From an uncultured Thermoleophilia bacterium (GTDB taxonomy: Bacteria > Actinomycetota > Thermoleophilia > UBA2241): a DNA stretch of 64,000 bases. Position 1 is the stretch's first letter, and the number at the start of each line of letters is the position of its first letter. The notes under the pieces are model-generated. The model ran no database searches. It saw only the letters and a program-made list of their open reading frames with translations, and had not been told where the DNA came from. Both the position numbers and the translations under genes were made by a program. Shown here piece after piece: positions 1 to 64,000 of the stretch. The stretch is taken from NCBI GenBank assembly GCA_963736645.1, contig CAVTPJ010000002.1, forward strand, positions 2,879-66,878, written 5' to 3'.

Positions 1-2
1 AG

Positions 3-737
3 CGCGAGACCACGCCCTTCTACCCGCGCAGCCCGTACGGCGCCGCCAAGGTCTACGCCTACTGGATCACGGTGAACTACCGCGAGGCCTACGGCATGCA
101 CGCCAGCAACGGCATCCTCTTCAACCACGAGAGCCCCATCCGCGGCGAGACCTTCGTCACGCGCAAGATCACGCGCGCCGTGGCGCGCATCGCCCTCGGC
201 CTCGAGGAGTGCCTCTACCTGGGCAACCTCGACTCCCTGCGCGACTGGGGCCACGCCCGCGACTACGTGCGCGCCATGTACCTGATGCTGCAGCAGGACG
301 AGCCCGACGACTACGTCATCGCCACCGGCGAGCAGCACAGCGTGCGCGAGTTCGTGGAGCGGGCGTTCGCCGAGATCGGCGTCAAGCTGCGCTGGGAGGG
401 GAGTGGGGCGGAGGAGGCCGGCGTCGTCGACACGGTCGACCTGCGCCGGCTCACCGCCGCCCGCAACGGGCACCTCGACGACCCGGCGCCGGCGGACGGC
501 GTGGGGCCGGTCCTGCCGGGGGCCGTCGTGCTGCGCATCGACCCCCGGTACTACCGGCCCACCGAGGTCGAGAGCCTCATCGGCGACGCCACCAAGGCGC
601 GCGAGCGGCTCGGCTGGCAGCCGCTGGTCGGCTTCGACGAGCTCGTCACCGAGATGGTCCACGACGACCTCGCCGAGGCCCGCCGCGACGAGCTGCTCAA
701 GCGTCGCGGCTTCGATGTCAAGGCCTACAAGGAATAG
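3..737 (+). CDS. gmd: GDP-mannose 4,6-dehydratase, 5' end outside the window
   Basis: Frame 3 is open from the window edge: [56 protein letters not shown]...[17 protein letters not shown]...[21 protein letters not shown]. This is the typical Gmd core and C-terminus. Stop at 735-737. Confidence 0.9.
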
Positions 738-919
738 CCGCCGCTGAGCCCTGGGGGCACCGCGCCCGCCTCGTCAACGGCACGAAAAGGCGTCACCGAG
801 CCCGGCAACGCCCATCTTGGCCTCGCGCCCGGCGATGGTACCTGCACACCGGGCGCTCGTCGTGTTGAACCCGCCGTTCCGCCTGCTAACATGGAGTCGG
901 GCAACGGAGAGAGGTTGGA

Positions 920-3900
920 GTGGGCACGCGGCGCTATGCAAAGGTTCTGTTGGCGTCCCTGCTCGTCCTCGCGGTCGTGCTGGCAGGCGGGCTCGCAGGT
1001 GTCGTCAACCTGGCGGCAGCCGCCCCCATCTACACGATCGTCGTGCAGGTCTCACCTCTCGGATCTGGAACCGTGGACGTGGTCCCCAACGAGACGGACT
1101 ACGAGCTGACGGCCTCTCCGGCGACCGGGTGGCACTTCGTGGATTGGAGCGGAGACGTCACCGTGGCCGATAGCCCTGTGACGGTGACCACGGGGGACAC
1201 GGCCACGATCACGCCACCGCCGGGCCCACGGCGCCATCACCCCGGCGACGGCTCAGACGGTGAACTACGACGACGACCAGGCGTTCACCATCGCGCCGGC
1301 GCCGGCTACCACGTCGCCGACGTGAAGGTCGACGGCGCTCGGTCGGCGCCGTGACCAGCTACACCTTCACCAACGTCACCGACGACACACGTCACCGCCA
1401 ACTTCGCGATCGACACGTTCACGATCACGCCCACCGCCGGCGCACGGCTCCATCACCCCCGTGCGGCCTGTGACGGCGCGACGTACGCGCAGGGCAGCAC
1501 CGTGACCTGCGCCTGGTCATGCGCGGACGCGGCTGCGGCGTCGCCACGCGACGGCGGAGCTCGACGGCTCGCCCATCGCCGAGGGCGACGCCCTCGACAC
1601 GCTCGCCACCGGCGCGCACACCTTCGCGGTGACGGCCACCGACGAGGCCGGCAATCAGCGCGTGACGACGGTGTCCTACGCCGTCGACGCCGAACGTTCA
1701 CCATCACGCCGACGCGCCGGCGCCAACGGCTCCATCGACGCCCGGCGACGGCCCAGACGGTCGAACTACGGCGCGAACCGCGCCTTCACCATCGACGCCG
1801 GACACCGGCTACCACGTCGCCGACGTCGAGGTCGACGGGACCTCCGTCGGGGCGCGCACGAGCTACACCTTCAGCAACGTCACCGACGACCACACGATCA
1901 GCGCCACGTTCGCCGTCGACACCTTCACGATCACGCCCACCGCCGGCGCCAACGGCTCGATCACGCCGGCGACGGCCCAGACCGTGAACTACGGCGCCAA
2001 TCGCGCGTTCACCATCGAAGCGGACACCGGCTACCACGTCGCCGACGTCGAGGTCGACGGCGACCTCCGTCGGGGCGCGCTACGAGCTACACCTTCAGCA
2101 ACGTCACCGACGACCACACGATCAGCGCCACGTTCGCCATCGACACCTTCACGATCACGCCCACCGCCGGCGCCAACGGCTCGATCACGCCCGGCGACCG
2201 CCCAGACCGTGAACTACGGCGCCAATCGCGCGTTCACCATCGACGCCGGACACCGGCTACCACGTCGCCGACGTCGAGGTCGACGGGACCTCCGTCGGCG
2301 CGCGCTCGAGCTACACCTTCAGCAACGTCACCGACGACCACACGATCAGCGCCACGTTCGCCATCGAGACCTTCACGATCACGCCCACCGCCGGCGCCAA
2401 CGGCTCGATCACGCCGGCGACCGCCCAGACGGTCGAACTACGGCGCCAGCCGCAGCTTCACCATCGACGCGGACACCGGCTACCACGTCGCCCAGGTGCG
2501 CGTCGACGGCGACCCGGTCGGCCCGGTGACCAGCTACACCTTCAGCAACGTCACCGACGACCACACGATCAGCGCCACGTTCGCCATCGACACCTTCACG
2601 ATCACGCCCACCGCCGGCGCCAACGGCTCGATCACGCCGGCGACCGCCCAGACCGTGAACTACGGCGCGAATCGCGCGTTCACCATCGAAGCGGACACCG
2701 GCTACGACGTCGCCGACGTGCTGGTCGACGGCGACTCCGTCGGCCCGGTGACCAGCTACACCTTCTCCAACGTCACCGCGACCACACCATCAGCGCCACG
2801 TTCACCATCGAGACCTTCACGATCACGCCCACCGCCGGCGCCAACGGCTCGATCACGCCGGCGACGGCCCAGACCGTGAACTACGGCGCGAATCGCGCGT
2901 TCACCATCGCCCCGGCCACCGGCTACCACGTCGCCGACGTCGAGGTCGACGGCGACCTCCGTCGGCGCGCGCGACCAGCTACACCTTCACCAACGTCACC
3001 GCGACCACACGATCAGCGCCACGTTCGCCATCGACACCTTCACGATCACGCCCACCGCCGGCGCCAACGGCTCGATCACGCCGGCGACCGCCCAGACGGT
3101 CAACTACGGCGCCAGCCGCAGCTTCACCATCGACGCGGACACCGGCTACCACGTCGCCCAGGTGCGCGTCGACGGCGACCGCGGTCGGCCCGGTGACCAG
3201 CTACACCTTCAGCAACGTCACCGACGACCACACCATCAGCGCCACGTTCGCCATCGACACCTTCACCATCACGCCCACCGCCGGCGCCAACGGCTCGATC
3301 ACGCCGGCGACGGCCCAGACCGTGAACTACGGCGCGAATCGCGCGTTCACCATCGACGCCGGACACCGGCTACGACGTCGCCGACGTGCTGGTAGACGGC
3401 GACTCCGTCGGCCCGGTGACCAGCTACACGTTCTCCAACGTCACCGCGAATCACACCATCAGCGCCACGTTCACCAGCGAGGTCTTCACGATCACGCCCA
3501 CCGCCGGCGCCAACGGCTCGATCACGCCGGCGACCGCCCAGACCGTCAACTACGGCGCGAATCGCGCGTTCACCATCGCCCCGGCCACCGGCTACCACAT
3601 CGCCCAGGTGCGCGTCGACGGCGACCCGGTCGGCCCGGTGACCAGCTACACGTTCTCCAACGTCACCGCGAATCACACCATCAGCGCCACGTTCGCCATC
3701 GACACCTTCACGATCACGCCCACGGCCGGCGCCCACGGCTCGATCACGCCGGCGACCGCCCAGACCGTGGACTACGGCGACGACCCGGCCTTCACCATCA
3801 CCCCGGACACCGGCTACCACGTCGCCGACGTCGAGGTCGACGGGGTCTCCGTCGGGGCGCGCACCAGCTTCACCTTCAGCGGCGTCGACGACGACCACAC

Positions 3901-4795
3901 GATCAGCGCCACGTTCGCCATCGACACGTTCAGCATCACCGCCTCGGCCGGCGCCCACGGCACGATCAGCCCCTCGACCACGCAGACGGTCGAGTACGGC
4001 GGCAATCAAGCGTTCACGATCAAGGCGTCGGCCGGCTACTACATCGCCGACGTGCGCGTCGACGGCGCCTCCGTCGGGCCGATGACCAGCTACACGTTCT
4101 CCAACGTCGCCGCCAACCACGCGATCAGCGCCAGCTTCGCTCAAGGCCTACAGACGGAGCTCTGGATCAGTGCCGGGAAGGTCGTCACCTTCGGGGCCTC
4201 CACCGTCCTGCGAGGTGAGCTCTCCGACGCCAGCGACCCGCTCAATCGCGTGGGCCTTGGGGGGCGTAGCGTCATCGTTGAGGCGGCGTCGTCTCCCACC
4301 GCGCCGCCTTCACAATGGCAGTCCCTCGGGACGTTCACGACGAGCTCCGAGGCCGGCACACTCGGGCAGGTCACGGTGCCCATCTCTCCGACGTCACCCA
4401 CCTACTACCGGCTGCGGTACGTGGCGCAGCCGACTTCGCCTTACGGAGGCACGATCAGCGTGGCCTGGAAGGTCGGCGTGCGGCCGTTGCTGGGCCGGCC
4501 GGTCGTGCCGACCTCGGCGCGTGCGGGCCGCTTCTTCACCGTGTACGGATCGCTCAGGCCTCACTTCACCGCGGGCGAGAAGACCGTCCACGTCAAGGTG
4601 TATCGCTACAAGCACGGCCGCTGGGTCTACGTGAAGACGATGGCGGCCACCAACGTCGACAACGGCAGCTTCACCAGGTACCGCCTCAGGACCCGGATCA
4701 CGACCAGGGCCAAGTACCGCTTCCGGGCCACCTCGACCGCGACCGGGTGGGCCGTGGCGACGTCCAGCGCCAGTAGGACGCTCGTCGTCAGGTGA
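920..4795 (+). pseudogene. Giant secreted surface protein of InlB-B-repeat-type 74-aa modules. The frame is broken many times (pseudogene or consensus indel errors).
   Basis: GTG at 920 followed by signal-like MGTRRYAKVLLASLLVLAVVLAGG. The module FTITPTAGANGSITPATAQTVNYGANRAFTIEADTGYHVADVEVDG.SVG..TSYTFSNVTDDHTISATFAID appears piecewise in ORFs 920-1354, 1629-2879, 1984-2529, 2876-3196 and 3193-4218 (all three + frames). It runs uninterrupted in 3386-4795. Confidence 0.75.
1020..4140 (+). repeat. Tandem array of about 13 coding repeats, unit 222 bp (74 aa). One unit (about 1440-1690) is replaced by an Ig/HYR-like segment.
   Basis: The landmark string accttcacgatcacgcccaccgcc recurs at about 1921, 2145, 2368, 2592, 2813, 3036, 3259, 3482 and 3704. 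Spacings are 224, 223, 224, 221, 223, 223, 223 and 222 bp. Only the last spacing, inside the intact ORF, is a multiple of 3. Confidence 0.85.
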
Positions 4796-4837
4796 GCACA
4801 TGGATCGTCACCATGAGGAACGGATCGATGAGGGGAC

Positions 4838-5770
4838 GTGAACGACTCGCCGCATAGCGCTTCGGCACCGGTGCCCCCAGCTTTGGGGCTCTCCGATCTC
4901 CCCGCAGGCTGGCAGCAGGCCGAGCGGGATGAGTGGGCCGATCCCTACCCGGCCGCGGGCAGGCGCCGGGTGGCGCTGCGCATCGCCGTCGCGGTCCTCC
5001 TCGTGTCCGGGGTGATCGGGGCCCTCGTGTGGGTGGCCGCCGGCCACTACGCGCGCGGCCGCGACGCGCTCGCCGACCGCGCCTACTCGCGGGCGGCCGG
5101 CGAGTTCTCCGCCGCCACGGTGCTCGTCTTCCCCTATCGCGACGCGCGGGCGCTCGAAGAGCAGGCTCGGCAGGCCCTGCAAGCCGAGACCGCCGCTCAC
5201 GAGGCCGAGCAGCAAGTCGTGACCGCCGTCGTCGCCGAGCTCCGGGGGGCCGGCGCCAGGCTCGATGCCGGCGACGCGACCGGAGTGCTCGCGGCGCTCG
5301 AGGCCATCCCGGCCGACGAGCTGCGAGCGGCGGTGGCCGCCAGCGACGAGGCCAGGCAGTCCGCGGCCGCGCTGACGAAGGACATCGCGGCCGCCGCGTC
5401 GGCGGCCCTGCGCGAGGCGCAGTGGACGCGCGCGGGGCGCTTCGCCGCCGCGCTCCTGGTGCTCGAGCCGTCGAGCGAGTCGGCGTCGGCCCTCGCGGCC
5501 CGGGCGCAGACCGGCGAGCAGCTCAGAGCCAAGCTCGCCGAGGCGCGAGACGCCGCGCGCCGCGACCAGTGGCGGGTGGCGCTCAGGATGGCGCTCGCGG
5601 TGGCCGCCGCTCAGAAGGGCTTTCCCGGCGCCGCGGCCCTGATCGCGGATGCCCGCGCGGCGCTCAAGCCCAAGCCCAAGCCGACGCCCACGCCGGTGCA
5701 GACCGCGGCGCCACCCGCGCCGGATACCGGCGGCTCGACGACGACTCCTCCGGAGCCCCCGCCGCCATGA
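4838..5770 (+). CDS. Hypothetical Ala-rich membrane-anchored protein with a Pro-rich C-terminal tail
   Basis: GTG start preceded by gagggg. One hydrophobic span ([25 protein letters not shown]), a long Ala/Glu/Arg helical region, then [19 protein letters not shown]...PPEPPPP. The stop overlaps the next ATG (ATGA at 5767-5770). Confidence 0.55.
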
Positions 5771-7357
5771 GACTCCTCTCGATGACGCATCGCCTGCATC
5801 GTGCCGGCCTGGCCGTCGGACTGGCTGTCTGCCTCGCCGCGCTGTGGTTCGGCGCTGCCGGCGCGGGCGCGGCCCCCGCGCCGTGGTCGCCGGTCGCAGT
5901 CCCGGGGGGCGGCTCATGGACTGTCTACGACGTCTGCGCCTTCGGCGGCATCAGCCTCGCGGCGGCGGGAGACGAGGGCCACATCGCCGTCACGCGCGAC
6001 GGGGGCGCCACGTGGAAGGTCGTCGTGCCCGGCGGGTTCCAGGCCACGGCCTTCACCGCCATCGCGCTCGACACCGGCGGGCACGGCGCCGTGGCCTCGG
6101 GCGGGCTCCTGCTCGTCACGGGCGACAGCGGAAGCACGTGGCATGCGCCGGTCTACGTCGGCCCGGGTCCCGGCGCGTCCATCAACGACATCGCGCTGCG
6201 GGGCTCCCTGGGCGTCGCGGTGGGCGATGACGGGATGATCATGAGCAGCAGCGATGCCGGCGCCACGTGGCAGCAGTCGGACTCGCCCACCTCGAGTGCC
6301 CTCACCTCGGTCGCGATCGCCGGAGACGGCACCATCGTCGCCGGCTCCGAAGCCGGCGAGGTCCTGGTCGGCAGTGGGGACACGTGGGCGATCGCGGGTA
6401 CGGCTGCAGGTCCGGTGACCTCCGTGGCGGCGTCCCCGGATCTCGTGCGGGTAGACGACCAGCCGTACCTCATCGCCGCTTCCGCCGGCGACGTCCTCGG
6501 CAGCGACGACGCGCTCACGTTCGCGACGCTGCCGGGTCTGCCCGACCCGAGCTCTCAGCCCTGGTCCAGGGTGGTCGTGGTCCGGCGTGCCCGAGCGCTC
6601 CCTTCTCATCGCCGGCGCCCAGCGGGCCGGGTTCTTCGAGACGCTCAGCCACGACTGGGTATCGGGTCCTTCGGGACTGGGAGCCGCCGCGCGGGCCGCC
6701 GCCCCGGCCGGCCAGAGCGTCGCGTATCTCCTCGGCGCGGACGGCGGGCTGGTCCGCACCATGAGCGCCGGCCGCGAACCCGCGACCGCCGCGCTCAGCC
6801 GGTCGCGCATCGTGGTCGGCGGCTCGACCCTCGTCACGGCGACCGTACGAGTCGGGGCGCCGGGCAAGCTGCTGCTGCGCAGTCGCGTCCCCGGCCGGGC
6901 CTGGGAGACGCAGCGCACGGTCGCCTGGACGCCCGCCGACTGGGGCCGCAGCGTGTCGTTCTCCATGAGCCCCACGCTCACGCGCGAGTACAGTCTGGTG
7001 TTCCAGTACGGAGCCGCCCAGGTGCAGGTGGCGCAGCCGGGCAAGGTCGTCGTCCAGCCCAAGATCAGCACGTCTCGCTCGCGCTACGACCTGCGCGTCG
7101 GGAGCGTCTTCCGCTTCTCAGGCTCCGTCACGCCGAGGCTGCCGGGCGAACGCGTCGAGCTGTTCACCGACCGCGGCGGGAGCTGGCGGCCGGTCAGCCT
7201 GCAGCGCTCCGTGAGCCTGCAGGACGGGCGTACCTGGACGAGCCGCTCCTTCGGGACGCCCAAGGCCGAGACCTATCGCCTGAAGGCCCACCTCGTCGGG
7301 ACCAGCACGCACGCCGAGGCCTGGAGCCGCGTCGTCACCGTCTCCATCCGCCGATGA
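5767..7357 (+). pseudogene. Secreted BNR/Ycf48-like beta-propeller protein with C-terminal Ig-like modules. One frame break near 6560-6590.
   Basis: ATG at 5767, signal-like [35 protein letters not shown]. Repeated D.G.TW motifs ([33 protein letters not shown]). The frame-1 product turns Arg-rich after ...SSQPWS, while frame 2 (ORF 6587-7357) continues plausibly: [23 protein letters not shown]... Confidence 0.65.
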
Positions 7358-8112
7358 AAGAGGGGCCCATCGTGCCTGCCCACGTCACCCTGTACCCCAA
7401 CGTGACCGTGGGCGAGGGGCACGACCTGCAGCCGCCCTGCATCGTCGGCAAGCCGCCGCGGGGCGCCGGCGAGGGCGAGCGCCCGCTCGCCATCGGCGCC
7501 GGCGCCGTCGTGCGCCCGTTCACCACCATCTACGCCGGCAGCGTCATCGGCGACCGCCTGCAGACCGGCCAGGGCGCGAGCATCCGTGAGGACAACCGCC
7601 TGGGCGACGACGTCAGCGTCGGCACCAACGCGGTGCTCGAGTTCGGCAATCGCATCGGCAGCCGCGTGCGCATCCACAGCGGCTGCTTCCTGGAGCTCGT
7701 GACCATCGAGGACGACGTCTTCGTCGGGCCCAACGTCGTCTTCACCGACGACCCGCACCCGATGGGGTGCCCGCGGTACGAAGACTGCAAGGGCGGGCCC
7801 GTGGTGCGCCGCCTGGCGCGCATCGGCGCCAACAGCACCATCCTGCCCGGCGTCGAGATCGGCGAGGGAGCGCTGGTCGGCGCCGGGTCGGTCGTCGTGC
7901 ACGACGTCCCCGCCGGCGCCGTGGTGGCCGGCAGCCCGGCCCGCGTGCTCAAGCAGGTGGAGGACCTCACCTGCCCGCCGGGGTGGTTCGAGCGCCCCTA
8001 CGTCTGGCCGCCGTACAGCACGCCGGAGCCGTTCGATCCCGGGGAGGCCTGCGAGGAGGTCATCGACCACCTGCGCGTGACCGAGCGCTACCGCCCTCCG
8101 GAGCCTCGCTGA
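7354..8112 (+). CDS. Left-handed beta-helix (hexapeptide-repeat) acyl/acetyltransferase
   Basis: ATG at 7354 overlaps the upstream stop (ATGA). Hexapeptide runs: [67 protein letters not shown]...[42 protein letters not shown]. Confidence 0.85.
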
Positions 8113-8219
8113 TCCTCCGCCGACCGCCCGGGTCCAGCTGATCCTCCACCGATCGCCGGAGCCTGGATGACCTCCGGCCCATGCCGCCCGTCCCCGCCGC
8201 GGTAGTCTGTTCACAGCTG

Positions 8220-8287
8220 GTACGCCTCCGCGTACGTCCAACGGTACGTTTGTACTCTCGGACGTACGCGCGGACGTACGTATCCGC
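8220..8287. repeat. GTAC-phased 12-bp iteron array with an embedded 11-bp inverted repeat
   Basis: GTAC occurs at 8220, 8232, 8244, 8252, 8264 and 8276. Units are GTACGCCTCCGC / GTACGTCCAACG / GTACGTTT / GTACTCTCGGAC / GTACGCGCGGAC / GTACGTATCCGC. The segment cgcgtacgtcc (8229-8239) is the reverse complement of ggacgtacgcg (8260-8270). Confidence 0.8.
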
Positions 8288-8333
8288 ACACGGCAACCCC
8301 CGGCGGACCGGTGGATTGCGCGGGACCGACCGG

Positions 8334-9570
8334 CTACGCGCGTGGGACCTGCAACTCGCGCGAGCGCCTCCGCCTCCGCCACGCCGCCGCCCGCCGTCAC
8401 GGCGTCGAAGAGGGCGGCGGCCCTCGTCGCGGCGAGCTCCGGGGCGTGCGCCGCGGCCACGTGGTCGCGGGCCGCCATCCCCAGGTGGAGTCTCAGCTCG
8501 GGGTCGTCGCGGAGGGCGCGGATGCGGCGGGCGAACACGAGCGGGTCGAGCGGGTCGCACACGAACGCCCTGCCGTCCAGCTGGGGCAGACCGGTGAAGG
8601 CCTGCGTCGTGCCGAGCACAGGGAGCCCCCACGCCATCGCCTCGAGCGTCTTGTTCTTGGTGCCGCCGCCGTGCGGCAGCGGCGCGAGCACGATGTCGGC
8701 GCTGCGGTAGAGAGGCTCGAGGTCGGGCGCGTCCGACATCACGGTGACGCCGGCGCCGCCGGCCTTGCGCAGCCACGGCGGCGCCTGCAGGCCGGCGATC
8801 ACCATGGCGAAGGGCACCCGCTCGGTGCGCAGCTCGGGCGCCAGACGGCGCACCAGGAACCGCGCCGCGTCGCGGTTGGGCTCGTGCACGAAGGACCCGA
8901 TGAAGAGCAGGCGCACGGCCTCGTCGTGCCGCGCGCGCGAGGCGCGGTCGTAGAGCGCGTCCTCCGGCGGCAGGTCGAAGGCGAGGGGGATCGTGTACGC
9001 CTCCACGCCCAGCGTGGCGAGACGGTCTCTGTCGCCGTCGTTGATGGTGACCGGGATGGTGTCGTCGAGCAGGCGCCGTTCGTACCGCCGGCTGGTGGCC
9101 GCCTGGAGGTTGGCGGCGAGGTAGCGCAGCGGCCGCGCCGCGGCCGCGGACTCGCAGAGGCCGCTGGGGACCTCCGGCAGGTCGACGATCAGGGGCAGCC
9201 CGGCGACGCGGTAGTGCGCCGCGTAGAGAGTCTCGGCCATCATGGCGTCCGGCAGCCACTCCTCGACGGCCGCATCCACGAGCCGGGCCAGGGTCGCGGA
9301 ACGGCCGCGGCTGACCAGGGGGACGGGGGAGACCAGGCGCCGGCCGGAGGCGGCGGCGCGCCTGCCGGCGGGCTTGGCGCCGCTCGCCGGCGCCACGCGC
9401 ACGTCGGCGCAGAGCTCCTCCACGACGCTGAGGTCGGCGCCGGAGGGGGCCGCCCCGACGGCGGCGATCTCGTGCCTCTGCGCGGCCGCGCGCATGAGCG
9501 TGAGCGGCCGCGTGTGAGCGCCGGTGAAGGGCGGGTGGGGCAGATCGGGAAGGACGAACAGGATGCGCAT
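8334..9570 (-). CDS. GT-B fold glycosyltransferase (family 4/1 type). The 3' end is uncertain because there is no in-frame stop until 7273.
   Basis: Starts at an ATG: MRILFVLPDLPHPPFTGAHTRPL... C-terminal half reads LLFIGSFVHEPNRDAARFL...ADIVLAPLPHGGGTKNKTLEAMAWGLPVLGT, the typical GT1/GT4 nucleotide-sugar binding region. The lower bound is set at the first out-of-frame TAG (about 8334), at the expected length of about 410 aa. Confidence 0.7.
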
Positions 9571-9700
9571 CGCAGGGTACCTCCGCCGGTCATGCGGATT
9601 CGTCGAGCGCCGCATGATACCACTGCCGGCGGCGGACGTCGCCGTCGCGGCCGGGTGATATCATCCTCGGCTTGACCGGACTGTCGTGATCGGGGTGCCC

Positions 9701-11512
9701 ATGCGCTTGAGCCAGCTGCTTCTGCCCACCGTCAAAGAGGATCCGGCCGGCGCGGAGGCCGTGAGCCACAAGCTCATGGTCCGCGCCGGCCTCGTGCGCC
9801 AGCTCGCCGCCGGCATCTACGTGTACCTGCCGGCCGGCTGGCGCGTCATGCAGAAGATCGAGCAGATCATCCGCGAGGAGATGGACGCGATCGGCTGCCA
9901 GGAGATGCTCATGCCCGTCCTGCAGCCGGCGGAGATCTGGCAGGAGAGCGGCCGCTGGGACGACATCGGCGGCGAGATGTTCCGCCTCAAGGACCGCAAG
10001 AACGCGGACATGGCGCTGGCGATGACCCACGAAGAGGTGGTCACCTGGCTCGCGGCCAGGGAGATCCACAGCTACAAGCAGCTGCCGCAGATGTGGTACC
10101 ACTTCCAGACCAAGGAGCGCGACGAGGCCCGCCCCAAGAGCGGCGTCCTGCGCACGCGCGAGTTCATCATGAAGGACGCCTACAGCCTCGACGTGAGCGA
10201 CGAGGGCCTGCAGCAGAGCTACCGCAAGCACATCGCCGCCTACGACCGCATCTACGCACGCTGCGGCCTCGAGTGCATGATGGTCGAGGGCGACTCCGGC
10301 ATGATGGGCGGCGCGATCAGCCACGAGTACATGGCCTACGCCGACGCCGGCGAGGACGAGATCGTCTTCTGCCGCGAGTGCGGCTACGCGTCCAACGTCG
10401 AGACCGCCGTCGCCGGCGCCGACCTGGAGCCTCCGGCGAGCGAGCTCGAGCCCAAGGGCTCGGGCGAGGCGCCGTTCGCCAAGGCCACCGGCGCCCCGGT
10501 CGACCTGCTCGCCGCCGCCGAGCTGGACACCCCCGACTGCAAGACCATCGAGCAGGTGGCCGCGTACCTCGGCCTGCCGGCGCGCGCCTTCGTCAAGGCG
10601 CTCGTCGTCGTGCCGGAGGGCGGGGGAGAGGCCGGAGCGGCTTCGGCCGCCGGCCCCGGCGGCGCGGCCGCCGCCGCCGGCCCGGTCATGGTGCTCGTGC
10701 GCGGCGACCACGAGCTCGGCGAGCTCAAGCTGCGCAAGACGCTCGGCGCCGACTTCCGCATGGCGACGCCCGAGGAGGTGCTCGAGGCCCAGGGCGTCGA
10801 GCCCGGCTTCGTCGGCCCCGTGCCCACGCCGCTGCCCGTCTTCGCCGACGAGGCGCTGCGCCGGGGCTCCTACGTCGCCGGCGCCAACAAGCCCGGCTAT
10901 CACCGCAGCGGCGTCACGCTCGAGCAGGTGCCGCAGGCCGCGTTCACCGACCTGCGCGACGCGCGCCCGGGCGATCCGTGCGCGCACTGCGCGGGCGAGC
11001 TGCAGGGTGCGCGCGTGATCGAGGTCGGCAACATCTTCCAGCTCGGCCTCAAGTACTCCGTGCCCATGGGGGCGACGTTCCTGGACGAGGACGGCAAGGA
11101 ACGTCCCATCGTCATGGGCAGCTACGGCATCGGCCTCGCGCGCATCGCCGCCGCGGCCGTGGAGCAGCACCACGACGACAACGGCATCTGCTGGCCCGCG
11201 AGCATCGCGCCGTTCGGGGTGCACCTCGTGCTGGTGCGCGCCTCCGACGAGACGCAGCGGGCGCTGGCCGACGACCTGTACGCGCGCCTGTGCGCCGAGG
11301 GCCTCGACGTCCTGTACGACGACCGGGACATGAGCCCGGGCATCAAGTTCAAGGACGCCGACCTGCTCGGCTGCCCCGTGCAGGTGGTCGTCGGCAAGCG
11401 CGCCGGCGAGGGGGTCGTCGAGCTCAAGGAGCGCGTGAGCGGCGAGCGGCGCGACCTCCCGGTCGCGGATCTCGCCGCCGCCCTCGAGGATCTCCTCGCG
11501 CCCTCCGCGTAA
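9701..11512 (+). CDS. proS: Proline--tRNA ligase, bacterial type with INS editing domain
   Basis: MRLSQLLLPTVKEDPAGAEAVSHKLMVRAGLVRQLAAGIYVYLPAGWRV...REFIMKDAYSLD...GNIFQLGLKYS...GSYGIGLARI. Full-length intact ORF. Confidence 0.95.
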   Translation: MRLSQLLLPTVKEDPAGAEAVSHKLMVRAGLVRQLAAGIYVYLPAGWRVMQKIEQIIREEMDAIGCQEMLMPVLQPAEIWQESGRWDDIGGEMFRLKDRKNADMALAMTHEEVVTWLAAREIHSYKQLPQMWYHFQTKERDEARPKSGVLRTREFIMKDAYSLDVSDEGLQQSYRKHIAAYDRIYARCGLECMMVEGDSGMMGGAISHEYMAYADAGEDEIVFCRECGYASNVETAVAGADLEPPASELEPKGSGEAPFAKATGAPVDLLAAAELDTPDCKTIEQVAAYLGLPARAFVKALVVVPEGGGEAGAASAAGPGGAAAAAGPVMVLVRGDHELGELKLRKTLGADFRMATPEEVLEAQGVEPGFVGPVPTPLPVFADEALRRGSYVAGANKPGYHRSGVTLEQVPQAAFTDLRDARPGDPCAHCAGELQGARVIEVGNIFQLGLKYSVPMGATFLDEDGKERPIVMGSYGIGLARIAAAAVEQHHDDNGICWPASIAPFGVHLVLVRASDETQRALADDLYARLCAEGLDVLYDDRDMSPGIKFKDADLLGCPVQVVVGKRAGEGVVELKERVSGERRDLPVADLAAALEDLLAPSA

Positions 11513-11581
11513 GCAGCCCTGACAACACCACAAGTGTTTTCACTCAAGTATCCGCCTCCATGGGCGATACCTGTTACTGCA

Positions 11582-12031
11582 ATGAGCGCCATGTATACAA
11601 CGCCGATCGCCAGGAACAGGTTCTCCCAGGAGAGGTTCCCTGCCGCTCTCAAGGGTCTCATGGAGGAGCGGCATCTGAGTTACCGCCAGCTGGCCTACAA
11701 GACCAAGCTCTCGGCGGGCTACCTCAACCACCTCACCAAGGGCACGCGCCCGGTCCCCGCCGATCAGGTGATGGCGATCATCGCCGAGTCGCTCTGCGTC
11801 GCACCGGACTTCTTCCTCGAGTATCGCCTGCGCCAGGTGGCCTGCGTGCTCGACCAGGCTCCGGTGCTGGCGGACAAGCTCTACGGCATCCTGCTGCGCG
11901 ACCTTCCCGTGCCCGACGACATCGCCGAGACCCTCAAGCGCCCGCGCAACGGGGGCAACGGCGGTAGCGGCGGGGACGAGGGCGGCAACGGCGGGAGCGC
12001 CAGCCCCGGCGCCACCACCGTCGGTATCTGA
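11582..12031 (+). CDS. XRE-family helix-turn-helix transcriptional regulator with a Gly/Asn-rich tail
   Basis: LKGLMEERHLSYRQLAYKTKLSAGYLNHLTKGTRPVP is an HTH_3-type motif. The start is uncertain (ATG at 11582 or 11591, ORF open from 11534). Confidence 0.65.
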   Translation: MSAMYTTPIARNRFSQERFPAALKGLMEERHLSYRQLAYKTKLSAGYLNHLTKGTRPVPADQVMAIIAESLCVAPDFFLEYRLRQVACVLDQAPVLADKLYGILLRDLPVPDDIAETLKRPRNGGNGGSGGDEGGNGGSASPGATTVGI

Positions 12032-12067
12032 GCGGCGGCATCCTCCGCCGCGCTCACGGGCGCTCCC

Positions 12068-12544
12068 TTAGCACTCGCTGGTCTCCAGCGCCTCCAGCGC
12101 GGGGTGAAGCCTGCCCATCGTGACGCTCATCGCTTCGAGCTCCGGGTCGGCGGGCAGCCGTCCCGCGAGCAGGGCGTCGACCACTCTCGCCGCGGCGCGG
12201 CAGGTGTCGAGCGCCGCTCCGGCCAGCTCAAGCTCCCCGCCGAAGGGCCCGTAGCCGTGATCCTTGCCGGCGATGAAGAAGGCGACGCGGCCTCTCAGGT
12301 AGTGGTCGATCACTTCCAGCCGCTCGAGGGCCTTCTCCAGCGCCTGCTCGTGCCAGGGTGAAAGCGGGCCGCCGCCGGGCGCGGCCTTCAGGGGGCCATC
12401 GTCGGACGTGACGAAGCCGACGATGGCGAGCAGCTCGTGCGCCGCGTCGGGGAGCTCGAGCCGCGGCGGATGCGGTCGGGCCTCATCCTCGTGACCAGGC
12501 TCTGCCGGCGCGCCGGGTACCGGCTCTTGTGATCCCGTGTTCAT
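12068..12544 (-). CDS. Hypothetical protein
   Basis: 171-codon ORF with good third-position GC. ATG (MNTGSQ...) at 12544. No motif recognised. It sits downstream of the small membrane protein gene on the same strand. Confidence 0.45.
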   Translation of the reverse strand: MNTGSQEPVPGAPAEPGHEDEARPHPPRLELPDAAHELLAIVGFVTSDDGPLKAAPGGGPLSPWHEQALEKALERLEVIDHYLRGRVAFFIAGKDHGYGPFGGELELAGAALDTCRAAARVVDALLAGRLPADPELEAMSVTMGRLHPALEALETSEC

Positions 12545-12643
12545 GGGCCTCGTAGCTGGGAGCGGACGGTCGGGTGGTCCCACGTACAGCGTACCTCATA
12601 TCCGGCGTCGCACAACGGTTTACCGTGATCGCCCGCCCGGTCG

Positions 12644-13015
12644 TCATCCGTCGGCCTGCGGACGGGGATAGAACACCGTGAAGAGGACCGGAGCGGCGAC
12701 GGCAAGGGGGAGGACCATCCAGGCGGGGTCGGCAGTGTGATCCTCGAATGCAAGCCGGTAGGCGATGGCCAGCACCGACATCGACGTGAACGCGATGATC
12801 ACCAGGATCATCACCCGGTTCTGCCACGGGTCGCGGGCGGCGGCCAAGGCGCCGAGGGCCATGGCCAGGAGCGCGGCGGCGAGGATCTTGCCCGACGTGG
12901 TGTTGGCGAGCTCACCCGCCCGCGCGAACGCGAACAGCAGCGGTATGGCCACGGCCACGCTGCCGACGGCATAGAGCACGAGCAACGCCTGCGCGATCCT
13001 GTTCCTGTGCAGCAC
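12644..13015 (-). CDS. Small integral membrane protein (about 4 TM segments)
   Basis: Four hydrophobic spans: IAQALLVLYAVGSVAVAIPLLFAF, ILAAALLAMALGALAAA, VMILVIIAFTSMSVLAIAY and WMVLPLAVAAPVLFTVF. Confidence 0.6.
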   Translation of the reverse strand: MLHRNRIAQALLVLYAVGSVAVAIPLLFAFARAGELANTTSGKILAAALLAMALGALAAARDPWQNRVMILVIIAFTSMSVLAIAYRLAFEDHTADPAWMVLPLAVAAPVLFTVFYPRPQADG

Positions 13016-13234
13016 GGAGGTCTCCTGTCCGCCTCGTCGGGTCTCAGGAGAATCCAGCTTAGCAGGTCGCGCCGAGGCGGCTCACCCCGGCTCTGAAGAG
13101 CCCCCAGGAGGAGTCTCCCGCCTTGCCCACCCGTTTGTTCAGCTCCGACGCGGCGAGAGAGGCGGCGGTGCCTCTGTCCGGTCCGGACACCGAGCGGCGC
13201 CCGCTTCCTGATCCACAGTCCCTTCTTGGCGTGG

Positions 13235-14419
13235 CTAGACCTTCACGCTGAAGTACCGCCACGCGGACGCCTTGCGCGGATGCAGCTGGTCGGCGAGATG
13301 GATGGCGCGGACCCGCCAGCGCATGCTGCCGCTGCCGTAGCCGTAGAAGCTGTAGGAGACCTTGTAGCGCGTGTAGCCGCTGTAGTTCCTGTTGACGGGA
13401 CGCATGGTGCCGGCGGCGCGCCACCGGCCACCCGAGTACTTCTGCCACTCCACCTTGACCGTCTGGTCGCCGGCGTAGTGGAGCGGCCGGAGGGTGCCGT
13501 AGGAGGTGTACCTGCGTCCCGAGACCGCCCTCAGAGGCACCGCCGGCGGGGTGATGCGCACCGCGGTGGTGGACGGCGACTGGACGTTGGCGGCAAGCGT
13601 GTACGCACCGTTGCTCACGTCGGTACCGTCGGACCAGACGTTGATGTAGTAGGTCCCTCCCGCCCCGGTGGGGACGATGTACTTGAAGCTCTCGGTGCCG
13701 CTGTAGTGCATGGAACGGATCAGCGAGTCGTAGGGGTCTGAGAAGTCCGTGGTGCCGCGCGCCCAGAGGCAGAGGTCGAAGTCCTCCGAGCCGGGCGGGT
13801 ACATGGAGACGATGAGCTGTTGGCGGGCCGCCAGGTCGATCCGCCACAGGTCGTTGTACGCCGGCTCCGTCAGGGCGTCGGCGAACTTCATGGCCGGTAG
13901 GGGCAGGGCGTCGGCGCCAGGCTGCTGCACCGCGGCGGTGAGCCGGTAGCTGGCGTCGGTCGGCGTGTCGAAGGACCAGACGTCGATGTAGTAGGTCCCA
14001 GACGCGCCGTCGGGGACCAGGTACCTGATGCTCTCCGCGCCGCTGAAGTGCCACGAGATGGCGACGGCATTGCTGTGGTACGAGAAATCAGTGGTGCCGG
14101 GAGCCCAGAGGCAGAGGTCGAAATCCTCGCTCGCCGGCGGGTACATGGTGACGACGATCTCCTGGCCGGCGGCTGCCTGCACGGTCCACAGGTCCTCGTA
14201 CTCCGTCGCCGCGAGTGCGTCGGTGAAGTCCGGACCCGGCAGCGGCAGCGCATCGCCCGCGGTGACGCTCAGCGGCCCGGGCAGGTCGGCACGCGCCGCG
14301 TCCTCAGCGCCCTTGGCGGCCGGCGGCCCGGTCCCCGATGCCGCCAGTGCCGTGCTCACCGGCAGGAACAGGGCGCACAACGCGCACACAAGGATGAATG
14401 CGACTGGCGGCTTTCTCAT
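13235..14419 (-). CDS. Secreted protein with two tandem pre-peptidase C-terminal (PPC)-like domains and a C-terminal Ig-like module
   Basis: ATG at 14419, signal peptide MRKPPVAFILVCALCALFLPVSTALA. Two similar ~110-aa units carry ...DLW.....A.Q..VV.MYPP.SEDFDLCLWA.GTTDFS...GTYYI.VWS.. (PPC-like D-x-D-L-x-L signature). Confidence 0.75.
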   Translation of the reverse strand: MRKPPVAFILVCALCALFLPVSTALAASGTGPPAAKGAEDAARADLPGPLSVTAGDALPLPGPDFTDALAATEYEDLWTVQAAAGQEIVVTMYPPASEDFDLCLWAPGTTDFSYHSNAVAISWHFSGAESIRYLVPDGASGTYYIDVWSFDTPTDASYRLTAAVQQPGADALPLPAMKFADALTEPAYNDLWRIDLAARQQLIVSMYPPGSEDFDLCLWARGTTDFSDPYDSLIRSMHYSGTESFKYIVPTGAGGTYYINVWSDGTDVSNGAYTLAANVQSPSTTAVRITPPAVPLRAVSGRRYTSYGTLRPLHYAGDQTVKVEWQKYSGGRWRAAGTMRPVNRNYSGYTRYKVSYSFYGYGSGSMRWRVRAIHLADQLHPRKASAWRYFSVKV

Positions 14420-14780
14420 GGCCGGCCTCCCCCTCGGGTCCCCGACGGCTCGGAGAGCCGTCACTCGAGCAGCTCGCGCCGGCAGGCCGGCGGTGAGCCA
14501 GCTCACTCGGAGTGTACTGCCGCGGCCCGACGTTGTCCGTTGAACGTAGCCAGCCTGGGCAACGGTCTGCAGGGGAACGCCTACGGCAACCGTCTCGAGG
14601 CGCCGGCGATAGCCGACCACATCATGCAGAACGACCTGCTGTAGTGGAGGGCACTCAGGAGTATCATCATCGCTGTCACGGCAGGCGATCATGGTACCGC
14701 CGCGCGGGGGCCGGTCGAACAGCGCACCGGTCGCGGGCCTGACGCCCTCGCGCACCGAGCGGTACGGGAGGGGGGAGATC

Positions 14781-15287
14781 GTGAAGCGCCAGCCAGGCGG
14801 CAAGCAGTGGAAGAGGATCAAGTTCCGCGGCAAGTGGGCATGGCGCAAGCTCGTCGTGCAGCTCGCCGATCCTCACGACCGTCCGGCGCTCTTACGCAGG
14901 CAGGGCGCCACCATAGGCGAAGGCTGCTACATCATCACCAAGTACCTCGGTACCGAGCCACAGCTCGTGACGATCGGCGACCGCTGCCTGATCGCCGGGG
15001 GAGTGCTCTTCTTCACTCATGATGCAGCCACGTGGTCGTGTGGCATCCCCACCGTGTTCGGCGATATCGTCATCGGTAGCGACGTTTTCATCGGCGCCAA
15101 CGTCGTGCTGCTCCCCAGAACTCGAATCGGTGACAACGCCATCGTCGGAGCTGGGGCCGTGGTGAGCGGAGAGGTGCCGGCGGGCACGGTCTACGCCGGC
15201 AACCCCGCGAGGCAGATCTGCACTGTCGAAGAGTATCGCGACAAGCAGATGCGAAGACGGCAGGCACAGGGGCACGGCGGGCCCTGA
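14781..15287 (+). CDS. Hexapeptide-repeat O-acetyltransferase (maltose/galactoside acetyltransferase-like)
   Basis: GTG at 14781 preceded by gggaggggggag. VTIGDRCLIAGGVLFFTHD...VIGSDVFIGANVVLLPRTRIGDNAIVGAGAVVSGEVPAGTVYAGNPARQI. Confidence 0.8.
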   Translation: MKRQPGGKQWKRIKFRGKWAWRKLVVQLADPHDRPALLRRQGATIGEGCYIITKYLGTEPQLVTIGDRCLIAGGVLFFTHDAATWSCGIPTVFGDIVIGSDVFIGANVVLLPRTRIGDNAIVGAGAVVSGEVPAGTVYAGNPARQICTVEEYRDKQMRRRQAQGHGGP

Positions 15288-15301
15288 GACGACGTGCTAG
15301 C

Positions 15302-15335
15302 GCGAGCGGGCGGGGCGATCGCCCCACCCGCTCGC
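15302..15335. terminator. Strong GC hairpin between convergent genes (putative bidirectional terminator)
   Basis: gcgagcggg (15302-15310) pairs with cccgctcgc (15327-15335). They enclose the palindrome ggggcgatcgcccc. The hairpin lies between the stops at 15287 (+) and 15356 (-). Confidence 0.6.
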
Positions 15336-15355
15336 GATCCTTCCGGGGGCGTCGA

Positions 15356-15868
15356 TCAGTTCGGCGTGATCTGGATCCACTTCGCCCAGCCACGGGCGAA
15401 GCTGTAGGCGGCCATGGTCGCATCGCCGCAGCAGGAGCACGGATGCGTGGCCCAAGCAGTCTCCTCGAAGCAGATGCACGGGTTCACGACGACCGCGTGG
15501 GCTGCGATCACGAGCGGCGCCGCACCTTGCGCATGACAGTCGATCGTGAAGGTCGTGGCGTTAGTCCACGGATAGCTCTTCAGCGGGAACTTGCCCGGGG
15601 CTGCCGCACCGGCAGGGTTCACCGGGATGCCCTCGGCGCTGTGCGCGACCGCGAGGTGCACTTCCTTGAGCTTGTAACCCGCTTTGAGGTCGTATGTGAT
15701 GGTCAGCGTCGGCGCCGACGTGTCGTGCGTGATCCACAGGTCGCCGACGTACATGTTCTGTCCCGCGTACAGACCGACTCTGCAGACGGTCTCGGTGGCG
15801 AGCGCCGGCGCGGCAAACAGGCCGATCGCCACCATCGTCACGATCACCAGGAACAGGATGCGCTTCAT
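15356..15868 (-). CDS. Secreted hypothetical protein with a Cys-rich C-terminal part
   Basis: Signal peptide MKRILFLVIVTMVAIGLFAAPALA. C-terminal ...NPCICFEETAWATHPCSCCGDATMAAYSFARGWAKWIQI. No family name recognised with confidence. Confidence 0.6.
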   Translation of the reverse strand: MKRILFLVIVTMVAIGLFAAPALATETVCRVGLYAGQNMYVGDLWITHDTSAPTLTITYDLKAGYKLKEVHLAVAHSAEGIPVNPAGAAAPGKFPLKSYPWTNATTFTIDCHAQGAAPLVIAAHAVVVNPCICFEETAWATHPCSCCGDATMAAYSFARGWAKWIQITPN

Positions 15869-16123
15869 GAGGTACCCCCAATCGTCATGTGAAGTGCGCT
15901 GCGCCGTCTGTCCGGGGCACGGGTCTGATGCGCTCAGCCGAGCCGTCGCCGGCTGCGATGATGCCTCGTCAGCACCCCCCCTCTCTGCTCAGATCGGAAG
16001 CCCGGCCCGCACCCTGCGTCCCGACATGCGCAGGCCCATGGTCGCCCATGGCGCGTCCTGGGTAAAGGCGTTGCCGTTGTCTCGCGTGGCTATGCTGCGG
16101 GAAACGCGGAAGGATGCCTGCGG

Positions 16124-16360
16124 TCAGATGGAATGCACCGTCGTCATCACGGTCGGGCATGGCGACAGAGGCGCCCTGGTCTCTGCGGCTCGCCTGGTGG
16201 ACGAGGCCCGGCAGTAGAGTTCGGTGGCCGCTCTCTGGGCGTCGAAGCGAAGGCCACACTCGTGAAGAGGGTCGCATTCGGCGGGCGCGACGATGGAGAG
16301 CACGATGGACAGGAGTTCCTCGCTCGTCAACTCCTCGATCTCGGGGAAGTGATCCATCAT
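16124..16360 (-). CDS. Candidate small ORF (78 aa), possible substrate peptide or accessory protein of the upstream ligase operon. Speculative.
   Basis: ATG-ATG at 16360 preceded by aaggggtggag, 63 nt after the AsnB-like stop. Sequence: MMDHFPEIEELTSEELLSIVLSIVAPAECDPLHECGLRFDAQRAATELYCRASSTRRAAETRAPLSPCPTVMTTVHSI. Third-position GC is high in the first half and weaker in the second. Confidence 0.35.
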   Translation of the reverse strand: MMDHFPEIEELTSEELLSIVLSIVAPAECDPLHECGLRFDAQRAATELYCRASSTRRAAETRAPLSPCPTVMTTVHSI

Positions 16361-16422
16361 CGGCTCCACCCCTTTCGCGCAATCCAGCGATACCGTCATG
16401 CCACATCGCAAGGATTCGCCGT

Positions 16423-17883
16423 TCAACGGTGCTTACCTCGTTGAGCAGGGGAATCTGCCGTCTGCCCGCGTCTGACCCGATCGCGCCGTCGCAGGAGTGA
16501 CTCGATCGGCTTCAGCGTAAGGTACGCATTGTAGGCGAGCGGGCGCTGCTGCCGTACCCCCGTCCACTCGAGCGCCTTCACGGCGCGCCGGAACGGGTGC
16601 ACATCGGCCAGCCTCCACATCACCTCGGAAGGGAGCCCGAGGCGGCCGACGTTGCGGTTGATCCAGCGCACGTAGTCCGGCCGGACGACCTCGCTGAGCA
16701 AGGCCTCGTCGAGCGGCCTCAGCGGCACCCGGCGCATCGCGCGCAGGTTCAGGGTGTTGCGGTGGTCAGCCGCTGGGGGATGGGACTCGAGATCGACGCC
16801 CTGGCGGGCGAAGAACTCGCGCTGCCAACGGCGGTCCCGGCGAAGCTCCGCCGGCAGCGTGAGCATGCGCATCGCCAGCTCGATATCCAGAAACGGCCCC
16901 TTCGGCTGCAGGCCGAGCGAGGCCGGCACGGACAGCAGATACGACAGCAGCACCATGCGTAGGCGCGTCACCGTGAACACCCGTGGCAGCACCTCGGTCC
17001 GGAGGCGCGGTGTCGTCTCCAGCAGCCGCAGCATCCCCAGCTGCTCGCTGCTGAAGGCGCTGTACCGGGAGTCGGCGTTCATGGCGGGGTAGCGGAACAC
17101 CGCGTAGGCCTCGGCCGGCTCGCGCAGCGTCGCGATGCTCCGAACGACTCTGTCGACGCCCGCGAACCGCTCCCCGCAAGCGCCGGAAAGCAGGAGGCGG
17201 GCCGCCGGGATCCGTTCGCGGATCTGGCGGTAGAACTCGATCTGGTACATGCCATGCGCGTGCGTCGACGGGCCAAACAGGGCGTCCCACTCGTCGAAGT
17301 AGGTGTGGAAGGAGCCGATGGGGACGAGGTCCCACCGCACGCGCAGCCGCCGCGCGAGCTCGGCTGCCTTCACCGCCTCGACCGAGCGGGCGGGATCGTC
17401 GCTCACCCCGAAGGTGACCGCGCGAACGCGCTTCTTGTCGGTCAGCAGCACGTTGATGAGCCGGGAATCGAAGCCGCCGCTCGTCGGCACGAGTATCTCT
17501 CCATCGCCGGCGGCGCAGTCGTTGATCTTGGCGCTGGCCACCTCGAGCACCTCGTCGACCGTGCTCCTTCGCTCCAGCCACTCCCAGGCCGGATCGTCGA
17601 GGTACTCCACGCGCAGCCCATCCGGGCCCGAGAGCAGGCGCGACGAGTAGCGAAGCATCCGCACGTCACGCACAGGTGTACGTTCGAAGACGCAGTAGCC
17701 GAAGTCGAGGTAGTCGTTGAAGCCCTCGGGGTCGAACTCGAGCTCGGGCAGGTCGATGACGGCGTTGATCGAGTGGCCGGCGCGGCCGGTCCGCACGTTG
17801 TAGAAGAAGGGGCGGCTCGCCAGCCAGTCGGACTCGTAGATCAGCTCCTCCGGCGCGACGGACGCATCCCGGCGCGCGCTCAA
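16423..17883 (-). CDS. Asparagine-synthetase-like PP-loop ATP pyrophosphatase lacking the N-terminal glutaminase domain
   Basis: GEILVPTSGGFDSRLINVLL is the SGGxDS PP-loop of the AsnB C-terminal domain. The only in-frame start near the expected N-terminus is a TTG at 17883, overlapping the upstream TGA (TTGA). No Cys2 Ntn-glutaminase region is present. Confidence 0.7.
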   Translation of the reverse strand: MSARRDASVAPEELIYESDWLASRPFFYNVRTGRAGHSINAVIDLPELEFDPEGFNDYLDFGYCVFERTPVRDVRMLRYSSRLLSGPDGLRVEYLDDPAWEWLERRSTVDEVLEVASAKINDCAAGDGEILVPTSGGFDSRLINVLLTDKKRVRAVTFGVSDDPARSVEAVKAAELARRLRVRWDLVPIGSFHTYFDEWDALFGPSTHAHGMYQIEFYRQIRERIPAARLLLSGACGERFAGVDRVVRSIATLREPAEAYAVFRYPAMNADSRYSAFSSEQLGMLRLLETTPRLRTEVLPRVFTVTRLRMVLLSYLLSVPASLGLQPKGPFLDIELAMRMLTLPAELRRDRRWQREFFARQGVDLESHPPAADHRNTLNLRAMRRVPLRPLDEALLSEVVRPDYVRWINRNVGRLGLPSEVMWRLADVHPFRRAVKALEWTGVRQQRPLAYNAYLTLKPIESLLRRRDRVRRGQTADSPAQRGKHR

Positions 17884-19268
17884 GTGGGGCTGCGCTCGTC
17901 GGCGAGTTGCCGCTGCATCCACGCCTCGAGGTCCATCTCGAGGGTGGTCCACTCCTGCACGTCCGGATCGCCGAACTCGTGGACCTTGGGTTCGGTGCCG
18001 ATCTGGCGGTAGGCGAAGTGCTTCTTGTACCAGGCGATGGCGACGGGGCGGTCGGCGTTCGTCACCACGGTCTGTGCGCCCAACGAGGCCATGGCGCGCA
18101 GGCGCGCGCTCTGCAGCCGCATGCCCAGACCGTACCGGCGGTAGGCTGGGTCCACCGCCATCAAGGTGGTCTTGCCCTCCGTCTCCGAGAGCATCTTGTA
18201 GCCCGACATCCCGACGACGCGCTGGCCGGCCCGAGCCACGAAGCAGCAGCGCCAGTCGAGCTCGGGCATCTCCTCTGAGGGGATGCGGTGCATGTTCGCG
18301 GTCTCGAGCACCCTGAGCATGCCCTCCATATCGTCCGCCCTCGCCTGCTCGACGCGCACCTCGTCCGCACCGGCGGCGCACGGAGGCAGTCCAAGCGCGA
18401 CCCGCGCCGCGTCGGCGTTGGCGACCGGCCGGCCGGCCTCCTCGGCGATGCGGACCAGCCGGCGTACCAGCTGTTCGTTCCTGGCGAGCCGCGTGCGCTC
18501 GTAGTCGTAGAACACGTTGTCCTCGATGCCCGTCCGCACGTGCCCCCCCATGGCAATGCTCAATATGTTGATCGGGACCTGGAACCGGCCGAGTCCCGTC
18601 CCAGACCAGAGCGACCGGCGCGGGAGGTCGGCGACCGCGGCGCTCAGGTTGAGCGCCGTGGCGGGCGCGGTATGCGCCGCCCCGAGCAGGATGTTGAAAT
18701 AGTAGGGCGGTTGTACCAGTCCCTTCGCGATGAGGAGCTTGGCCGTGCTGATCATCCCCAGCTCGAGGATCTCGAGCTCCGGCTTGATGCCGCGTGCGAG
18801 CATCCGCTCGGCGAGCGCCCCGATGATCTCGGGGGTGTTGACCGACGGGCCGTCGTTGAAGTTCAGCGAGCCGGTCGTGAGGCTGGCCAGGTCCGGCTTG
18901 GCGTCGCCGTCGAGCTCGAGGACCGCCCCCCTCTGCTCGAGCTCGCCGTAGCGCCGCCCACTGGTCGTCGCACTGACGATCAGCTGCGGCCGCTCCCTGC
19001 GGATGCCGCTGATGATCTCGGCGAAGACGTCGGCCTCGTAGGTCGGCCGTCCATCGCGATCACGAGCGTGGACGTGGACCACCGACGCGCCGGCGTCGTG
19101 GCAGCGGACGGCATCCGCCACGATCTCCTCCGGGCTCAGTGGCGCGAACGGAGTGACGTCACGTGTCGGGAGCACGCCGGTGAGGGCCACATTGATGATG
19201 AGCGGGGAGTAGGCCTGCAGGGGATGCGGAAAGTCGACGTCGTCTCGACCCGTCTGTGGTCGCTCCAT
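17880..19268 (-). CDS. Fusion protein: BKACE (3-keto-5-aminohexanoate cleavage enzyme family, DUF849) domain + C-terminal GNAT acetyltransferase domain
   Basis: N-terminal ~300 aa: IINVALTGVLPTR...SPEEIVADAVRCHDAGASVVHVHARDRDGRPT...KPELEILELGMI...MGGHVRTGIEDNVFY...LARNEQLVRRLVRIAEEAGRPVA (TIM-barrel BKACE with HxH and E metal ligands). C-terminal ~150 aa: VVGMSGYKML...LMAVDPAYRRYGLGMRLQSARL (GNAT motif A). ATG preceded by gggagggg. Confidence 0.85.
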   Translation of the reverse strand: MERPQTGRDDVDFPHPLQAYSPLIINVALTGVLPTRDVTPFAPLSPEEIVADAVRCHDAGASVVHVHARDRDGRPTYEADVFAEIISGIRRERPQLIVSATTSGRRYGELEQRGAVLELDGDAKPDLASLTTGSLNFNDGPSVNTPEIIGALAERMLARGIKPELEILELGMISTAKLLIAKGLVQPPYYFNILLGAAHTAPATALNLSAAVADLPRRSLWSGTGLGRFQVPINILSIAMGGHVRTGIEDNVFYDYERTRLARNEQLVRRLVRIAEEAGRPVANADAARVALGLPPCAAGADEVRVEQARADDMEGMLRVLETANMHRIPSEEMPELDWRCCFVARAGQRVVGMSGYKMLSETEGKTTLMAVDPAYRRYGLGMRLQSARLRAMASLGAQTVVTNADRPVAIAWYKKHFAYRQIGTEPKVHEFGDPDVQEWTTLEMDLEAWMQRQLADERSPT

Positions 19269-19391
19269 GAGCCCCTCCCATCCACCCTCGTCCGGCGCGA
19301 TGATACCAGCCGGGCGTCCGTCATCCCTTGCTCCCGGTCGTCGCGCCTAGGAGTATCGGCGCTTCCGCACCCCTGCTCGAGACGCCGCCCT

Positions 19392-20621
19392 CTACCTGAA
19401 CGCTGTCAGCTTGTCGCGCAGGCGTCGCGCGACCAGGCGTGCGGCTCCGAAACGCAGTCTCAGGAGCACGGCCACGAAGGGGTACGCCGGCAACCGGGCG
19501 ATCACGACGTACGCCAGCTGCAGAGGGACCGTGTCCGGCCTCCAGCCGCGGACCCAGCCGGCGTCGCTCACCATGTCGACGCGCTGGACCCCGGGATCCT
19601 GGCAGCAGCGCTCCATGATCTTCTCCAGCAGCAACTGCCCCGGCGACACGTGGCCGAAGGTCTCGTCGTAGCCGATCTTCAGCGACGAGTAGGTAGCGCC
19701 GGTACGCGTGGAGAACACCGACGCGAGGCAGTGCCCCTGTGTGTAGAGAGACGTGATCTCGCAGTAGTCCTCGTCTCCACACATGTTTGTGGCCAGGTCG
19801 CGGAAGAAATCGGACCTGTCCTTGCTGCACCGGAGAGCGGTCACGGTCCCGCCGGCCCCCTTCCAGCCGGACGCCTCGACATCGAGGAAGGTCGCGAACT
19901 CGGAGTCCAGGTCGCCCTCCCTTGTGACCGTCACGAAATCAGCGTCACCCAGCCTGGCGAGCCTGTTGGACGCCGTATTGAGTGTGTGACGAAAGCTCTT
20001 GGGAAGCGAGGCGCGCAGCTCATCGAACGGCTTGCTGCAGTCCACGACATTGACGCTCTCTTTGGGTTCCACGTGGTACGTGCCTCTGCTCAGGCGTTGG
20101 AGACCACACCAGAGAGCCGAGTTCTGAGGCGCCGAGCCAACGATCAGAAGCCACCGTCCTTCCGGCCTGAGACGCAGGTGGCCGACCACGGCGGGGATGA
20201 GCGCTCGCCGCGCTTCGTCGTCAGGGCAGAGGACGTCGGCCTGGCGCCCATGGCTGTGCCAGAGGACCCCCCACACGCGGATGGGCAGTCCGAGCGCCCG
20301 GTCGGTCCTCGGCTGGAGCACGCAGATGGCCCGCACGCGCCGGCCGTCCGTCAGCGCCAGGCACCTGAGCTCGTCCGGCTCCCGCATGAGATGGTCGATG
20401 TGTGCCAGGCAGGCCTCGTACGCAAGAAAGCTCGTGCGTCGCGGGATCTGGGCGTAGAGGCGCCGCCAGTCGGCCTCGAGCAGCTGGAGTCCCGCCCGGC
20501 CGCGAGACTCGATGATCCCCCACTCGGCGTCCGGCACGGTGTCCCTCGGAGCCGTGGGACTTGGAGCGTCCTTCACGTCCTCGATTCGTCTCCTGCGTGG
20601 GTTCGGGCAACACTGCCGCAA
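19392..20621 (-). CDS. CelD/BcsL-like GNAT (Acetyltransf_6, FemABX-related double-GNAT fold) protein
   Basis: LQLLEADWRRLYAQIP.TSFLAYEACLAHI... in the N-terminal half. FLDVEASGWKGAGGT...FFRDLA...LKIGYDETFGHVSPGQLLLEKIM in the C-terminal half. The start is uncertain (TTG at 20621 or an internal GTG). Confidence 0.7.
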   Translation of the reverse strand: MRQCCPNPRRRRIEDVKDAPSPTAPRDTVPDAEWGIIESRGRAGLQLLEADWRRLYAQIPRRTSFLAYEACLAHIDHLMREPDELRCLALTDGRRVRAICVLQPRTDRALGLPIRVWGVLWHSHGRQADVLCPDDEARRALIPAVVGHLRLRPEGRWLLIVGSAPQNSALWCGLQRLSRGTYHVEPKESVNVVDCSKPFDELRASLPKSFRHTLNTASNRLARLGDADFVTVTREGDLDSEFATFLDVEASGWKGAGGTVTALRCSKDRSDFFRDLATNMCGDEDYCEITSLYTQGHCLASVFSTRTGATYSSLKIGYDETFGHVSPGQLLLEKIMERCCQDPGVQRVDMVSDAGWVRGWRPDTVPLQLAYVVIARLPAYPFVAVLLRLRFGAARLVARRLRDKLTAFR

Positions 20622-20631
20622 AGGTGTCCCC

Positions 20632-21858
20632 TCAGGCGCCTCGTTCGCGGAGCAGAGGGGGCAGCCGATTGCGGAGCGCCTGAACAGCGAACCTCGCCGC
20701 TTCGTGGACGCCTGGCGCAGGGTCTCTGAAGGATAACATCAGATCGAATTCGACTCTCCGCAGCGACAAGAGCCATTGAGCGGGGGAGATCCTTCGCTGG
20801 AGCATGTCCGCAACGCTGTCGGGGATGTCGCGTGATGCCCAGATGTAGCGAGGACCGTCGACCTGACGCGGCGCCGCGAGCGGTCGCCCGAGCACGTCCA
20901 GATAGGCGGCGATCGAGACGCTGACGCCGAGCGCGGAAGCGAAGCCGTGCCACATCTCAGGCCGGGGGTTGATCTCCATGAGCTTGAGCGACCCATCGCG
21001 CGGGTCGCGTTTGAACTCGACTCCTGCGACCCCGTGATACCCGATCTCCTGGAGAAGACGGAGGCCGCTGTCCGCGACCTCCTGTAACCACACGCTCTCG
21101 CCAAGGCTTGCGACCCCGAACCCACCTCGCGGATGCTCACGCAGTTTGCGCCGCGTGAACATGGCGAGCGGGAGGGAGTCGCGGTCCAGGTAGCAGAGCA
21201 GCGTGAACAGGTCGTCGTGGCCACCCGGCACGATCTCCTGCAGCAGCAAAGGCCCACAGCCATGGACGCGCTGATACTGACGGGCCAGCTCCTCCCTGCG
21301 AGGCACGTGGACCACCTTGCCGAAGTGACGCCTCCTTAGCGCGAGGTGCTCGCTTGACTTGAGCAAGGCGGGGAAAGGAACGAGTCGGGCGGCTTCGTCC
21401 AGGTCGGCCTCATCGTGGATGAAGGCGGTCTCAGGGACTCCCACCCCAGCCCTTCGAGCCGCCTCGACCTGCGCCTGCTTGGAGGCGACATGCTGCATGA
21501 CCGGCCAGGATGCAAAGGGCTGGAGGAAGTGCTGCTGGAGAAGGACAGCGTTGCGTGAACACGCGAACACGCAGTCGTCCTGGCAGGGGAACAGCACCGC
21601 CTTCTGCGGCAGCTTCTTCGCGATCGCCACGAGCGTTTCAGCAAAGGCAGCCTCGTCGTGGTGCGGATCGGGGCAGACGCCACGAGCCGGATAGCGTGAA
21701 GTGAACCCCGCGGCGCGACGGTCGGTGTCCAGCGCAAGCACCGGGATGCCTGAGCGAGCCAGATCGCGGATCACCCCCAGGCCCGTGGAGTTGTAGACGC
21801 CGATCACGATCGCTGGCGTCGTGGTGCGTGCTGCCTCAGCGAACTGTCCGAAACGCAT
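20632..21858 (-). CDS. ATP-grasp carboxylate-amine ligase (D-aspartate-ligase-like subgroup)
   Basis: ATG at 21858 preceded by gggagg. PAIVIGVYNSTGLGVIRDLARSGIPVLALD (pre-ATP-grasp Rossmann-like region). ...FPALLKSSE...LLLQEIVPGGHDDLFTLLCYLD...YHGVAGVEFKRDPRDGSLKLMEINPRP (ATP-grasp core). Confidence 0.8.
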   Translation of the reverse strand: MRFGQFAEAARTTTPAIVIGVYNSTGLGVIRDLARSGIPVLALDTDRRAAGFTSRYPARGVCPDPHHDEAAFAETLVAIAKKLPQKAVLFPCQDDCVFACSRNAVLLQQHFLQPFASWPVMQHVASKQAQVEAARRAGVGVPETAFIHDEADLDEAARLVPFPALLKSSEHLALRRRHFGKVVHVPRREELARQYQRVHGCGPLLLQEIVPGGHDDLFTLLCYLDRDSLPLAMFTRRKLREHPRGGFGVASLGESVWLQEVADSGLRLLQEIGYHGVAGVEFKRDPRDGSLKLMEINPRPEMWHGFASALGVSVSIAAYLDVLGRPLAAPRQVDGPRYIWASRDIPDSVADMLQRRISPAQWLLSLRRVEFDLMLSFRDPAPGVHEAARFAVQALRNRLPPLLRERGA

Positions 21859-21980
21859 GTGCGACCTCCCTCGCGGCAATCCTATGGCACATGCGGAGCC
21901 GAAACGCCCGGCGGGCGCTCGAGATCGCCGTTGTGTCGTCAGATTCGGAGACGGATGTTTGAGGCCTGCACGGCCACTCT

Positions 21981-22029
21981 GTGCCAGATTAGGCACGCTA
22001 CTGCAGGGTGCGCGCGCGGGTCCCTGCAG
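21981..22029. promoter_or_regulatory. Two palindromes in the divergent control region between the two ATP-grasp genes (candidate operators or 5'-UTR hairpin)
   Basis: gtgcc-agatta-ggcac at 21981-21996. ctgcaggg (22001-22008) and ccctgcag (22022-22029) flank 13 nt. Both lie within the 200-bp gap 21859-22058. Confidence 0.3.
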
Positions 22030-22058
22030 GGAAAAGTCATGAGAGGAGAGGGGGTCGG

Positions 22059-23207
22059 ATGCGAATCGCCAAGACTCGGCCCTATGCGAGGGCGTACAAC
22101 GCCGTGCGGTACCTCGTTCCCAAGTCGCCCCGGCCACGGCAGATCCACGACGATACATCGATCCTCGACGAGGCCCTGCCTCTCGTGCTCGATTGGCCCG
22201 ATGGTTGTCCGCGGCCCGTCGTGGCGATCATGCGCGACACCGGCATGATCCCCACCTGGACGAGGTATGCGCACTTCTTGCGCGCGAACGCCATCGGTCA
22301 CACGTTGTGCAACCTCCACCGCTCCGACTGGCAGGAGCAGCTCAGCGGTGCCGACCTCGTGCTCTGGCGACCCGCGTCGGCCCCGGCAGCCGTGGATGAG
22401 TGCCGGCGAAAAGTCTACGCGATCGAACGTCACCTCGACATGTTGGCCTTCCCGTCGATCGACGAGATCGCGCTGTACGAGGACAAGGCATTGCAGTGGG
22501 AACTGATGAGCCATCATGGTCTCCCGGCGGCCGATACCTTCCTCACGTACAGTCGCGAGGAGGCCGAAGAGGCCCTCGGACGCCTCGCGTATCCACTCAT
22601 CGCCAAGATCGTCACGGGGGCGTCTTCGCTGGGAGTGGAGCTCGTACGGTCTGAAGGGCAGGGGCGTCGCCTGATCAGGCAGGCGTTCTCGTACTGCGGC
22701 AGGCCTGCCTACTGGCCGGACGTGCGCCAGAAGGGCTACGTGCTCCTTCAGCGATACGTCCCCAATCCCGGCTTCGACCTTCGCGTCACGATCGCCGGAG
22801 ACGTCGCTCACGCTTTCTACCGGGGTGTCCCCAAAGGGGAGTTCCGCGCATCCGGAATGAGCGTGCTGGTCAGGGACGATCCTCCCGTTCAGGCGGTCCG
22901 CCTCGCGCAGACCGTCGCCGAGAGGCTGGGCTTCCCTGCTCTGGCCGTGGACATGGTGTACGACCTGGAGACTGACCAGTTCGTGGTCATCGAGATCACC
23001 ACGTTCCCGGGTGCGCACGCCCCGAACGGCATCCGAGCCAATCTGCCCGACGTCCTCTTTCAGGATGCAGGCGCCAGCGGTCTGAAGGTGATTCCCGGGC
23101 CCTACTGGATGGAGGAACTCGCCCTCAGGGCGGTGCTGATCGAGCGCTGGCTGCGGCCACGAGGGTTCGAGATCGCGTGGCCGGCGGAGGCGCCGCCGCG
23201 ATCGTGA
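22059..23207 (+). CDS. ATP-grasp ligase, RimK/glutathione-synthetase-like
   Basis: ATG at 22059 preceded by gagaggagaggggg. ALYEDKALQWELMSHHGLPAADTF...YPLIAKIVTGASSLGVELV...GYVLLQRYVPNPGFDLRVTIAGD...LAVDMVYDLETDQFVVIEITT. Confidence 0.75.
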   Translation: MRIAKTRPYARAYNAVRYLVPKSPRPRQIHDDTSILDEALPLVLDWPDGCPRPVVAIMRDTGMIPTWTRYAHFLRANAIGHTLCNLHRSDWQEQLSGADLVLWRPASAPAAVDECRRKVYAIERHLDMLAFPSIDEIALYEDKALQWELMSHHGLPAADTFLTYSREEAEEALGRLAYPLIAKIVTGASSLGVELVRSEGQGRRLIRQAFSYCGRPAYWPDVRQKGYVLLQRYVPNPGFDLRVTIAGDVAHAFYRGVPKGEFRASGMSVLVRDDPPVQAVRLAQTVAERLGFPALAVDMVYDLETDQFVVIEITTFPGAHAPNGIRANLPDVLFQDAGASGLKVIPGPYWMEELALRAVLIERWLRPRGFEIAWPAEAPPRS

Positions 23208-23922
23208 GGCGACGCGCAGACCACGGGACGAGCGGCGTGAGCGGCGCGCTCGAGGCGGTCCGTTCACGGATGGGACGATCGAACGAGCGACCCAGTGCCG
23301 GTCGGCCACGGGCGGCTGGGAGGCGTCAAGCCCCGAGCAGAGTCACTCGCCGCCATCCTGCCACGCACAGCTGCTCGCCTTTCCGCCGCTTCTCAGAGGA
23401 TGCCGGAGCATTCACCCGTTCGCCGCGCAGATCACCGGGCGCCTTCATCGGCGTGATCGCGTCGACCGTCGACAACCGCACGTTGCCGACCGTCAGCCCG
23501 CCTGGCCACTCGTCGAGGGGTTCATCCACCAGCCCTGCGACCCGCTATCACACCCGCACCACTCGTTGCCGGCGAGCGCTGGAGCGGCGCTGAACGCTAG
23601 CATCGTCACTGACGCTGACGCCGGTACGACAATCAGATCCTACTGGCGAATGACCATTCTCCCCCGGGTGCGCCGATCACCACGACCCGGCATGGCGCGC
23701 CTAGGCGCGCCAGATCTGGCGCCTTACATACCCTCCACGGGTGGGCCGTCCATCCGCGAGCGAGGGAGTCCATCTGCGTCTACGAGACCCATCGCCGCCC
23801 GGGTGAGGGAGGGCAGCTGGGAGGATCGGGGCAGAGAGCACAGAGCTTTGAGACGGCACGGTGCTTCGGCTCGGGACTGCTTCTGCGTCTTGGCGAGGTC
23901 GGTCAGGCTACCTGCTTTGGCA

Positions 23923-23953
23923 GGCGGGGCCTCCCGTCGCGAGAGGCCCCGCC
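23923..23953 (-). terminator. GC-rich hairpin 40 nt downstream of the beta-helix protein gene
   Basis: ggcggggcctc (23923-23933) and gaggccccgcc (23943-23953) form an 11-bp perfect stem with a 9-nt loop. A second palindrome, cggtccgcgcggaccg, lies at about 23967-23982. Confidence 0.6.
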
Positions 23954-23992
23954 CGTGCCCTGGCTTTCGGTCCGCGCGGACCGCCGGCGCGA

Positions 23993-26354
23993 CTACCGGT
24001 AGATGTTGCCCGTGCGCGTGATCGTGACTCCCGCCGCGATCCCGTACAACGTCGCCTCCGTCCTGCCCGTCTCGAAGGTGTTGTTCGCGAACACGTTGCC
24101 GCTCGAGCCGGCGCGCACGCTGACGCGCGCGCCCTGGCCCCGAAGGGTGTTGCCGCGGATGGTGTTGTCCGGGGCGCCGTCGAGGTCGAAGAGCACGCCG
24201 TTGGAGGTCGCGCGGGTGTCGGTCACGGTGTTGTTCTCGATCAGGTTGCGCGCTCCGTAGAGGAGGAACACCTGCCCCCCGGTGTTGACCGTGAAGGTGT
24301 TGTCGCGGATGACCGTGCCGCTGCCGTTGGCGTTGACCACGTTGACGGCCGCGTGCGGGGTCGCGCCGCGCGTCATGTCGAAGGTGTTGCCGGTGACGGT
24401 GACCCAGCCCAGGGGGCGGGCGTCGTCACCTTGGCTGCCGTGGAAGTTGAGGGCGGAGCCGCGGCAGGCGTAGAAGGTGTTGTCCTTGACGACCATGCCC
24501 CGGGGGCCGTTGATCTCGAGGCCGTGCGGCCAGCTCATGCTCGGGTTGGCCCCGGCCCCCTTGATCACGCAGCCCTCGACGCGGGAGTAGCCGCTGACGA
24601 TGCCGAGCGTGCCGACGGGGACCGCATCGTAGGAGATCACCTGGCTGTCGCTGGGCTCGAAGACGCAGCGCAGGAAGCTGATGTTGCGGTAGCCCTTCCC
24701 GGTCGAGGACGTCGCCCGGTGCGTGATCTCCACGGTCATGCGCGTCGAGCCGAGGAAGTGGCAGTCCTCCCAGACGATGTCTTCGTAGTGTCTCACCGTA
24801 GCGCCGCCGCTGTACTCGCCCACGGTGACGGCATTGGCCACGGCGCCGCGTCCCGCGTCGATGACGCAGCCGCGGAAGGTGATGCGGCTGGCGCTGGAGT
24901 TGGTGAACGAGATGGCCGGAGGGCCACCGACGATCCGGCAGCGCAGGAGCAGCGCGTCGTGGGCTCCGTCGCTGAAGCGCAGCGAGGCGCCGGCGACGCC
25001 GAGCTTGAGGTCGGAGAGCGTGAGCGTGCTGCTCGGCGTGACCGCCCCGTGCAGCCAGGACCTGTCCATGCCCGCACCGGCGAGGCTGACACCCGCCGGG
25101 ATGGCGAGCGAGCTGACCCGGTAGTCGCCGGCGGGCACGAAGACGGTGCCGCCGCCCTTGGCGGCCACGGCGCTGAGCGCCGCCCGGATCGGCCGCCGTG
25201 TCGTCGCTGGTGCCGTCGCCCTTGGCGCCGTAGGCGGTGACGCTGGCGTCGTAGGGGCCTGAGGACGGACTCGGCGAGGGGGCGGGGGTGGGCGTCGGCG
25301 TCACGGACGGCTTCGGCGTCGGCGTGGGCGTCGGCGTCACGGTCGCCTTCGGCGTCGGCGTGGGCGTCACGGTCGCCTTCGGGGTCGGGGAGGGCGTCAC
25401 GGACGGCTTCGGGGTCGGCGTCGGCGTCGGCGTCACGGTCGCCTTCGGCGTCGGCGTGGGCGTCACGGTCGGCTTCGGCGTCGGCGTCACGGTCGCCTTC
25501 GGGGTCGGCGTCGGCGTCACGGTCGGCTTCGGCATTACGGTCGGGGTCGGCGTCGGCGTCACGGATGGCTTCGGCGTCGGCGTCACGGTCGCCTTCGGGG
25601 TCGGCGTCGGCATGCAGGTGGGCGTCGCGATGGGCGTCGGTGTGGGGGCCGGCGTGGCCGAGGGCGTGCAGGATGGCGTCGGGATCGCGTTTGGCGTTGG
25701 CATCTCAGTCGGCGAGAGCGTCGGCGTCGGTGTCGAGAGCGACCACGTTGGGGTAGCACTGGTTGGGGTAGCACTGGGCAGTGGGGCGGGCGTGGGGGTC
25801 GTCGCCTGGGCGGGAGCAGGCGTCACGATCGGCGTCGGTACAGGCGATGAAGTCGGCGTCACGATCGCAACAGAGGTAGCCCTCGGGGCGCGCCCTGGCT
25901 TCGCTGCGGAGCCCAGTGCGCGTATGAGGGTCCACGACGGCTCAGGGATGGAGATCCCTGCGGACAACTGCCTGTCGTGGTACTTTAGCACCGGTCGAAC
26001 GTAATACCCCTTAGCGCGGGTGAGCGCGATAACGACAGGCGCCGTCCCACGTTTCCAGTATTTCCCGGCAGTCTCGCTGGCCATCCGCACATCGCGTATG
26101 GTGAAGACATTGGTGGTCGCGCGAGCGACCGCGGCGTCTCTCATCCCCCGCACAGCCTTGCCGGGATCGGTGAGTCCGCAGGAGATCAACGCACCGGCGT
26201 GCCGGTAGTCACGTAGGTCCAAGCTGGCGGGGCCCAGGAGCGCGGAACTCCCAAGGCGGAAGCCCCAGCCGCTCGCACCGCCGACGGTGCTGGTGAGCAG
26301 GGCGACGCTGATGGCCAGACCGAGGAGCGCGGCCGGCAGAAGCTTTCGAAGCAT
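23993..26354 (-). pseudogene. Secreted right-handed beta-helix (pectate-lyase-3 fold) protein with an N-terminal unknown domain and a Pro/Thr linker. One frame break near 25190.
   Basis: ORF 24426-26354 gives a signal peptide (MLRKLLPAALLGLAISVALL), the PT linker, then ...YDASVTAYGAKGDGTSDDTAA before it goes out of frame. ORF 23993-25168 continues as (IRAALSAV)AAKGGGTVFVPAGDYRV... with many beta-helix turns. Removing one G in gcggccGatccgg restores DTAAIRAALSAVAAKGGG. Confidence 0.75.
25268..25800 (-). repeat. Imperfect tandem repeats (24-36 bp) encoding a Pro/Thr/Lys-rich linker
   Basis: The + strand shows reiterated ggcgtcacggtcgccttcggcgtcggcgtg-type units. These translate on the - strand as TPTPKATVTPTPKPSVTPTPTPTVMPKPTVTPTPTPKATV... 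Confidence 0.8.
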
Positions 26355-26885
26355 GTCTCTCCTCTTGAATCGTACCGAGGCAGGTCACGTAGCTTGGCCC
26401 GTCATGCGGTGGACGCTCAGAGGCAGGCAACGCCAGTCCGTGTGGTCTCGGCCTTCACCGGGATCGCGTTGCGAGTATGCGGTGAGGACCTGCAGACGCG
26501 GTCTGAGCCCGCCCGTTGTGCGCTCCCGGCGCGGGGGTACTGTTGTCACAATGGGCGACAGTGTTGCAGGCCCCAGAAGCATCTGCAACTCTTGCGTAAG
26601 TAGCACGACTTGCTGCAAACAAGTACGTGCAATGCCGACTCCGGGGTGCGGAGGTACGGGCATCGGTGCGAACCACGGAGAGCGCGCGCGTCGCCACGAA
26701 AGAGGAGGCGCGCGCTGGCTCAGAGACGGACGACCTCAGCTGAGAGCACGGCGACCCCTTGTCGTCGCGTGAGACCTCAGGTGAAGGACCCGGGAGCAGC
26801 CCGACACAAAGCGGCGTGTGAGGGGGCCGCGGCACGCACAGGAGCCCTCCTCTCAAGCTGCGTCATCAACAGGCCTCCGTCCCGG

Positions 26886-27827
26886 CTAGGCAGGCGGGGT
26901 GGACTCATGGTGCTCCTTCCCGCGCCGCCTCAGTTCCCTCTGTGCCTGGGCCCGCGCACAGTCCCTGCTGCAGTACATGACGCCCTCGGTGCGGTGCTGG
27001 TGGCGCTTGGCGCGACCTTGCTGGCGCACGAAGAGGCGGCCGCACCTCTCGTTCTGACAGCGCCGGTAGGTCGCTCCTTCGGCGATGTGGTTCCAGAGCT
27101 GAAGGCAGAGGACCGCGAAGAGCGAGGGCTGCGACGCGGCGCCACGAAAGCGGTTGGGTAGGGCGTCTTCGGTCGAGCCGAGCTCAAGAGCGATGTGGAA
27201 GTCGCGCAATCCATGGTTGAGGTGAGAAACGAGGAACCAGACGAGGATCGTCTCGAGGTTCAACGCCGAGACCGACAGCAGCTCCGTGATGCCGAAAGCC
27301 TGCGACTCCCACTGCTTGGCCACAGCGACGTAGCCCTCTCTCGTCTGGTGCGCCTGCCAGATACGTGTGAGATCCCTGAGGAGGCGCACGTGAAGCCGGA
27401 ACTCTTCGAGGTGCAGGTATGTGCCCCGGGTCTCTTGGGCCGTGCCTTCGTGCGGCGCATCGGCAATGGCCAGCCTGCGCAGCTCGGCCACGACCTCGGG
27501 CCGTGGCGCCGCCAAGCGGTGCGCGCCGAGTGGTGCCGCGTAGGATACGGTCTCTTGGGGCGTGACGTCTCGCAGGCCGGACGGTGCGATCGGCCCGAAC
27601 CGCTCACTGAATGCTCGGATGGCCTCGGAGTCCGTCAGGTCGAGATCCACGACCTCGCGGAGATAGAGCTCCATGGGCAGCTCGACGGGCCAACGCACCG
27701 GCGCATCGAAACCCATCACCTTGCCGTCGAAATGGGTCAGTGTCGCGACTTCGACCGGGGGCACGGGGACGCGGACCTCAGGCCACGACGCTATGTGGAA
27801 TCGGCCTTCTTGATCCGCTCTGCTCAT
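26886..27827 (-). CDS. Hypothetical protein with a C-terminal CGNR-like zinc-ribbon
   Basis: ATG at 27827 sits just below an AT-rich stretch. C-terminus [49 protein letters not shown] resembles the zf-CGNR pattern (C..C..F......WCS..CGNR). The N-terminal ~250 aa were not recognised. Confidence 0.55.
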
Positions 27828-27984
27828 CGTAATGCGCTCTTCACGGTACCTCGCAGTATCATCAAAGTACCTAACGCCACTAGATGGTACCACTACTAAC
27901 GGATAGCGCCGGCGTGCTTGCTTGGTCAAGAGCACGGTGATTGACGGCCCGTCGGCGTCGCGGTGGAGCCGAAGCGCTCCCGGT

Positions 27985-28617
27985 TCAGAATCTCTTCAAC
28001 ACCCACCTCGCCCGGAATCTCCCGAAGACCTTGAAATACATCCCCAGAAGCACCGGTCGTGCACCCAGTTTCTGCTTGAACCTGATTGATGCCAGATTCC
28101 AGGGCACAGTCACGCTGTAGAAGGTATCGCGTCCCATCCTGTTGAGGACGTCGTAGGTCCGATAGCGCAGGGCTGGGGCAAGGCTGTTCCCGCGATGCGC
28201 CTTGAGGACGTACATGTCGTAGAGGTACGCCTCGTTGTCCTTCATTCTCACCGGATAGTAGCCGACGGACCCGACCAGTGAGTACCAGGTGAAGGCTGCG
28301 ATCTGACCGCTGCATTTCAGTCCCACGCAGACGTCTCCCCTGTCCAGGTCGTCGACCACATGCCTCTCGGGGGCGAAGCCCAGGCGTTCCTCAAGGCGGC
28401 TGATCGCGAGGACGTCGTCGCGTCCGAAGACCGAGAATTCAAACCCCTCCGGCAGCTTGGCCAGGTGCTCGGGGACCTGCGCAGGCATGGCCTCTCTCAT
28501 GTAGTAGAAGGGCTGAGCCGTAACGCCGACTCGCGACGAGTAATGCAGGAGGGCAAACAAGACTCCCTCGTTGCGAGCCCTTTCCAGGAATATGCGCACC
28601 TTCGACGGTATGTCCAT
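27985..28617 (-). CDS. GNAT-family N-acetyltransferase (lower-GC gene)
   Basis: [59 protein letters not shown] is a GNAT core with an acetyl-CoA motif-A-like RGxxxA. The start could be ATG at 28617 or 28641. Confidence 0.65.
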
Positions 28618-28753
28618 TGGCCGTTCCCTTGGTCGCTCCACTACGTTGAGCGCCTCGTTGACCCGTACTGACCTTGCGGTTGCCGGCCACTGCGCCTACC
28701 TCGACGACGAAGCGCTACCTGCACAGCCGGAACGATCCGAGGCCAGAGGAAGA

Positions 28754-28829
28754 TGGTCGGTGGCCAGACTCGAACCCGCGACCCCTGGTCCCCCAGACGA
28801 GGGCGCCAACCCGGCTGCGCCACACGCCC
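28754..28829 (-). tRNA. Degenerate tRNA-Pro(GGG)-like sequence, probable pseudo-tRNA or recombination remnant
   Basis: RNA sense: GGGCGUG UG GCGC AGCCGGGUUG GCGC C CUCGU CUGGGGG ACCAG GGGUC GCGGG UUCGAGU CUGGC CACCGACCA. The D arm and anticodon loop are intact. The anticodon stem has a C-C mismatch, the T stem a G-G mismatch, and the 3' acceptor strand is 2 nt short and does not pair. Confidence 0.45.
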
Positions 28830-29130
28830 ACCGGACAGCGAGCATCGTAGCACGGGCATCACGCGTGTCTGTCTTGATTCCGTCTTCCGGCGGGGCGCTT
28901 CTGCGCCAGGGGAGCGTACGCGCTCGCGCTATCCGGGCCGCAGCTGAGGCCCGCCGCCCTCACGTTCAGCGGGCCTCTGCAATGGACGAGCCGCTCGGTC
29001 GGGTCGTCTTCTTGCTCGACCTCCTAGTTCACCGTCACCATGAGCGGCCCGGTCGTCCCCCAGTTGCCGGCCTGGTCGATTGCCCTCTGCTTGCCGCTCG
29101 TCTGCGAGGACGCCTCTCAGGGAGCGTCGG

Positions 29131-29646
29131 TCACGGGACTGCCGGAGGCACGAAGTGGCCCTTCATCGCCCAAGGCCGTGCTTCGCCCGCCGATCGGCCT
29201 GTGGTCAGGTGGGCCTCCCAACCGTCGTAGGGACTCCCGTCGGCACCGTATGCGACGTCGGGGAGGGCATACCTGAGGGGCATGGGGGCGTTCGGGTCAA
29301 TGTAGTGATCCCAGAGTGAACATTGCCACGCCAGGTGCCCGTCAGGGGCGTAGAAGTCGTAGTACCCCGTGACGTGCGTGCCGAGCTCATCGCTGTAGCC
29401 ATCGTCGAGCGTGATCACGGCGTCGTACCTCACCTTGCCGGGCCCCAGTGGATCATCCATCAGCACCTGCATCTCGAAGACGAAGGATCCATCGGACAGG
29501 GGGATGGTGTCGGTCGGCGGATACCACACCGCGTTCCAGTTGAGCCGGCCCGCCGCCGGCCCTTTGGCTGCGGCAGGGCCGACCGTGGACGCCAGCAGTG
29601 CCAGTGCCAACGCGGCGAGTACGACCAGGAGCAGACTCTTCTTCAT
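29131..29646 (-). CDS. Secreted hypothetical protein
   Basis: Signal peptide MKKSLLLVVLAALALALLASTVGPAAA followed by a Trp/Tyr/Asp-rich domain (LNWNAVWYPPTD...YYDFYAPDGHLAWQCSLWDHYIDPN). No family recognised. Confidence 0.55.
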   Translation of the reverse strand: MKKSLLLVVLAALALALLASTVGPAAAKGPAAGRLNWNAVWYPPTDTIPLSDGSFVFEMQVLMDDPLGPGKVRYDAVITLDDGYSDELGTHVTGYYDFYAPDGHLAWQCSLWDHYIDPNAPMPLRYALPDVAYGADGSPYDGWEAHLTTGRSAGEARPWAMKGHFVPPAVP

Positions 29647-30214
29647 CACTGACATCCTTTCGAGACGTGCAGGTAGGATGCTCGCCGCGCCGCTGGCGGC
29701 AAGCGCCTCCGTCTTGGCTGTGCCATAGACACCTCCCTCGCGGACCCGCAGGGTCGGCCCCGCAGAGCATGAAGACCGGCCCGCAACCCAGTCTCACCAG
29801 TGGCTTGTCGTGCCGGCGGGGGGTGGTGGCCGTGTACGATTGCCGGCGGATCGGCGTCTCCCCGCCTCCCGACCGCTTGACTGTGCCCGTCCAATCCACC
29901 GCCGTCATCACCTGAATCAGGTGAATGCCGGGCGACGCTGGGCGTGAGCCAGCGACTTCCACCGTCCACCAAGGGAGGCCCGCTGCCCTCACGGGCGGCG
30001 GGCCTCGGCCTTCTCGCGCTCAGGCGGCGCACGTCGCGCCGTCGCTGGCGCCCCGCGGCTCGTCGGCTACTTGGCAGCGACCTGCGGATCGCTTCGCTGC
30101 CTCAGCCGCGGCTACAGAAAGTCCCTGAGGGCGCCGCAGCGCGCGGGGAGATGGTGCCGGCAAAGGCGGAATACACGTGGAACACCGAGCGGCTGTCTCT
30201 GAGGGCAAAGAAGA

Positions 30215-30292
30215 TGGTCGGCGTGGCCAGATTTGAACTGGCGACCCCTAGTCCCCCAGACTAGTGCGCTAACCAGGCTGCGCCACACGCCG
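30215..30292 (-). tRNA. tRNA-Pro (anticodon GGG)
   Basis: Perfect cloverleaf: CGGCGUG UG GCGC AGCCUGGUUA GCGC A CUAGU CUGGGGG ACUAG GGGUC GCCAG UUCAAAU CUGGC CACGCCG A CCA. CCA is encoded. 78 nt. Confidence 0.9.
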
Positions 30293-30346
30293 ACCGTACA
30301 GGCGGCATTTTAGCACAGGCGACGGAGGCCGCGTCGGAGCGTAGAC

Positions 30347-30379
30347 GGGGGCTGCCTCCCGCCGCGGGAGGCAGCCCCC
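30347..30379 (-). terminator. 14-bp perfect GC hairpin downstream of the PHP-domain protein gene
   Basis: gggggctgcctccc (30347-30360), loop gccgc, gggaggcagccccc (30366-30379). It lies 26 nt past the stop at 30405 and upstream of tRNA-Pro. Confidence 0.65.
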
Positions 30380-30404
30380 TCAGTACGCGCGGTGACGCAG
30401 GCGT

Positions 30405-32735
30405 CTACTTGACCATGCGCGTCCAGATCGGGTTGGTGACGGCGCGGTGCCCGTCCTGGTCCTCGACGATGAACGAATACCAGGTCTTCGTCGTGGTCTT
30501 GAGGTTGAAGGACACGATCTCGCGCGTCGTCTTGTCGTGGAAGGTGAGCGTGCGGATCGGCTCGCCCTTGCGCAGGACCTGGACCGACTTGAGGCCGTCC
30601 ACCGCGGCCACCCTGAGGCTCACGGGCAGCACGCCGCGGCGCTCGCTGACGTCCACCCGCTGGCCGTACACCATGCCGTTGAGCGGCTCGACGAGCGGGC
30701 CTTCCGTCACGTACGAGTGTCCCGCCTTGAGGGCGGCGATGTAGTTGGTTTGGGTCTTCTGGAGCGGCGCCGGGATGTTCGCGTACGTGCGGGTCGAGCC
30801 GGAGATCCACGACCACACGTCGTGTGTGTCGGTGCTGCCCACGAGGTAGTAGCGCTTGTTGGCGCCCGAGAGGCTGCTCGTCCACAGGTCCATGGCCCTG
30901 GACAGCGTCGCGCTGTCGGGGCCCTTCGCGTCGGCGGTGGACTGCAGCTCGATCATGTCGAAGTCGGGGCTGTAGCCGCCGGGGATGGTGCCGTCGTCTG
31001 CGGCGGTGAAGTACCCGTAGGCGATGTAGGGGTGGTTGATGGTGATCAGCATGCCGGCCTTGTGGGCGGCGTCGATGATCTGCTGCGCGGTGCCGGTGGG
31101 GTCGATCGTGACCGGGCTCTTGATCGACATGGGCAGGACGTTGAAGTGCGCCCAGATCGGCGAGATCTCGTCCGACGAGATGAAGGGCACGCCCCGCTTG
31201 GCCGAGAACACACTCATCGCCTTGTTGTTGGCGAAGGAGTCGTGGTCGGAGAGCGAGGTGAAGTCGAGCCCGGCGGAGAGCTGCGAGCGCACCACGTACT
31301 CGGGCGGAGTGACGCCGTCGAGGATGTCCGAGTGGTGGTGCATGTCGGCGCTGAACCAGCGGCGGTGCGCCGGGTTGAGGAGCCTGGCGATGCTCACCGA
31401 CACCGTCTGGTCCTCTCCGGCGACCACGGTGATCGGCACGCTGGCCGCTCGTGTCGTGAAGCCGTCGCCGGCGGTGATGTCGAGCGTGAAGTCGCCGGGG
31501 GCCACGTTCAGTCTGGCCGTGCCGACGGCGGTGAGGTCGGTGAAGAAGACGCTCTTGCCGAGGAACCCGACCAGCGGCGGCGTACCACCGCTCACCCGGA
31601 TACGGGCGTCGATCGGCGTGCCGGTCACGGCGCGCTTCACCTTGACGGTCACCGCGCTCTGCGGGGTGAGCCCGGTGAAGTCCTGCGTCACGTCGCCGGA
31701 TTCCGCGACCACGACATCGGCCATGGCCGTGCTCGAGTACCCCTTGGCCACGGCGTAGAGCTGGTAGCTGCCGACGGGGAGGCTCAGGCTGTAGGCGTCG
31801 CCTTCCGCGACCACCCAGGTGAACGGCGCCCCGTCCTTCTGGACGACCACGATCGGCGGCTCGGGGAAGCTGCCCGAGGCCGCGGCGACGGTGCCGTGCA
31901 CCGTGCCGGCCGCGTCGGCGCGATCATCGATCACCGTGGCGACGAAGCGGGAGATGCTGGCGCTGTCTTCGAACTGCACCTTGCCGTCGAAGGTCAGCGA
32001 GTCGCCGGGAGCGAACGTGCTCTTCGTGTAGAGGTCCTGCCACCCGGTGCCGCCGTCGTGCGCGTCGGCGGCCGCATAGTGCAGGCCGATGGAGTAGTCG
32101 GAGTCGTAGCCGAGCACGTACTTGCCGTAGGGATCGCTCACGGTGGGATACGGGTCGCCGGGCTGCTCGGCGTAGGGCCCGAACATGAACCCGCCGGTCG
32201 TGCAGAACGTGTAGCCGGGGAAGATGTCCGTGTACGTCTCGCCGCTGCCGCCGGGGTTCGTGGCGACCGTGCTGAGCAGAGCGAAACGGCTGCCGCGGTC
32301 GACGGTGATCGTCGTGACGAGTTCGAGCTTGTTGTAGTCACGCGCGACGGTCACCACGGCCTGGTCGGTCGTGTCCTTGGTGACGGTGACGGTCTGGTAG
32401 GTGTTGGGCCAGGCCGCCCAGGCATTGGGCAGGAAGTCGACCAGCGTCAGCTTGTCCCTGCCCCAGACGCCGCCGGTGATCGTGGTGCCGTCCAGGATGC
32501 TGCCCTTGGGCACGCCCCAGGGTGGGGCGGTGTCGACGGCGACGGCGATGGCGAAGTAGCCGTTGTCGATGGTGATGTCGTTGGCGCCGAGGCAACTGCC
32601 GTTGGTGATGGTGGTGGGCCCCGTCGTCAGATTGACGTCGGGGTCGACGGCGAGCGCGGCGCTCGCGGGCACGGTGAGCAGAAGCAGCGTGAGGACCGCC
32701 GCGATGACGAGCCTCTTTGTGGTGCTGTGTCCCAT
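30405..32735 (-). CDS. Large secreted protein with a C-terminal PHP-domain metallohydrolase (CehA/McbA-like)
   Basis: Signal peptide MGHSTTKRLVIAAVLTLLLLTVPASAALA. Beta-rich N-terminal domains. ...RRWFSADMHHHSDILDGV...LDFTSLSDHDS...ITINHPY...GSTDTHD (PHP His/Asp metal motifs). Confidence 0.8.
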   Translation of the reverse strand: MGHSTTKRLVIAAVLTLLLLTVPASAALAVDPDVNLTTGPTTITNGSCLGANDITIDNGYFAIAVAVDTAPPWGVPKGSILDGTTITGGVWGRDKLTLVDFLPNAWAAWPNTYQTVTVTKDTTDQAVVTVARDYNKLELVTTITVDRGSRFALLSTVATNPGGSGETYTDIFPGYTFCTTGGFMFGPYAEQPGDPYPTVSDPYGKYVLGYDSDYSIGLHYAAADAHDGGTGWQDLYTKSTFAPGDSLTFDGKVQFEDSASISRFVATVIDDRADAAGTVHGTVAAASGSFPEPPIVVVQKDGAPFTWVVAEGDAYSLSLPVGSYQLYAVAKGYSSTAMADVVVAESGDVTQDFTGLTPQSAVTVKVKRAVTGTPIDARIRVSGGTPPLVGFLGKSVFFTDLTAVGTARLNVAPGDFTLDITAGDGFTTRAASVPITVVAGEDQTVSVSIARLLNPAHRRWFSADMHHHSDILDGVTPPEYVVRSQLSAGLDFTSLSDHDSFANNKAMSVFSAKRGVPFISSDEISPIWAHFNVLPMSIKSPVTIDPTGTAQQIIDAAHKAGMLITINHPYIAYGYFTAADDGTIPGGYSPDFDMIELQSTADAKGPDSATLSRAMDLWTSSLSGANKRYYLVGSTDTHDVWSWISGSTRTYANIPAPLQKTQTNYIAALKAGHSYVTEGPLVEPLNGMVYGQRVDVSERRGVLPVSLRVAAVDGLKSVQVLRKGEPIRTLTFHDKTTREIVSFNLKTTTKTWYSFIVEDQDGHRAVTNPIWTRMVK

Positions 32736-33017
32736 AGTCCCTCCACAGATGCTGACGAGCGTGCGGATGAGCCGTCCCGCGCGCCCTCCGGGCGGCCGCG
32801 GGCGGCCTCGAGACGGAGCGCTGCATCCCCCCTTTCAGCAGGTGGCCCGCCCCTCCGCGGGCTCACACGACGGTGACGTCCCGCCCGGCCGCGGCTGCGG
32901 CTCGTCGGGTGTATCGCCTGCAGACATCCTAGTCCCGGGCCTGCGGCCGTGTACATGCTCCATCAGGCGTTTCTCGCGGCGACGCGCCACGCCCGGCGGG
33001 GCTGCTAGACTCCTGTC

Positions 33018-33578
33018 ATGCAACGCCTCATGCGTCACGTGCCCAACATCCTCACGGTCGCGCGCCTGTGCGCGCTGCCGCTGGTCGTGTGGACCTACTC
33101 GCTGTACGCCCCCGGGGCCGCATGGACCACGGCCTGGATCGTGCTCTTCGCGGCGCTCAGCGACGTGGCCGACGGCCTCATCGCCCGCAGGTACCACGTG
33201 CAGAGCGAGTTCGGCCGCTGGATCGATCCGATCGCCGACCGGCTCTTCTTCTTCACCCTTGTCGCGATGCTCTGGTACTTCGGCACGCTGCCGTGGTGGG
33301 CCGTGCTGCCGCTGCTCGTCCGCGACGGCATCATCCTGCTGCTGGCGATCCCGACGCGGCGCTACACCAGCGAGGGGCCGCAGATCAGCCGCTGGGGCAA
33401 GGCCAGCAACTTCATCCTCATCTGCGCCATCCAGTGGTTCATCATCGACCTCCGGGTCATCGGCTGGGGCTTCTTCGCCGTCGGGGCAAGCCTGTACGTG
33501 GCCAGCGGGCTCCTGTACGGATACCGCGCCATCGCCTGGGTCCGTGGGGCGCGGGGAGGGGGCGGCACGCCGGCCTGA
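33018..33578 (+). CDS. CDP-alcohol phosphatidyltransferase family protein
   Basis: PNILTVARL...SDVADGLIARRYHVQSEFGRWIDPIADR matches D(x)2DG(x)2AR(x)8G(x)3D(x)3D. Multi-pass membrane protein. Confidence 0.8.
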   Translation: MQRLMRHVPNILTVARLCALPLVVWTYSLYAPGAAWTTAWIVLFAALSDVADGLIARRYHVQSEFGRWIDPIADRLFFFTLVAMLWYFGTLPWWAVLPLLVRDGIILLLAIPTRRYTSEGPQISRWGKASNFILICAIQWFIIDLRVIGWGFFAVGASLYVASGLLYGYRAIAWVRGARGGGGTPA

Positions 33579-33690
33579 GCCGCGCCGCCTCGTGCCTCCG
33601 CCCGTGGAGTCCCTGCACGCTCAGAAGGCGTTTCGCGCGCACGCACATCTGGTACGCTAGCCGCACAGGGGTCCTCGTTCTTCAGCGGAG

Positions 33691-36228
33691 GTGAGGCGCG
33701 TGCGCGCAGTGGTCATGGCCGGAGGCGAGGGCACGCGCCTGCGCCCTCTCACCAGCAACCAGCCCAAGCCGATGGTGTCGCTGTGCGGCAAGCCGTGCAT
33801 GGAGCACATCGTCGAGCTGCTCAAGCGTCACGGCATCGACGAGACCGTCGTCACGCTCATGTTCCTGCCCAAGGTCATCCGCGACTACTTCGGCGACGGT
33901 TCGAGCCTCGGCGTGAGCATGCAGTACTCCGTCGAGCAGTCTCCGGCGGGCACCGCCGGCAGCGTCAAGCTCGCGGAAGACGAGCTCAGGGACGACACCT
34001 CCATCGTCATCAGCGGCGACGCGCTCACCGACTTCGACCTCACCGAGCTCGTCGCCTTCCACAAGCGGCGCGGCGCCATGGTCACCATCGCGCTGAAGCG
34101 CGTGGAGAACCCGCTCGAGTTCGGCGTCGTCGTCGTCGACGACGACGGGCGCATCGAGCGCTTCCTCGAGAAGCCCACCTGGGGCCAGGTGTTCAGCGAC
34201 ACCGTCAACACGGGCATCTACGTGCTCGAGCCGGAGGTGTTCGACCACATCCCGGCCGACACCAAGTACGACTTCAGTCAGGAGCTGTTCCCCAAGCTGT
34301 TCGAGATGGGCGCGCCGCTCTACGGGTACGTGGCCGAGGGCTATTGGCAGGACATCGGCAGCCTGCCGCAGTATCTGGCCGCCAACCGCGACCTGCTCGA
34401 CGGCAAGGTCGAGGCCGAGCTCCCCGGCATCGAGCTGCAGAACCGCATCTTCCTCGGCGACGGCGTCAACCTGGACTCGCTCGAGAACATGCAGGGCCCG
34501 GCCTTCGTCGGCAACTACGTCAAGATCGATGCCACCGCGTCGATCGGCGCCTACTCGGTGCTCGGCAGCAACGTCGTGGTCAAGGAGCACGCCGAGACGC
34601 GCAACAGCGTGATCGGCGCCAACACCTACGTGGGCGCCTCGGCCAAGGTCCTCGGCGCCATCGTCGGCAAGAACTGCGACATCAAGGCGGGAGCCTCGCT
34701 CAGCGAGGGGGCCTCCATCGGCGACGAGTCGGTGATCGGCGAGCAGGCGTACATCGCGCCGGACGTCAAGATCTACCCGTACAAGACGGTCGACTCGGGG
34801 GCCCAGATCCACAGCAGCATCATCTGGGAGTCCCGGGGCAGCTCTCAGCTCTTCGGCAAGGACGGCGTCACCGGGCTCATCAACGTCGACATCACGGCCG
34901 AGCTGGCGCTCAAGCTGGCGATGGCCTACGGCACCGTGCTCAAGAAGGGCGTGCGCGTCACCACGAGCCGTGACGCCCACCCGGCGTCACGGGTCATCAA
35001 GCGCGCCCTCATCTGCGGCCTCAACTCCACCGGCGTCGTGGTGCGCGACCTGCGCGTGGCGAGCAGCGCCATCAACCGCTTCGAGGTCGAGAACGGCAGC
35101 GCCCAGGGGGGCATGCACGTGCGCATCGCGAGCTGGGACCCCGAGATGATCCAGATCCAGGTGTTCGAGCCGCCGGGCATCAACCTGAGCGAGCAGCGCC
35201 AGAAGGACATCGAGAAGTACTACGGACGCCAGGACTTCCGCCGCGCCTTCTACAGCGAGTTCGGGGAGATCACCTTCCCGGACCGGGCGATGGAGACCTA
35301 CGTCCGCGGCCTGCTGGGCTCGTGGGACGTCGAGCGCATCCGCAGCCGCGCCTACCGGCTGGTGATCGACTACTCGTACTCGCCGGCCTCGCTCACGCTG
35401 CCGAACCTCCTCGGCAACCTGGGCGCCGAGGTGCTGTCCATGCGCGCCTTCAACGACCAGCAGCACGTGAGCCTCGGCGCCGAGGAGCTCGGCGTCAACC
35501 TGCAGGAGGTCCAGCGCCTCGTACGTACCATGGAGGCCGACCTCGGGCTCGTCATCGGCCCTGGCGCCGAGCGCCTCTACGTGGTCGACGACACCGGCGC
35601 CGAGGTGCCGCTCGAGAAGGCTCTGCTGCTCTTCGTGAAGCTCGTCGCCCAGCAGGCCTCCAAGGGCGAGAAGATCGTCCTTCCGCTGACGGTCACGCAC
35701 CTCGCCGAGACGCTCGCCGAGCCGTTCGGCGTGGAGGTCGTGCGGACCAAGGTGTCGCTGCCGGCGCTGGCGCAGGCGTCGACCGCCGACGGCGTGGTGT
35801 TCGCCGGCTCCCTCAGTGGCGGCTACATCTTCCCGCGCTTCCTGCCGGCGTTCGATGCCGTCATGAGCCTCGGCAAGCTGCTCGAGCTGCTGGCGCCGCA
35901 AGCCCGCCCCCTCAGCGAGCAGCTGGCCGAGATCCCCACCAGCACCCTCGTCCACAAGACGGTGGCATGCCCCTGGGCGCTCAAGGGCACGGTCATGCGC
36001 ACCGCCACCGAGCACCTGCAGCGCGAGGCCGCGGGTGGTGACGCCGAGATCGACATGATCGACGGCATCCAGCTCCGTCGCGACGAGGGGTGGGTCCAGC
36101 TCCTGCCCGACGCCGACGAACCCGTCTTCCACATCTACGCCGAGGGCGCCGACCACGACGACTCCGAGCGGCTCGCCGAGGGGTTCCTCGAGGTGGTCCG
36201 TGCCGTGATCCGGGAGAACGGCGAGTAG
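33691..36228 (+). CDS. Bifunctional sugar-1-phosphate nucleotidyltransferase (mannose-1-P guanylyltransferase-like, NTP-transferase + LbH) fused to a phosphohexomutase-like domain
   Basis: [24 protein letters not shown] (NTP-transferase G-loop). Mid-region hexapeptide repeats. C-terminal ~450 aa resemble PGM/PMM domains ([15 protein letters not shown]...). Confidence 0.85.
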
Positions 36229-36263
36229 GGACCCGGGGTGCGGGCGGCGAACGCTGCCGTACA

Positions 36264-38072
36264 ATGAAGCGTATGGAAGCACTCTCGCCCGGGGCCGGGC
36301 AGCCCGCCGTGGTCTCGCGCCGCGGCCCGCTGCGCCGCCTCGGCTCCTGGTATCGCCGCCACGTGTGGGTGGCGACCGCGCTGCTCATCGTCGTCCTCGC
36401 GGTCGCCGGCTTCGCCGCGCTGCAGGTGGTCACCTGGAGCAAGGTCGGCGACGGCGTCACGGTCGCCGGCATCCCGCTGCAAGGCCTCGGCCAGGACGCG
36501 GCCGCCGCCGCCGTGGCGTCACACGCGGACGGGTCGCTGGACACCGTGCGCCTCGACGTCGGTGAGGACGAGCCGCTCGTGCTGTCGCTGCGGCAGCTCG
36601 GCATCTCCGTCGACGCGGCCGCGACCGCGCGCGCCGCGTACGCCGCCGGCCGGCGCGACCTGCCGTTTGGACTGACCGTCTGGCTTCCCGGCGGCTCGAC
36701 GGAGGTGCCCCCCGTGGTCCGCGTCGACGCCGACGCCTACGCGAAGGGCCTCGCTCCGGTGCGCGCGCTGGTCGACGCTCCCGCGCTCGACGCCCGGCTC
36801 AAGCTCGCCGGCGAGCGCGTCACCGTGGTGCCGGCGGAGGACGGGCGAGAGGTCGACGCCGTCGCTCTCGAGCGCGACATCCTGGCGGCGCTGTCCGCCG
36901 GGCGGGGCTACGCCGGCCCGGTCCCCACGGCGGTGATCACGCCGGAGGTGAGCACGGTCGACGCCGAGGCGCGAGCCTCGGCCGCGGTCGCCTACCTCGC
37001 GCGTCCCATCACGCTGCGCTATCGCTCCAGAGAGGTGGTCCTCTCGCCTGAGCAGATGGCGGAGATGCTGAGCGTCAACCTCGGCGACGACGCCGACGAC
37101 TACCCGCTCACGTTCCGCAACGACCGCGCGCGGGCCGAGCTCCACCGCCTGTTCGCCTTCGCCGAGACGCCACCGGTGGACGCGACGGTCGAGGTCAACG
37201 ACGACGGCACCGTCAGCGTCACCGAGAGCAGCTCCGGCAACGTCCTGGACATGCCGGTCCTGCTGGAGGAGCTCGACGACGCCGCCGCGGGCGGCGGCCT
37301 GCGCACGATCTTCGTCGCGCTCACGCCCGCCTTCCCCAAGCTCTCGACCGCCGACGTCCAGAACATGGGGCTCTCCGCGCTCGGCTCGCAGTTCGTCACC
37401 TACTTCGATCCGCGCAACGAGTCGCGGGCCAACAACATCGCGCTCGCCGCCAAGCTCGTCGACGGGACCGTCGTGGACCCGGGCGAGACCTTCTCGCTGA
37501 ACGCCGCGATGGGGCCGCGCACGGCCAACCGCGGCTTCGACTACGCGCCGGTCATCGCCGCCGACAACGTGCTCCGTCAAGGGGTCGGCGGCGGCATCTG
37601 CCAGTACGCGACGACGCTCTTCAACGCCGTGTTCTTCGCCGGCCTGCCGGTGGTCGAGCGCCGGGCGCACTCGCTGTACATCTCGCACTACCCGATCGGC
37701 CGCGACGCCACGGTGGCCTGGGGAGCCATCGACTTCAAGTTCAAGAACGATACCGGCAGGAGCGTGATGATCCGCAGCTGGATCGACGGCGGCGCGCTCA
37801 CCGTGGCTCTGGTGGGGAAGACGGGACGCAAGGTCGAGTACACGACCTCTGGCTTTTATGATCTTCGTAAACCGGCCCACGGCAAGTCGGACCCGAGGGT
37901 GATCTACGACAGCGACCTCGGCCCGGGCGTGACCCGCTGGGAGAGGGGCATCGACGGGCTGAGCGTCAAGGTCGAGCGCACGGTGAAGGATTCGGACGGA
38001 GAGGTGCTGTTCCGCGACACCTTCGTCTCGCGCTACGAGCCGCTGGACTGGGTCAAGCGCGTCGGTACGTGA
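36264..38072 (+). CDS. VanW/YoaR-family protein (membrane-anchored)
   Basis: ATG at 36264, TM span VWVATALLIVVLAVAGFAAL. The C-terminal VanW core reads GETFSLNAAMGPRTANRGFDYAPVI...GGGICQYATTLFNAVFFAGLPVVERRAHSLYISHYPIGRDATV. Confidence 0.85.
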   Translation: MKRMEALSPGAGQPAVVSRRGPLRRLGSWYRRHVWVATALLIVVLAVAGFAALQVVTWSKVGDGVTVAGIPLQGLGQDAAAAAVASHADGSLDTVRLDVGEDEPLVLSLRQLGISVDAAATARAAYAAGRRDLPFGLTVWLPGGSTEVPPVVRVDADAYAKGLAPVRALVDAPALDARLKLAGERVTVVPAEDGREVDAVALERDILAALSAGRGYAGPVPTAVITPEVSTVDAEARASAAVAYLARPITLRYRSREVVLSPEQMAEMLSVNLGDDADDYPLTFRNDRARAELHRLFAFAETPPVDATVEVNDDGTVSVTESSSGNVLDMPVLLEELDDAAAGGGLRTIFVALTPAFPKLSTADVQNMGLSALGSQFVTYFDPRNESRANNIALAAKLVDGTVVDPGETFSLNAAMGPRTANRGFDYAPVIAADNVLRQGVGGGICQYATTLFNAVFFAGLPVVERRAHSLYISHYPIGRDATVAWGAIDFKFKNDTGRSVMIRSWIDGGALTVALVGKTGRKVEYTTSGFYDLRKPAHGKSDPRVIYDSDLGPGVTRWERGIDGLSVKVERTVKDSDGEVLFRDTFVSRYEPLDWVKRVGT

Positions 38073-38120
38073 GGCGGTGGGGGAGAGGCCCGGCAGCGCC
38101 GCCGCCCGGACCGCTGGCCG

Positions 38121-38699
38121 TCAGCCCGTCTTGGCGATGACCTGCTTGCAGACGACCTTGAGCGTCTCGAAGACGCCCTCTCCGGTCACCGCGCTGCTCT
38201 CCGCCACCGGGGAGTCGGTGTGGTTGAGGAGCTCGTTGAGGTCCTCCACGGAGAAGATGTCGGTGAGGTCGCGCTTGTTCATCTGGATGACGAAGCCGAG
38301 CTTGCTGAGGTCGTCGCCCTGGCCGAGCAGGTTGTCCCAGAGGTTGAGGTAGCTCTCCACGTTCTCGTCGAGGCGCGTGATCTGCGAGTCGGCGACGAAG
38401 ATCACGCCGTCGACGCCCTGCAGCACGAGCTTGCGGCTGGCGTTGTAGTAGCTCTGGCCGGGGACGGTGTAGAGATGGAAGCGCGTCTGCATGCCCTTGA
38501 CCGTGCCCAGGGTGAGCGGGAGGAAGTCGAAGTACAGGGTGCGCTCTTCCTCGGTGGCGATGCTGACCAGCTTGCCGCGGGCGTCGGGATTGATCTTGCG
38601 ATGGATGTACTGGAGGTTGGTCGTCTTTCCGCACAGGCCGCAGCCGTAGTAGACGATCTTGTAGTTGATCTCGCGGGCGGCGAAGTTGATGAGCGGCAT
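38121..38699 (-). CDS. mglA: MglA-type Ras-like small GTPase
   Basis: KIVYYGCGLCGKTTNLQYI (P-loop). LYTVPGQ (the MglA-specific TxxGQ in place of DxxGQ). QMNKRD (NKxD). Confidence 0.85.
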   Translation of the reverse strand: MPLINFAAREINYKIVYYGCGLCGKTTNLQYIHRKINPDARGKLVSIATEEERTLYFDFLPLTLGTVKGMQTRFHLYTVPGQSYYNASRKLVLQGVDGVIFVADSQITRLDENVESYLNLWDNLLGQGDDLSKLGFVIQMNKRDLTDIFSVEDLNELLNHTDSPVAESSAVTGEGVFETLKVVCKQVIAKTG

Positions 38700-38706
38700 C
38701 CGCGCC

Positions 38707-39192
38707 TCACATGTCCTTGAAGAGGTCGTCCATCGCCGTGCCGGCCGCCGCCTCGAAGCCGGCGTCCATCTCCGGCATCGCCTCGTCGTCCGTGCCCTCG
38801 AAGATCTGCCGCAGGACCTCGATGGCGCGCTGCGTGTACAGGCGCACCTTGCCCACCTGCGTCGCGCGCCCGAAGGTGACGATGAGCAGGACCTGCTCAG
38901 TGACCTGGGAGACGTGGAGGTTGAGGCCCTTGCCCTCGTGGAAGAGCAGGGTGAACTCGTTCTCGTCGAGGATCTTGGCCAACTGCTGCGTGGCGGCGAA
39001 GGAGCTGGCCGCCAGCGAAGCCAGCGACAGCGTCTCGGGGTGGTACTCGTCGGAGGCCGTCGTGATGGGCTGACCGGACGTGCTGATGAGCGCCAGGAAG
39101 CTCGATCCGGAGACTTCCTTCAGCTTCTGAAGGAGGTCATCGCAGCGATCGAGCTGGCGATCGTTGATGACGAGTCCTTTGCGACGTGCCAC
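38707..39192 (-). CDS. mglB: Roadblock/LC7-domain protein (MglB-like GAP partner)
   Basis: LLQKLKEVSGSSFLALISTSGQPITT...EFTLLFHEGKGLNLHVSQVTEQVLLIVTF is a Roadblock fold pattern. It ends 8 nt upstream of mglA on the same strand. Confidence 0.75.
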   Translation of the reverse strand: MARRKGLVINDRQLDRCDDLLQKLKEVSGSSFLALISTSGQPITTASDEYHPETLSLASLAASSFAATQQLAKILDENEFTLLFHEGKGLNLHVSQVTEQVLLIVTFGRATQVGKVRLYTQRAIEVLRQIFEGTDDEAMPEMDAGFEAAAGTAMDDLFKDM

Positions 39193-39417
39193 GCACGCTC
39201 CTCCCGTAGACGCCCGCGGTCAGCGAAGTATACAACAGCGCCGCCGCGGCCCCGCGTCCGTCCGGCGCTGGACCCTGTATCGTCCCGTTTCGAACAAAGC
39301 ATGAGAGCAGGCGCCCGCCGAAGAACCCGGGCAGGAAGGCGGGCGCCGGCTGCGAAGCATGCACGGAATGGAGGGACGCACGGACGCATTGACCAGACGC
39401 GATCAAAGGGGGGCGGC

Positions 39418-40017
39418 ATGGGCCTGAGAGGCGACCTCTCCGAGCTGCCGCTGCCGGACCTGGTCCAGATGACGTCCGTCGGCGGCAAGACGGGACGCCT
39501 GGTGCTCTTCGATGAGGAGGGCGCCGTCGCCGGCGAGCTCACCTTCAGGCAAGGACGCCTCGTCGGCGCCCACTGCGGCGAGCTGACCGCCGAGAAGGCG
39601 TTCTACGCCTTGCTCGCCGCCAAGACCGGCACCTTCGACTTCGATCCCGCCGCGGAACTCGACGAGGACGCCTTCAACCTGCCGACGGAGTCGCTCCTCA
39701 TGGAGGGAATGCGCCGCCTCGACGAGACGTACCGCCTGCGCCGACGCCTGCCGGCGCCGGGACGCGTGCGCTTTCTCGGCGGCGAGGCCGACGATACGCT
39801 CGAGGCACGCATCCTCGGCTACGTCGGACCGGGAACGCGCACGGTCGGCGACATCGTCGAGGGCATCCTCGTGGGCGGCGACGCCGACGAGTACGACGCC
39901 CTGCAGGCCATCGGCCGGCTCGCAGCCCGGGAGGTCGTGCGCGTCGAACGGCCTTCCGAGGCCGCTGACGCAGACCCCTCGGCGGGCCGGCCACCTCAAC
40001 CTGAGCTTGAACGTTGA
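39418..40017 (+). CDS. DUF4388 (PATAN-like N-terminal) domain protein
   Basis: MGLRGDLSELPLPDLVQMTSVGGKTGRLVLFDEEG..GELTFRQGRLVGA.CGELTAEKAFYALL is the typical DUF4388 opening. Divergent from mglBA. Confidence 0.7.
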   Translation: MGLRGDLSELPLPDLVQMTSVGGKTGRLVLFDEEGAVAGELTFRQGRLVGAHCGELTAEKAFYALLAAKTGTFDFDPAAELDEDAFNLPTESLLMEGMRRLDETYRLRRRLPAPGRVRFLGGEADDTLEARILGYVGPGTRTVGDIVEGILVGGDADEYDALQAIGRLAAREVVRVERPSEAADADPSAGRPPQPELER

Positions 40018-40074
40018 GGGCGGGTCGGGTAGCATCGTCGGTCCTACCCCCGACGCACGGAGAGGAGTCACGCG

Positions 40075-40362
40075 ATGGACGACATCGTCGACCTGGTGTC
40101 CCGTTCGGACGATGACCTTCGCGCGCTCATCGCGGAGCTCGAGGCCGAGGAGCGCGACATCTCGCGCCGGCGGAGGATCCTGCACGGCGAACTGGACATC
40201 CTGCGCGCGGAACTCGTGATGCGCCTCCAGCGCAAGCACTCCCAGGGCGAGTCGGTCATCTCGGCCGACGACGTCGAGGGCCTCTCGCGGATCCTTGCCG
40301 GCAAGGCCCCGACCGCCGCGTCCGAGGCCGCTTCCGGCGACGAAGAGGACGCGGAGGACTAG
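40075..40362 (+). CDS. Small coiled-coil protein carrying an RsiG-like single c-di-GMP-binding-type motif
   Basis: 95 aa: MDDIVDLVSRSDDDLRALIAELEAEERDISRRRRILHGELDILRAELVMRL... contains E26-x3-S30-x2-R33-x3-H37-x3-D41. It has an acidic tail, and its stop lies directly before the FHA gene start. Confidence 0.5.
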   Translation: MDDIVDLVSRSDDDLRALIAELEAEERDISRRRRILHGELDILRAELVMRLQRKHSQGESVISADDVEGLSRILAGKAPTAASEAASGDEEDAED

Positions 40363-40363
40363 C

Positions 40364-40828
40364 GTGTTCTGCCCCGAGTGCGGCATCCGCAACTCCGAGG
40401 GCGCCAGCTTCTGCGTCCGCTGCGGGGCCAGCCTGCTCGCCGACCAGCCCGAGTCGGCCACCACGCTCAGCTTCGTCCCCGGTGACGAGGACGGAGAGGC
40501 GGTGCCGTTCGCGGCGGCCTGCGCCGAGGACGCCTGCCTCGTCATCCGCAGTGGCGGAGGCCGGGCCGGCGAGACCTACGTGCTCAGGGGGGAGCGGGTC
40601 GCGATCGGGAGGCATCCGGAGGCGGCGATCTTCCTCGACGACGTCACGGTCTCCCGCGACCACGCCGTCGTCGTCCGCGAGGGGGGCGGGTGGGTCATCG
40701 TCGACGAGGGCAGCCTCAACGGCACCTTCATCAACCGGCGCCGGGGGGATCGCACGGTCCTCTCCGACGGCGACGAGATCCAGATCGGCAAGTACAAGCT
40801 CACGTTCCTCGCCCCGGCGGGGACCTGA
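40364..40828 (+). CDS. Zinc-ribbon + FHA domain protein (GarA/OdhI-like architecture)
   Basis: GTG at 40364. CPECGIRNSEGASFCVRCG (zinc ribbon). ...VAIGRHPEAAIFLDDVTVSRDHAVVVREGGGWVIVDEGSLNGTFINRRR (FHA core G-R...S-R-x-H...N-G-T). Confidence 0.85.
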   Translation: MFCPECGIRNSEGASFCVRCGASLLADQPESATTLSFVPGDEDGEAVPFAAACAEDACLVIRSGGGRAGETYVLRGERVAIGRHPEAAIFLDDVTVSRDHAVVVREGGGWVIVDEGSLNGTFINRRRGDRTVLSDGDEIQIGKYKLTFLAPAGT

Positions 40829-40846
40829 CGAGCGGCGGGGGGCGAC

Positions 40847-41575
40847 GTGACCGAGACCGCGGAACTGCTGTTCGATGTGGGCGACGAACGCCTGCTCACC
40901 ATCGGCTCGGTGGTCGACCGCCTGCGGGCCGAGTTCCCAGACATCAGCGTCAGCAAGCTCCGCTACCTGGAGGAGCAGGGACTGGTCACGCCGCGGCGCA
41001 CCAAGTCGGGGTACCGCCTCTACTCCCAGGACGACTTCTCGCGTCTTGTCCGCGTGCTCGGCATGCAGCGCGACGAGTACCTGCCGCTCAAGGTCATCCG
41101 GCGCGAACTCGAACGCAGCCCCGCCAGCCAGCTGCCGTCTGCCCGGCAGGGCCTGCGCAAGACGGACCTGCTGAGCCCGGGGGAGGGGCGCGAGTACACC
41201 TCAGAGGAGGTCCAGCAGCTCACGGGCGCCGACATCGGGCTCCTCGACGAGCTCGAGGACTACGAGCTCATCCACGGCCGCCAGGTAAGCGGCGTCAAGC
41301 GCTACACCGAGACCGACGCCGGCATCGTGGCGGCCGCGGCGCAGCTCGCGCAGCTCGGCCTGCGGCCCAAGAACCTCCGCGTCGTCAAGAGCGCCGTGGA
41401 CCGTGAGATCGGGCTGATCGAGCAGGTGCTCCTGCCGGCGCTGCGCTCCAAGCGGCCCGAGCGCCGGCGCGAAGGCCTGGACCAGCTCGACGACATCGTC
41501 CAGTCGTCCACCCAGCTCCGGCAGCTCCTGCTCGCCCGCGGCATCCGCCGGCTCACCGGCGGCGACGGCCGCTGA
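40847..41575 (+). CDS. MerR-family transcriptional regulator (FtsR-like position after the FHA gene)
   Basis: LTIGSVVDRLRAEFPDISVSKLRYLEEQGLVTPRRTKSGYRLYSQDDFSRLVRVLGMQRDEYLPLKVIR is a MerR HTH. Confidence 0.8.
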   Translation: MTETAELLFDVGDERLLTIGSVVDRLRAEFPDISVSKLRYLEEQGLVTPRRTKSGYRLYSQDDFSRLVRVLGMQRDEYLPLKVIRRELERSPASQLPSARQGLRKTDLLSPGEGREYTSEEVQQLTGADIGLLDELEDYELIHGRQVSGVKRYTETDAGIVAAAAQLAQLGLRPKNLRVVKSAVDREIGLIEQVLLPALRSKRPERRREGLDQLDDIVQSSTQLRQLLLARGIRRLTGGDGR

Positions 41576-41637
41576 GGGAGCCGTTCCCGTCATCCAGCTG
41601 CGCCAGCGTGTAGCAGTCGCCTCGTGAAGGAGACCCC

Positions 41638-42165
41638 ATGACAGACGGACGCTTCGACCTCGCCGCCCACGTGCGCGACGTCCCCGACTTCCCGAAGGAA
41701 GGGATCCTCTTCCGCGACATCATGCCGCTGCTGCAGGACCCTCGCGCCCTTCGCGAGGCCGTGGACCGGCTCGTGGAGTACGGTACGGGCAAGCACATCG
41801 ACGTGGTCATGGGAGCGGAGGCGAGAGGCTTCATCCTCGGCGCCGCGGTGGCCTATGGCCTCGGCGCCGGCTTCGCCTGCGCGCGCAAGCCCGGCAAGCT
41901 GCCCCACGACACCGTGTCCGCCGAGTACGACCTCGAATACGGCACCGACAGGCTCGAGGTCCACACCGACGCCATCAAGCCGGGGCAGAACGTCCTGGTC
42001 CACGACGACCTGCTCGCCACCGGGGGCACGGCGCGCGCCAAGATCGAGCTCGTCGAGAAGCTCGGCGGCAAGGTCGTCGGCGTCGCCTTCATCATCGAGC
42101 TGTCCGGCCTCGAGGGCCGCAAGAAGCTCGACGGCTACGACGTCTTCAGCCTGATCACCTACTGA
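41638..42165 (+). CDS. apt: Adenine phosphoribosyltransferase
   Basis: [21 protein letters not shown]...[16 protein letters not shown] (PRPP-binding motif). 175 aa, full length. Confidence 0.95.
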
Positions 42166-42728
42166 CGCGACGGCGGACGCCGTCCAGGCGGCCCGCCGGA
42201 CAACGCCCCTCTCGCAGCCGCGGCACGAACACCTGTTCGTGTCCGCGTGTCTCGAGCAGTCTGCCGCACGCCAAGCCGAGTCCTCGTCTGAAGCATCAGG
42301 CACTGCGTCCGCACGCGACCGGCGGCCCGCCAGGGCTTTCAAGCGACGGGTTCATCTGTCGTCGCGGCCCGAACGGTCACGCGCACCTGAGGCAGGAACG
42401 ACGCAGGGGAGTGCGGCGAGCGCAGATGCACGCGTCGATACCGGCGCCGCAACGGCGGGTAGCCGGAACCACGACCAAGGCAACGAGAACGACCACGACG
42501 GTCACCGAGGATCGTCGATCGTCATCACCGCTGCAAGAGAGCAGGACACACTGCAGGGAGGAGTCTCAGCAGGATGGCGCCGGGTGGGGAGGGCGCTCAG
42601 GACGCCGATTCGAGGCACGGCGGCTCCCTTCAGTGCCAGCTTTACATAACGGAGATTATCGCGTGTTACTCGAGAAGGCCGACGGGGCCCTTGACGGCCC
42701 TCCGCATGGCACTACGCCGGTCGGAGAG

Positions 42729-43232
42729 CTACCAGCGCCGGCCGAGATACTGTGGTGACGAGGGCATCTCCCTCACACAGGCGAGCAGGAACTCGGTGAT
42801 CGGCGGGCGCACGTCAGCGGACTGCAGCTGGAGCTCGCTCAGATAGCGCGCGTTGAGGACCTTGACCTCTTGCGGCTGCGGCAGCGCCTCCGGCGACGCG
42901 GAGATCTCGAACACCATGTGGATCACGTGTTTGGCGTACTGCGGGTCCGGCGAGATCGATTCGACGATCGCGAGCAGGCGCTGGACGCCGACGCGGAGGC
43001 CCAGCTCCTCCTGGAGCTCGCGGCGGAGCGCGTCGGAAAGCGTCTCGCCGAAGTGCACGCCGCCGCCTGGGAGCAGCCAGTACCTCTCCTCCCCGCGACC
43101 CTGCTCTACCATCAAGATACTACCCTCGTGGACGAGCAGGCCTGCGACACGGATAGTAGGCTTCTCGCCCGCTCCCGCGGCGTCCGAGGGGATGCCTTGG
43201 AGCGCCTCAGGGTCCGGGACGGCGCCGGGCAC
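42729..43232 (-). CDS. NUDIX hydrolase
   Basis: Nudix box: LPGGGVHFGETLSDALRRELQEELGL. Confidence 0.85.
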   Translation of the reverse strand: MPGAVPDPEALQGIPSDAAGAGEKPTIRVAGLLVHEGSILMVEQGRGEERYWLLPGGGVHFGETLSDALRRELQEELGLRVGVQRLLAIVESISPDPQYAKHVIHMVFEISASPEALPQPQEVKVLNARYLSELQLQSADVRPPITEFLLACVREMPSSPQYLGRRW

Positions 43233-43234
43233 GG

Positions 43235-43693
43235 CTACCTCCCCCCCGTGCCGCTGGAGCCGAAGCCGCGCTCGCCTCGATGGGTGGCGCCGAGGTCGGC
43301 GCGCGGCACCAGCGCCACCGCCGTGAGCGGCAGAAACAGCAGCTGCGCGATGCGGTCGCCGACCGACACGCGGAAGTCGTGCTCCCGGTCGGTGTTGAGA
43401 AGGATGATGCGCACCTCGCCACGATACCCCGGATCGATCAGCCCGGGAGCGTTGACGATCGAGATGCCGTGACGGGCGGCGAGTCCGGAGCGTGGCAGTG
43501 TGAGCGCCGCGAGGTGGCTGGGCAGGCCGAGCGCGATCCCGGTGCCCACGACGGCCCGCTCGAGCGGGCGGAGCGTCGCCGTCTCCGCTGCGAACAGGTC
43601 GTAGGCTGCGTCGTGCTCGTAGGCGCGCTCGGGCAGGCGCGCGTCCGGCGACAGCAGGCGCACGGGGACGGGCAGGCAGGCTTCAGGCGTCAT
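43235..43693 (-). CDS. dut: dUTP diphosphatase
   Basis: AYDLFA...GLPSHLAALTLPRSGLAARHGISIVNAPGLIDPGYRGEVRIILLN...GDRIAQLLF...RGERGFGSSG. Confidence 0.9.
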   Translation of the reverse strand: MTPEACLPVPVRLLSPDARLPERAYEHDAAYDLFAAETATLRPLERAVVGTGIALGLPSHLAALTLPRSGLAARHGISIVNAPGLIDPGYRGEVRIILLNTDREHDFRVSVGDRIAQLLFLPLTAVALVPRADLGATHRGERGFGSSGTGGR

Positions 43694-45143
43694 CCCCGTC
43701 CTCCTTCAGATGCTCCTGGGCCCCTCCAGCGGCCTCCGCAGGCTCCGGGACGCCTCCAGGAGCCTTCTGGAGCCCGTTTTCGGCGTCGGCGGGTCCGCAG
43801 AGGTCCTCGGACCCGTCCTGGGGGTCGGCGGCCGCGTCCGGAGCCTCCCCGACAGGCTCGGGGTCGAGGCAGAAGCGCGCGTAGCGCCCGGCTTCGGCTG
43901 CGGGCAGCCTGGCGGTGAAGACGACGCCGTCCGAGGTGTGCTCCTCGTGGACGTCGCTGGCGATGCCGCGGAGACGGTGCATCTCGCCGGCCTCCGCATA
44001 CGGGAAGAGCAGGCGCACCGGCCGCAGGGCGCGGTCGAAGAAGCGAGCCAGAGCGGCCCGCAGGGCATCGAGCCCGAGGCCGGGGCCGGCGGCGATGAAC
44101 TCGGCCTCCGGGTAGAGCGCGCGCAGCCGCAGGAGCTTGCCTTCGTCCACGCGGTCGATCTTGTTGAAGACGAGGATCCGCGGGGCGGTGCTGCCGATCA
44201 TCTCGAGCACGTCCGCCACCGTCTTCTCACGCACGGCGATCTCCGCGATGTCGAGAGCGGCGTCGGCGACCACCAGGACGACGTCCGCGAGCGTCGTCTC
44301 TTCGAGAGTGCTGGCGAACGCGTCCACGAGCTGGTGCGGGAGCTTGCGGATGAAGCCGACGGTGTCGGTGATCACGTAGTCGCGGTCGTGGTAGCGGAAG
44401 CTGCGCGAGGTCGGGTCGAGCGTCTCGAAGAGGCGGTCGCGAACCGAGACGTCCGCGTCGGTCAGGGCGTTGAGCAGCGTCGACTTGCCGGCGTTGGTGT
44501 AGCCGGCGAGCGCGATGAGCGGCACGCCGGCGCGCAGACGCCTCGCGCGCTGCGTGCGGCGCGTACGCGCCATCTGGTCGATCCGCCGGCGGAGCGTCTG
44601 GATCCGCCGCCGCACGACCCGCCGGTCGACCTCCATCTTGGTCTCGCCGGGGCCGCGCATGTCGACGCCGGCGCCCAGGCGGCTCATCACGAGCCCCTTG
44701 CCGCGCATCCGCGTGAGCTCGTATTCGAGCTGGGCCAGGTGGACCTGCAGCGTGCCCTCGAGCGAGTGGGCGTGCTTGCTGAACACGGTGAGGATGAGCT
44801 CGGTGCGGTCGAGCACATCGGCGTCGACGGCGTCGAGGACGGCGGCCACCTGGGCGGGCGTGAGGTCGTCCTCGCAGACGGCGATCGTCGCGGCGTTCTC
44901 GGTGATCGACGCCTTGAGCTCGCTCATCTTGCCCTTGCCGAGATAGGTGCGCGGATTGGGAGCGTCGCGATGCTGGATCACGTCGGCGACCCACTCCATG
45001 TCGGCAGAGCGCAGAAGCTCCTTGATCTCGGCCAGCGCCTCGTCCTCACCGGGCTCGCCGTGGCCGCCGGGGACGACCGCGAAGACGACGGACCGCGGGC
45101 GCACGGTGGTCGCGCCGGTGTCGGCGCCGTTCGCGGCGCCCAT
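43683..45143 (-). CDS. hflX: GTPase HflX
   Basis: RTYLGKGKMSELK...LQVHLAQLEYELTRMRG...GPGETKMEVDRR...ALAGYTNAGKSTLLNAL...DTVGFIRKLPHQLV...FNKID. Carries an acidic C-terminal extension. Confidence 0.9.
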   Translation of the reverse strand: MGAANGADTGATTVRPRSVVFAVVPGGHGEPGEDEALAEIKELLRSADMEWVADVIQHRDAPNPRTYLGKGKMSELKASITENAATIAVCEDDLTPAQVAAVLDAVDADVLDRTELILTVFSKHAHSLEGTLQVHLAQLEYELTRMRGKGLVMSRLGAGVDMRGPGETKMEVDRRVVRRRIQTLRRRIDQMARTRRTQRARRLRAGVPLIALAGYTNAGKSTLLNALTDADVSVRDRLFETLDPTSRSFRYHDRDYVITDTVGFIRKLPHQLVDAFASTLEETTLADVVLVVADAALDIAEIAVREKTVADVLEMIGSTAPRILVFNKIDRVDEGKLLRLRALYPEAEFIAAGPGLGLDALRAALARFFDRALRPVRLLFPYAEAGEMHRLRGIASDVHEEHTSDGVVFTARLPAAEAGRYARFCLDPEPVGEAPDAAADPQDGSEDLCGPADAENGLQKAPGGVPEPAEAAGGAQEHLKEDGDDA

Positions 45144-45177
45144 CAGGCGCTCCCGGTGCGCACGAGACTGCGGGTCT

Positions 45178-46341
45178 CTACAGCCGTACCCGCTCCTCGA
45201 TGCGCCGCACGGCTTCTTCGAGGCGCTCGTCCGGCACCGTGAGCGAGAGGCGGACGTAGCCTTCGCCGGAGGGGCCGTAGGCGGCTCCCGGCGTCACGAC
45301 GACGTCCGCCTGGTCCAGCACCTGCTGCGTGAAGCTCGCCGACGTGTACCCCTCGGGGACGCGCACCCAAAGGTAGATCGTCCCCTTCGGCGGGTCGGCC
45401 GGGATGCCCACGGAGCGCAGAGCCTCCACGAGCAGGTCGCGCCGCCGTCCGTACACGCGGCACATGTCCCGCACGCAATCCTGCGGGCCGCTGAGCGCCG
45501 CAGCCGCCGCCCGCTGAACGGCGCCGAACATGCCCGAGTCGAGATTCGTCTTGAGACGCCAGTACGCGTCCACGACCTCCCTGTCGCCGACGACGGCGCC
45601 CGCACGCCAGCCGGTCATGTTGTAGCTCTTGGAGAGGCTGAGCATCTCAACGCCGACCTCGGTGGCGCCGGGCGTCGCCAGGAAACTCGGCGCCACATAG
45701 CCGTCGTAGGTGATGTCGGCGTACGCATTGTCGTGGACCACGACGATGTCGTTGGCCCTCGCGAAGTCCACCAGGCGCGCGAAGAAGTCGTCCTCGACCA
45801 CGGCCCCCGTGGGGTTGTTCGGATAGCTCACGAAGATCATCTTCGCCCGCGCGCAGGTCGCCGCGGGGATCGCCTCGAGGTCAGGCTGGAAGCCGAGCTC
45901 CGGCACGAGGGGGAGATGGACGGCGCAGCCGTCCGCCAGCGCCGGACCGGTGACGTACACCGGGTACCCGGGATCCGCGGCCAGGGCCAGATCGCCCGGG
46001 TCGAGCAGCACCTGGCAGATGTGGGCGATGCCCTCCTTGGCGCCGAGCAGAGGCACGATCTGGTCGGCCGGGTCGAGCGCGACGCCGAAGCGCGTCGCGT
46101 AGAACCCGGCCACCGCCTCTCGGAAGCCCTGCTCACCCCGGTTGCTGGGATACTGGTGGGTCGACGGGTCGGCGGCGCCGTCCGCGAGCGCCGCGACGAT
46201 ATGCGAGGGCGTCGGCAGGTCGGGATCGCCTATCCCCAGGCTGATGACGTCGATGCCGGCGGCCTTGCGCTCGGCGATCTGGCTCTCGATGGCGGCGAAG
46301 AGGTACGGCGGCAGCGTGCGCACGCGCTCTGCGATCCTCAT
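45178..46341 (-). CDS. dapL: Class I/II aminotransferase, LL-diaminopimelate aminotransferase-like (adjacent to dapF)
   Basis: LPPYLFAAIE...ISLGIGDPDLPTP...YPNNPTGAV...SLSKSYNMTGWRAG (PLP Lys motif). Function inferred from family resemblance plus dapF/dapA context. Confidence 0.75.
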   Translation of the reverse strand: MRIAERVRTLPPYLFAAIESQIAERKAAGIDVISLGIGDPDLPTPSHIVAALADGAADPSTHQYPSNRGEQGFREAVAGFYATRFGVALDPADQIVPLLGAKEGIAHICQVLLDPGDLALAADPGYPVYVTGPALADGCAVHLPLVPELGFQPDLEAIPAATCARAKMIFVSYPNNPTGAVVEDDFFARLVDFARANDIVVVHDNAYADITYDGYVAPSFLATPGATEVGVEMLSLSKSYNMTGWRAGAVVGDREVVDAYWRLKTNLDSGMFGAVQRAAAAALSGPQDCVRDMCRVYGRRRDLLVEALRSVGIPADPPKGTIYLWVRVPEGYTSASFTQQVLDQADVVVTPGAAYGPSGEGYVRLSLTVPDERLEEAVRRIEERVRL

Positions 46342-46377
46342 GATCCTCCGAAGGTGCGGGTCGAGACGGCTGCTGCC

Positions 46378-47247
46378 CTACTCCAGGTGGGCCAGGAACT
46401 CGAGCGACAGGTCCCCGTGGTAGATCTCCTCGGCCGGCCCCGTCATGAACACGCGCCAGTCCGGCCGGACGTCGACGACGAGCCGGCCGCCCGGCAGCTC
46501 AACGGCCACCGGGCTGGTGCACTGGCCGGTGCGCACCAGCGCGACGGCGGTGGCAGTGGCGCCGGTGCCGCAGGCGCGCGTCTCCCCCACGCCCCGCTCC
46601 CAGACGCGCACCTTGGCCTCGTGCGGTCCGAGGACCTTGACGAACTCCACGTTGGCCTTGCGGGGGAAGTACTTGTGCTCCTCGATCACGGGCCCGATCT
46701 CGTGCAGCGGCACCAGCTCCAGCGGCCACGGGGACTGGATGACGGCGTGCGGATTGCCGACGTCGACGAAGGTGAACGTGAAGCTCCGTCCCGCGGCGTT
46801 GAGGGACTCCTCCACGCACTCGCCCTCGAACCCCAGGAGCTTCTCGCCCCCGAAGCGCGCGATGCCCATGTCGACCGTGACTTCGTAGCCGTCGCCCAGC
46901 TTCGGGACGATCTCCCCGGCACCGGTGTCCAGGACGACCGTGTCGCCGCTGATCGAGCCTTCCATCCTGAGCTTGCGCGCGACCATGCGCACGCCGTTGC
47001 CACACATCTCGGCTTCGCTGCCGTCGGGGTTGAAGATGCGCAGCGGAAACCGCGCCTCCGCGGTCGGTGCGCCGATCAGGAGGATGCCGTCCGAGCCGAT
47101 GCCCAGGTTGCGGTCGCAGAGCAGTCGCACGCGCTCGGGCGTGAGCTCGAACGGGAGTTGCTCCTCGTGCAGGACGATGTAGTTGTTGCCGAGACCCTGC
47201 CACTTGGAGAACTGGACCTTGCCGAGACCCTGCCACTGAGGCTGCAC
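46378..47247 (-). CDS. dapF: Diaminopimelate epimerase
   Basis: FSKWQGLGNNYIV...IGSDGILL...FNPDGSEAEMCGNGVR...ETRACGTGATA (both catalytic Cys motifs). GTG start at 47247. Confidence 0.9.
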   Translation of the reverse strand: MQPQWQGLGKVQFSKWQGLGNNYIVLHEEQLPFELTPERVRLLCDRNLGIGSDGILLIGAPTAEARFPLRIFNPDGSEAEMCGNGVRMVARKLRMEGSISGDTVVLDTGAGEIVPKLGDGYEVTVDMGIARFGGEKLLGFEGECVEESLNAAGRSFTFTFVDVGNPHAVIQSPWPLELVPLHEIGPVIEEHKYFPRKANVEFVKVLGPHEAKVRVWERGVGETRACGTGATATAVALVRTGQCTSPVAVELPGGRLVVDVRPDWRVFMTGPAEEIYHGDLSLEFLAHLE

Positions 47248-47306
47248 CAGTCATGACCCCCTGCGAGCGGAAGCGCGCGCGGTCGCGCGGCGCCGGAAGC
47301 CGAATC

Positions 47307-48239
47307 CTACCACGAGCCACCAGCGAGGAGGCGGTGGACGTCGGCCGCGACGGCGGCGGAGGGCCGTCCGGCGACGGGCACCGCAGCCGCCTCGGGCAGC
47401 TTGCGCATCCAGGTGAGCTGGCGACGCGCGAGGGCGCGCGTGCGCGCCTTCATGCGCGTCGTGGCTTCGTCGAGCGCGAGCTCGCCGTCGAGCACGGCGC
47501 AGAGCTCGCGCACGCCGATGGCCTGCGCCGCGGTGCGCGAGAACGGCCCGGGGGCGCGCGCCGCGGCGATCTCTTCGAGCGCGCCGGCGGCGATCATGTC
47601 GTCGACGCGCCGGTCGATGCGCTCCTTGAGCGCGGTGCGGTCGTCGTCGGGGACCAGGGCGAAGAGCCGGTGCGAGTACCGCTCGGGGGGCTCCCAGAGC
47701 GCGTCCTGCCTCGGTCCGGCTCCGCCCTCGTCGAGCGATTCGAGCGCGCGGATCACGCGGCGCGCATTGCGCGCGTCCACGCGCGCCGCGACGTCTGGAG
47801 CCCGCCGCTCCAGCTCTGCCACGAGGTCGCCGGGATCGCGCAGCCAGCGCGCCTCCAGGGCGCGCCGCCGGGCCTCGTCGGGCGCGCCGCCGAACGAGAG
47901 GTCGCCGAGCACGGCGCGCAGGTACAGCCCGGAGCCTCCCTCGACGATCACCGGCCGTCCGGCCCCGAGCAGCCGGTCCAGGACTTCGTGCGCGACGGCG
48001 GCGTACTCGGCGACGCTGCACTCCTCCTGAGGCGACCTCCACCCCACGAGGTGATGGGCTGCGCGGCTGCGCGCGCCGGCGTCCGGCTGGTTGGTGACGA
48101 TCGGCAACCCGGCGTACACCTGCATCGAGTCGGCGACGACGATGTCGGCGTGGAGGATCCCGGCCAACTCCAGCGCCACATCGCTCTTGCCGAGGGCGGT
48201 GGCGCCGTAGAGGGCGACCACCGGAGGCAGGTCAGGCAT
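47307..48239 (-). CDS. miaA: tRNA dimethylallyltransferase
   Basis: VVALYGATALGKSDVALELA...IVVADSMQVYAGLPIVTNQP...VIVEGGSGLYLRA...RQLTWMRK. The ATG at 48239 overlaps the upstream stop. Confidence 0.9.
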   Translation of the reverse strand: MPDLPPVVALYGATALGKSDVALELAGILHADIVVADSMQVYAGLPIVTNQPDAGARSRAAHHLVGWRSPQEECSVAEYAAVAHEVLDRLLGAGRPVIVEGGSGLYLRAVLGDLSFGGAPDEARRRALEARWLRDPGDLVAELERRAPDVAARVDARNARRVIRALESLDEGGAGPRQDALWEPPERYSHRLFALVPDDDRTALKERIDRRVDDMIAAGALEEIAAARAPGPFSRTAAQAIGVRELCAVLDGELALDEATTRMKARTRALARRQLTWMRKLPEAAAVPVAGRPSAAVAADVHRLLAGGSW

Positions 48240-48738
48240 CCGCCTCGTCGTCCAGCGCGCCGGGCTCGGACCCGAGATCGTCGCCCAGCCGATATCGCGT
48301 GACCGTGAAGCGCCGTACATCGAACGGCTCGTCGGCGGCGATGCCGGCCTTCTGAAGGGCGATGCCGACCTGTACCGCCACCGTGTCCACGCCGGCGAGG
48401 GCCGGCAGCAACACGCCGCGGCGACCGCCGGCCTGCACGATGACGCCGTAGCGGTCGGGGTCGAGATCGGCGAGCTCGCACGACTCGCTCTCGCCGAGGA
48501 CGTCCACGGAACACGTGAGCGCCTCGCACTCGTCGGCGGTCACGCGTGGGAAGCGCGGGTCGTGCATGGCGGAGGAGCGGGCATTGCGCACGATCTCGTC
48601 CCCCAACGACTCCTCGGCGGGCTCGAGCGTGCCGATGCAGCCGCGGAGCTCGCCGTGCTTCTTGAGTGTGACGAAGCACGCCGCGGGCTGCCGGTACAGC
48701 GGTTCTTCGGGCGGCGCGGGCGCCGGCCGGCCGGTCAC
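48232..48738 (-). CDS. AMMECR1-domain protein
   Basis: AACFVTLKKHGELRGCIGTLEP...DPRFPRV...GVIVQAGGRRGVLLP. Confidence 0.85.
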   Translation of the reverse strand: MTGRPAPAPPEEPLYRQPAACFVTLKKHGELRGCIGTLEPAEESLGDEIVRNARSSAMHDPRFPRVTADECEALTCSVDVLGESESCELADLDPDRYGVIVQAGGRRGVLLPALAGVDTVAVQVGIALQKAGIAADEPFDVRRFTVTRYRLGDDLGSEPGALDDEADA

Positions 48739-48801
48739 GTGACAGCGGACGCACGCGAGCGCGAAGTCCGCCGGTCCCGGCGCCGCGCCCGGTCTGGTCG
48801 C

Positions 48802-49596
48802 TCATCCCACCGCGCTCTGGGCGCCGCCCCGCGGACCGAACCGCGCGACCAGATAGCCGACGCCGTAGGGACCTTCGTAGCTGAGGATCTCCGGATCGAC
48901 GGTGGCGTCGTCGCCCAGGAAGCCGCCGAGCGCGACGAAGCTGCGCAGGCCGCACTCCGCGGCGCCGTCGAGCAGGATCGGCTCGATGCGCGTGAGGCCG
49001 GCGAAGTCACCGACGCCGAGCAGGCTGATGACCTCGTCGTCGAAGAGCTTGCCGCGCGGGTCGTACGGCGCCGGAGCGCCGTGGATCAGGGCATGGGACA
49101 GATCGCCGGAGGCGAGGAACAGGGTGTCGCGCCCGAGCTCCTCGGCGCAGCGCCGCACCAGCTGCCCGAGCGTCCTGTGCTCGGCGTACGGCCCCACCAC
49201 GGAGAGGCTCACGATGCGGTCGGGGCGGAGAAAGCTGAGCGGGACGAGGACGCCCCAGTCCAGCACATCGCCGTCGTCCGGTACCATGCTGATCTTGCGA
49301 TAGTCCCCGGCCAGGGCGAGCAGGAGCTCGGTGAACTGCACGTCGTTGTCGTAGCTGAAGGCGGCCTCGGGGCAGCGGAAGCGGCCGAAGTCGCCGCGCA
49401 GGCGCGCCGGCGTCTTGACGGCGTGGGCTCTGCCGAAGTCGTCGGCGTGAGGCGAGATGACGACGATCGTCTCGGGCTCGCCGACGGACTCGGCGAGCTT
49501 CTCCATCGCCGCGACCGTGGCGGCGATCTTGCCGCGCGCTGCGCCGCCTACCTCGGGGATGAGCAGCGGAGGATGGGGGCAGATGCAGCCTTGCAT
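48802..49596 (-). CDS. Class III extradiol-dioxygenase subunit-B-like (LigB/Memo superfamily) protein
   Basis: MQGCICPHPPLLIPEVGG...IVVISPHAD...FLASGDLSHAL are the His-containing motifs typical of this fold. Family assignment is by eye only. Confidence 0.65.
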   Translation of the reverse strand: MQGCICPHPPLLIPEVGGAARGKIAATVAAMEKLAESVGEPETIVVISPHADDFGRAHAVKTPARLRGDFGRFRCPEAAFSYDNDVQFTELLLALAGDYRKISMVPDDGDVLDWGVLVPLSFLRPDRIVSLSVVGPYAEHRTLGQLVRRCAEELGRDTLFLASGDLSHALIHGAPAPYDPRGKLFDDEVISLLGVGDFAGLTRIEPILLDGAAECGLRSFVALGGFLGDDATVDPEILSYEGPYGVGYLVARFGPRGGAQSAVG

Positions 49597-49619
49597 GACG
49601 GCACCTCCTGGTCGCCGGC

Positions 49620-50942
49620 TCAGACCGTACCGCGCAGCGTGGTGGAGGTCGCTGCGGTGATCTCCACCGCCACTATAGCACCCGGCTCCGGCGTCCCTGC
49701 GACGTTGACCGTGACGTTCTGCCGGGTGCGTCCCCGGGACAGCCGTCCGTCGCGGCTCTCCCCCTCCACGAGCACCTCGGCCCGGCGGCCGATCCAGGCT
49801 CTGCGGGACTCGAGCGCCTGCCGCTGCGTCAGCTCGATCAGGCGCTCCACGCGCTCGCGCCGCACGTCTGCGGGCACCTGGTCCGGCAGCTCCGCGGCGG
49901 CCGTGCCCGCGCGCGGGGAGAAGACGAAGGTGAAGGCCGCGTCGAAGGCCGCCTCACGTACCAGGTCGAGCGTGGCGGCGAAGTCCTCGTCGGTCTCGCC
50001 CGGGAATCCCGCGATCAGGTCGGTCGTGATGCTGACGTCCGGCACGGCGTCGCGCAGGGCGCGTACGCGCTCGAGGTACTCCGCCGCGGTGTAGCCGCGC
50101 CGCATCGCCGCGAGCACGCTGTCCGAGCCCGCCTGCGCCGGCAGGTGGACGTGCTCGCACACCGTGGGCAACTCCGCCACCGCCGCCACGAGATCGTCGC
50201 CGAGGTCCCTGGGGTGCGACGTCATGAAGCGGATGCGCGCGATCCCCTCCACGGCGTCGAGCCGGGCGAGAAGCCCGGCGAAGCCCGGCGCCCCGGCCTC
50301 TCCCCCGCGCCGCAGGTCGAGACCGTAGGCATTGACGTTCTGGCCGAGCAGCGTGATCTCACGAACACCGGTGGCGACCAGGCCCTCCACCTCGGCCACG
50401 ACGTGGGCGAGCGGGCGGCTGCGCTCGGGCCCTCGCACGTACGGCACGATGCAGTAGGAGCAGAAGTTGGTGCACCCGCTCATCACCTGGACCCACGCCT
50501 GGTACGGGCGCTCCCGCAGTGCCGTCAGATCGCCGCTGAAGCGCTCGCCGTCGTCGAAGTAGCCGGCGGGCGCCCGGCGACCCGCCTCCACCGCCGCGGC
50601 CAGCAGCTCGGGCAGGCGGTGCAGGTTCTGCGGCCCCAGCGCGCCGTCGACGAAGGGGAAGCGCGCGAAGAAGCCGGCCTGCTCGGCCTGTGGCAGGCAG
50701 CCCGTGACGAGCACGACGCGCTCAGGATCGTCGCGCTTGAGCCTCGCCGCGGTGCCGAGATGACCGGCGAGGCGGTCGTCGGCGCTCTTGCGGACCGTGC
50801 ACGTGTTGTAGACGAGCACGTCCGCGTCGTGGGGCTCGTCCGCGCGCTCCAGGCCCTCGGCCTCGAGGAGCGCGCGGATACGCTCGGCGTCGTGCTCGTT
50901 CATCTGGCAGCCGAACGAGCGGAGGTAGTACCGTGCCGGCAT
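49620..50942 (-). CDS. miaB: tRNA-2-methylthio-N6-dimethylallyladenosine synthase
   Basis: YYLRSFGCQMNEHDAE...VYNTCTVRKSA...VTGCL (UPF0004 Cys triad). MSGCTNFCSYCIVPYVRG (radical-SAM CxxxCxxC). TRAM-like C-terminus. Confidence 0.92.
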   Translation of the reverse strand: MPARYYLRSFGCQMNEHDAERIRALLEAEGLERADEPHDADVLVYNTCTVRKSADDRLAGHLGTAARLKRDDPERVVLVTGCLPQAEQAGFFARFPFVDGALGPQNLHRLPELLAAAVEAGRRAPAGYFDDGERFSGDLTALRERPYQAWVQVMSGCTNFCSYCIVPYVRGPERSRPLAHVVAEVEGLVATGVREITLLGQNVNAYGLDLRRGGEAGAPGFAGLLARLDAVEGIARIRFMTSHPRDLGDDLVAAVAELPTVCEHVHLPAQAGSDSVLAAMRRGYTAAEYLERVRALRDAVPDVSITTDLIAGFPGETDEDFAATLDLVREAAFDAAFTFVFSPRAGTAAAELPDQVPADVRRERVERLIELTQRQALESRRAWIGRRAEVLVEGESRDGRLSRGRTRQNVTVNVAGTPEPGAIVAVEITAATSTTLRGTV

Positions 50943-50983
50943 GCCGATCACCCCCAGGTCTCGCGGCCGCGGCGCGCCGGGCG

Positions 50984-52516
50984 CTACTTGGCGATGTCGA
51001 CGGCGCGGCTCTCGCGGATGACGGTCACGCGGATCTGGCCCGGATAGTCGAGCTGGCCCTCGATGTCGCGGGCGATCTCGTGCGCCAGCAGTGCGGTGGC
51101 GTCGTCGTCGATCTCCCCGGGTCTGACCATGACGCGCACCTCTCGCCCGGCCTGCATCGCGAAGCACTTCTCGACGCCCTTCTTGCTCTCCGCGATCTGC
51201 TCGAGGGACTCGAGGCGCTTGATGTAGTTCTCGAGCGACTCGCGACGCGCCCCCGGCCGGGCGGCGCTGATGGCGTCGGCGGCCTGGACGAGCACGGCCT
51301 CGACGGTCTGGGGCTCGACGTCCTGGTGATGCGCCTGGATGGCGTGGCACACGCTCTGCGACTCCCGGTACTTCTTGCAGAGCTGCTGCGAGATGTCCGC
51401 ATGTGAGCCGTCGACCTCGTGGTCGACCGCCTTGCCGATGTCGTGCAGAAGCCCGGCACGCTTGGCGATCTTCACGTTGGCGCCGAGCTCCGCGGCCATG
51501 ACACCCGCGAGGTGGGCGACCTCGATGGAGTGGTTGAGCACGTTCTGGCCGTAGCTGGTGCGGTACTTGAGGCGCCCGAGGACCTTGACGAGCTCGGGCG
51601 CCACCCCGTGCACGTTGGTGTCGAAGCACGCCTGCTCCCCAGCCTCCTCCATCGCCGCCTCGACCTCCGCCTTGGCGGCCGTGTACGTCTCCTCGATGCG
51701 CGCCGGGTGGATGCGCCCGTCGGTGATGAGCTTGGTCAGCGTCAGACGCGCGGTCTCACGGCGGACGCCGTCGAAGCCAGAGAGCACCACGGCCTCCGGG
51801 GTGTCGTCGATGATGAAATCGATCCCGGTGACGTTCTCGAGGGTGCGGATGTTGCGGCCCTCACGCCCGATGATGCGGCCCTTCATGTCGTCGGAGGGCA
51901 GGTTGACGACCGAGACGGTGGTCTCGGCGACGTGGTTGGCGGCAGTGCGCTGGATGCTGAGCGAGAGGATGTTGCGGGCGCGCCGATCGGCCTCCCTGCG
52001 CGCCTCCTCCTCGATCTGACGGACGAGCTTGGCCATCTCGTGGCGCGCCTCGTCCTCCGTCTGCTTCAGCAGCATCTCCTTGGCCTGGGCGGCGCTGAGA
52101 CCGGAGATGCGCTCGAGCTGGATCATGGCCTCCGCGTGCGTGTTCTGCAGTTCGTCGGAGATGCGCTGGCTGTTGGCGTCCCTGTCGCGGATCGACTGCT
52201 CGCGCCGATCCTGCTCGGCCGCCCGTGCGTCGATCGCCTCTTCGCGCTGCAGCATGCGCTGCTCCGCCTTGCCGAGCTCCTCGCGGCGGTCACGCAGCTC
52301 GGCCTCGACCTCACTGCGGACGCGATGCACTTCTTCCTTGGCCTCGAGACGGGCCTCTTTGACGATGGTCTCCGCCTCGCGGCGCGAGTCCTTCAGCACC
52401 TTTTCGGCCTCGCGCTCGGCCCCTGCGAGCTTGCCGGAGGCGAGGTTGCGGCGGACGAAGTAGCCCACCACGATCCCGACCGCCAGTCCGGCGACGACAT
52501 ACACCGCAATCATCAT
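50984..52516 (-). CDS. rny: Ribonuclease Y
   Basis: N-terminal TM span ([19 protein letters not shown]), coiled coil, KH domain ([15 protein letters not shown]) and HD domain ([10 protein letters not shown]...LLHDIGKA). Confidence 0.92.
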
Positions 52517-52815
52517 TCTCTCTGTCCCTTCACAGGTCGCGCGGCACAACAAAGGCCGGACGACAACGCGCCCGGCCTGTGCCACGCTCGCACATGCAAA
52601 CGACACGACGACTGCAGCTGTGACTACGCCCAGGGGTCAGGACGACCGTAGGTTCGCACTACCTCCCGATGTTCTCGTCGTGGACCCCTGGTTGATCGGT
52701 TCAGCCCATCGGCGCCTTGGCGCCGTCTGTATCGCTATGCAAGAGCGAGAGTGGAATACACAAAGCACGCACACACGTCGCGCACCACGATAGTACGCGA
52801 CGGCGGCGCGCGCCG

Positions 52816-53454
52816 TCAATTCACCCCCGGGGTCTCGCCGTCGGCCCAACGCCGCACGGCCGCGTAGGCGACCGACGAGGAGAACCCGCGGCGCAGAAGT
52901 GCCTGATACGCACGCCTGCGCTCGGACTCCACGGGTCTGTCGGCCGCGCCCTTGCGGCGCAGGATGGCGAGGGCGCGGCCGAACTCGTCGTCCTCGCCCT
53001 CGGCGCCGGGGGCGAGGACATCGTCGATGAGCGACGTCTCGACGTCGAGCTCCCGCAGGCCGCGCCGGATGCGCTCGGCGCCCCAGCCGCCGAGCCGGCG
53101 TTTGTCGGCCACGTAGCTGCGCGCGAACTCGGCGTCGTCCAGGAAGCCGTGGTCGGCAAGCCGCTGCAGCGCGTCTTCGACCACGGACTCGTCGTGCTCC
53201 TTGTCGAGCAGCCGGCGGCGGAGCTCGCCCCTGCTCCTGGCGCGGTGACCGAGAAGCCGGTAGGCGTCGCCCATGACGCGCTCGGCGGACGTCGAGGCGC
53301 GGATCTCGGCGAGATCGGCGTCGTCGAGCTCGCGACCCTTGAACAGGCGCCAGCGAGCCACGAGCGCCTCGCTGACAGAGCAGACGTACTCACCGTCCAC
53401 GTGAAGCGCCACTCCTCCGCGCCGCGTGGCGCGGAGCGCCGTGACGACGGGCAC
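52816..53454 (-). CDS. recX: Recombination regulator RecX
   Basis: Sits immediately downstream of recA. Repeated three-helix pattern: ...ALRLLGHRARSRGELRRRLLDKE....VEDALQRLADHGFLDDAEFARSYV. Confidence 0.85.
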   Translation of the reverse strand: MPVVTALRATRRGGVALHVDGEYVCSVSEALVARWRLFKGRELDDADLAEIRASTSAERVMGDAYRLLGHRARSRGELRRRLLDKEHDESVVEDALQRLADHGFLDDAEFARSYVADKRRLGGWGAERIRRGLRELDVETSLIDDVLAPGAEGEDDEFGRALAILRRKGAADRPVESERRRAYQALLRRGFSSSVAYAAVRRWADGETPGVN

Positions 53455-53456
53455 GG

Positions 53457-54536
53457 CTACGCCTTGAGGACCTCGCCGGTGACCGGGTCGACGCCGGCGG
53501 GAACGAGGGCTTCTGCGGGGGCCGCGGCCGCCGCGTCGTCCGCTGCCGCGCCGGGCAGGCCTGCCTTGGCGCGGATCTGCACCTCGATGGCGTCGGCGAT
53601 GTCCGGGTTCTCTTTGAGAAAGACCTTGGCGTTCGCCCGACCCTGGCCGAGGCGCTCGTCGTTGTAGCTGAAGAAGGCGCCGCTCTTGGCGACCACGTCG
53701 TACAGCACCCCGAGGTCGAGCAGCGTGCCCTCGCGGGAGATGCCCTGGCCGTACATGATGTCGAACTCGGCCTGCTTGAACGGCGGCGCGACCTTGTTCT
53801 TGACCACCTTGACGCGCACGCGGTTGCCGACGGCCTCGGTGCCGTCCTTCAGCGTCTCGATGCGACGGATGTCGAGGCGGACGGTGGCGTAGAACTTGAG
53901 CGCCTTGCCGCCGGTGGTGACCTCGGGGTTGCCGAACATGACGCCGATCTTCTCGCGCAGCTGGTTGGTGAAGCAGCAGATGGTGCCGGACCGGTTGAGG
54001 GTGCCGGCGAGCTTGCGCAGAGCCTGGCTCATGAGGCGGGCCTGCAGGCCGACGAAACTGTCGCCCATCTCCCCCTCGATCTCGGCCTTGGGGGTGAGCG
54101 CGGCGACGGAATCGATGGCGACGATGTCGAGCGCCCCGCTACGAACGAGCATCTCGGCGATCTCGAGCGCCTGCTCGCCGTAGTCCGGCTGCGACACCAG
54201 GAGGTTGTCGACGTCCACGCCGATGGCCTTGGCGTAGATGGGGTCCATAGCGTGCTCGGCGTCGATGAACGCCGCCTGACCACCGAGCTTCTGCGCCTGG
54301 GCGATGAGGTGATAGACCATGGTCGTCTTGCCCGACGACTCCGGCCCGTAGATCTCGACGATGCGCCCGCGCGGGATGCCACCGACGCCGAGGGCGATGT
54401 CGAGGGCGAGCGAGCCGGTGGGCACGAACTGCATGTCGTCGCTCACGGGGTGGTCGCCCAGGCGCATGACGCTGCCTTTGCCGAACTGTCGCTCGATCTG
54501 GGTGACGGCCGCCTCGAGGGCTTTGTCCTTGTCCAA
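53457..54536 (-). CDS. recA: Recombinase RecA
   Basis: [26 protein letters not shown]...[16 protein letters not shown]...AFIDAEHA...IVIDSVAAL. The likely TTG start at 54536 follows aggagaggag, and no ATG or GTG lies nearer. Confidence 0.95.
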
Positions 54537-54555
54537 GGTAGCGCTCCTCTCCTGC

Positions 54556-55110
54556 TCAGGACGCGGGGAAATCTGCGATCGGGGCGTGCATGGCGCCTGC
54601 TCGCTCCAGGTGGCTACTATACAGGACCATCCGGACGACACCAAATGCCGGAATGTTCACGTTTTGCAGGGAAAAGGGGTGACCGGGACGGCGGAATCTG
54701 GCCACCGTCACGTGCGGCAGCCACGGGCGCTTCTCGGGCTCGTACAGGCCTGCGGCCGCGAGCCCGCCGGCCACCCGCTCCTGCAGCCGGCGCAGGGTGC
54801 CGCTCGGGTCGTCCAGCTCGAGCGCCACGACCCGGCGCTTGCCGTGCGCCGGCAGGAACAGCGGCTCCTTGAAGGTGCAGCGCGCCGGCTCCCAATCGAT
54901 CGCCTGCAACACGCGCTCGAGCTCAGGCACGCGATCTGCGGCGACGTTGCCCAGGAACGCCAGCGTGAGGTGGAGCGTGGGCGCGAGGCGGAGATCGCGG
55001 TGCGGCCGAAGCTCACGGTCCCGCCAGTCCTCGACCGCGCGCGCGACGTCGCCCGGCAGGTCGCAGGCGACGAACAGCCGCAGGAGCTCCGGCGACGCCG
55101 CGCCGCTCAC
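54556..55110 (-). CDS. thpR: RNA 2',3'-cyclic phosphodiesterase (2H family, ThpR/LigT)
   Basis: Two HxTx motifs: LHLTLAFLG and PHVTVARF. The GTG start overlaps the cinA stop (GTGA). Confidence 0.85.
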
Positions 55111-56357
55111 GGGGAGATCGTCGCGCGCAGCAGATGGAGAGCCGTCGTCGCGGCGAAGAGGCGCACGCTGTCACGATCGCCGGGGAAGGAGCCCTCGCGC
55201 ACCTGCGTGCCTGACGGCCCGGCGCACCCGACGTACACGAGACCGACCGGCTTCTCCGGCGTGCCCCCGTCGGGGCCGGCCACGCCGGTGATCGAGAGCG
55301 CGTGGTCCGCGCGCAGCGCGAGGCGCGCTCCCTCCGCCATCGCCCGCGCGACCTCCGCCGAGACGGCCCCGTGGCGGGCCAGCATCTCCGCGGGCACGCC
55401 GAGGAGGTCGATCTTCGCCTGGTCCGCATAGCTGACCGCGCCGCCGAGGAAGTAATCCGAACTGCCCGGCCGCGCGGTGATGCGTGCGCCGAGCAGGCCG
55501 CCGGTGCAGGACTCGGCGACGGCGAGCGTCTCCCCGCGACCGCGGAGGACCGCGGCGATGATGTCGTCCACGGTGCGACCGTCCGTGGAGTACACGGGCA
55601 CGCCGGCCTCGAGGGCGGCCACGACGGCCTCGGCCTGCCGCTCCGCGGCGGGGTCGCGACGGTGGCGGATGCGTACGGTCACCTCTCCCCCGCCGACATT
55701 GATCCCCAGCTCGAGCAGGTCGTGCGGCATCCCGTCCAGGATCGGCCCCACCTGCAACTCCCCGACACCGAACACCCTGACGGTGCGTGCGACGACGTCC
55801 GGGAAGAACCCCTCGAGCTCGAGGCCGGCGGCCGTCGCCCGCCACATCTGCTGAAATTCGTAGGGCACGCCCGGATAGGCGAAGACCCGCGTCGTCCCGG
55901 ACGTGGCGGCGATCCCCGGCGCGACGCCGGCCGGCGGCACGGGAGTGCTGCCGGCCGGGAGCATGGCCTGCCGGCGCGCCAGGGAGAACACCTCATCGAC
56001 GTCGAGGTGGCGGCGCTCCGCCACGGCGCGCGTGCTGGCCTCGACGAAGGCCAGGGCCGCCGGATCCTCCTCGAGCGGGACGCCGAGGACCTGCGCGAGG
56101 CACTCGGCGGTGAGGTCGTCGTGCGTGGTGCCCAGCCCGCCTCCGATGACGAGCAGATCGGGTCCCGCTGCCAGGACGTGGCGCAGGGCCGCCGTGAGCA
56201 GCGCGGCGTCGTCCGCGACCGTGAGAAGCTCGGTGACCTTGACCCCGCGTCCGCTCAGGTCGTGGCATACGAAGGCGCCGTTGGTGTCTCGGGTGCGTCC
56301 GTCGAGCAGCTCGTTCCCACTCAGGACGACGGCGGCGCGCGGCGCCCCGGGAGGCAT
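55107..56357 (-). CDS. cinA: CinA-family protein (MoCF-binding domain + nicotinamide-nucleotide amidohydrolase PncC domain)
   Basis: AAVVLSGNELLDGRTRDTNG...VIGGGLGTTHDDLT...LAVAESCTGGLLG...SITGVAGPDGG. Confidence 0.9.
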   Translation of the reverse strand: MPPGAPRAAVVLSGNELLDGRTRDTNGAFVCHDLSGRGVKVTELLTVADDAALLTAALRHVLAAGPDLLVIGGGLGTTHDDLTAECLAQVLGVPLEEDPAALAFVEASTRAVAERRHLDVDEVFSLARRQAMLPAGSTPVPPAGVAPGIAATSGTTRVFAYPGVPYEFQQMWRATAAGLELEGFFPDVVARTVRVFGVGELQVGPILDGMPHDLLELGINVGGGEVTVRIRHRRDPAAERQAEAVVAALEAGVPVYSTDGRTVDDIIAAVLRGRGETLAVAESCTGGLLGARITARPGSSDYFLGGAVSYADQAKIDLLGVPAEMLARHGAVSAEVARAMAEGARLALRADHALSITGVAGPDGGTPEKPVGLVYVGCAGPSGTQVREGSFPGDRDSVRLFAATTALHLLRATISP

Positions 56358-56947
56358 CAGGTACTGCTCCCCGGCATGCGGATGACGCCGCGGGCGTTCC
56401 TGAAGTAGTTCACCCCGCTGGCGAGCGTCACGATGACCACCACGATCGCCAGCACCCACTGGATGATGACGGCCACGTCCGTGGAGACGTGGATGATCTC
56501 GGCGATGTCGGCGGTGGGCACGAGGACGTAGACCACGTAGACGATCTGCAGCACGGTCTTGAGCTTGCCGTACTTGTCGGCGGGGATGGAGACCCCCTGC
56601 GAGACGCCGATGATGCGCAGCACGCTCACGGCGATCTCGCGGCCGATGATGACCATGGCGACCCACGCGGCCACCCTGTCCTGGGCGACGAGGGCGATGA
56701 GCGCGGCGGCGATGAGCAGCTTGTCGGCGAGCGGGTCGAGGAACTGCCCCAGGGTGGTGATCTGCTTGCTCCGCCGCGCGACGTAGCCGTCGAGCTTGTC
56801 GGTGGCGGCGGCCAGGATGAAGACGGCCGCGGCCAGGATGTCGCCATACGGCTCGGGGATGCCGGAGAACAGGATCACCAGGAACACGGGGATGAGCAGC
56901 ATCCGCGCGATGGTGATGGCGTTGGCGAGGTTCAGCTGGCTGCTCAC
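56357..56947 (-). CDS. pgsA: CDP-diacylglycerol--glycerol-3-phosphate 3-phosphatidyltransferase
   Basis: NAITIARMLLIP...ATDKLDGYVARRSKQITTLGQFLDPLADK (CDP-alcohol transferase motif). Typical size and position before cinA. Confidence 0.9.
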   Translation of the reverse strand: MSSQLNLANAITIARMLLIPVFLVILFSGIPEPYGDILAAAVFILAAATDKLDGYVARRSKQITTLGQFLDPLADKLLIAAALIALVAQDRVAAWVAMVIIGREIAVSVLRIIGVSQGVSIPADKYGKLKTVLQIVYVVYVLVPTADIAEIIHVSTDVAVIIQWVLAIVVVIVTLASGVNYFRNARGVIRMPGSST

Positions 56948-58269
56948 GGTCCCCCTGTCGCGGCGACGGCTTCCACATCATACCCGAGGCTGTCGTGCAC
57001 CGTGACGCGCACGAGATCGCCCCGCCGGGCGCGGGCGCCGCGCACCATCGTCCTGCCGTCGACGTCCGGGGCCTGCAACGCGCAGCGGCCCACGACGACG
57101 CCGTCAGGGCGTGACGTCCCCCGCTCGACGAGGACGTCGATCGTCTCGCCCCGAAGCTCGCCCCAGAATCGTGCCGCTTCGCGATCGATGACCTCACCGA
57201 GGCGGGCGGCGCGCTCGAAGGCCAGCTCTCGAGGAACGGCGCCCGGCATGCCGGCGGCCGTCGTGCCCTCCTGCTCGTCGTAGACGAACACGCCGGCGAC
57301 CGCGAGCCGCGCCTCGCGCACGAATGCGACCAGCTCCTCGAACTCGGCGTCGCTCTCACCGGGGAACCCGGCGATGAACGTGGACCGCACGGCCGCGCCG
57401 GGAAGCGCGGCCCGCACGCGGTCGAGAAGCGCCAGATGGGCGGCGCCGTCTCCCGAGCGCCGCATGCGGCCCAGGACGGCGCGTGAGGCGTGCTGCAGGG
57501 GCACGTCGACGTAGGGGACGGCATGTGCGGCGATCGCGTCGAGCAGCTCGTCGTCGATGCCGTCAGGCTGGAGGTACAGCAGGCGCAGCCAGTGCGGGGC
57601 GGGGTCGAGCGCCGCCAGCTCGCCCAGCAGGCGGCTCACCCCTCCCCAGCCGGGCTGCGCCCATCGCGACGTGTCCTGGCCGACCAGCACGAGTTCGCGC
57701 GCGCCGGCGGCGAGCGCGGCGCGCGCGGTCCGAAGCACTCCCTCCGCCCTCACGGTCTCGTAGTCGCCCTTGATGAGAGGGATGGCGCAGAACGAGCAAC
57801 GGCGGTCGCAGCCGTCGGAGATCTTGACGTAGGCGCTCACGGGGCGCGGCCTCCGCGGCACCCGGAGGCGGTGGCCTCCCGCTGCGGCAGCACGCCCGCC
57901 GCTCGTGCCTGCTGCAGCCTCGTCGAGGGCCGCCAGCAGCGGCGCCGTGTCCAGGCCGCACCAGAGGTCCACCTCGGGGATCTCGGCAGCGAGGTCGTCC
58001 CGGTAGCGCTCCACGAGACAGCCCACTGCCGCCACGCGGGCGCCTCGGCCGTGCGCCAGCTCGACGGCATCGAGGATGGCCTCGATCGACTCCTCCTTGG
58101 CCGCGTCGATGAAGCCGCACGTGTTGACGACGACGAGGTCCGCAGCGTCCTCTGCAGCGGAGCGGTGACCGGCGGCCAGCAGGCGCGCTGCGAGCGTGTC
58201 GGAGTCGGCCTCGTTCTTCGGGCAGCCCAGCGTGTGGATGAAGAAGGTGCTGACCGCTGTGGGCCTCAG
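56944..58269 (-). CDS. rimO: Ribosomal protein S12 methylthiotransferase RimO. The start codon is non-canonical or lost.
   Basis: The frame is open upstream of the listed ORF (56944-58035): ...VSTFFIHTLGCPKNEADSDTL...VVVNTCGFIDAAKEESI...AAVGCLVERY. Then SDGCDRRCSFCAIP (radical SAM) and a TRAM domain. No ATG, GTG or TTG lies between the yajQ stop and the LGC motif. A CTG at 58269-58267 overlaps the yajQ TGA. Confidence 0.85.
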   Translation of the reverse strand: MRPTAVSTFFIHTLGCPKNEADSDTLAARLLAAGHRSAAEDAADLVVVNTCGFIDAAKEESIEAILDAVELAHGRGARVAAVGCLVERYRDDLAAEIPEVDLWCGLDTAPLLAALDEAAAGTSGGRAAAAGGHRLRVPRRPRPVSAYVKISDGCDRRCSFCAIPLIKGDYETVRAEGVLRTARAALAAGARELVLVGQDTSRWAQPGWGGVSRLLGELAALDPAPHWLRLLYLQPDGIDDELLDAIAAHAVPYVDVPLQHASRAVLGRMRRSGDGAAHLALLDRVRAALPGAAVRSTFIAGFPGESDAEFEELVAFVREARLAVAGVFVYDEQEGTTAAGMPGAVPRELAFERAARLGEVIDREAARFWGELRGETIDVLVERGTSRPDGVVVGRCALQAPDVDGRTMVRGARARRGDLVRVTVHDSLGYDVEAVAATGGP

Positions 58270-58757
58270 CGGTAGTTCACGAACTGGACCGGTACGCCCC
58301 AGTCCTCGTCGCGCAGCGCTCCCATGGCGGCCTGGAGCTCGTCCTTGCTGCCGGAGAACACGCGCACGGTATCGCCCTGTATCTGGACCTTGACCTTCTT
58401 GAAGCGCTGACGGAGCAGCTTGTTCATCGCCTTGGCCTTCTCATCCGGGATGCCCTGGGCGATGGGCGCCCGTTGGCGGACGGTGCCGCCGAGCGCCTCC
58501 TCGACCTTGCCGTACTGGATGGCCTTGAGCGGCACCTTGCGGCGCACGAGCTTCTCCTCCAGCACGTCGACGACCTGTCTGAGCTTGCCCTCGTTGTCGG
58601 AGACCAGCACGAGCGCCTCACCCTCGAGCGTGACCGAGCTCACGCTCTTCTTGAAGTCGTAGCGCGTCGCGATCTCCTTCTGCGCCATGTTCACCGCGTT
58701 GCGCACCTCGTTGATGTCGGCTCGCGACACGACGTCGAATGAGAATTCCTTCGCCAT
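58266..58757 (-). CDS. yajQ: YajQ-family (UPF0234) nucleotide / cyclic-di-GMP-binding protein
   Basis: MAKEFSFDVVSRADINEVRNAVNMAQKEIATRYDFK...VKVQIQGDTVRV. 163 aa, full length. Confidence 0.9.
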   Translation of the reverse strand: MAKEFSFDVVSRADINEVRNAVNMAQKEIATRYDFKKSVSSVTLEGEALVLVSDNEGKLRQVVDVLEEKLVRRKVPLKAIQYGKVEEALGGTVRQRAPIAQGIPDEKAKAMNKLLRQRFKKVKVQIQGDTVRVFSGSKDELQAAMGALRDEDWGVPVQFVNYR

Positions 58758-58775
58758 GGTCTCTCTCCCTCGGTT

Positions 58776-59533
58776 CTACGGGCCCTGCGTGACGCGGCCC
58801 TGGACGATCGCGACCGTCCACGGGCCGACGTCGCTCTTGAGGTCGACCTTCTTGCCGGACGACTCGAGCCTGACGCTCGACGGATCGCCCAGGACCATCC
58901 AGATGTCCTTGCCCTTGAACTTCTTTCTGTCGCCCTTGCCGAGCGTTCCGGAATAGAGGACCTTGCCCTGGCTGCCGCCGCGCCTGACCTCCAGCCAGCA
59001 ATCGCCGCCGACGGCCTCGATTCTGATGAGATCGCGCTGCAACGCCGGAACACGGCCGTCGGGGTCGCGGTGGGCTTCGGCGTCTTGCTCGCTGCCGGAG
59101 ACGGGCTGGCGATGCCGAGAGCGTCCGGCTTGGTCTGCGGCGCGTCGCTCTTGCCCCAGTCCATGCCGAGGGCATAGATGGCCGCGAGCACGAGCAGGCA
59201 CACGATCGCCAGGATCACGATGGTGTTGCGCCCCCGGTGACTGCGCGGCTTGCCGATGACGGACGAGCCGCTGAACGGCTCGGGATGCTCGGCGGAGGGC
59301 ACCATGCCGCGCGAGCGGAACTCGTCGACGATCACGTTCGCGTCGAGCCCGAGATACGTGGAGTACGTGCGCAGGAAGCCCTTGACGTAGGTGACCCCGG
59401 GCATCAGGTCCCAGTCCTCGTTCTCCATGGCCTGGACGTACTTGACACGGATCTTCGTGTCTTCCTCGACCTGCTGGAGCGTGAGCGCACGGCGGACGCG
59501 GGCCTCGCGCAGCGTGGTGCCGATCTCAAACAC
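58776..59533 (-). pseudogene. RodZ/YmfM-like protein (HTH + TM + DUF4115) with a frame break near 59050
   Basis: ORF 58691-59533 gives the HTH (LREARVRRALTLQQVEEDTKIRVKYVQAMENEDWD), a TM span and a PT-rich linker, then turns Arg/Ser-rich. The DUF4115-like end (DLIRIEAVGGDCWLEVRRGGSQGKVLYSGTLGKGDRKKFKGKDIWMVLGDPSSVRLESSGKKV) is in ORF 58776-59201. Confidence 0.7.
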
Positions 59534-59647
59534 GGTGGATCGCGTTCTCCTCGCTCGCCGCGGGGGATGCGGTCGCGGCGGTCACCCGAACGTACAGTCT
59601 AGTAAGCGGCCGGAGTGAAGACAAACGCCGCCGGACCCCGCGAAGGC

Positions 59648-62146
59648 TCAGGCCTCGAAGGGCGCCGGCTCGGCCGCCGCAGGCGGCGCCTCCGGCGCCA
59701 CGGCCTCCGCGAGCTCCTCCGGCTGCTCGTCCGGCACGTCGCCGCTCAGTCGCGCCAGCGCCGAGGGCAGGCCGGCTTCGTCGATCAGCACAGACCGCGC
59801 CTTGCTGCCGTCGTAGCCGGAGATGATGCCCATCTCCTCCATGATGTCGATGAGGCGCCCGGCGCGGGCATAGCCGACGCGCAGACGGCGCTGCAGGAGC
59901 GCGACGCTGGCGGCGCCGGTGTTCACCACGGTCTTGATGGCCTCGCCGAGGAGCTCGTCGCCGCCGGCCGACTGCTGCGATTGCTCGGCGTCCGGGCCGG
60001 CCGGGTTCTCGAGCAGCTCCTCGTGGTAGTCCGGCTTGGCCTGCCGGCGCCAGTGCTCGGTGACGAGCTTCATCTCGGCGCTGGTCACAAGCGCGCCCTG
60101 GACGCGCAGGAGCTTGCTGCTGCCCATCGGGCTGAACAGCATGTCGCCCATGCCGAGCAGGCTCTCGGCGCCACCCTGGTCGAGGATGATGCGCGAATCC
60201 GTCTGGGAGCTCACGGCGAAGGCGATGCGCGAGGGGATGTTCGTCTTGATCATGCCGGTGACGACGTCGACGGACGGTCGCTGGGTGGCCACCACCAGGT
60301 GGATGCCGCAGCTGCGCCCCAGCTGGCCGAGGCGGATGATGGAATCCTCGACCTCAGAGGGGGCCACCATCATCAGGTCGGCCAGCTCGTCGACGATCAC
60401 CATGGTGTACGGCATGGCATCCTCGCCCGCGCGGACCAGCTTCTTGTTGAGGGCACGGATGTCCTGGCAGCCGTTGCGGGACAGCACGTCGTAGCGACGG
60501 TCCATCTCCCGGCAGATGTTGTCGAGCACGTACGTGGCCTGCTTCATGTTCGTGACGACCGGCGCCAGCAGATGAGGCACGCCGTTGAAGTTGCTGAGCT
60601 CCACCTTCTTGGGGTCGATCATGATCATGCGGACCTGGTCCGGTGTGGCGCGCAGGAGGATCGACGTGATGAGCGCGTTGAGGCAGCCGCTCTTGCCCGA
60701 GCCCGTGGTGCCAGCGATGAGCAGGTGGACCATGCGCACGAGGTCGGCGAGCACGGCCTTGCCGGTCACGTCCTTGCCGAGCCAGAACGCCATCGGCGAT
60801 GCGTGCTGCGGGAACAGGCCGTGGATGTCGCCGAGCGAGACGTAGTTGGCGCGATCGTTGGGCACCTCGACGCCCACGGCCGTCTTGCCCGGGATGGGCG
60901 CCAGGATGCGTACGTCGGTGGCCGCGAGCGCGTAGGCGAGGTCGTTCTTGAGCCCGGCCACCCTGCTCACCTTGATGCCCGGCGCCAGCTGAAGCTCGTA
61001 GCGAGTCACGCGCGGCCCCGAGACGGTGCCGATCACCTGTGCGGGGATCTTGAAGTGATTCAGGGTGCTGACGAGGCACTCGGACACGCGGTCGATGGAG
61101 TCCGGAGACTCCCCGCTGCCCTGCCCGAGGCGCCGCAGCAGCGCCGGGTCCGGCAGGGCCCACTGCCTCTTCTCCGCCTCGGCGAAGGCCAGAGCCACGG
61201 CTCTGGCCTCGGCGTCCTGCTTCTCGACGCCGGCGCCCGCCAGGGACAGCTGCACACCGTCCTCGGCCGCGACGACCGGTTCGGGTTCGGGCTCCTCAGA
61301 CAGCAGCGAGGCCTCGCCGAAGATCTCCGGTGCCTCCGAGACGCCGTCGATGAGGTGCGGCCCGCGAGCCGGTGCCGGAGCCGAGTAGTCCAGTGCCGGA
61401 GTGATCGACGTACGCATGAGGTCGCCGGAGTCGATGGTCGGCGTCTCGTCGAGATCCACGACGCGTGTGCTCGCGGCGTCGCGGCGGCGGGCGCCCAGGA
61501 CCTCCGCCTGGCTGCGCGCCGCACGACCGGCCGCGGCGACGCCCTCTTTGGAGTGCGAGGCCCACTGGCGCAGCGACGACCCGGTGACCAGCAGCAGGCC
61601 GGCGGCGATGAGCGCGACCACGAGGATGTCGACGCCGACGCGCCCGACGAACGGGCTGAGCACCGCCCACTGGACCTCGCCGAGGATCCCGCCGTGGATG
61701 CTCATGTAGTCGTCCCGGAACAGCGGCACAGGGCGTTCGCCGGTGAAGACGCCGAAGGCGTCGGCGGCAGCCGCGAGCGCGACGCCGGAGACGATGAGGC
61801 CCACGCCCCAGCTCAGACCCCGGCGAGGGCGGCGCTCCTCCCTGACCACGAGGAGATACGCCACCAACCCGAGGATGAAGGGCAGCGCGAAGGCGAGGAT
61901 CCCCACGAGCCACCGCACGACGTCGCCGAGCCACCGCCCGAGCGAGCCGCCGTCCCAGCCGAGGTACAGCACGAACGCCAGGAACACGGCGACCGCCAGG
62001 CAGCCGATCGCCGCCAGCTCGCGGCGATGCCGCGAGGCCGGAGGCTTGGGTCTGGCCCTGGAGGACGCCGCGCCGGCGCGCGGTCCCGTCGTGCTTGCCG
62101 CGGCGCCCGCGCGCCGACGTGCCTGTTTCGGGCGTGCAGTCGCCAT
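59648..62146 (-). CDS. ftsK: DNA translocase FtsK
   Basis: ATG at 62146, N-terminal TM segments. Motor domain LLIAGTTGSGKSGCLNALI (Walker A), MVIVDELADLMM (Walker B). C-terminal gamma winged helix: ASVALLQRRLRVGYARAGRLIDIMEEMGII. Confidence 0.92.
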   Translation of the reverse strand: MATARPKQARRRAGAAASTTGPRAGAASSRARPKPPASRHRRELAAIGCLAVAVFLAFVLYLGWDGGSLGRWLGDVVRWLVGILAFALPFILGLVAYLLVVREERRPRRGLSWGVGLIVSGVALAAAADAFGVFTGERPVPLFRDDYMSIHGGILGEVQWAVLSPFVGRVGVDILVVALIAAGLLLVTGSSLRQWASHSKEGVAAAGRAARSQAEVLGARRRDAASTRVVDLDETPTIDSGDLMRTSITPALDYSAPAPARGPHLIDGVSEAPEIFGEASLLSEEPEPEPVVAAEDGVQLSLAGAGVEKQDAEARAVALAFAEAEKRQWALPDPALLRRLGQGSGESPDSIDRVSECLVSTLNHFKIPAQVIGTVSGPRVTRYELQLAPGIKVSRVAGLKNDLAYALAATDVRILAPIPGKTAVGVEVPNDRANYVSLGDIHGLFPQHASPMAFWLGKDVTGKAVLADLVRMVHLLIAGTTGSGKSGCLNALITSILLRATPDQVRMIMIDPKKVELSNFNGVPHLLAPVVTNMKQATYVLDNICREMDRRYDVLSRNGCQDIRALNKKLVRAGEDAMPYTMVIVDELADLMMVAPSEVEDSIIRLGQLGRSCGIHLVVATQRPSVDVVTGMIKTNIPSRIAFAVSSQTDSRIILDQGGAESLLGMGDMLFSPMGSSKLLRVQGALVTSAEMKLVTEHWRRQAKPDYHEELLENPAGPDAEQSQQSAGGDELLGEAIKTVVNTGAASVALLQRRLRVGYARAGRLIDIMEEMGIISGYDGSKARSVLIDEAGLPSALARLSGDVPDEQPEELAEAVAPEAPPAAAEPAPFEA

Positions 62147-62205
62147 GAGGGGATGTTCGACGCGGGTGCGCGAATCCCTAGCGCCGGGGCCGGTCCTCCC
62201 TGCCG

Positions 62206-63870
62206 TCAGACCTCGACGACGACCGGCATGATGAGCGGCCGGCTCTTGGTACGCCGGAAGACGAGTTCCGAGAGCCGCAGACTGATGTCCTCGCGAATGA
62301 GTTTCCGGCCGGTGACGTGCTCTTCGCCCAGCTCCTCCATGAGCTCGTCCAGCGCGACTCCACACTCGTCGAGGACGCCCTTGAGACGCTCGTCGTCGTG
62401 CAGGAAGCCGCGGGCGACGAGCTCAGCCGGGGCGACGGTGTCGCCCGACTGGGCGTCGACCGTCACCACGGCGATGAGGATTCCGTCCGCGGCCAGCTGC
62501 TGGCGGTCGCGCAGCACGACGCCCTCGGGATCACCAAGCTCGGAGCCGTCGACGAACACCATGCCGGTCGGTACCTTGTCGACGATCTCGCCGTTGTCGG
62601 CCTCCAGCTCGAGCACGTCACCGTTCTCGAGGATGAAGATGTCCTCGTCGGGGATGCCCGACTGGCGCGCCAGCTCGGCGTGAAGGTGCTGCATGCGGTA
62701 TTCGCCGTGGACGGGGACGAGGAACCGCGGTCGCGTGAGGTTCAGCATCATCTTGAGGTCTTCCTGGGCGGCGTGGCCGCTGACGTGGATGCCGCTGCGC
62801 TCGCCGTAGATCACCGCGGCGCCGACCTTGAGCAGACGGTCGATGGTGGCCGTGACGCTGCGCTCGTTGCCGGGGATCGCCTTCGCCGAGATGACGACGG
62901 TGTCGCCCTCGTGCAGTTCTACCTGCGGATGGTCGTTGAAGGCCATGCGCGTGAGCGCCGAGAGCGGCTCGCCCTGGCTGCCCGTGGAGAGGATGAGGAT
63001 CTCCTCGGGCCGGTACTCGTCTATCTGCGTGAGCTTGATCATCGCGCCCTCCGGCACCTTGAGGTAACCGAGGTTGCGGGCGATGTTGGCGTTCTTGACC
63101 ATCGAACGACCGGAGAGGGCGAACTTGCGCCCGTGCATGTGAGCGATGGTGATCGCCTGCTGGATGCGGTGGATGTGCGAGGCGAAGCTGGCGACGATGA
63201 CGCGGCCCTCGGCCTCGGCGAAGATCTGGTGGAAGGCCTGGCTGACGGTGGCCTCCGAGGCGGTCGAGCCTGGGGCCTCGGCGTTGGTCGAGTCGCCGAG
63301 CAACGCGAGCACGCCCTGCTCGCCAAGCCGGCTGAAGGCGTCCACGTCGGTGACGCGGCCGTCGATCGGCGTGTGGTCGAAGCGGTAGTCGCCGGTGAGC
63401 ACCACGGCGCCGAGATCGGTGCCGAGCACGATCGAGAGCGAGTCGGGAATGCTGTGGCTGGTGGCGATGAAGGAGAGGTCGAAGGGGCCCAGACGCAGCC
63501 TGGACCTGTCGCTCACCTCGTTCAGCTCGACGCTCTTCAACAGACCGTGCTCCTCGAGCTTGGACTGGATGAGCGCAAGCGTGAAGCGGCTGCCGTAGAC
63601 GGGCCGGTTGAGACGCCGGAGGACGAACGGCAGCGCCCCCTGGTGGTCCTCGTGGCCGTGCGTGATCACGAAGGCGAGCACGTCCTGCTGGCGCTCGATC
63701 AGCCACCGGATGTCGGGGAGCACGAGGTCGATGCCGAGCATGTCCTCGCTCGGGAACTCGACGCCGCAGTCGAGCACCACGATCTTGCCGCGATACTCGA
63801 CCGCGGTCATGTTCTTGCCGATCTCGCCGAGTCCCCCGAGGGGGATGATGCGTACGGCGTCTTCAGTCAT
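62206..63870 (-). CDS. rnj: Ribonuclease J
   Basis: IIPLGGLGEIGKNM...FVITHGHEDHQGALP (metallo-beta-lactamase HxHxDH). Beta-CASP region and ...HVSGHAAQEDL. 554 aa, full length. Confidence 0.95.
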   Translation of the reverse strand: MTEDAVRIIPLGGLGEIGKNMTAVEYRGKIVVLDCGVEFPSEDMLGIDLVLPDIRWLIERQQDVLAFVITHGHEDHQGALPFVLRRLNRPVYGSRFTLALIQSKLEEHGLLKSVELNEVSDRSRLRLGPFDLSFIATSHSIPDSLSIVLGTDLGAVVLTGDYRFDHTPIDGRVTDVDAFSRLGEQGVLALLGDSTNAEAPGSTASEATVSQAFHQIFAEAEGRVIVASFASHIHRIQQAITIAHMHGRKFALSGRSMVKNANIARNLGYLKVPEGAMIKLTQIDEYRPEEILILSTGSQGEPLSALTRMAFNDHPQVELHEGDTVVISAKAIPGNERSVTATIDRLLKVGAAVIYGERSGIHVSGHAAQEDLKMMLNLTRPRFLVPVHGEYRMQHLHAELARQSGIPDEDIFILENGDVLELEADNGEIVDKVPTGMVFVDGSELGDPEGVVLRDRQQLAADGILIAVVTVDAQSGDTVAPAELVARGFLHDDERLKGVLDECGVALDELMEELGEEHVTGRKLIREDISLRLSELVFRRTKSRPLIMPVVVEV

Positions 63871-63903
63871 AGTGTTGCCTCTCTGTGCGGGCGACCGGAG
63901 GGC

Positions 63904-64000
63904 TCAGGCGTCGATCAGGCCGAGCCGTCTGAGCTCCGCGGCCACCACGGATTCTTCTTCAGGGGTTGCGGGCACGAGCGGGAGGCGCAGGCCTCCGACC
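63904..64000 (-). CDS. dapA: 4-hydroxy-tetrahydrodipicolinate synthase, C-terminal 32 codons only (remainder beyond the window)
   Basis: Translation ...VGGLRLPLVPATPEEESVVAAELRRLGLIDA* matches the usual DapA C-terminal pattern (R-L-P-L-x-P). dapA-rnj adjacency is common. The fragment is short, so confidence is modest. Confidence 0.55.
   Translation of the reverse strand, partial: VGGLRLPLVPATPEEESVVAAELRRLGLIDA

Follow-up and report, generated by a model that had tools for sequence, protein, structure and literature searches.

Several enzymes of described function invite comparison with the gene cassette analysed here. In the Campylobacter jejuni capsule enzyme Cj1438 the carboxylate of glucuronate is amidated by an ATP-grasp domain that forms one protein with a GT2 glycosyltransferase (PMC11800379), which provides a precedent for reading the cassette as a glycan-modifying one. 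FemX/FemAB, MprF and Sba18/Sbb17 attach amino acids to amine groups of cell-wall precursors, lipids or an amino sugar, while AsnB-type amidotransferases include those of polysaccharide loci (XrtA/PEP-CTERM, TIGR03108 class) and glutaminase-inactive relatives such as beta-lactam synthetase, carbapenam synthetase and TsnB9. N-acetylglutaminylglutamine amide (NAGGN), an N-acyl peptide amide, is made by an enzyme combining GNAT and ATP-grasp (Ngg) and an AsnB-type amidotransferase (AsnO) (PMC8070244).

The cassette lies at 16124-23207 of a 64-kb window, the whole stretch of DNA analysed, from an uncultured, high-GC bacterium, and consists of two ATP-grasp ligases, a tandem-GNAT protein of the CelD/FemX-like type, a fusion of BKACE and GNAT, a glutaminase-less AsnB-like enzyme and a 78-codon gene. 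The six ORFs were verified at the coordinates given in an earlier note, and domain matches and AF2 models agree with the enzyme classes proposed there; the six genes, with the domains they encode, are genuine, and the idea that the cassette holds several amide- or acyl-forming steps is correct. The note knew of no characterised pathway with such a gene combination, and no characterised orthologous cluster was found.

Gene arrangement and enzyme families

The minus-strand genes are tightly packed and carry ribosome-binding sites: GGGAGG stands 6 nt before the ATG at 21858, as had been claimed, and RBS-like stretches precede 19268, 16360 (thereby upholding the claim that the small ORF has its own RBS) and 22059. 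The only overlap is that of the BKACE-GNAT and AsnB-like genes, where the described joining of a TTG start to the preceding TGA is seen as TTGA at 17883-17880; this 4-nt overlap, also present in relatives L001 and L170, suggests that the two genes are translationally coupled. A scan of 15200-23900 yielded neither a sigma-70-like promoter nor an intrinsic terminator.

ATP-grasp1 (20632..21858, minus strand) gave weak matches to PF02222/PF02786 (ATP-grasp, CPSase_L_D2) and PRK12767. It stands alone, with no glycosyltransferase or capsule export genes beside it, whereas Cj1438C joins a TupA-like ATP-grasp to GT2, and relatives of ATP-grasp1 also match ATPgrasp_Ter. The family is large (729 representatives at E<=1e-30) and, in common with Cj1438, many of its members are fused to a glycosyltransferase (GT4): the best 150 of the 729 include 19 fusions, with partners such as polysaccharide deacetylase (four), GT4 (three), PF13480 (two), a DegT aminotransferase (one) and a formyltransferase (one). 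On this sequence evidence the family appears to be glycan-associated. The combination of ATP-grasp1 and a PF13480 GNAT, fused in some proteins, is also found as neighbours in other contigs; in L089 a 44% homologue of ATP-grasp1 and a PF13480 gene share a 4-nt overlap, that locus holding four PF13480 genes and an AsnB-like gene in the surroundings of MprF-like, PAP2 and polysaccharide-deacetylase genes.

The adjacent CelD/FemX-like tandem-GNAT gene had been placed at 19392-20621 (minus strand), although its start is probably the GTG at 20537, since the annotated product P0121 is 381 aa long and the nucleotide similarity shared with all paralogues sets in only at 20536-20540. With the gene at 19392..20537, the supposed 10-nt gap to ATP-grasp1 becomes one of about 94 nt. 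By sequence the protein falls in PF13480 (4.7e-22), the CelD/BcsL type, rather than with FemAB (PF02388), and PF13480 also contains the acyl-CoA-using effector BspF. Its AF2 model (pLDDT 89.5) adopts a predicted tandem-GNAT fold, for which the best Foldseek matches (E about 1e-10; target-normalised TM 0.55-0.71, full-length MprF entries excepted) are aminoacyl-tRNA-dependent transferases: Sba18/Sbb17 (deposited in the PDB as streptothrisamine complexes), FemX and the synthase domain of MprF. Sequence identity to these is just 9-15%. Paralogues form arrays of three to four copies in related contigs.

The BKACE-GNAT fusion (17880..19268, minus strand) matches PF05853 at 2.6e-84 (283 bits), PF00583 at 3e-9 and the Kce structure 2Y7D at 1e-52. 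As in Kce and other BKACEs, the PF05853 TIM barrel is full length and the Zn ligands and Glu/Asp/Arg catalytic residues are retained (H65, H67, E166, R245, E249, D250). In contrast to Kce, it carries a GNAT domain, lies below every NCBIfam BKACE equivalog cut-off (251 vs 382 bits for the Kce model) and has Leu168 at the position of Kce Tyr145, and because of this replacement canonical BKACE chemistry is not assured (PMC12871164). The canonical lysine-fermentation partners of Kce (kamA, kamDE, kdd) had been reported missing, and a check of gene content found none in the window. Over 1400 relatives were recovered, most of which bear the same GNAT subfamily as an N-terminal fusion while it is C-terminal in the clade represented here; a literature search found no paper mentioning BKACE together with GNAT.

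The AsnB-like gene (16423..17883, minus strand) encodes a predicted PP-loop adenylating amidoligase which, like AsnB-type enzymes, would adenylate a carboxylate and then form an amide. The PP-loop motif SGGFDS is present, the match to PF00733 is weak (22.9 bits, cut-off 21) and NCBIfam yielded just weak matches to TIGR01536 and TIGR03108, far below curated cut-offs (18 vs 817 bits for the latter). No PDB relative was detectable by sequence, even with the family profile, whereas the AF2 model (pLDDT 90) resembles TsnB9, beta-lactam synthetase, carbapenam synthetase (CarA) and AsnB in Foldseek comparison. Unlike AsnB-type amidotransferases it has a short N-domain (~110 aa) without an N-terminal Cys nucleophile, so the label 'glutaminase-less' is right. 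The protein belongs to a distinct, uncharacterised family, of which 229 relatives were found. Among 80 metagenome loci seeded on this family the recurrent same-strand neighbours were Wzt (26), PGA_cap (24), GT4 (19), two GT2-like groups (18 and 15), Wzm (16) and full-length AsnB (8), and gmd occurs there likewise; the usual setting is one of Wzm/Wzt transporter, glycosyltransferase and CapA-like genes, a context shared with the polysaccharide-locus amidotransferases. The family also accompanies PF13480 and ATP-grasp1 in L089, and PF13480 in L107.

ATP-grasp2 (22059..23207, plus strand), transcribed divergently from the other cassette genes, is a RimK/LysX-like carboxylate-amine ligase (TIGR00768 1.2e-11, LysX 1.9e-11, PF08443), with PDB sequence matches to LysX, ArgX and RimK at 2.7e-6 to 2e-4. 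In L004 a homologue (36%) sits immediately upstream of BKACE-GNAT and overlaps it by 4 nt, and in L100 another (40%) belongs to an AsnB-like/GT2/GT4/GT2/PGA_cap operon. The two palindromes noted in the 200-bp divergent intergenic region (21859..22058) do exist as short inverted repeats, CGCATGTGC/GCACATGCG and CTGCAGGG-N13-CCCTGCAG, but they do not exceed chance and carry no weight, since 16% of shuffles of this region give a perfect 8-nt inverted repeat; the region yielded no match to a sigma-70-like promoter.

A proposed role in glycan tailoring

With confidence that we would place about midway, we propose that the cassette is a lineage-specific mosaic, situated in an island, whose enzymes place amino acids or acyl groups on an envelope glycan. 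This reading is supported by the presence of all domains and catalytic motifs, by the tight packing of the minus-strand genes, by the AsnB-like loci, the ATP-grasp1 fusions, the ATP-grasp2 operon in L100 and the gene set of L089, and by the resemblance of the CelD-like model to aminoacyl-tRNA-dependent transferases. The earlier guess of an envelope-polymer target thereby gains independent comparative support from the AsnB-like neighbourhoods and the ATP-grasp1 fusions. It had been prompted by envelope glycan genes nearby, which are indeed present (gmd, 72-737; GT4, 7273-9615; NTP-transferase/PGM, 33691-36228) but lie outside the cassette, 7-16 kb away, with unrelated genes between. Against the glycan reading, no glycosyltransferase, Wzm/Wzt, flippase, polymerase or PGA_cap was found inside or beside the cassette, no Wzm, Wzt or PGA_cap occurs in the 64-kb window, and the BKACE-GNAT family loci share no consistent glycan context.

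As we infer its substrates, donor types and order of steps, the chemistry would begin with ATP-grasp1 converting a carboxylate to an acyl-phosphate and coupling it to an amine; one partner would be an amino acid and the other either a sugar carboxylate or a de-N-acetylated amino sugar. The FemX-like tandem GNAT would extend or acylate the new amine, probably from aminoacyl-tRNA and less probably from acyl-CoA, and ATP-grasp2 may add one more acidic amino acid. The AsnB-like enzyme would adenylate a leftover carboxylate to form an amide from free ammonia or an amine. The BKACE half may convert a beta-keto acid and acetyl-CoA to acetoacetate and a shortened acyl-CoA, from which the fused GNAT half would take the acyl group to cap an amine. 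The outcome would be a surface-glycan residue with an amino-acid or acyl decoration, with the backbone and export genes lying elsewhere in the genome. The cassette itself would have been put together from modules of two genes each, which move between envelope-polysaccharide loci. Since the six genes were never found together elsewhere, a single product is an assumption.

Patchwork origin and alternative explanations

The chromosomal island that surrounds the cassette is variable and spans positions from about 13.1 to 30.2 kb, with tRNA-Pro at its boundary. In L088, a syntenic relative with flanks of 87% nucleotide identity, synteny resumes at 30204-30809 on one side and about 13073 on the other, and the island holds just the CelD-like and small genes of the cassette. 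The island character is deduced from this variable content, from the tRNA-Pro(GGG) at its edge (30215..30292, minus strand; ARAGORN and Rfam) with a degenerate 98-nt copy (83%) at the border (28760-28857), and from the lower GC3 of the cassette (0.78-0.90 vs 0.91-0.97 in core genes). The notion of one unit of six genes was not borne out, as no other contig was seen to carry the complete block; only pairs recur, namely BKACE-GNAT with AsnB-like, ATP-grasp1 with a PF13480 GNAT, and an ATP-grasp2-like gene with BKACE-GNAT or with AsnB-like, so that co-conservation is partly lacking. The cassette is a patchwork of such smaller pairs, with no conserved pathway.

Such an origin would also suit two or more unrelated functions, joined by the island without a shared product, a tentative explanation that we regard as somewhat unlikely. 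In that case BKACE-GNAT and AsnB-like would work as a pair in the metabolism of a free beta-keto or amino acid, ATP-grasp1 and the CelD-like GNAT would form a separate, envelope-modifying pair, and ATP-grasp2 and the small gene would each be independent. The unconserved block accords with this, as do nucleotide similarity to relatives that ends at gene borders, gaps of 123 and ~94 nt resembling recombination seams, and GC3 that is unequal between modules (0.78-0.82 in the ATP-grasp genes vs 0.89-0.90 in BKACE-GNAT and AsnB-like). The two closest BKACE-GNAT genes (83% and 82%; L002 and L003) likewise have no other cassette family nearby, just ~1 kb of upstream sequence being visible in L002. 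Each family is, however, linked to at least one other cassette family in an independent contig (L089, L107, L004, L100), and the same-strand packing and RBSs are compatible with co-expression.

The neighbours of BKACE-GNAT bear on a further alternative, that the product is a soluble small molecule analogous to NAGGN, either the amide of an N-acylated di- or tri-peptide or some other metabolite derived from amino acids (such as a compatible solute, siderophore-like compound or antibiotic). The closest BKACE-GNAT genes occur alone, with an AsnB-like gene (adjoining in L001, L170, L090 and L117, weakly in L006) or with a RimK-like ligase, and the recurrent neighbours are carboxylate-activating ligases of free substrates: PaaK-like AMP-binding (six), cyanophycin-synthetase-like ATP-grasp (four) and IucA/IucC (one). 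A link to diamino-acid catabolism had been thought absent, yet L001 and L170, which have just the pair with AsnB-like, place it beside the ornithine-degradation cluster ord-ortA-ortB-oraSE. The three enzyme classes shared with NAGGN synthesis follow an identical logic (PMC8070244), and the lack of a glycosyltransferase or exporter would also fit. We nevertheless judge this explanation unlikely: unlike AsnO, the AsnB-like protein has no glutaminase domain and no match to TIGR03104 (the NAGGN amidotransferase), the cassette has additional FemX-like and BKACE components but no Ngg-type GNAT/ATP-grasp fusion, the adjacent genes include no regulator or transporter of the kind usual in metabolite clusters, and three of the five enzyme families show glycan-type contexts or fusions.

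The 78-codon ORF (16124..16360, minus strand) is a real gene, as its homologue in L088 shows, since that 77-aa ORF is 69% identical over 49 aa and the nucleotide differences fall mostly at third codon positions (synonymous-type). It matched nothing in Pfam, NCBIfam or PADLOC, has no assigned function and is probably outside the enzymatic unit. Conservation covers about 50 aa at the N-terminus and the last 25 or so are variable, as in a RiPP precursor with leader and tail, and two ATP-grasp enzymes and a GNAT make up the microviridin gene set. The ligases would then modify the 78-aa product as in graspetides/microviridins, the GNAT would act on it too, and its cyclisation or C-terminal amidation would fall to the AsnB-like enzyme. 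Enzymes of the AsnB-like kind do carry out lasso-peptide cyclisation and convert RiPP C-termini to amides or nitriles (PMC13060819), but RiPP-like maturation is very improbable, as the small gene persists in L088 without ATP-grasp or AsnB-like genes and in the opposite orientation relative to its CelD-like neighbour, did not turn up next to the AsnB-like gene in any of the 80 loci, nor at the loci of BKACE-GNAT, and is accompanied by neither a leader peptidase nor a lasso B-protein, RRE or ABC exporter, while the AsnB-like protein matches no lasso-cyclase model and its family typically resides in glycan loci.

Of all the components of the cassette, the family of BKACE-GNAT fusions, which is uncharacterised, is the most interesting.

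Conservation and genomic setting of the six genes

All six open reading frames were recovered where the earlier note had placed them, i.e. on the minus strand those for a first ATP-grasp protein (ATP-grasp1, 20632-21858), a CelD-like tandem GNAT (19392-20621), a fusion of a beta-keto acid cleavage enzyme with a GNAT (BKACE-GNAT, 17880-19268), an AsnB-like enzyme (16423-17883) and a small protein (16124-16360), and on the plus strand, diverging from these across a 200-bp intergenic region, that for a second ATP-grasp protein (ATP-grasp2, 22059-23207). The start of the CelD-like gene at 20621 was not sustained, a GTG at 20537 being most likely instead. Inspection of the sequence bore out the GGGAGG motif located 6 nt ahead of the ATG at 21858, the RBS-like stretches preceding 19268, 16360 and 22059, and the overlap between the BKACE-GNAT stop codon and the AsnB-like start codon (TTGA at 17883-17880). 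The 78-codon frame is likewise considered real, as a 77-aa homologue is present in a related contig with most differences being of the synonymous type. The two palindromes reported in the divergent region are present but do not exceed chance, and a role as operators was ruled out on that basis; scans for promoters and terminators returned no consensus promoter or terminator.

A total of 171 loci, comprising 80 seeded on BKACE-GNAT (GTDB representatives), 80 seeded on the AsnB-like protein (metagenomes) and 11 obtained by exact-protein look-up, were searched with the six cassette proteins; genes in these loci were called by simple ORF rules, and the related contigs are long-read metagenome assemblies that show frameshifts. 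The proposal that the six genes constitute one conserved unit was not upheld, as the full set occurs in none of the 171 loci, while pairs or triples recur. BKACE-GNAT was found alone in contigs L002 (83%, with only approximately 1 kb visible upstream) and L003 (82%), and coupled to the AsnB-like gene by the same 4-nt overlap as in the window in L001 (77%), L170 (78%) and L090 (83%); the two genes are also adjacent in L117 and, weakly, in L006. In L004 (67%) an ATP-grasp2-like gene overlaps the BKACE-GNAT start, and in L100 an ATP-grasp2 homologue and an AsnB-like gene share one operon. Contig L089 carries an ATP-grasp1-family gene and a PF13480 gene with a 4-nt overlap, in addition to three close CelD-like paralogues and a frameshifted AsnB-like gene, and is devoid of BKACE. 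Each family is thus connected with one or more of the other cassette families in an independent contig, in groupings of two or three only.

The window represents chromosomal core, containing recA, recX, rny, ftsK, rnj, miaA, dapF, hflX and proS. Contig L088 is 87% identical to it at the nucleotide level across the proS flank and is syntenic up to approximately 13073 on one side and from approximately 30204 on the other, the content between these points being different. In L088 this stretch harbours a CelD-like gene (71% at the amino acid level) and the small gene in opposite relative orientation, and ATP-grasp, BKACE-GNAT and AsnB-like genes are all absent from it. Third-position GC is 0.78-0.90 in the cassette and 0.91-0.97 in core genes, and varies between modules. 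The right border carries a tRNA-Pro(GGG) gene (30215-30292). A degenerate 98-nt copy with 83% identity, which is not recognised as a tRNA, is situated 1.46 kb further inward (28760-28857), and the two resemble the scar of integration at a tRNA. Based on the variable content in L088, the tRNA-Pro border and the GC3 differences, the cassette lies within a variable island and looks to have been assembled from parts.

A number of further features were observed in the window. A gene for a secreted PPC-domain protein (13235-14848, minus strand) is internally duplicated in tandem (the units, two in number, measure approximately 342 nt and are 79-82% identical) and is missing from L088, as are the genes for an LbH acyltransferase (14691-15287) and a 170-aa secreted protein (15356-15868). 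The stretch 23993-26354 (minus strand) encodes a secreted protein with a pectate-lyase-like beta-helix and an extended Pro/Thr-rich linker, in which a frameshift near 25170 yields two overlapping ORFs, reflecting either a pseudogene or an assembly error. At approximately 1500-4800 (plus strand), a long repeat protein with units such as 'TFTITPTAGANGSITP...YTFSNVT..HTISATF' is readable only by frame-hopping and displays unusual base skews (AT skew 0.24); the probable identity is a large surface protein whose sequence suffers from frameshifts or misassembly. Finally, an 845-aa apparent fusion of a sugar-1-phosphate nucleotidyltransferase, a left-handed beta-helix and a phosphoglucomutase/phosphomannomutase (33691-36228, plus strand) would combine two successive reactions of NDP-sugar synthesis in a single polypeptide.

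ATP-grasp, CelD-like and AsnB-like enzymes

The presence of two ATP-grasp proteins was corroborated. ATP-grasp2 is clearly RimK/LysX-like (TIGR00768 at 1.2e-11; LysX/RimK entries of the PDB at 1e-6 to 1e-4), while ATP-grasp1 is assigned through sub-threshold Pfam hits (20 and 19 bits), a match to PRK12767 at 1.9e-7 and the domains of its homologues, which bear CPSase_L_D2, ATPgrasp_Ter and ATP-grasp_3 at up to 1e-19. An exhaustive representative search identified 729 relatives of ATP-grasp1 at E<=1e-30, the best 150 of which include 19 multidomain proteins. The domains fused in these best 150 are polysaccharide deacetylase (four), GT4 (three), PF13480/FemAB (two) and DegT sugar aminotransferase, formyltransferase and methyltransferase (one each), as well as a second ATP-grasp. 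As Rosetta-stone evidence, the fusions to PF13480 indicate that ATP-grasp1 works together with the CelD-like enzyme, and the remaining fusions connect the family with sugar chemistry. A parallel is seen in Campylobacter Cj1438, a glycosyltransferase joined to an ATP-grasp domain responsible for amidating the glucuronate of the capsule (PMC11800379), in that glycosyltransferase-type fusions also occur among the relatives of ATP-grasp1.

The CelD-like protein scored 79 bits against PF13480 (cut-off 22), and structure prediction (AF2, pLDDT 89.5) substantiated its description as a tandem GNAT of the CelD/BcsL type. The model aligned over 336-433 columns to FemX, MprF and Sba18, the closest folds being those of Sba18/Sbb17 (streptothrisamine complexes), the MprF synthase domain and FemX, which are aminoacyl-tRNA-dependent transferases; this resemblance makes the enzyme a candidate for the use of an aminoacyl-tRNA donor. 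Arrays of two to four CelD-like PF13480 paralogues per contig were observed in relatives (e.g. 6040-12607 of L089), which suggests that the family is diversifying by tandem duplication. A literature search on PF13480 retrieved only a Brucella effector paper.

The AsnB-like protein contains the PP-loop SGGFDS, of which G136 is at least 90% conserved, S140 nearly invariant and the remaining positions invariant in the family. The earlier note's assignment to the AsnB type is supported by an AsnB-type synthetase domain in the predicted structure, while the Pfam/NCBIfam match is weak (PF00733 at 22.9 bits versus a cut-off of 21; TIGR01536 at 22.7 bits versus 267). Sequence and profile searches of the family against the PDB returned nothing meaningful, its relatives surfacing by fold search only, in which the model (pLDDT 90) matched TsnB9, beta-lactam synthetase, carbapenam synthetase (CarA) and AsnB with Foldseek E values of 1e-10 to 1e-7. 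The predicted structure and the family alignment agree with the enzyme being glutaminase-less, with approximately 110 residues ahead of the synthetase domain and no N-terminal Cys nucleophile; the conserved N-terminus reads ESDWLASRP.

Among the same-strand neighbours in the 80 metagenome loci seeded on the AsnB-like family, a Wzt-type ABC ATPase with a Wzt_C domain occurs in 26 and a Wzm ABC-2 permease in 16, together with GT4 (19), GT2-like (18 and 15), DUF362 (12) and full-length glutamine-dependent AsnB (8) proteins; gmd is likewise present. From this gene content, these neighbourhoods are identifiable as ABC-transporter-dependent polysaccharide loci. A PGA_cap gene, encoding a CapA-like metallophosphatase fold, lies immediately upstream in 24 of the 80 (8739-9995 of L114 and 23 others). 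The pairing of an AsnB-like cyclase with a PGA_cap-type epimerase, MslH, is known in a lasso-peptide cluster; unlike that cluster, the 24 pairs are surrounded by glycosyltransferases. A 467-aa gene upstream of many AsnB-like genes was ruled out as a paralogue (hhalign probability 0.2).

The BKACE-GNAT fusion

The fusion described in the earlier note was confirmed by Pfam/NCBIfam. Its BKACE half covers positions 1-274 of the 274 in the PF05853 (DUF849) profile, and is hence a full-length domain (283.3 bits, cut-off 24.8; PDB entry 2Y7D at 1e-52), and its C-terminal GNAT half matches PF00583 (37.5 bits, cut-off 20.7) and PF13508 (34.7 bits), with RRYGLG satisfying the acyl-CoA-binding motif R/Q-x-x-G-x-G/A, retained in relatives as G-x-G-I/L-G. 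Alignment with the 3-keto-5-aminohexanoate cleavage enzyme (Kce) places the zinc ligands His46, His48 and Glu230 at H65, H67 and E249, and the catalytic residues Glu143, Asp231 and Arg226 at E166, D250 and R245; all six are invariant across 16 fusion proteins. The fusion scores 251 bits against the Kce equivalog NF052387, under the cut-off of 382 for a Kce orthologue, and falls under the cut-off of every BKACE equivalog. The position of Kce Tyr145, a conserved Tyr implicated in canonical BKACE catalysis (PMC12871164), is occupied by Leu168 in the window's protein and by Phe in GNAT-BKACE forms. In BsfD, a Tyr-to-Phe change has been proposed as possibly important for non-canonical chemistry (PMC12871164). 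Since Phe also occurs at this position in some uncharacterised DUF849 proteins of the PDB, the replacement is a flag for possibly altered chemistry and not a conclusion.

The family is large, 1416 of the scored candidates being hits at E<=1e-5, and spans many phyla. A single GNAT subfamily occurs on either side of the BKACE domain, being N-terminal in most members (Chlorobi, Campylobacterota, Pseudomonadota and others) and C-terminal in the window's clade; GTDB representative genomes contained no close relative, the best matches (61-66%) being to Planctomycetota/Brocadiaceae MAGs. The neighbours of the fusion are variable but enriched for carboxylate-activating ligases, i.e. the AsnB-like enzyme, a PaaK-like AMP-binding enzyme in six loci, IucA/IucC in one locus and cyanophycin-synthetase-like ATP-grasp proteins beside GNAT-BKACE fusions in loci from Chlorobium, Sulfurimonas, Ectothiorhodospiraceae and a further metagenome contig (L014 11507-13468, L022 14944-17592, L023 11349-13109 and L087 5933-7930). 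One of these cyanophycin-synthetase-like proteins has the full ATP-grasp and Mur-ligase architecture. In L001 and L170, which are mutually syntenic and were therefore counted as a single observation, the BKACE-GNAT/AsnB-like pair is situated directly upstream of a complete cluster for oxidative ornithine degradation (ord, ortA, ortB, oraSE), encoding 2,4-diaminopentanoate dehydrogenase, OrtA, OrtB and D-ornithine aminomutase (L170 10001-19169; L001 10001-20705). As to the window itself, the reported absence of kamA, kamDE and kdd held, no aminomutase or dehydrogenase genes being present among its scanned ORFs, and a lysine- or ornithine-fermentation reading was rejected as homologues of Ord, OrtA, OrtB and OraSE were not found in it.

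The literature search found no paper mentioning BKACE together with GNAT, nor DUF849 with ATP-grasp. A speculative and on balance improbable reading is that BKACE-GNAT represents a novel type of bifunctional enzyme for N-acylation, partnered by a ligase and furnishing an unknown acyl cap. The BKACE half would convert a beta-keto acid and acetyl-CoA to an unusual acyl-CoA without ATP or, given the Tyr-to-Leu/Phe change and by analogy with BsfD, would perform non-canonical C-C chemistry, and the GNAT half would hand the acyl group straight to an amine made, or later extended, by an AsnB-like, ATP-grasp or AMP-binding partner.

A putative role in envelope glycan tailoring

The cassette encodes five intact enzymes of known catalytic classes, including one translationally coupled pair. 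Glycan-locus context or fusions to glycan enzymes mark three of these families (AsnB-like, ATP-grasp1 and, by way of L100, ATP-grasp2), the CelD-like enzyme is connected to the set by the PF13480 fusions, and the BKACE-GNAT family is without a glycan signal of its own. We give an even chance to the reading that the cassette enzymes modify a residue within an envelope glycan. ATP-grasp1 would join a carboxylate and an amine as an amide, from either a sugar acid and an amino acid or an amino acid and a de-N-acetylated amino sugar, upon which the FemX-like CelD-like GNAT may transfer an aminoacyl or acyl group onto a free amine and the RimK-like ATP-grasp2 may add a further acidic residue. The AsnB-like enzyme would then adenylate a remaining carboxylate and amidate it with ammonia or an amine, while the BKACE half would form acetoacetate and an acyl-CoA from a beta-keto acid and acetyl-CoA, the acyl group serving the GNAT half as an N-acyl cap. 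Counting against glycan tailoring, in addition to the missing glycan signal of BKACE-GNAT, the cassette and its direct surroundings contain no glycosyltransferase or exporter, and Wzm, Wzt and PGA_cap homologues were not found in the 64-kb window.

It is possible, at a lower level of likelihood, that two or more unrelated modules were joined by island shuffling. The block is not conserved, similarity ends at gene borders and GC3 differs, all of which speak for such shuffling; the web of pairwise links between families and the operon-like packing argue otherwise. Rather unlikely, by analogy with N-acetylglutaminylglutamine amide (NAGGN), is a product in the form of a soluble metabolite derived from amino acids, such as an N-acyl peptide amide. 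The enzyme logic of the NAGGN pathway (Ngg/AsnO) matches that of the cassette (PMC8070244) and BKACE-GNAT neighbourhoods favour free-substrate ligases, but the defining NAGGN proteins are all absent, with no Ngg-type GNAT/ATP-grasp fusion being observed and the AsnB-like protein having no TIGR03104 hit at E<=0.01. That the small gene encodes a RiPP precursor is very improbable: ribosomal peptides are indeed among the substrates of AsnB-like enzymes (PMC13060819), but L088 retains the small gene while having no ligase, no other searched locus showed it next to these enzyme families, and a lasso/graspetide test gave no hit to a lasso-cyclase model and no peptidase or exporter among the neighbours. 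An anti-phage defence system was rejected, as eight proteins gave no PADLOC hits.

The earlier note knew of no characterised pathway with this gene combination, and the literature search similarly turned up no cluster, orthologous or syntenic, that has been characterised. Taken as a whole, the cassette is a one-off mosaic, while its components match an established type of system, namely the tailoring of surface glycans by amidoligases, FemX-like transferases and AsnB-type enzymes. Many bacterial surface polysaccharides bear amides of amino acids and unusual N-acyl groups, and we know of no enzymes responsible for many of these modifications. Four uncharacterised enzyme families with clear partner relationships emerge from the locus and its relatives as candidates for such amide/N-acyl chemistry: (i) the glutaminase-less AsnB-like family embedded in Wzm/Wzt loci; (ii) the ATP-grasp family fused to GT4, deacetylase or aminotransferase domains; (iii) the PF13480 tandem GNATs; and (iv) the BKACE-GNAT fusion. 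The six-gene arrangement is a local mosaic of one uncultured lineage and of limited general importance; the most valuable leads are at the family level, being BKACE-GNAT, the AsnB-like enzymes of Wzm/Wzt loci and the partnership of ATP-grasp1 with PF13480. BKACE-GNAT is widespread, occurs in both domain orders and is absent from the literature searched; assignment of its reaction would widen the known scope of beta-keto acid cleavage enzymes. If its bifunctional reading is true, a surface glycan or peptide-like molecule of this genome would gain a previously unknown acyl cap.
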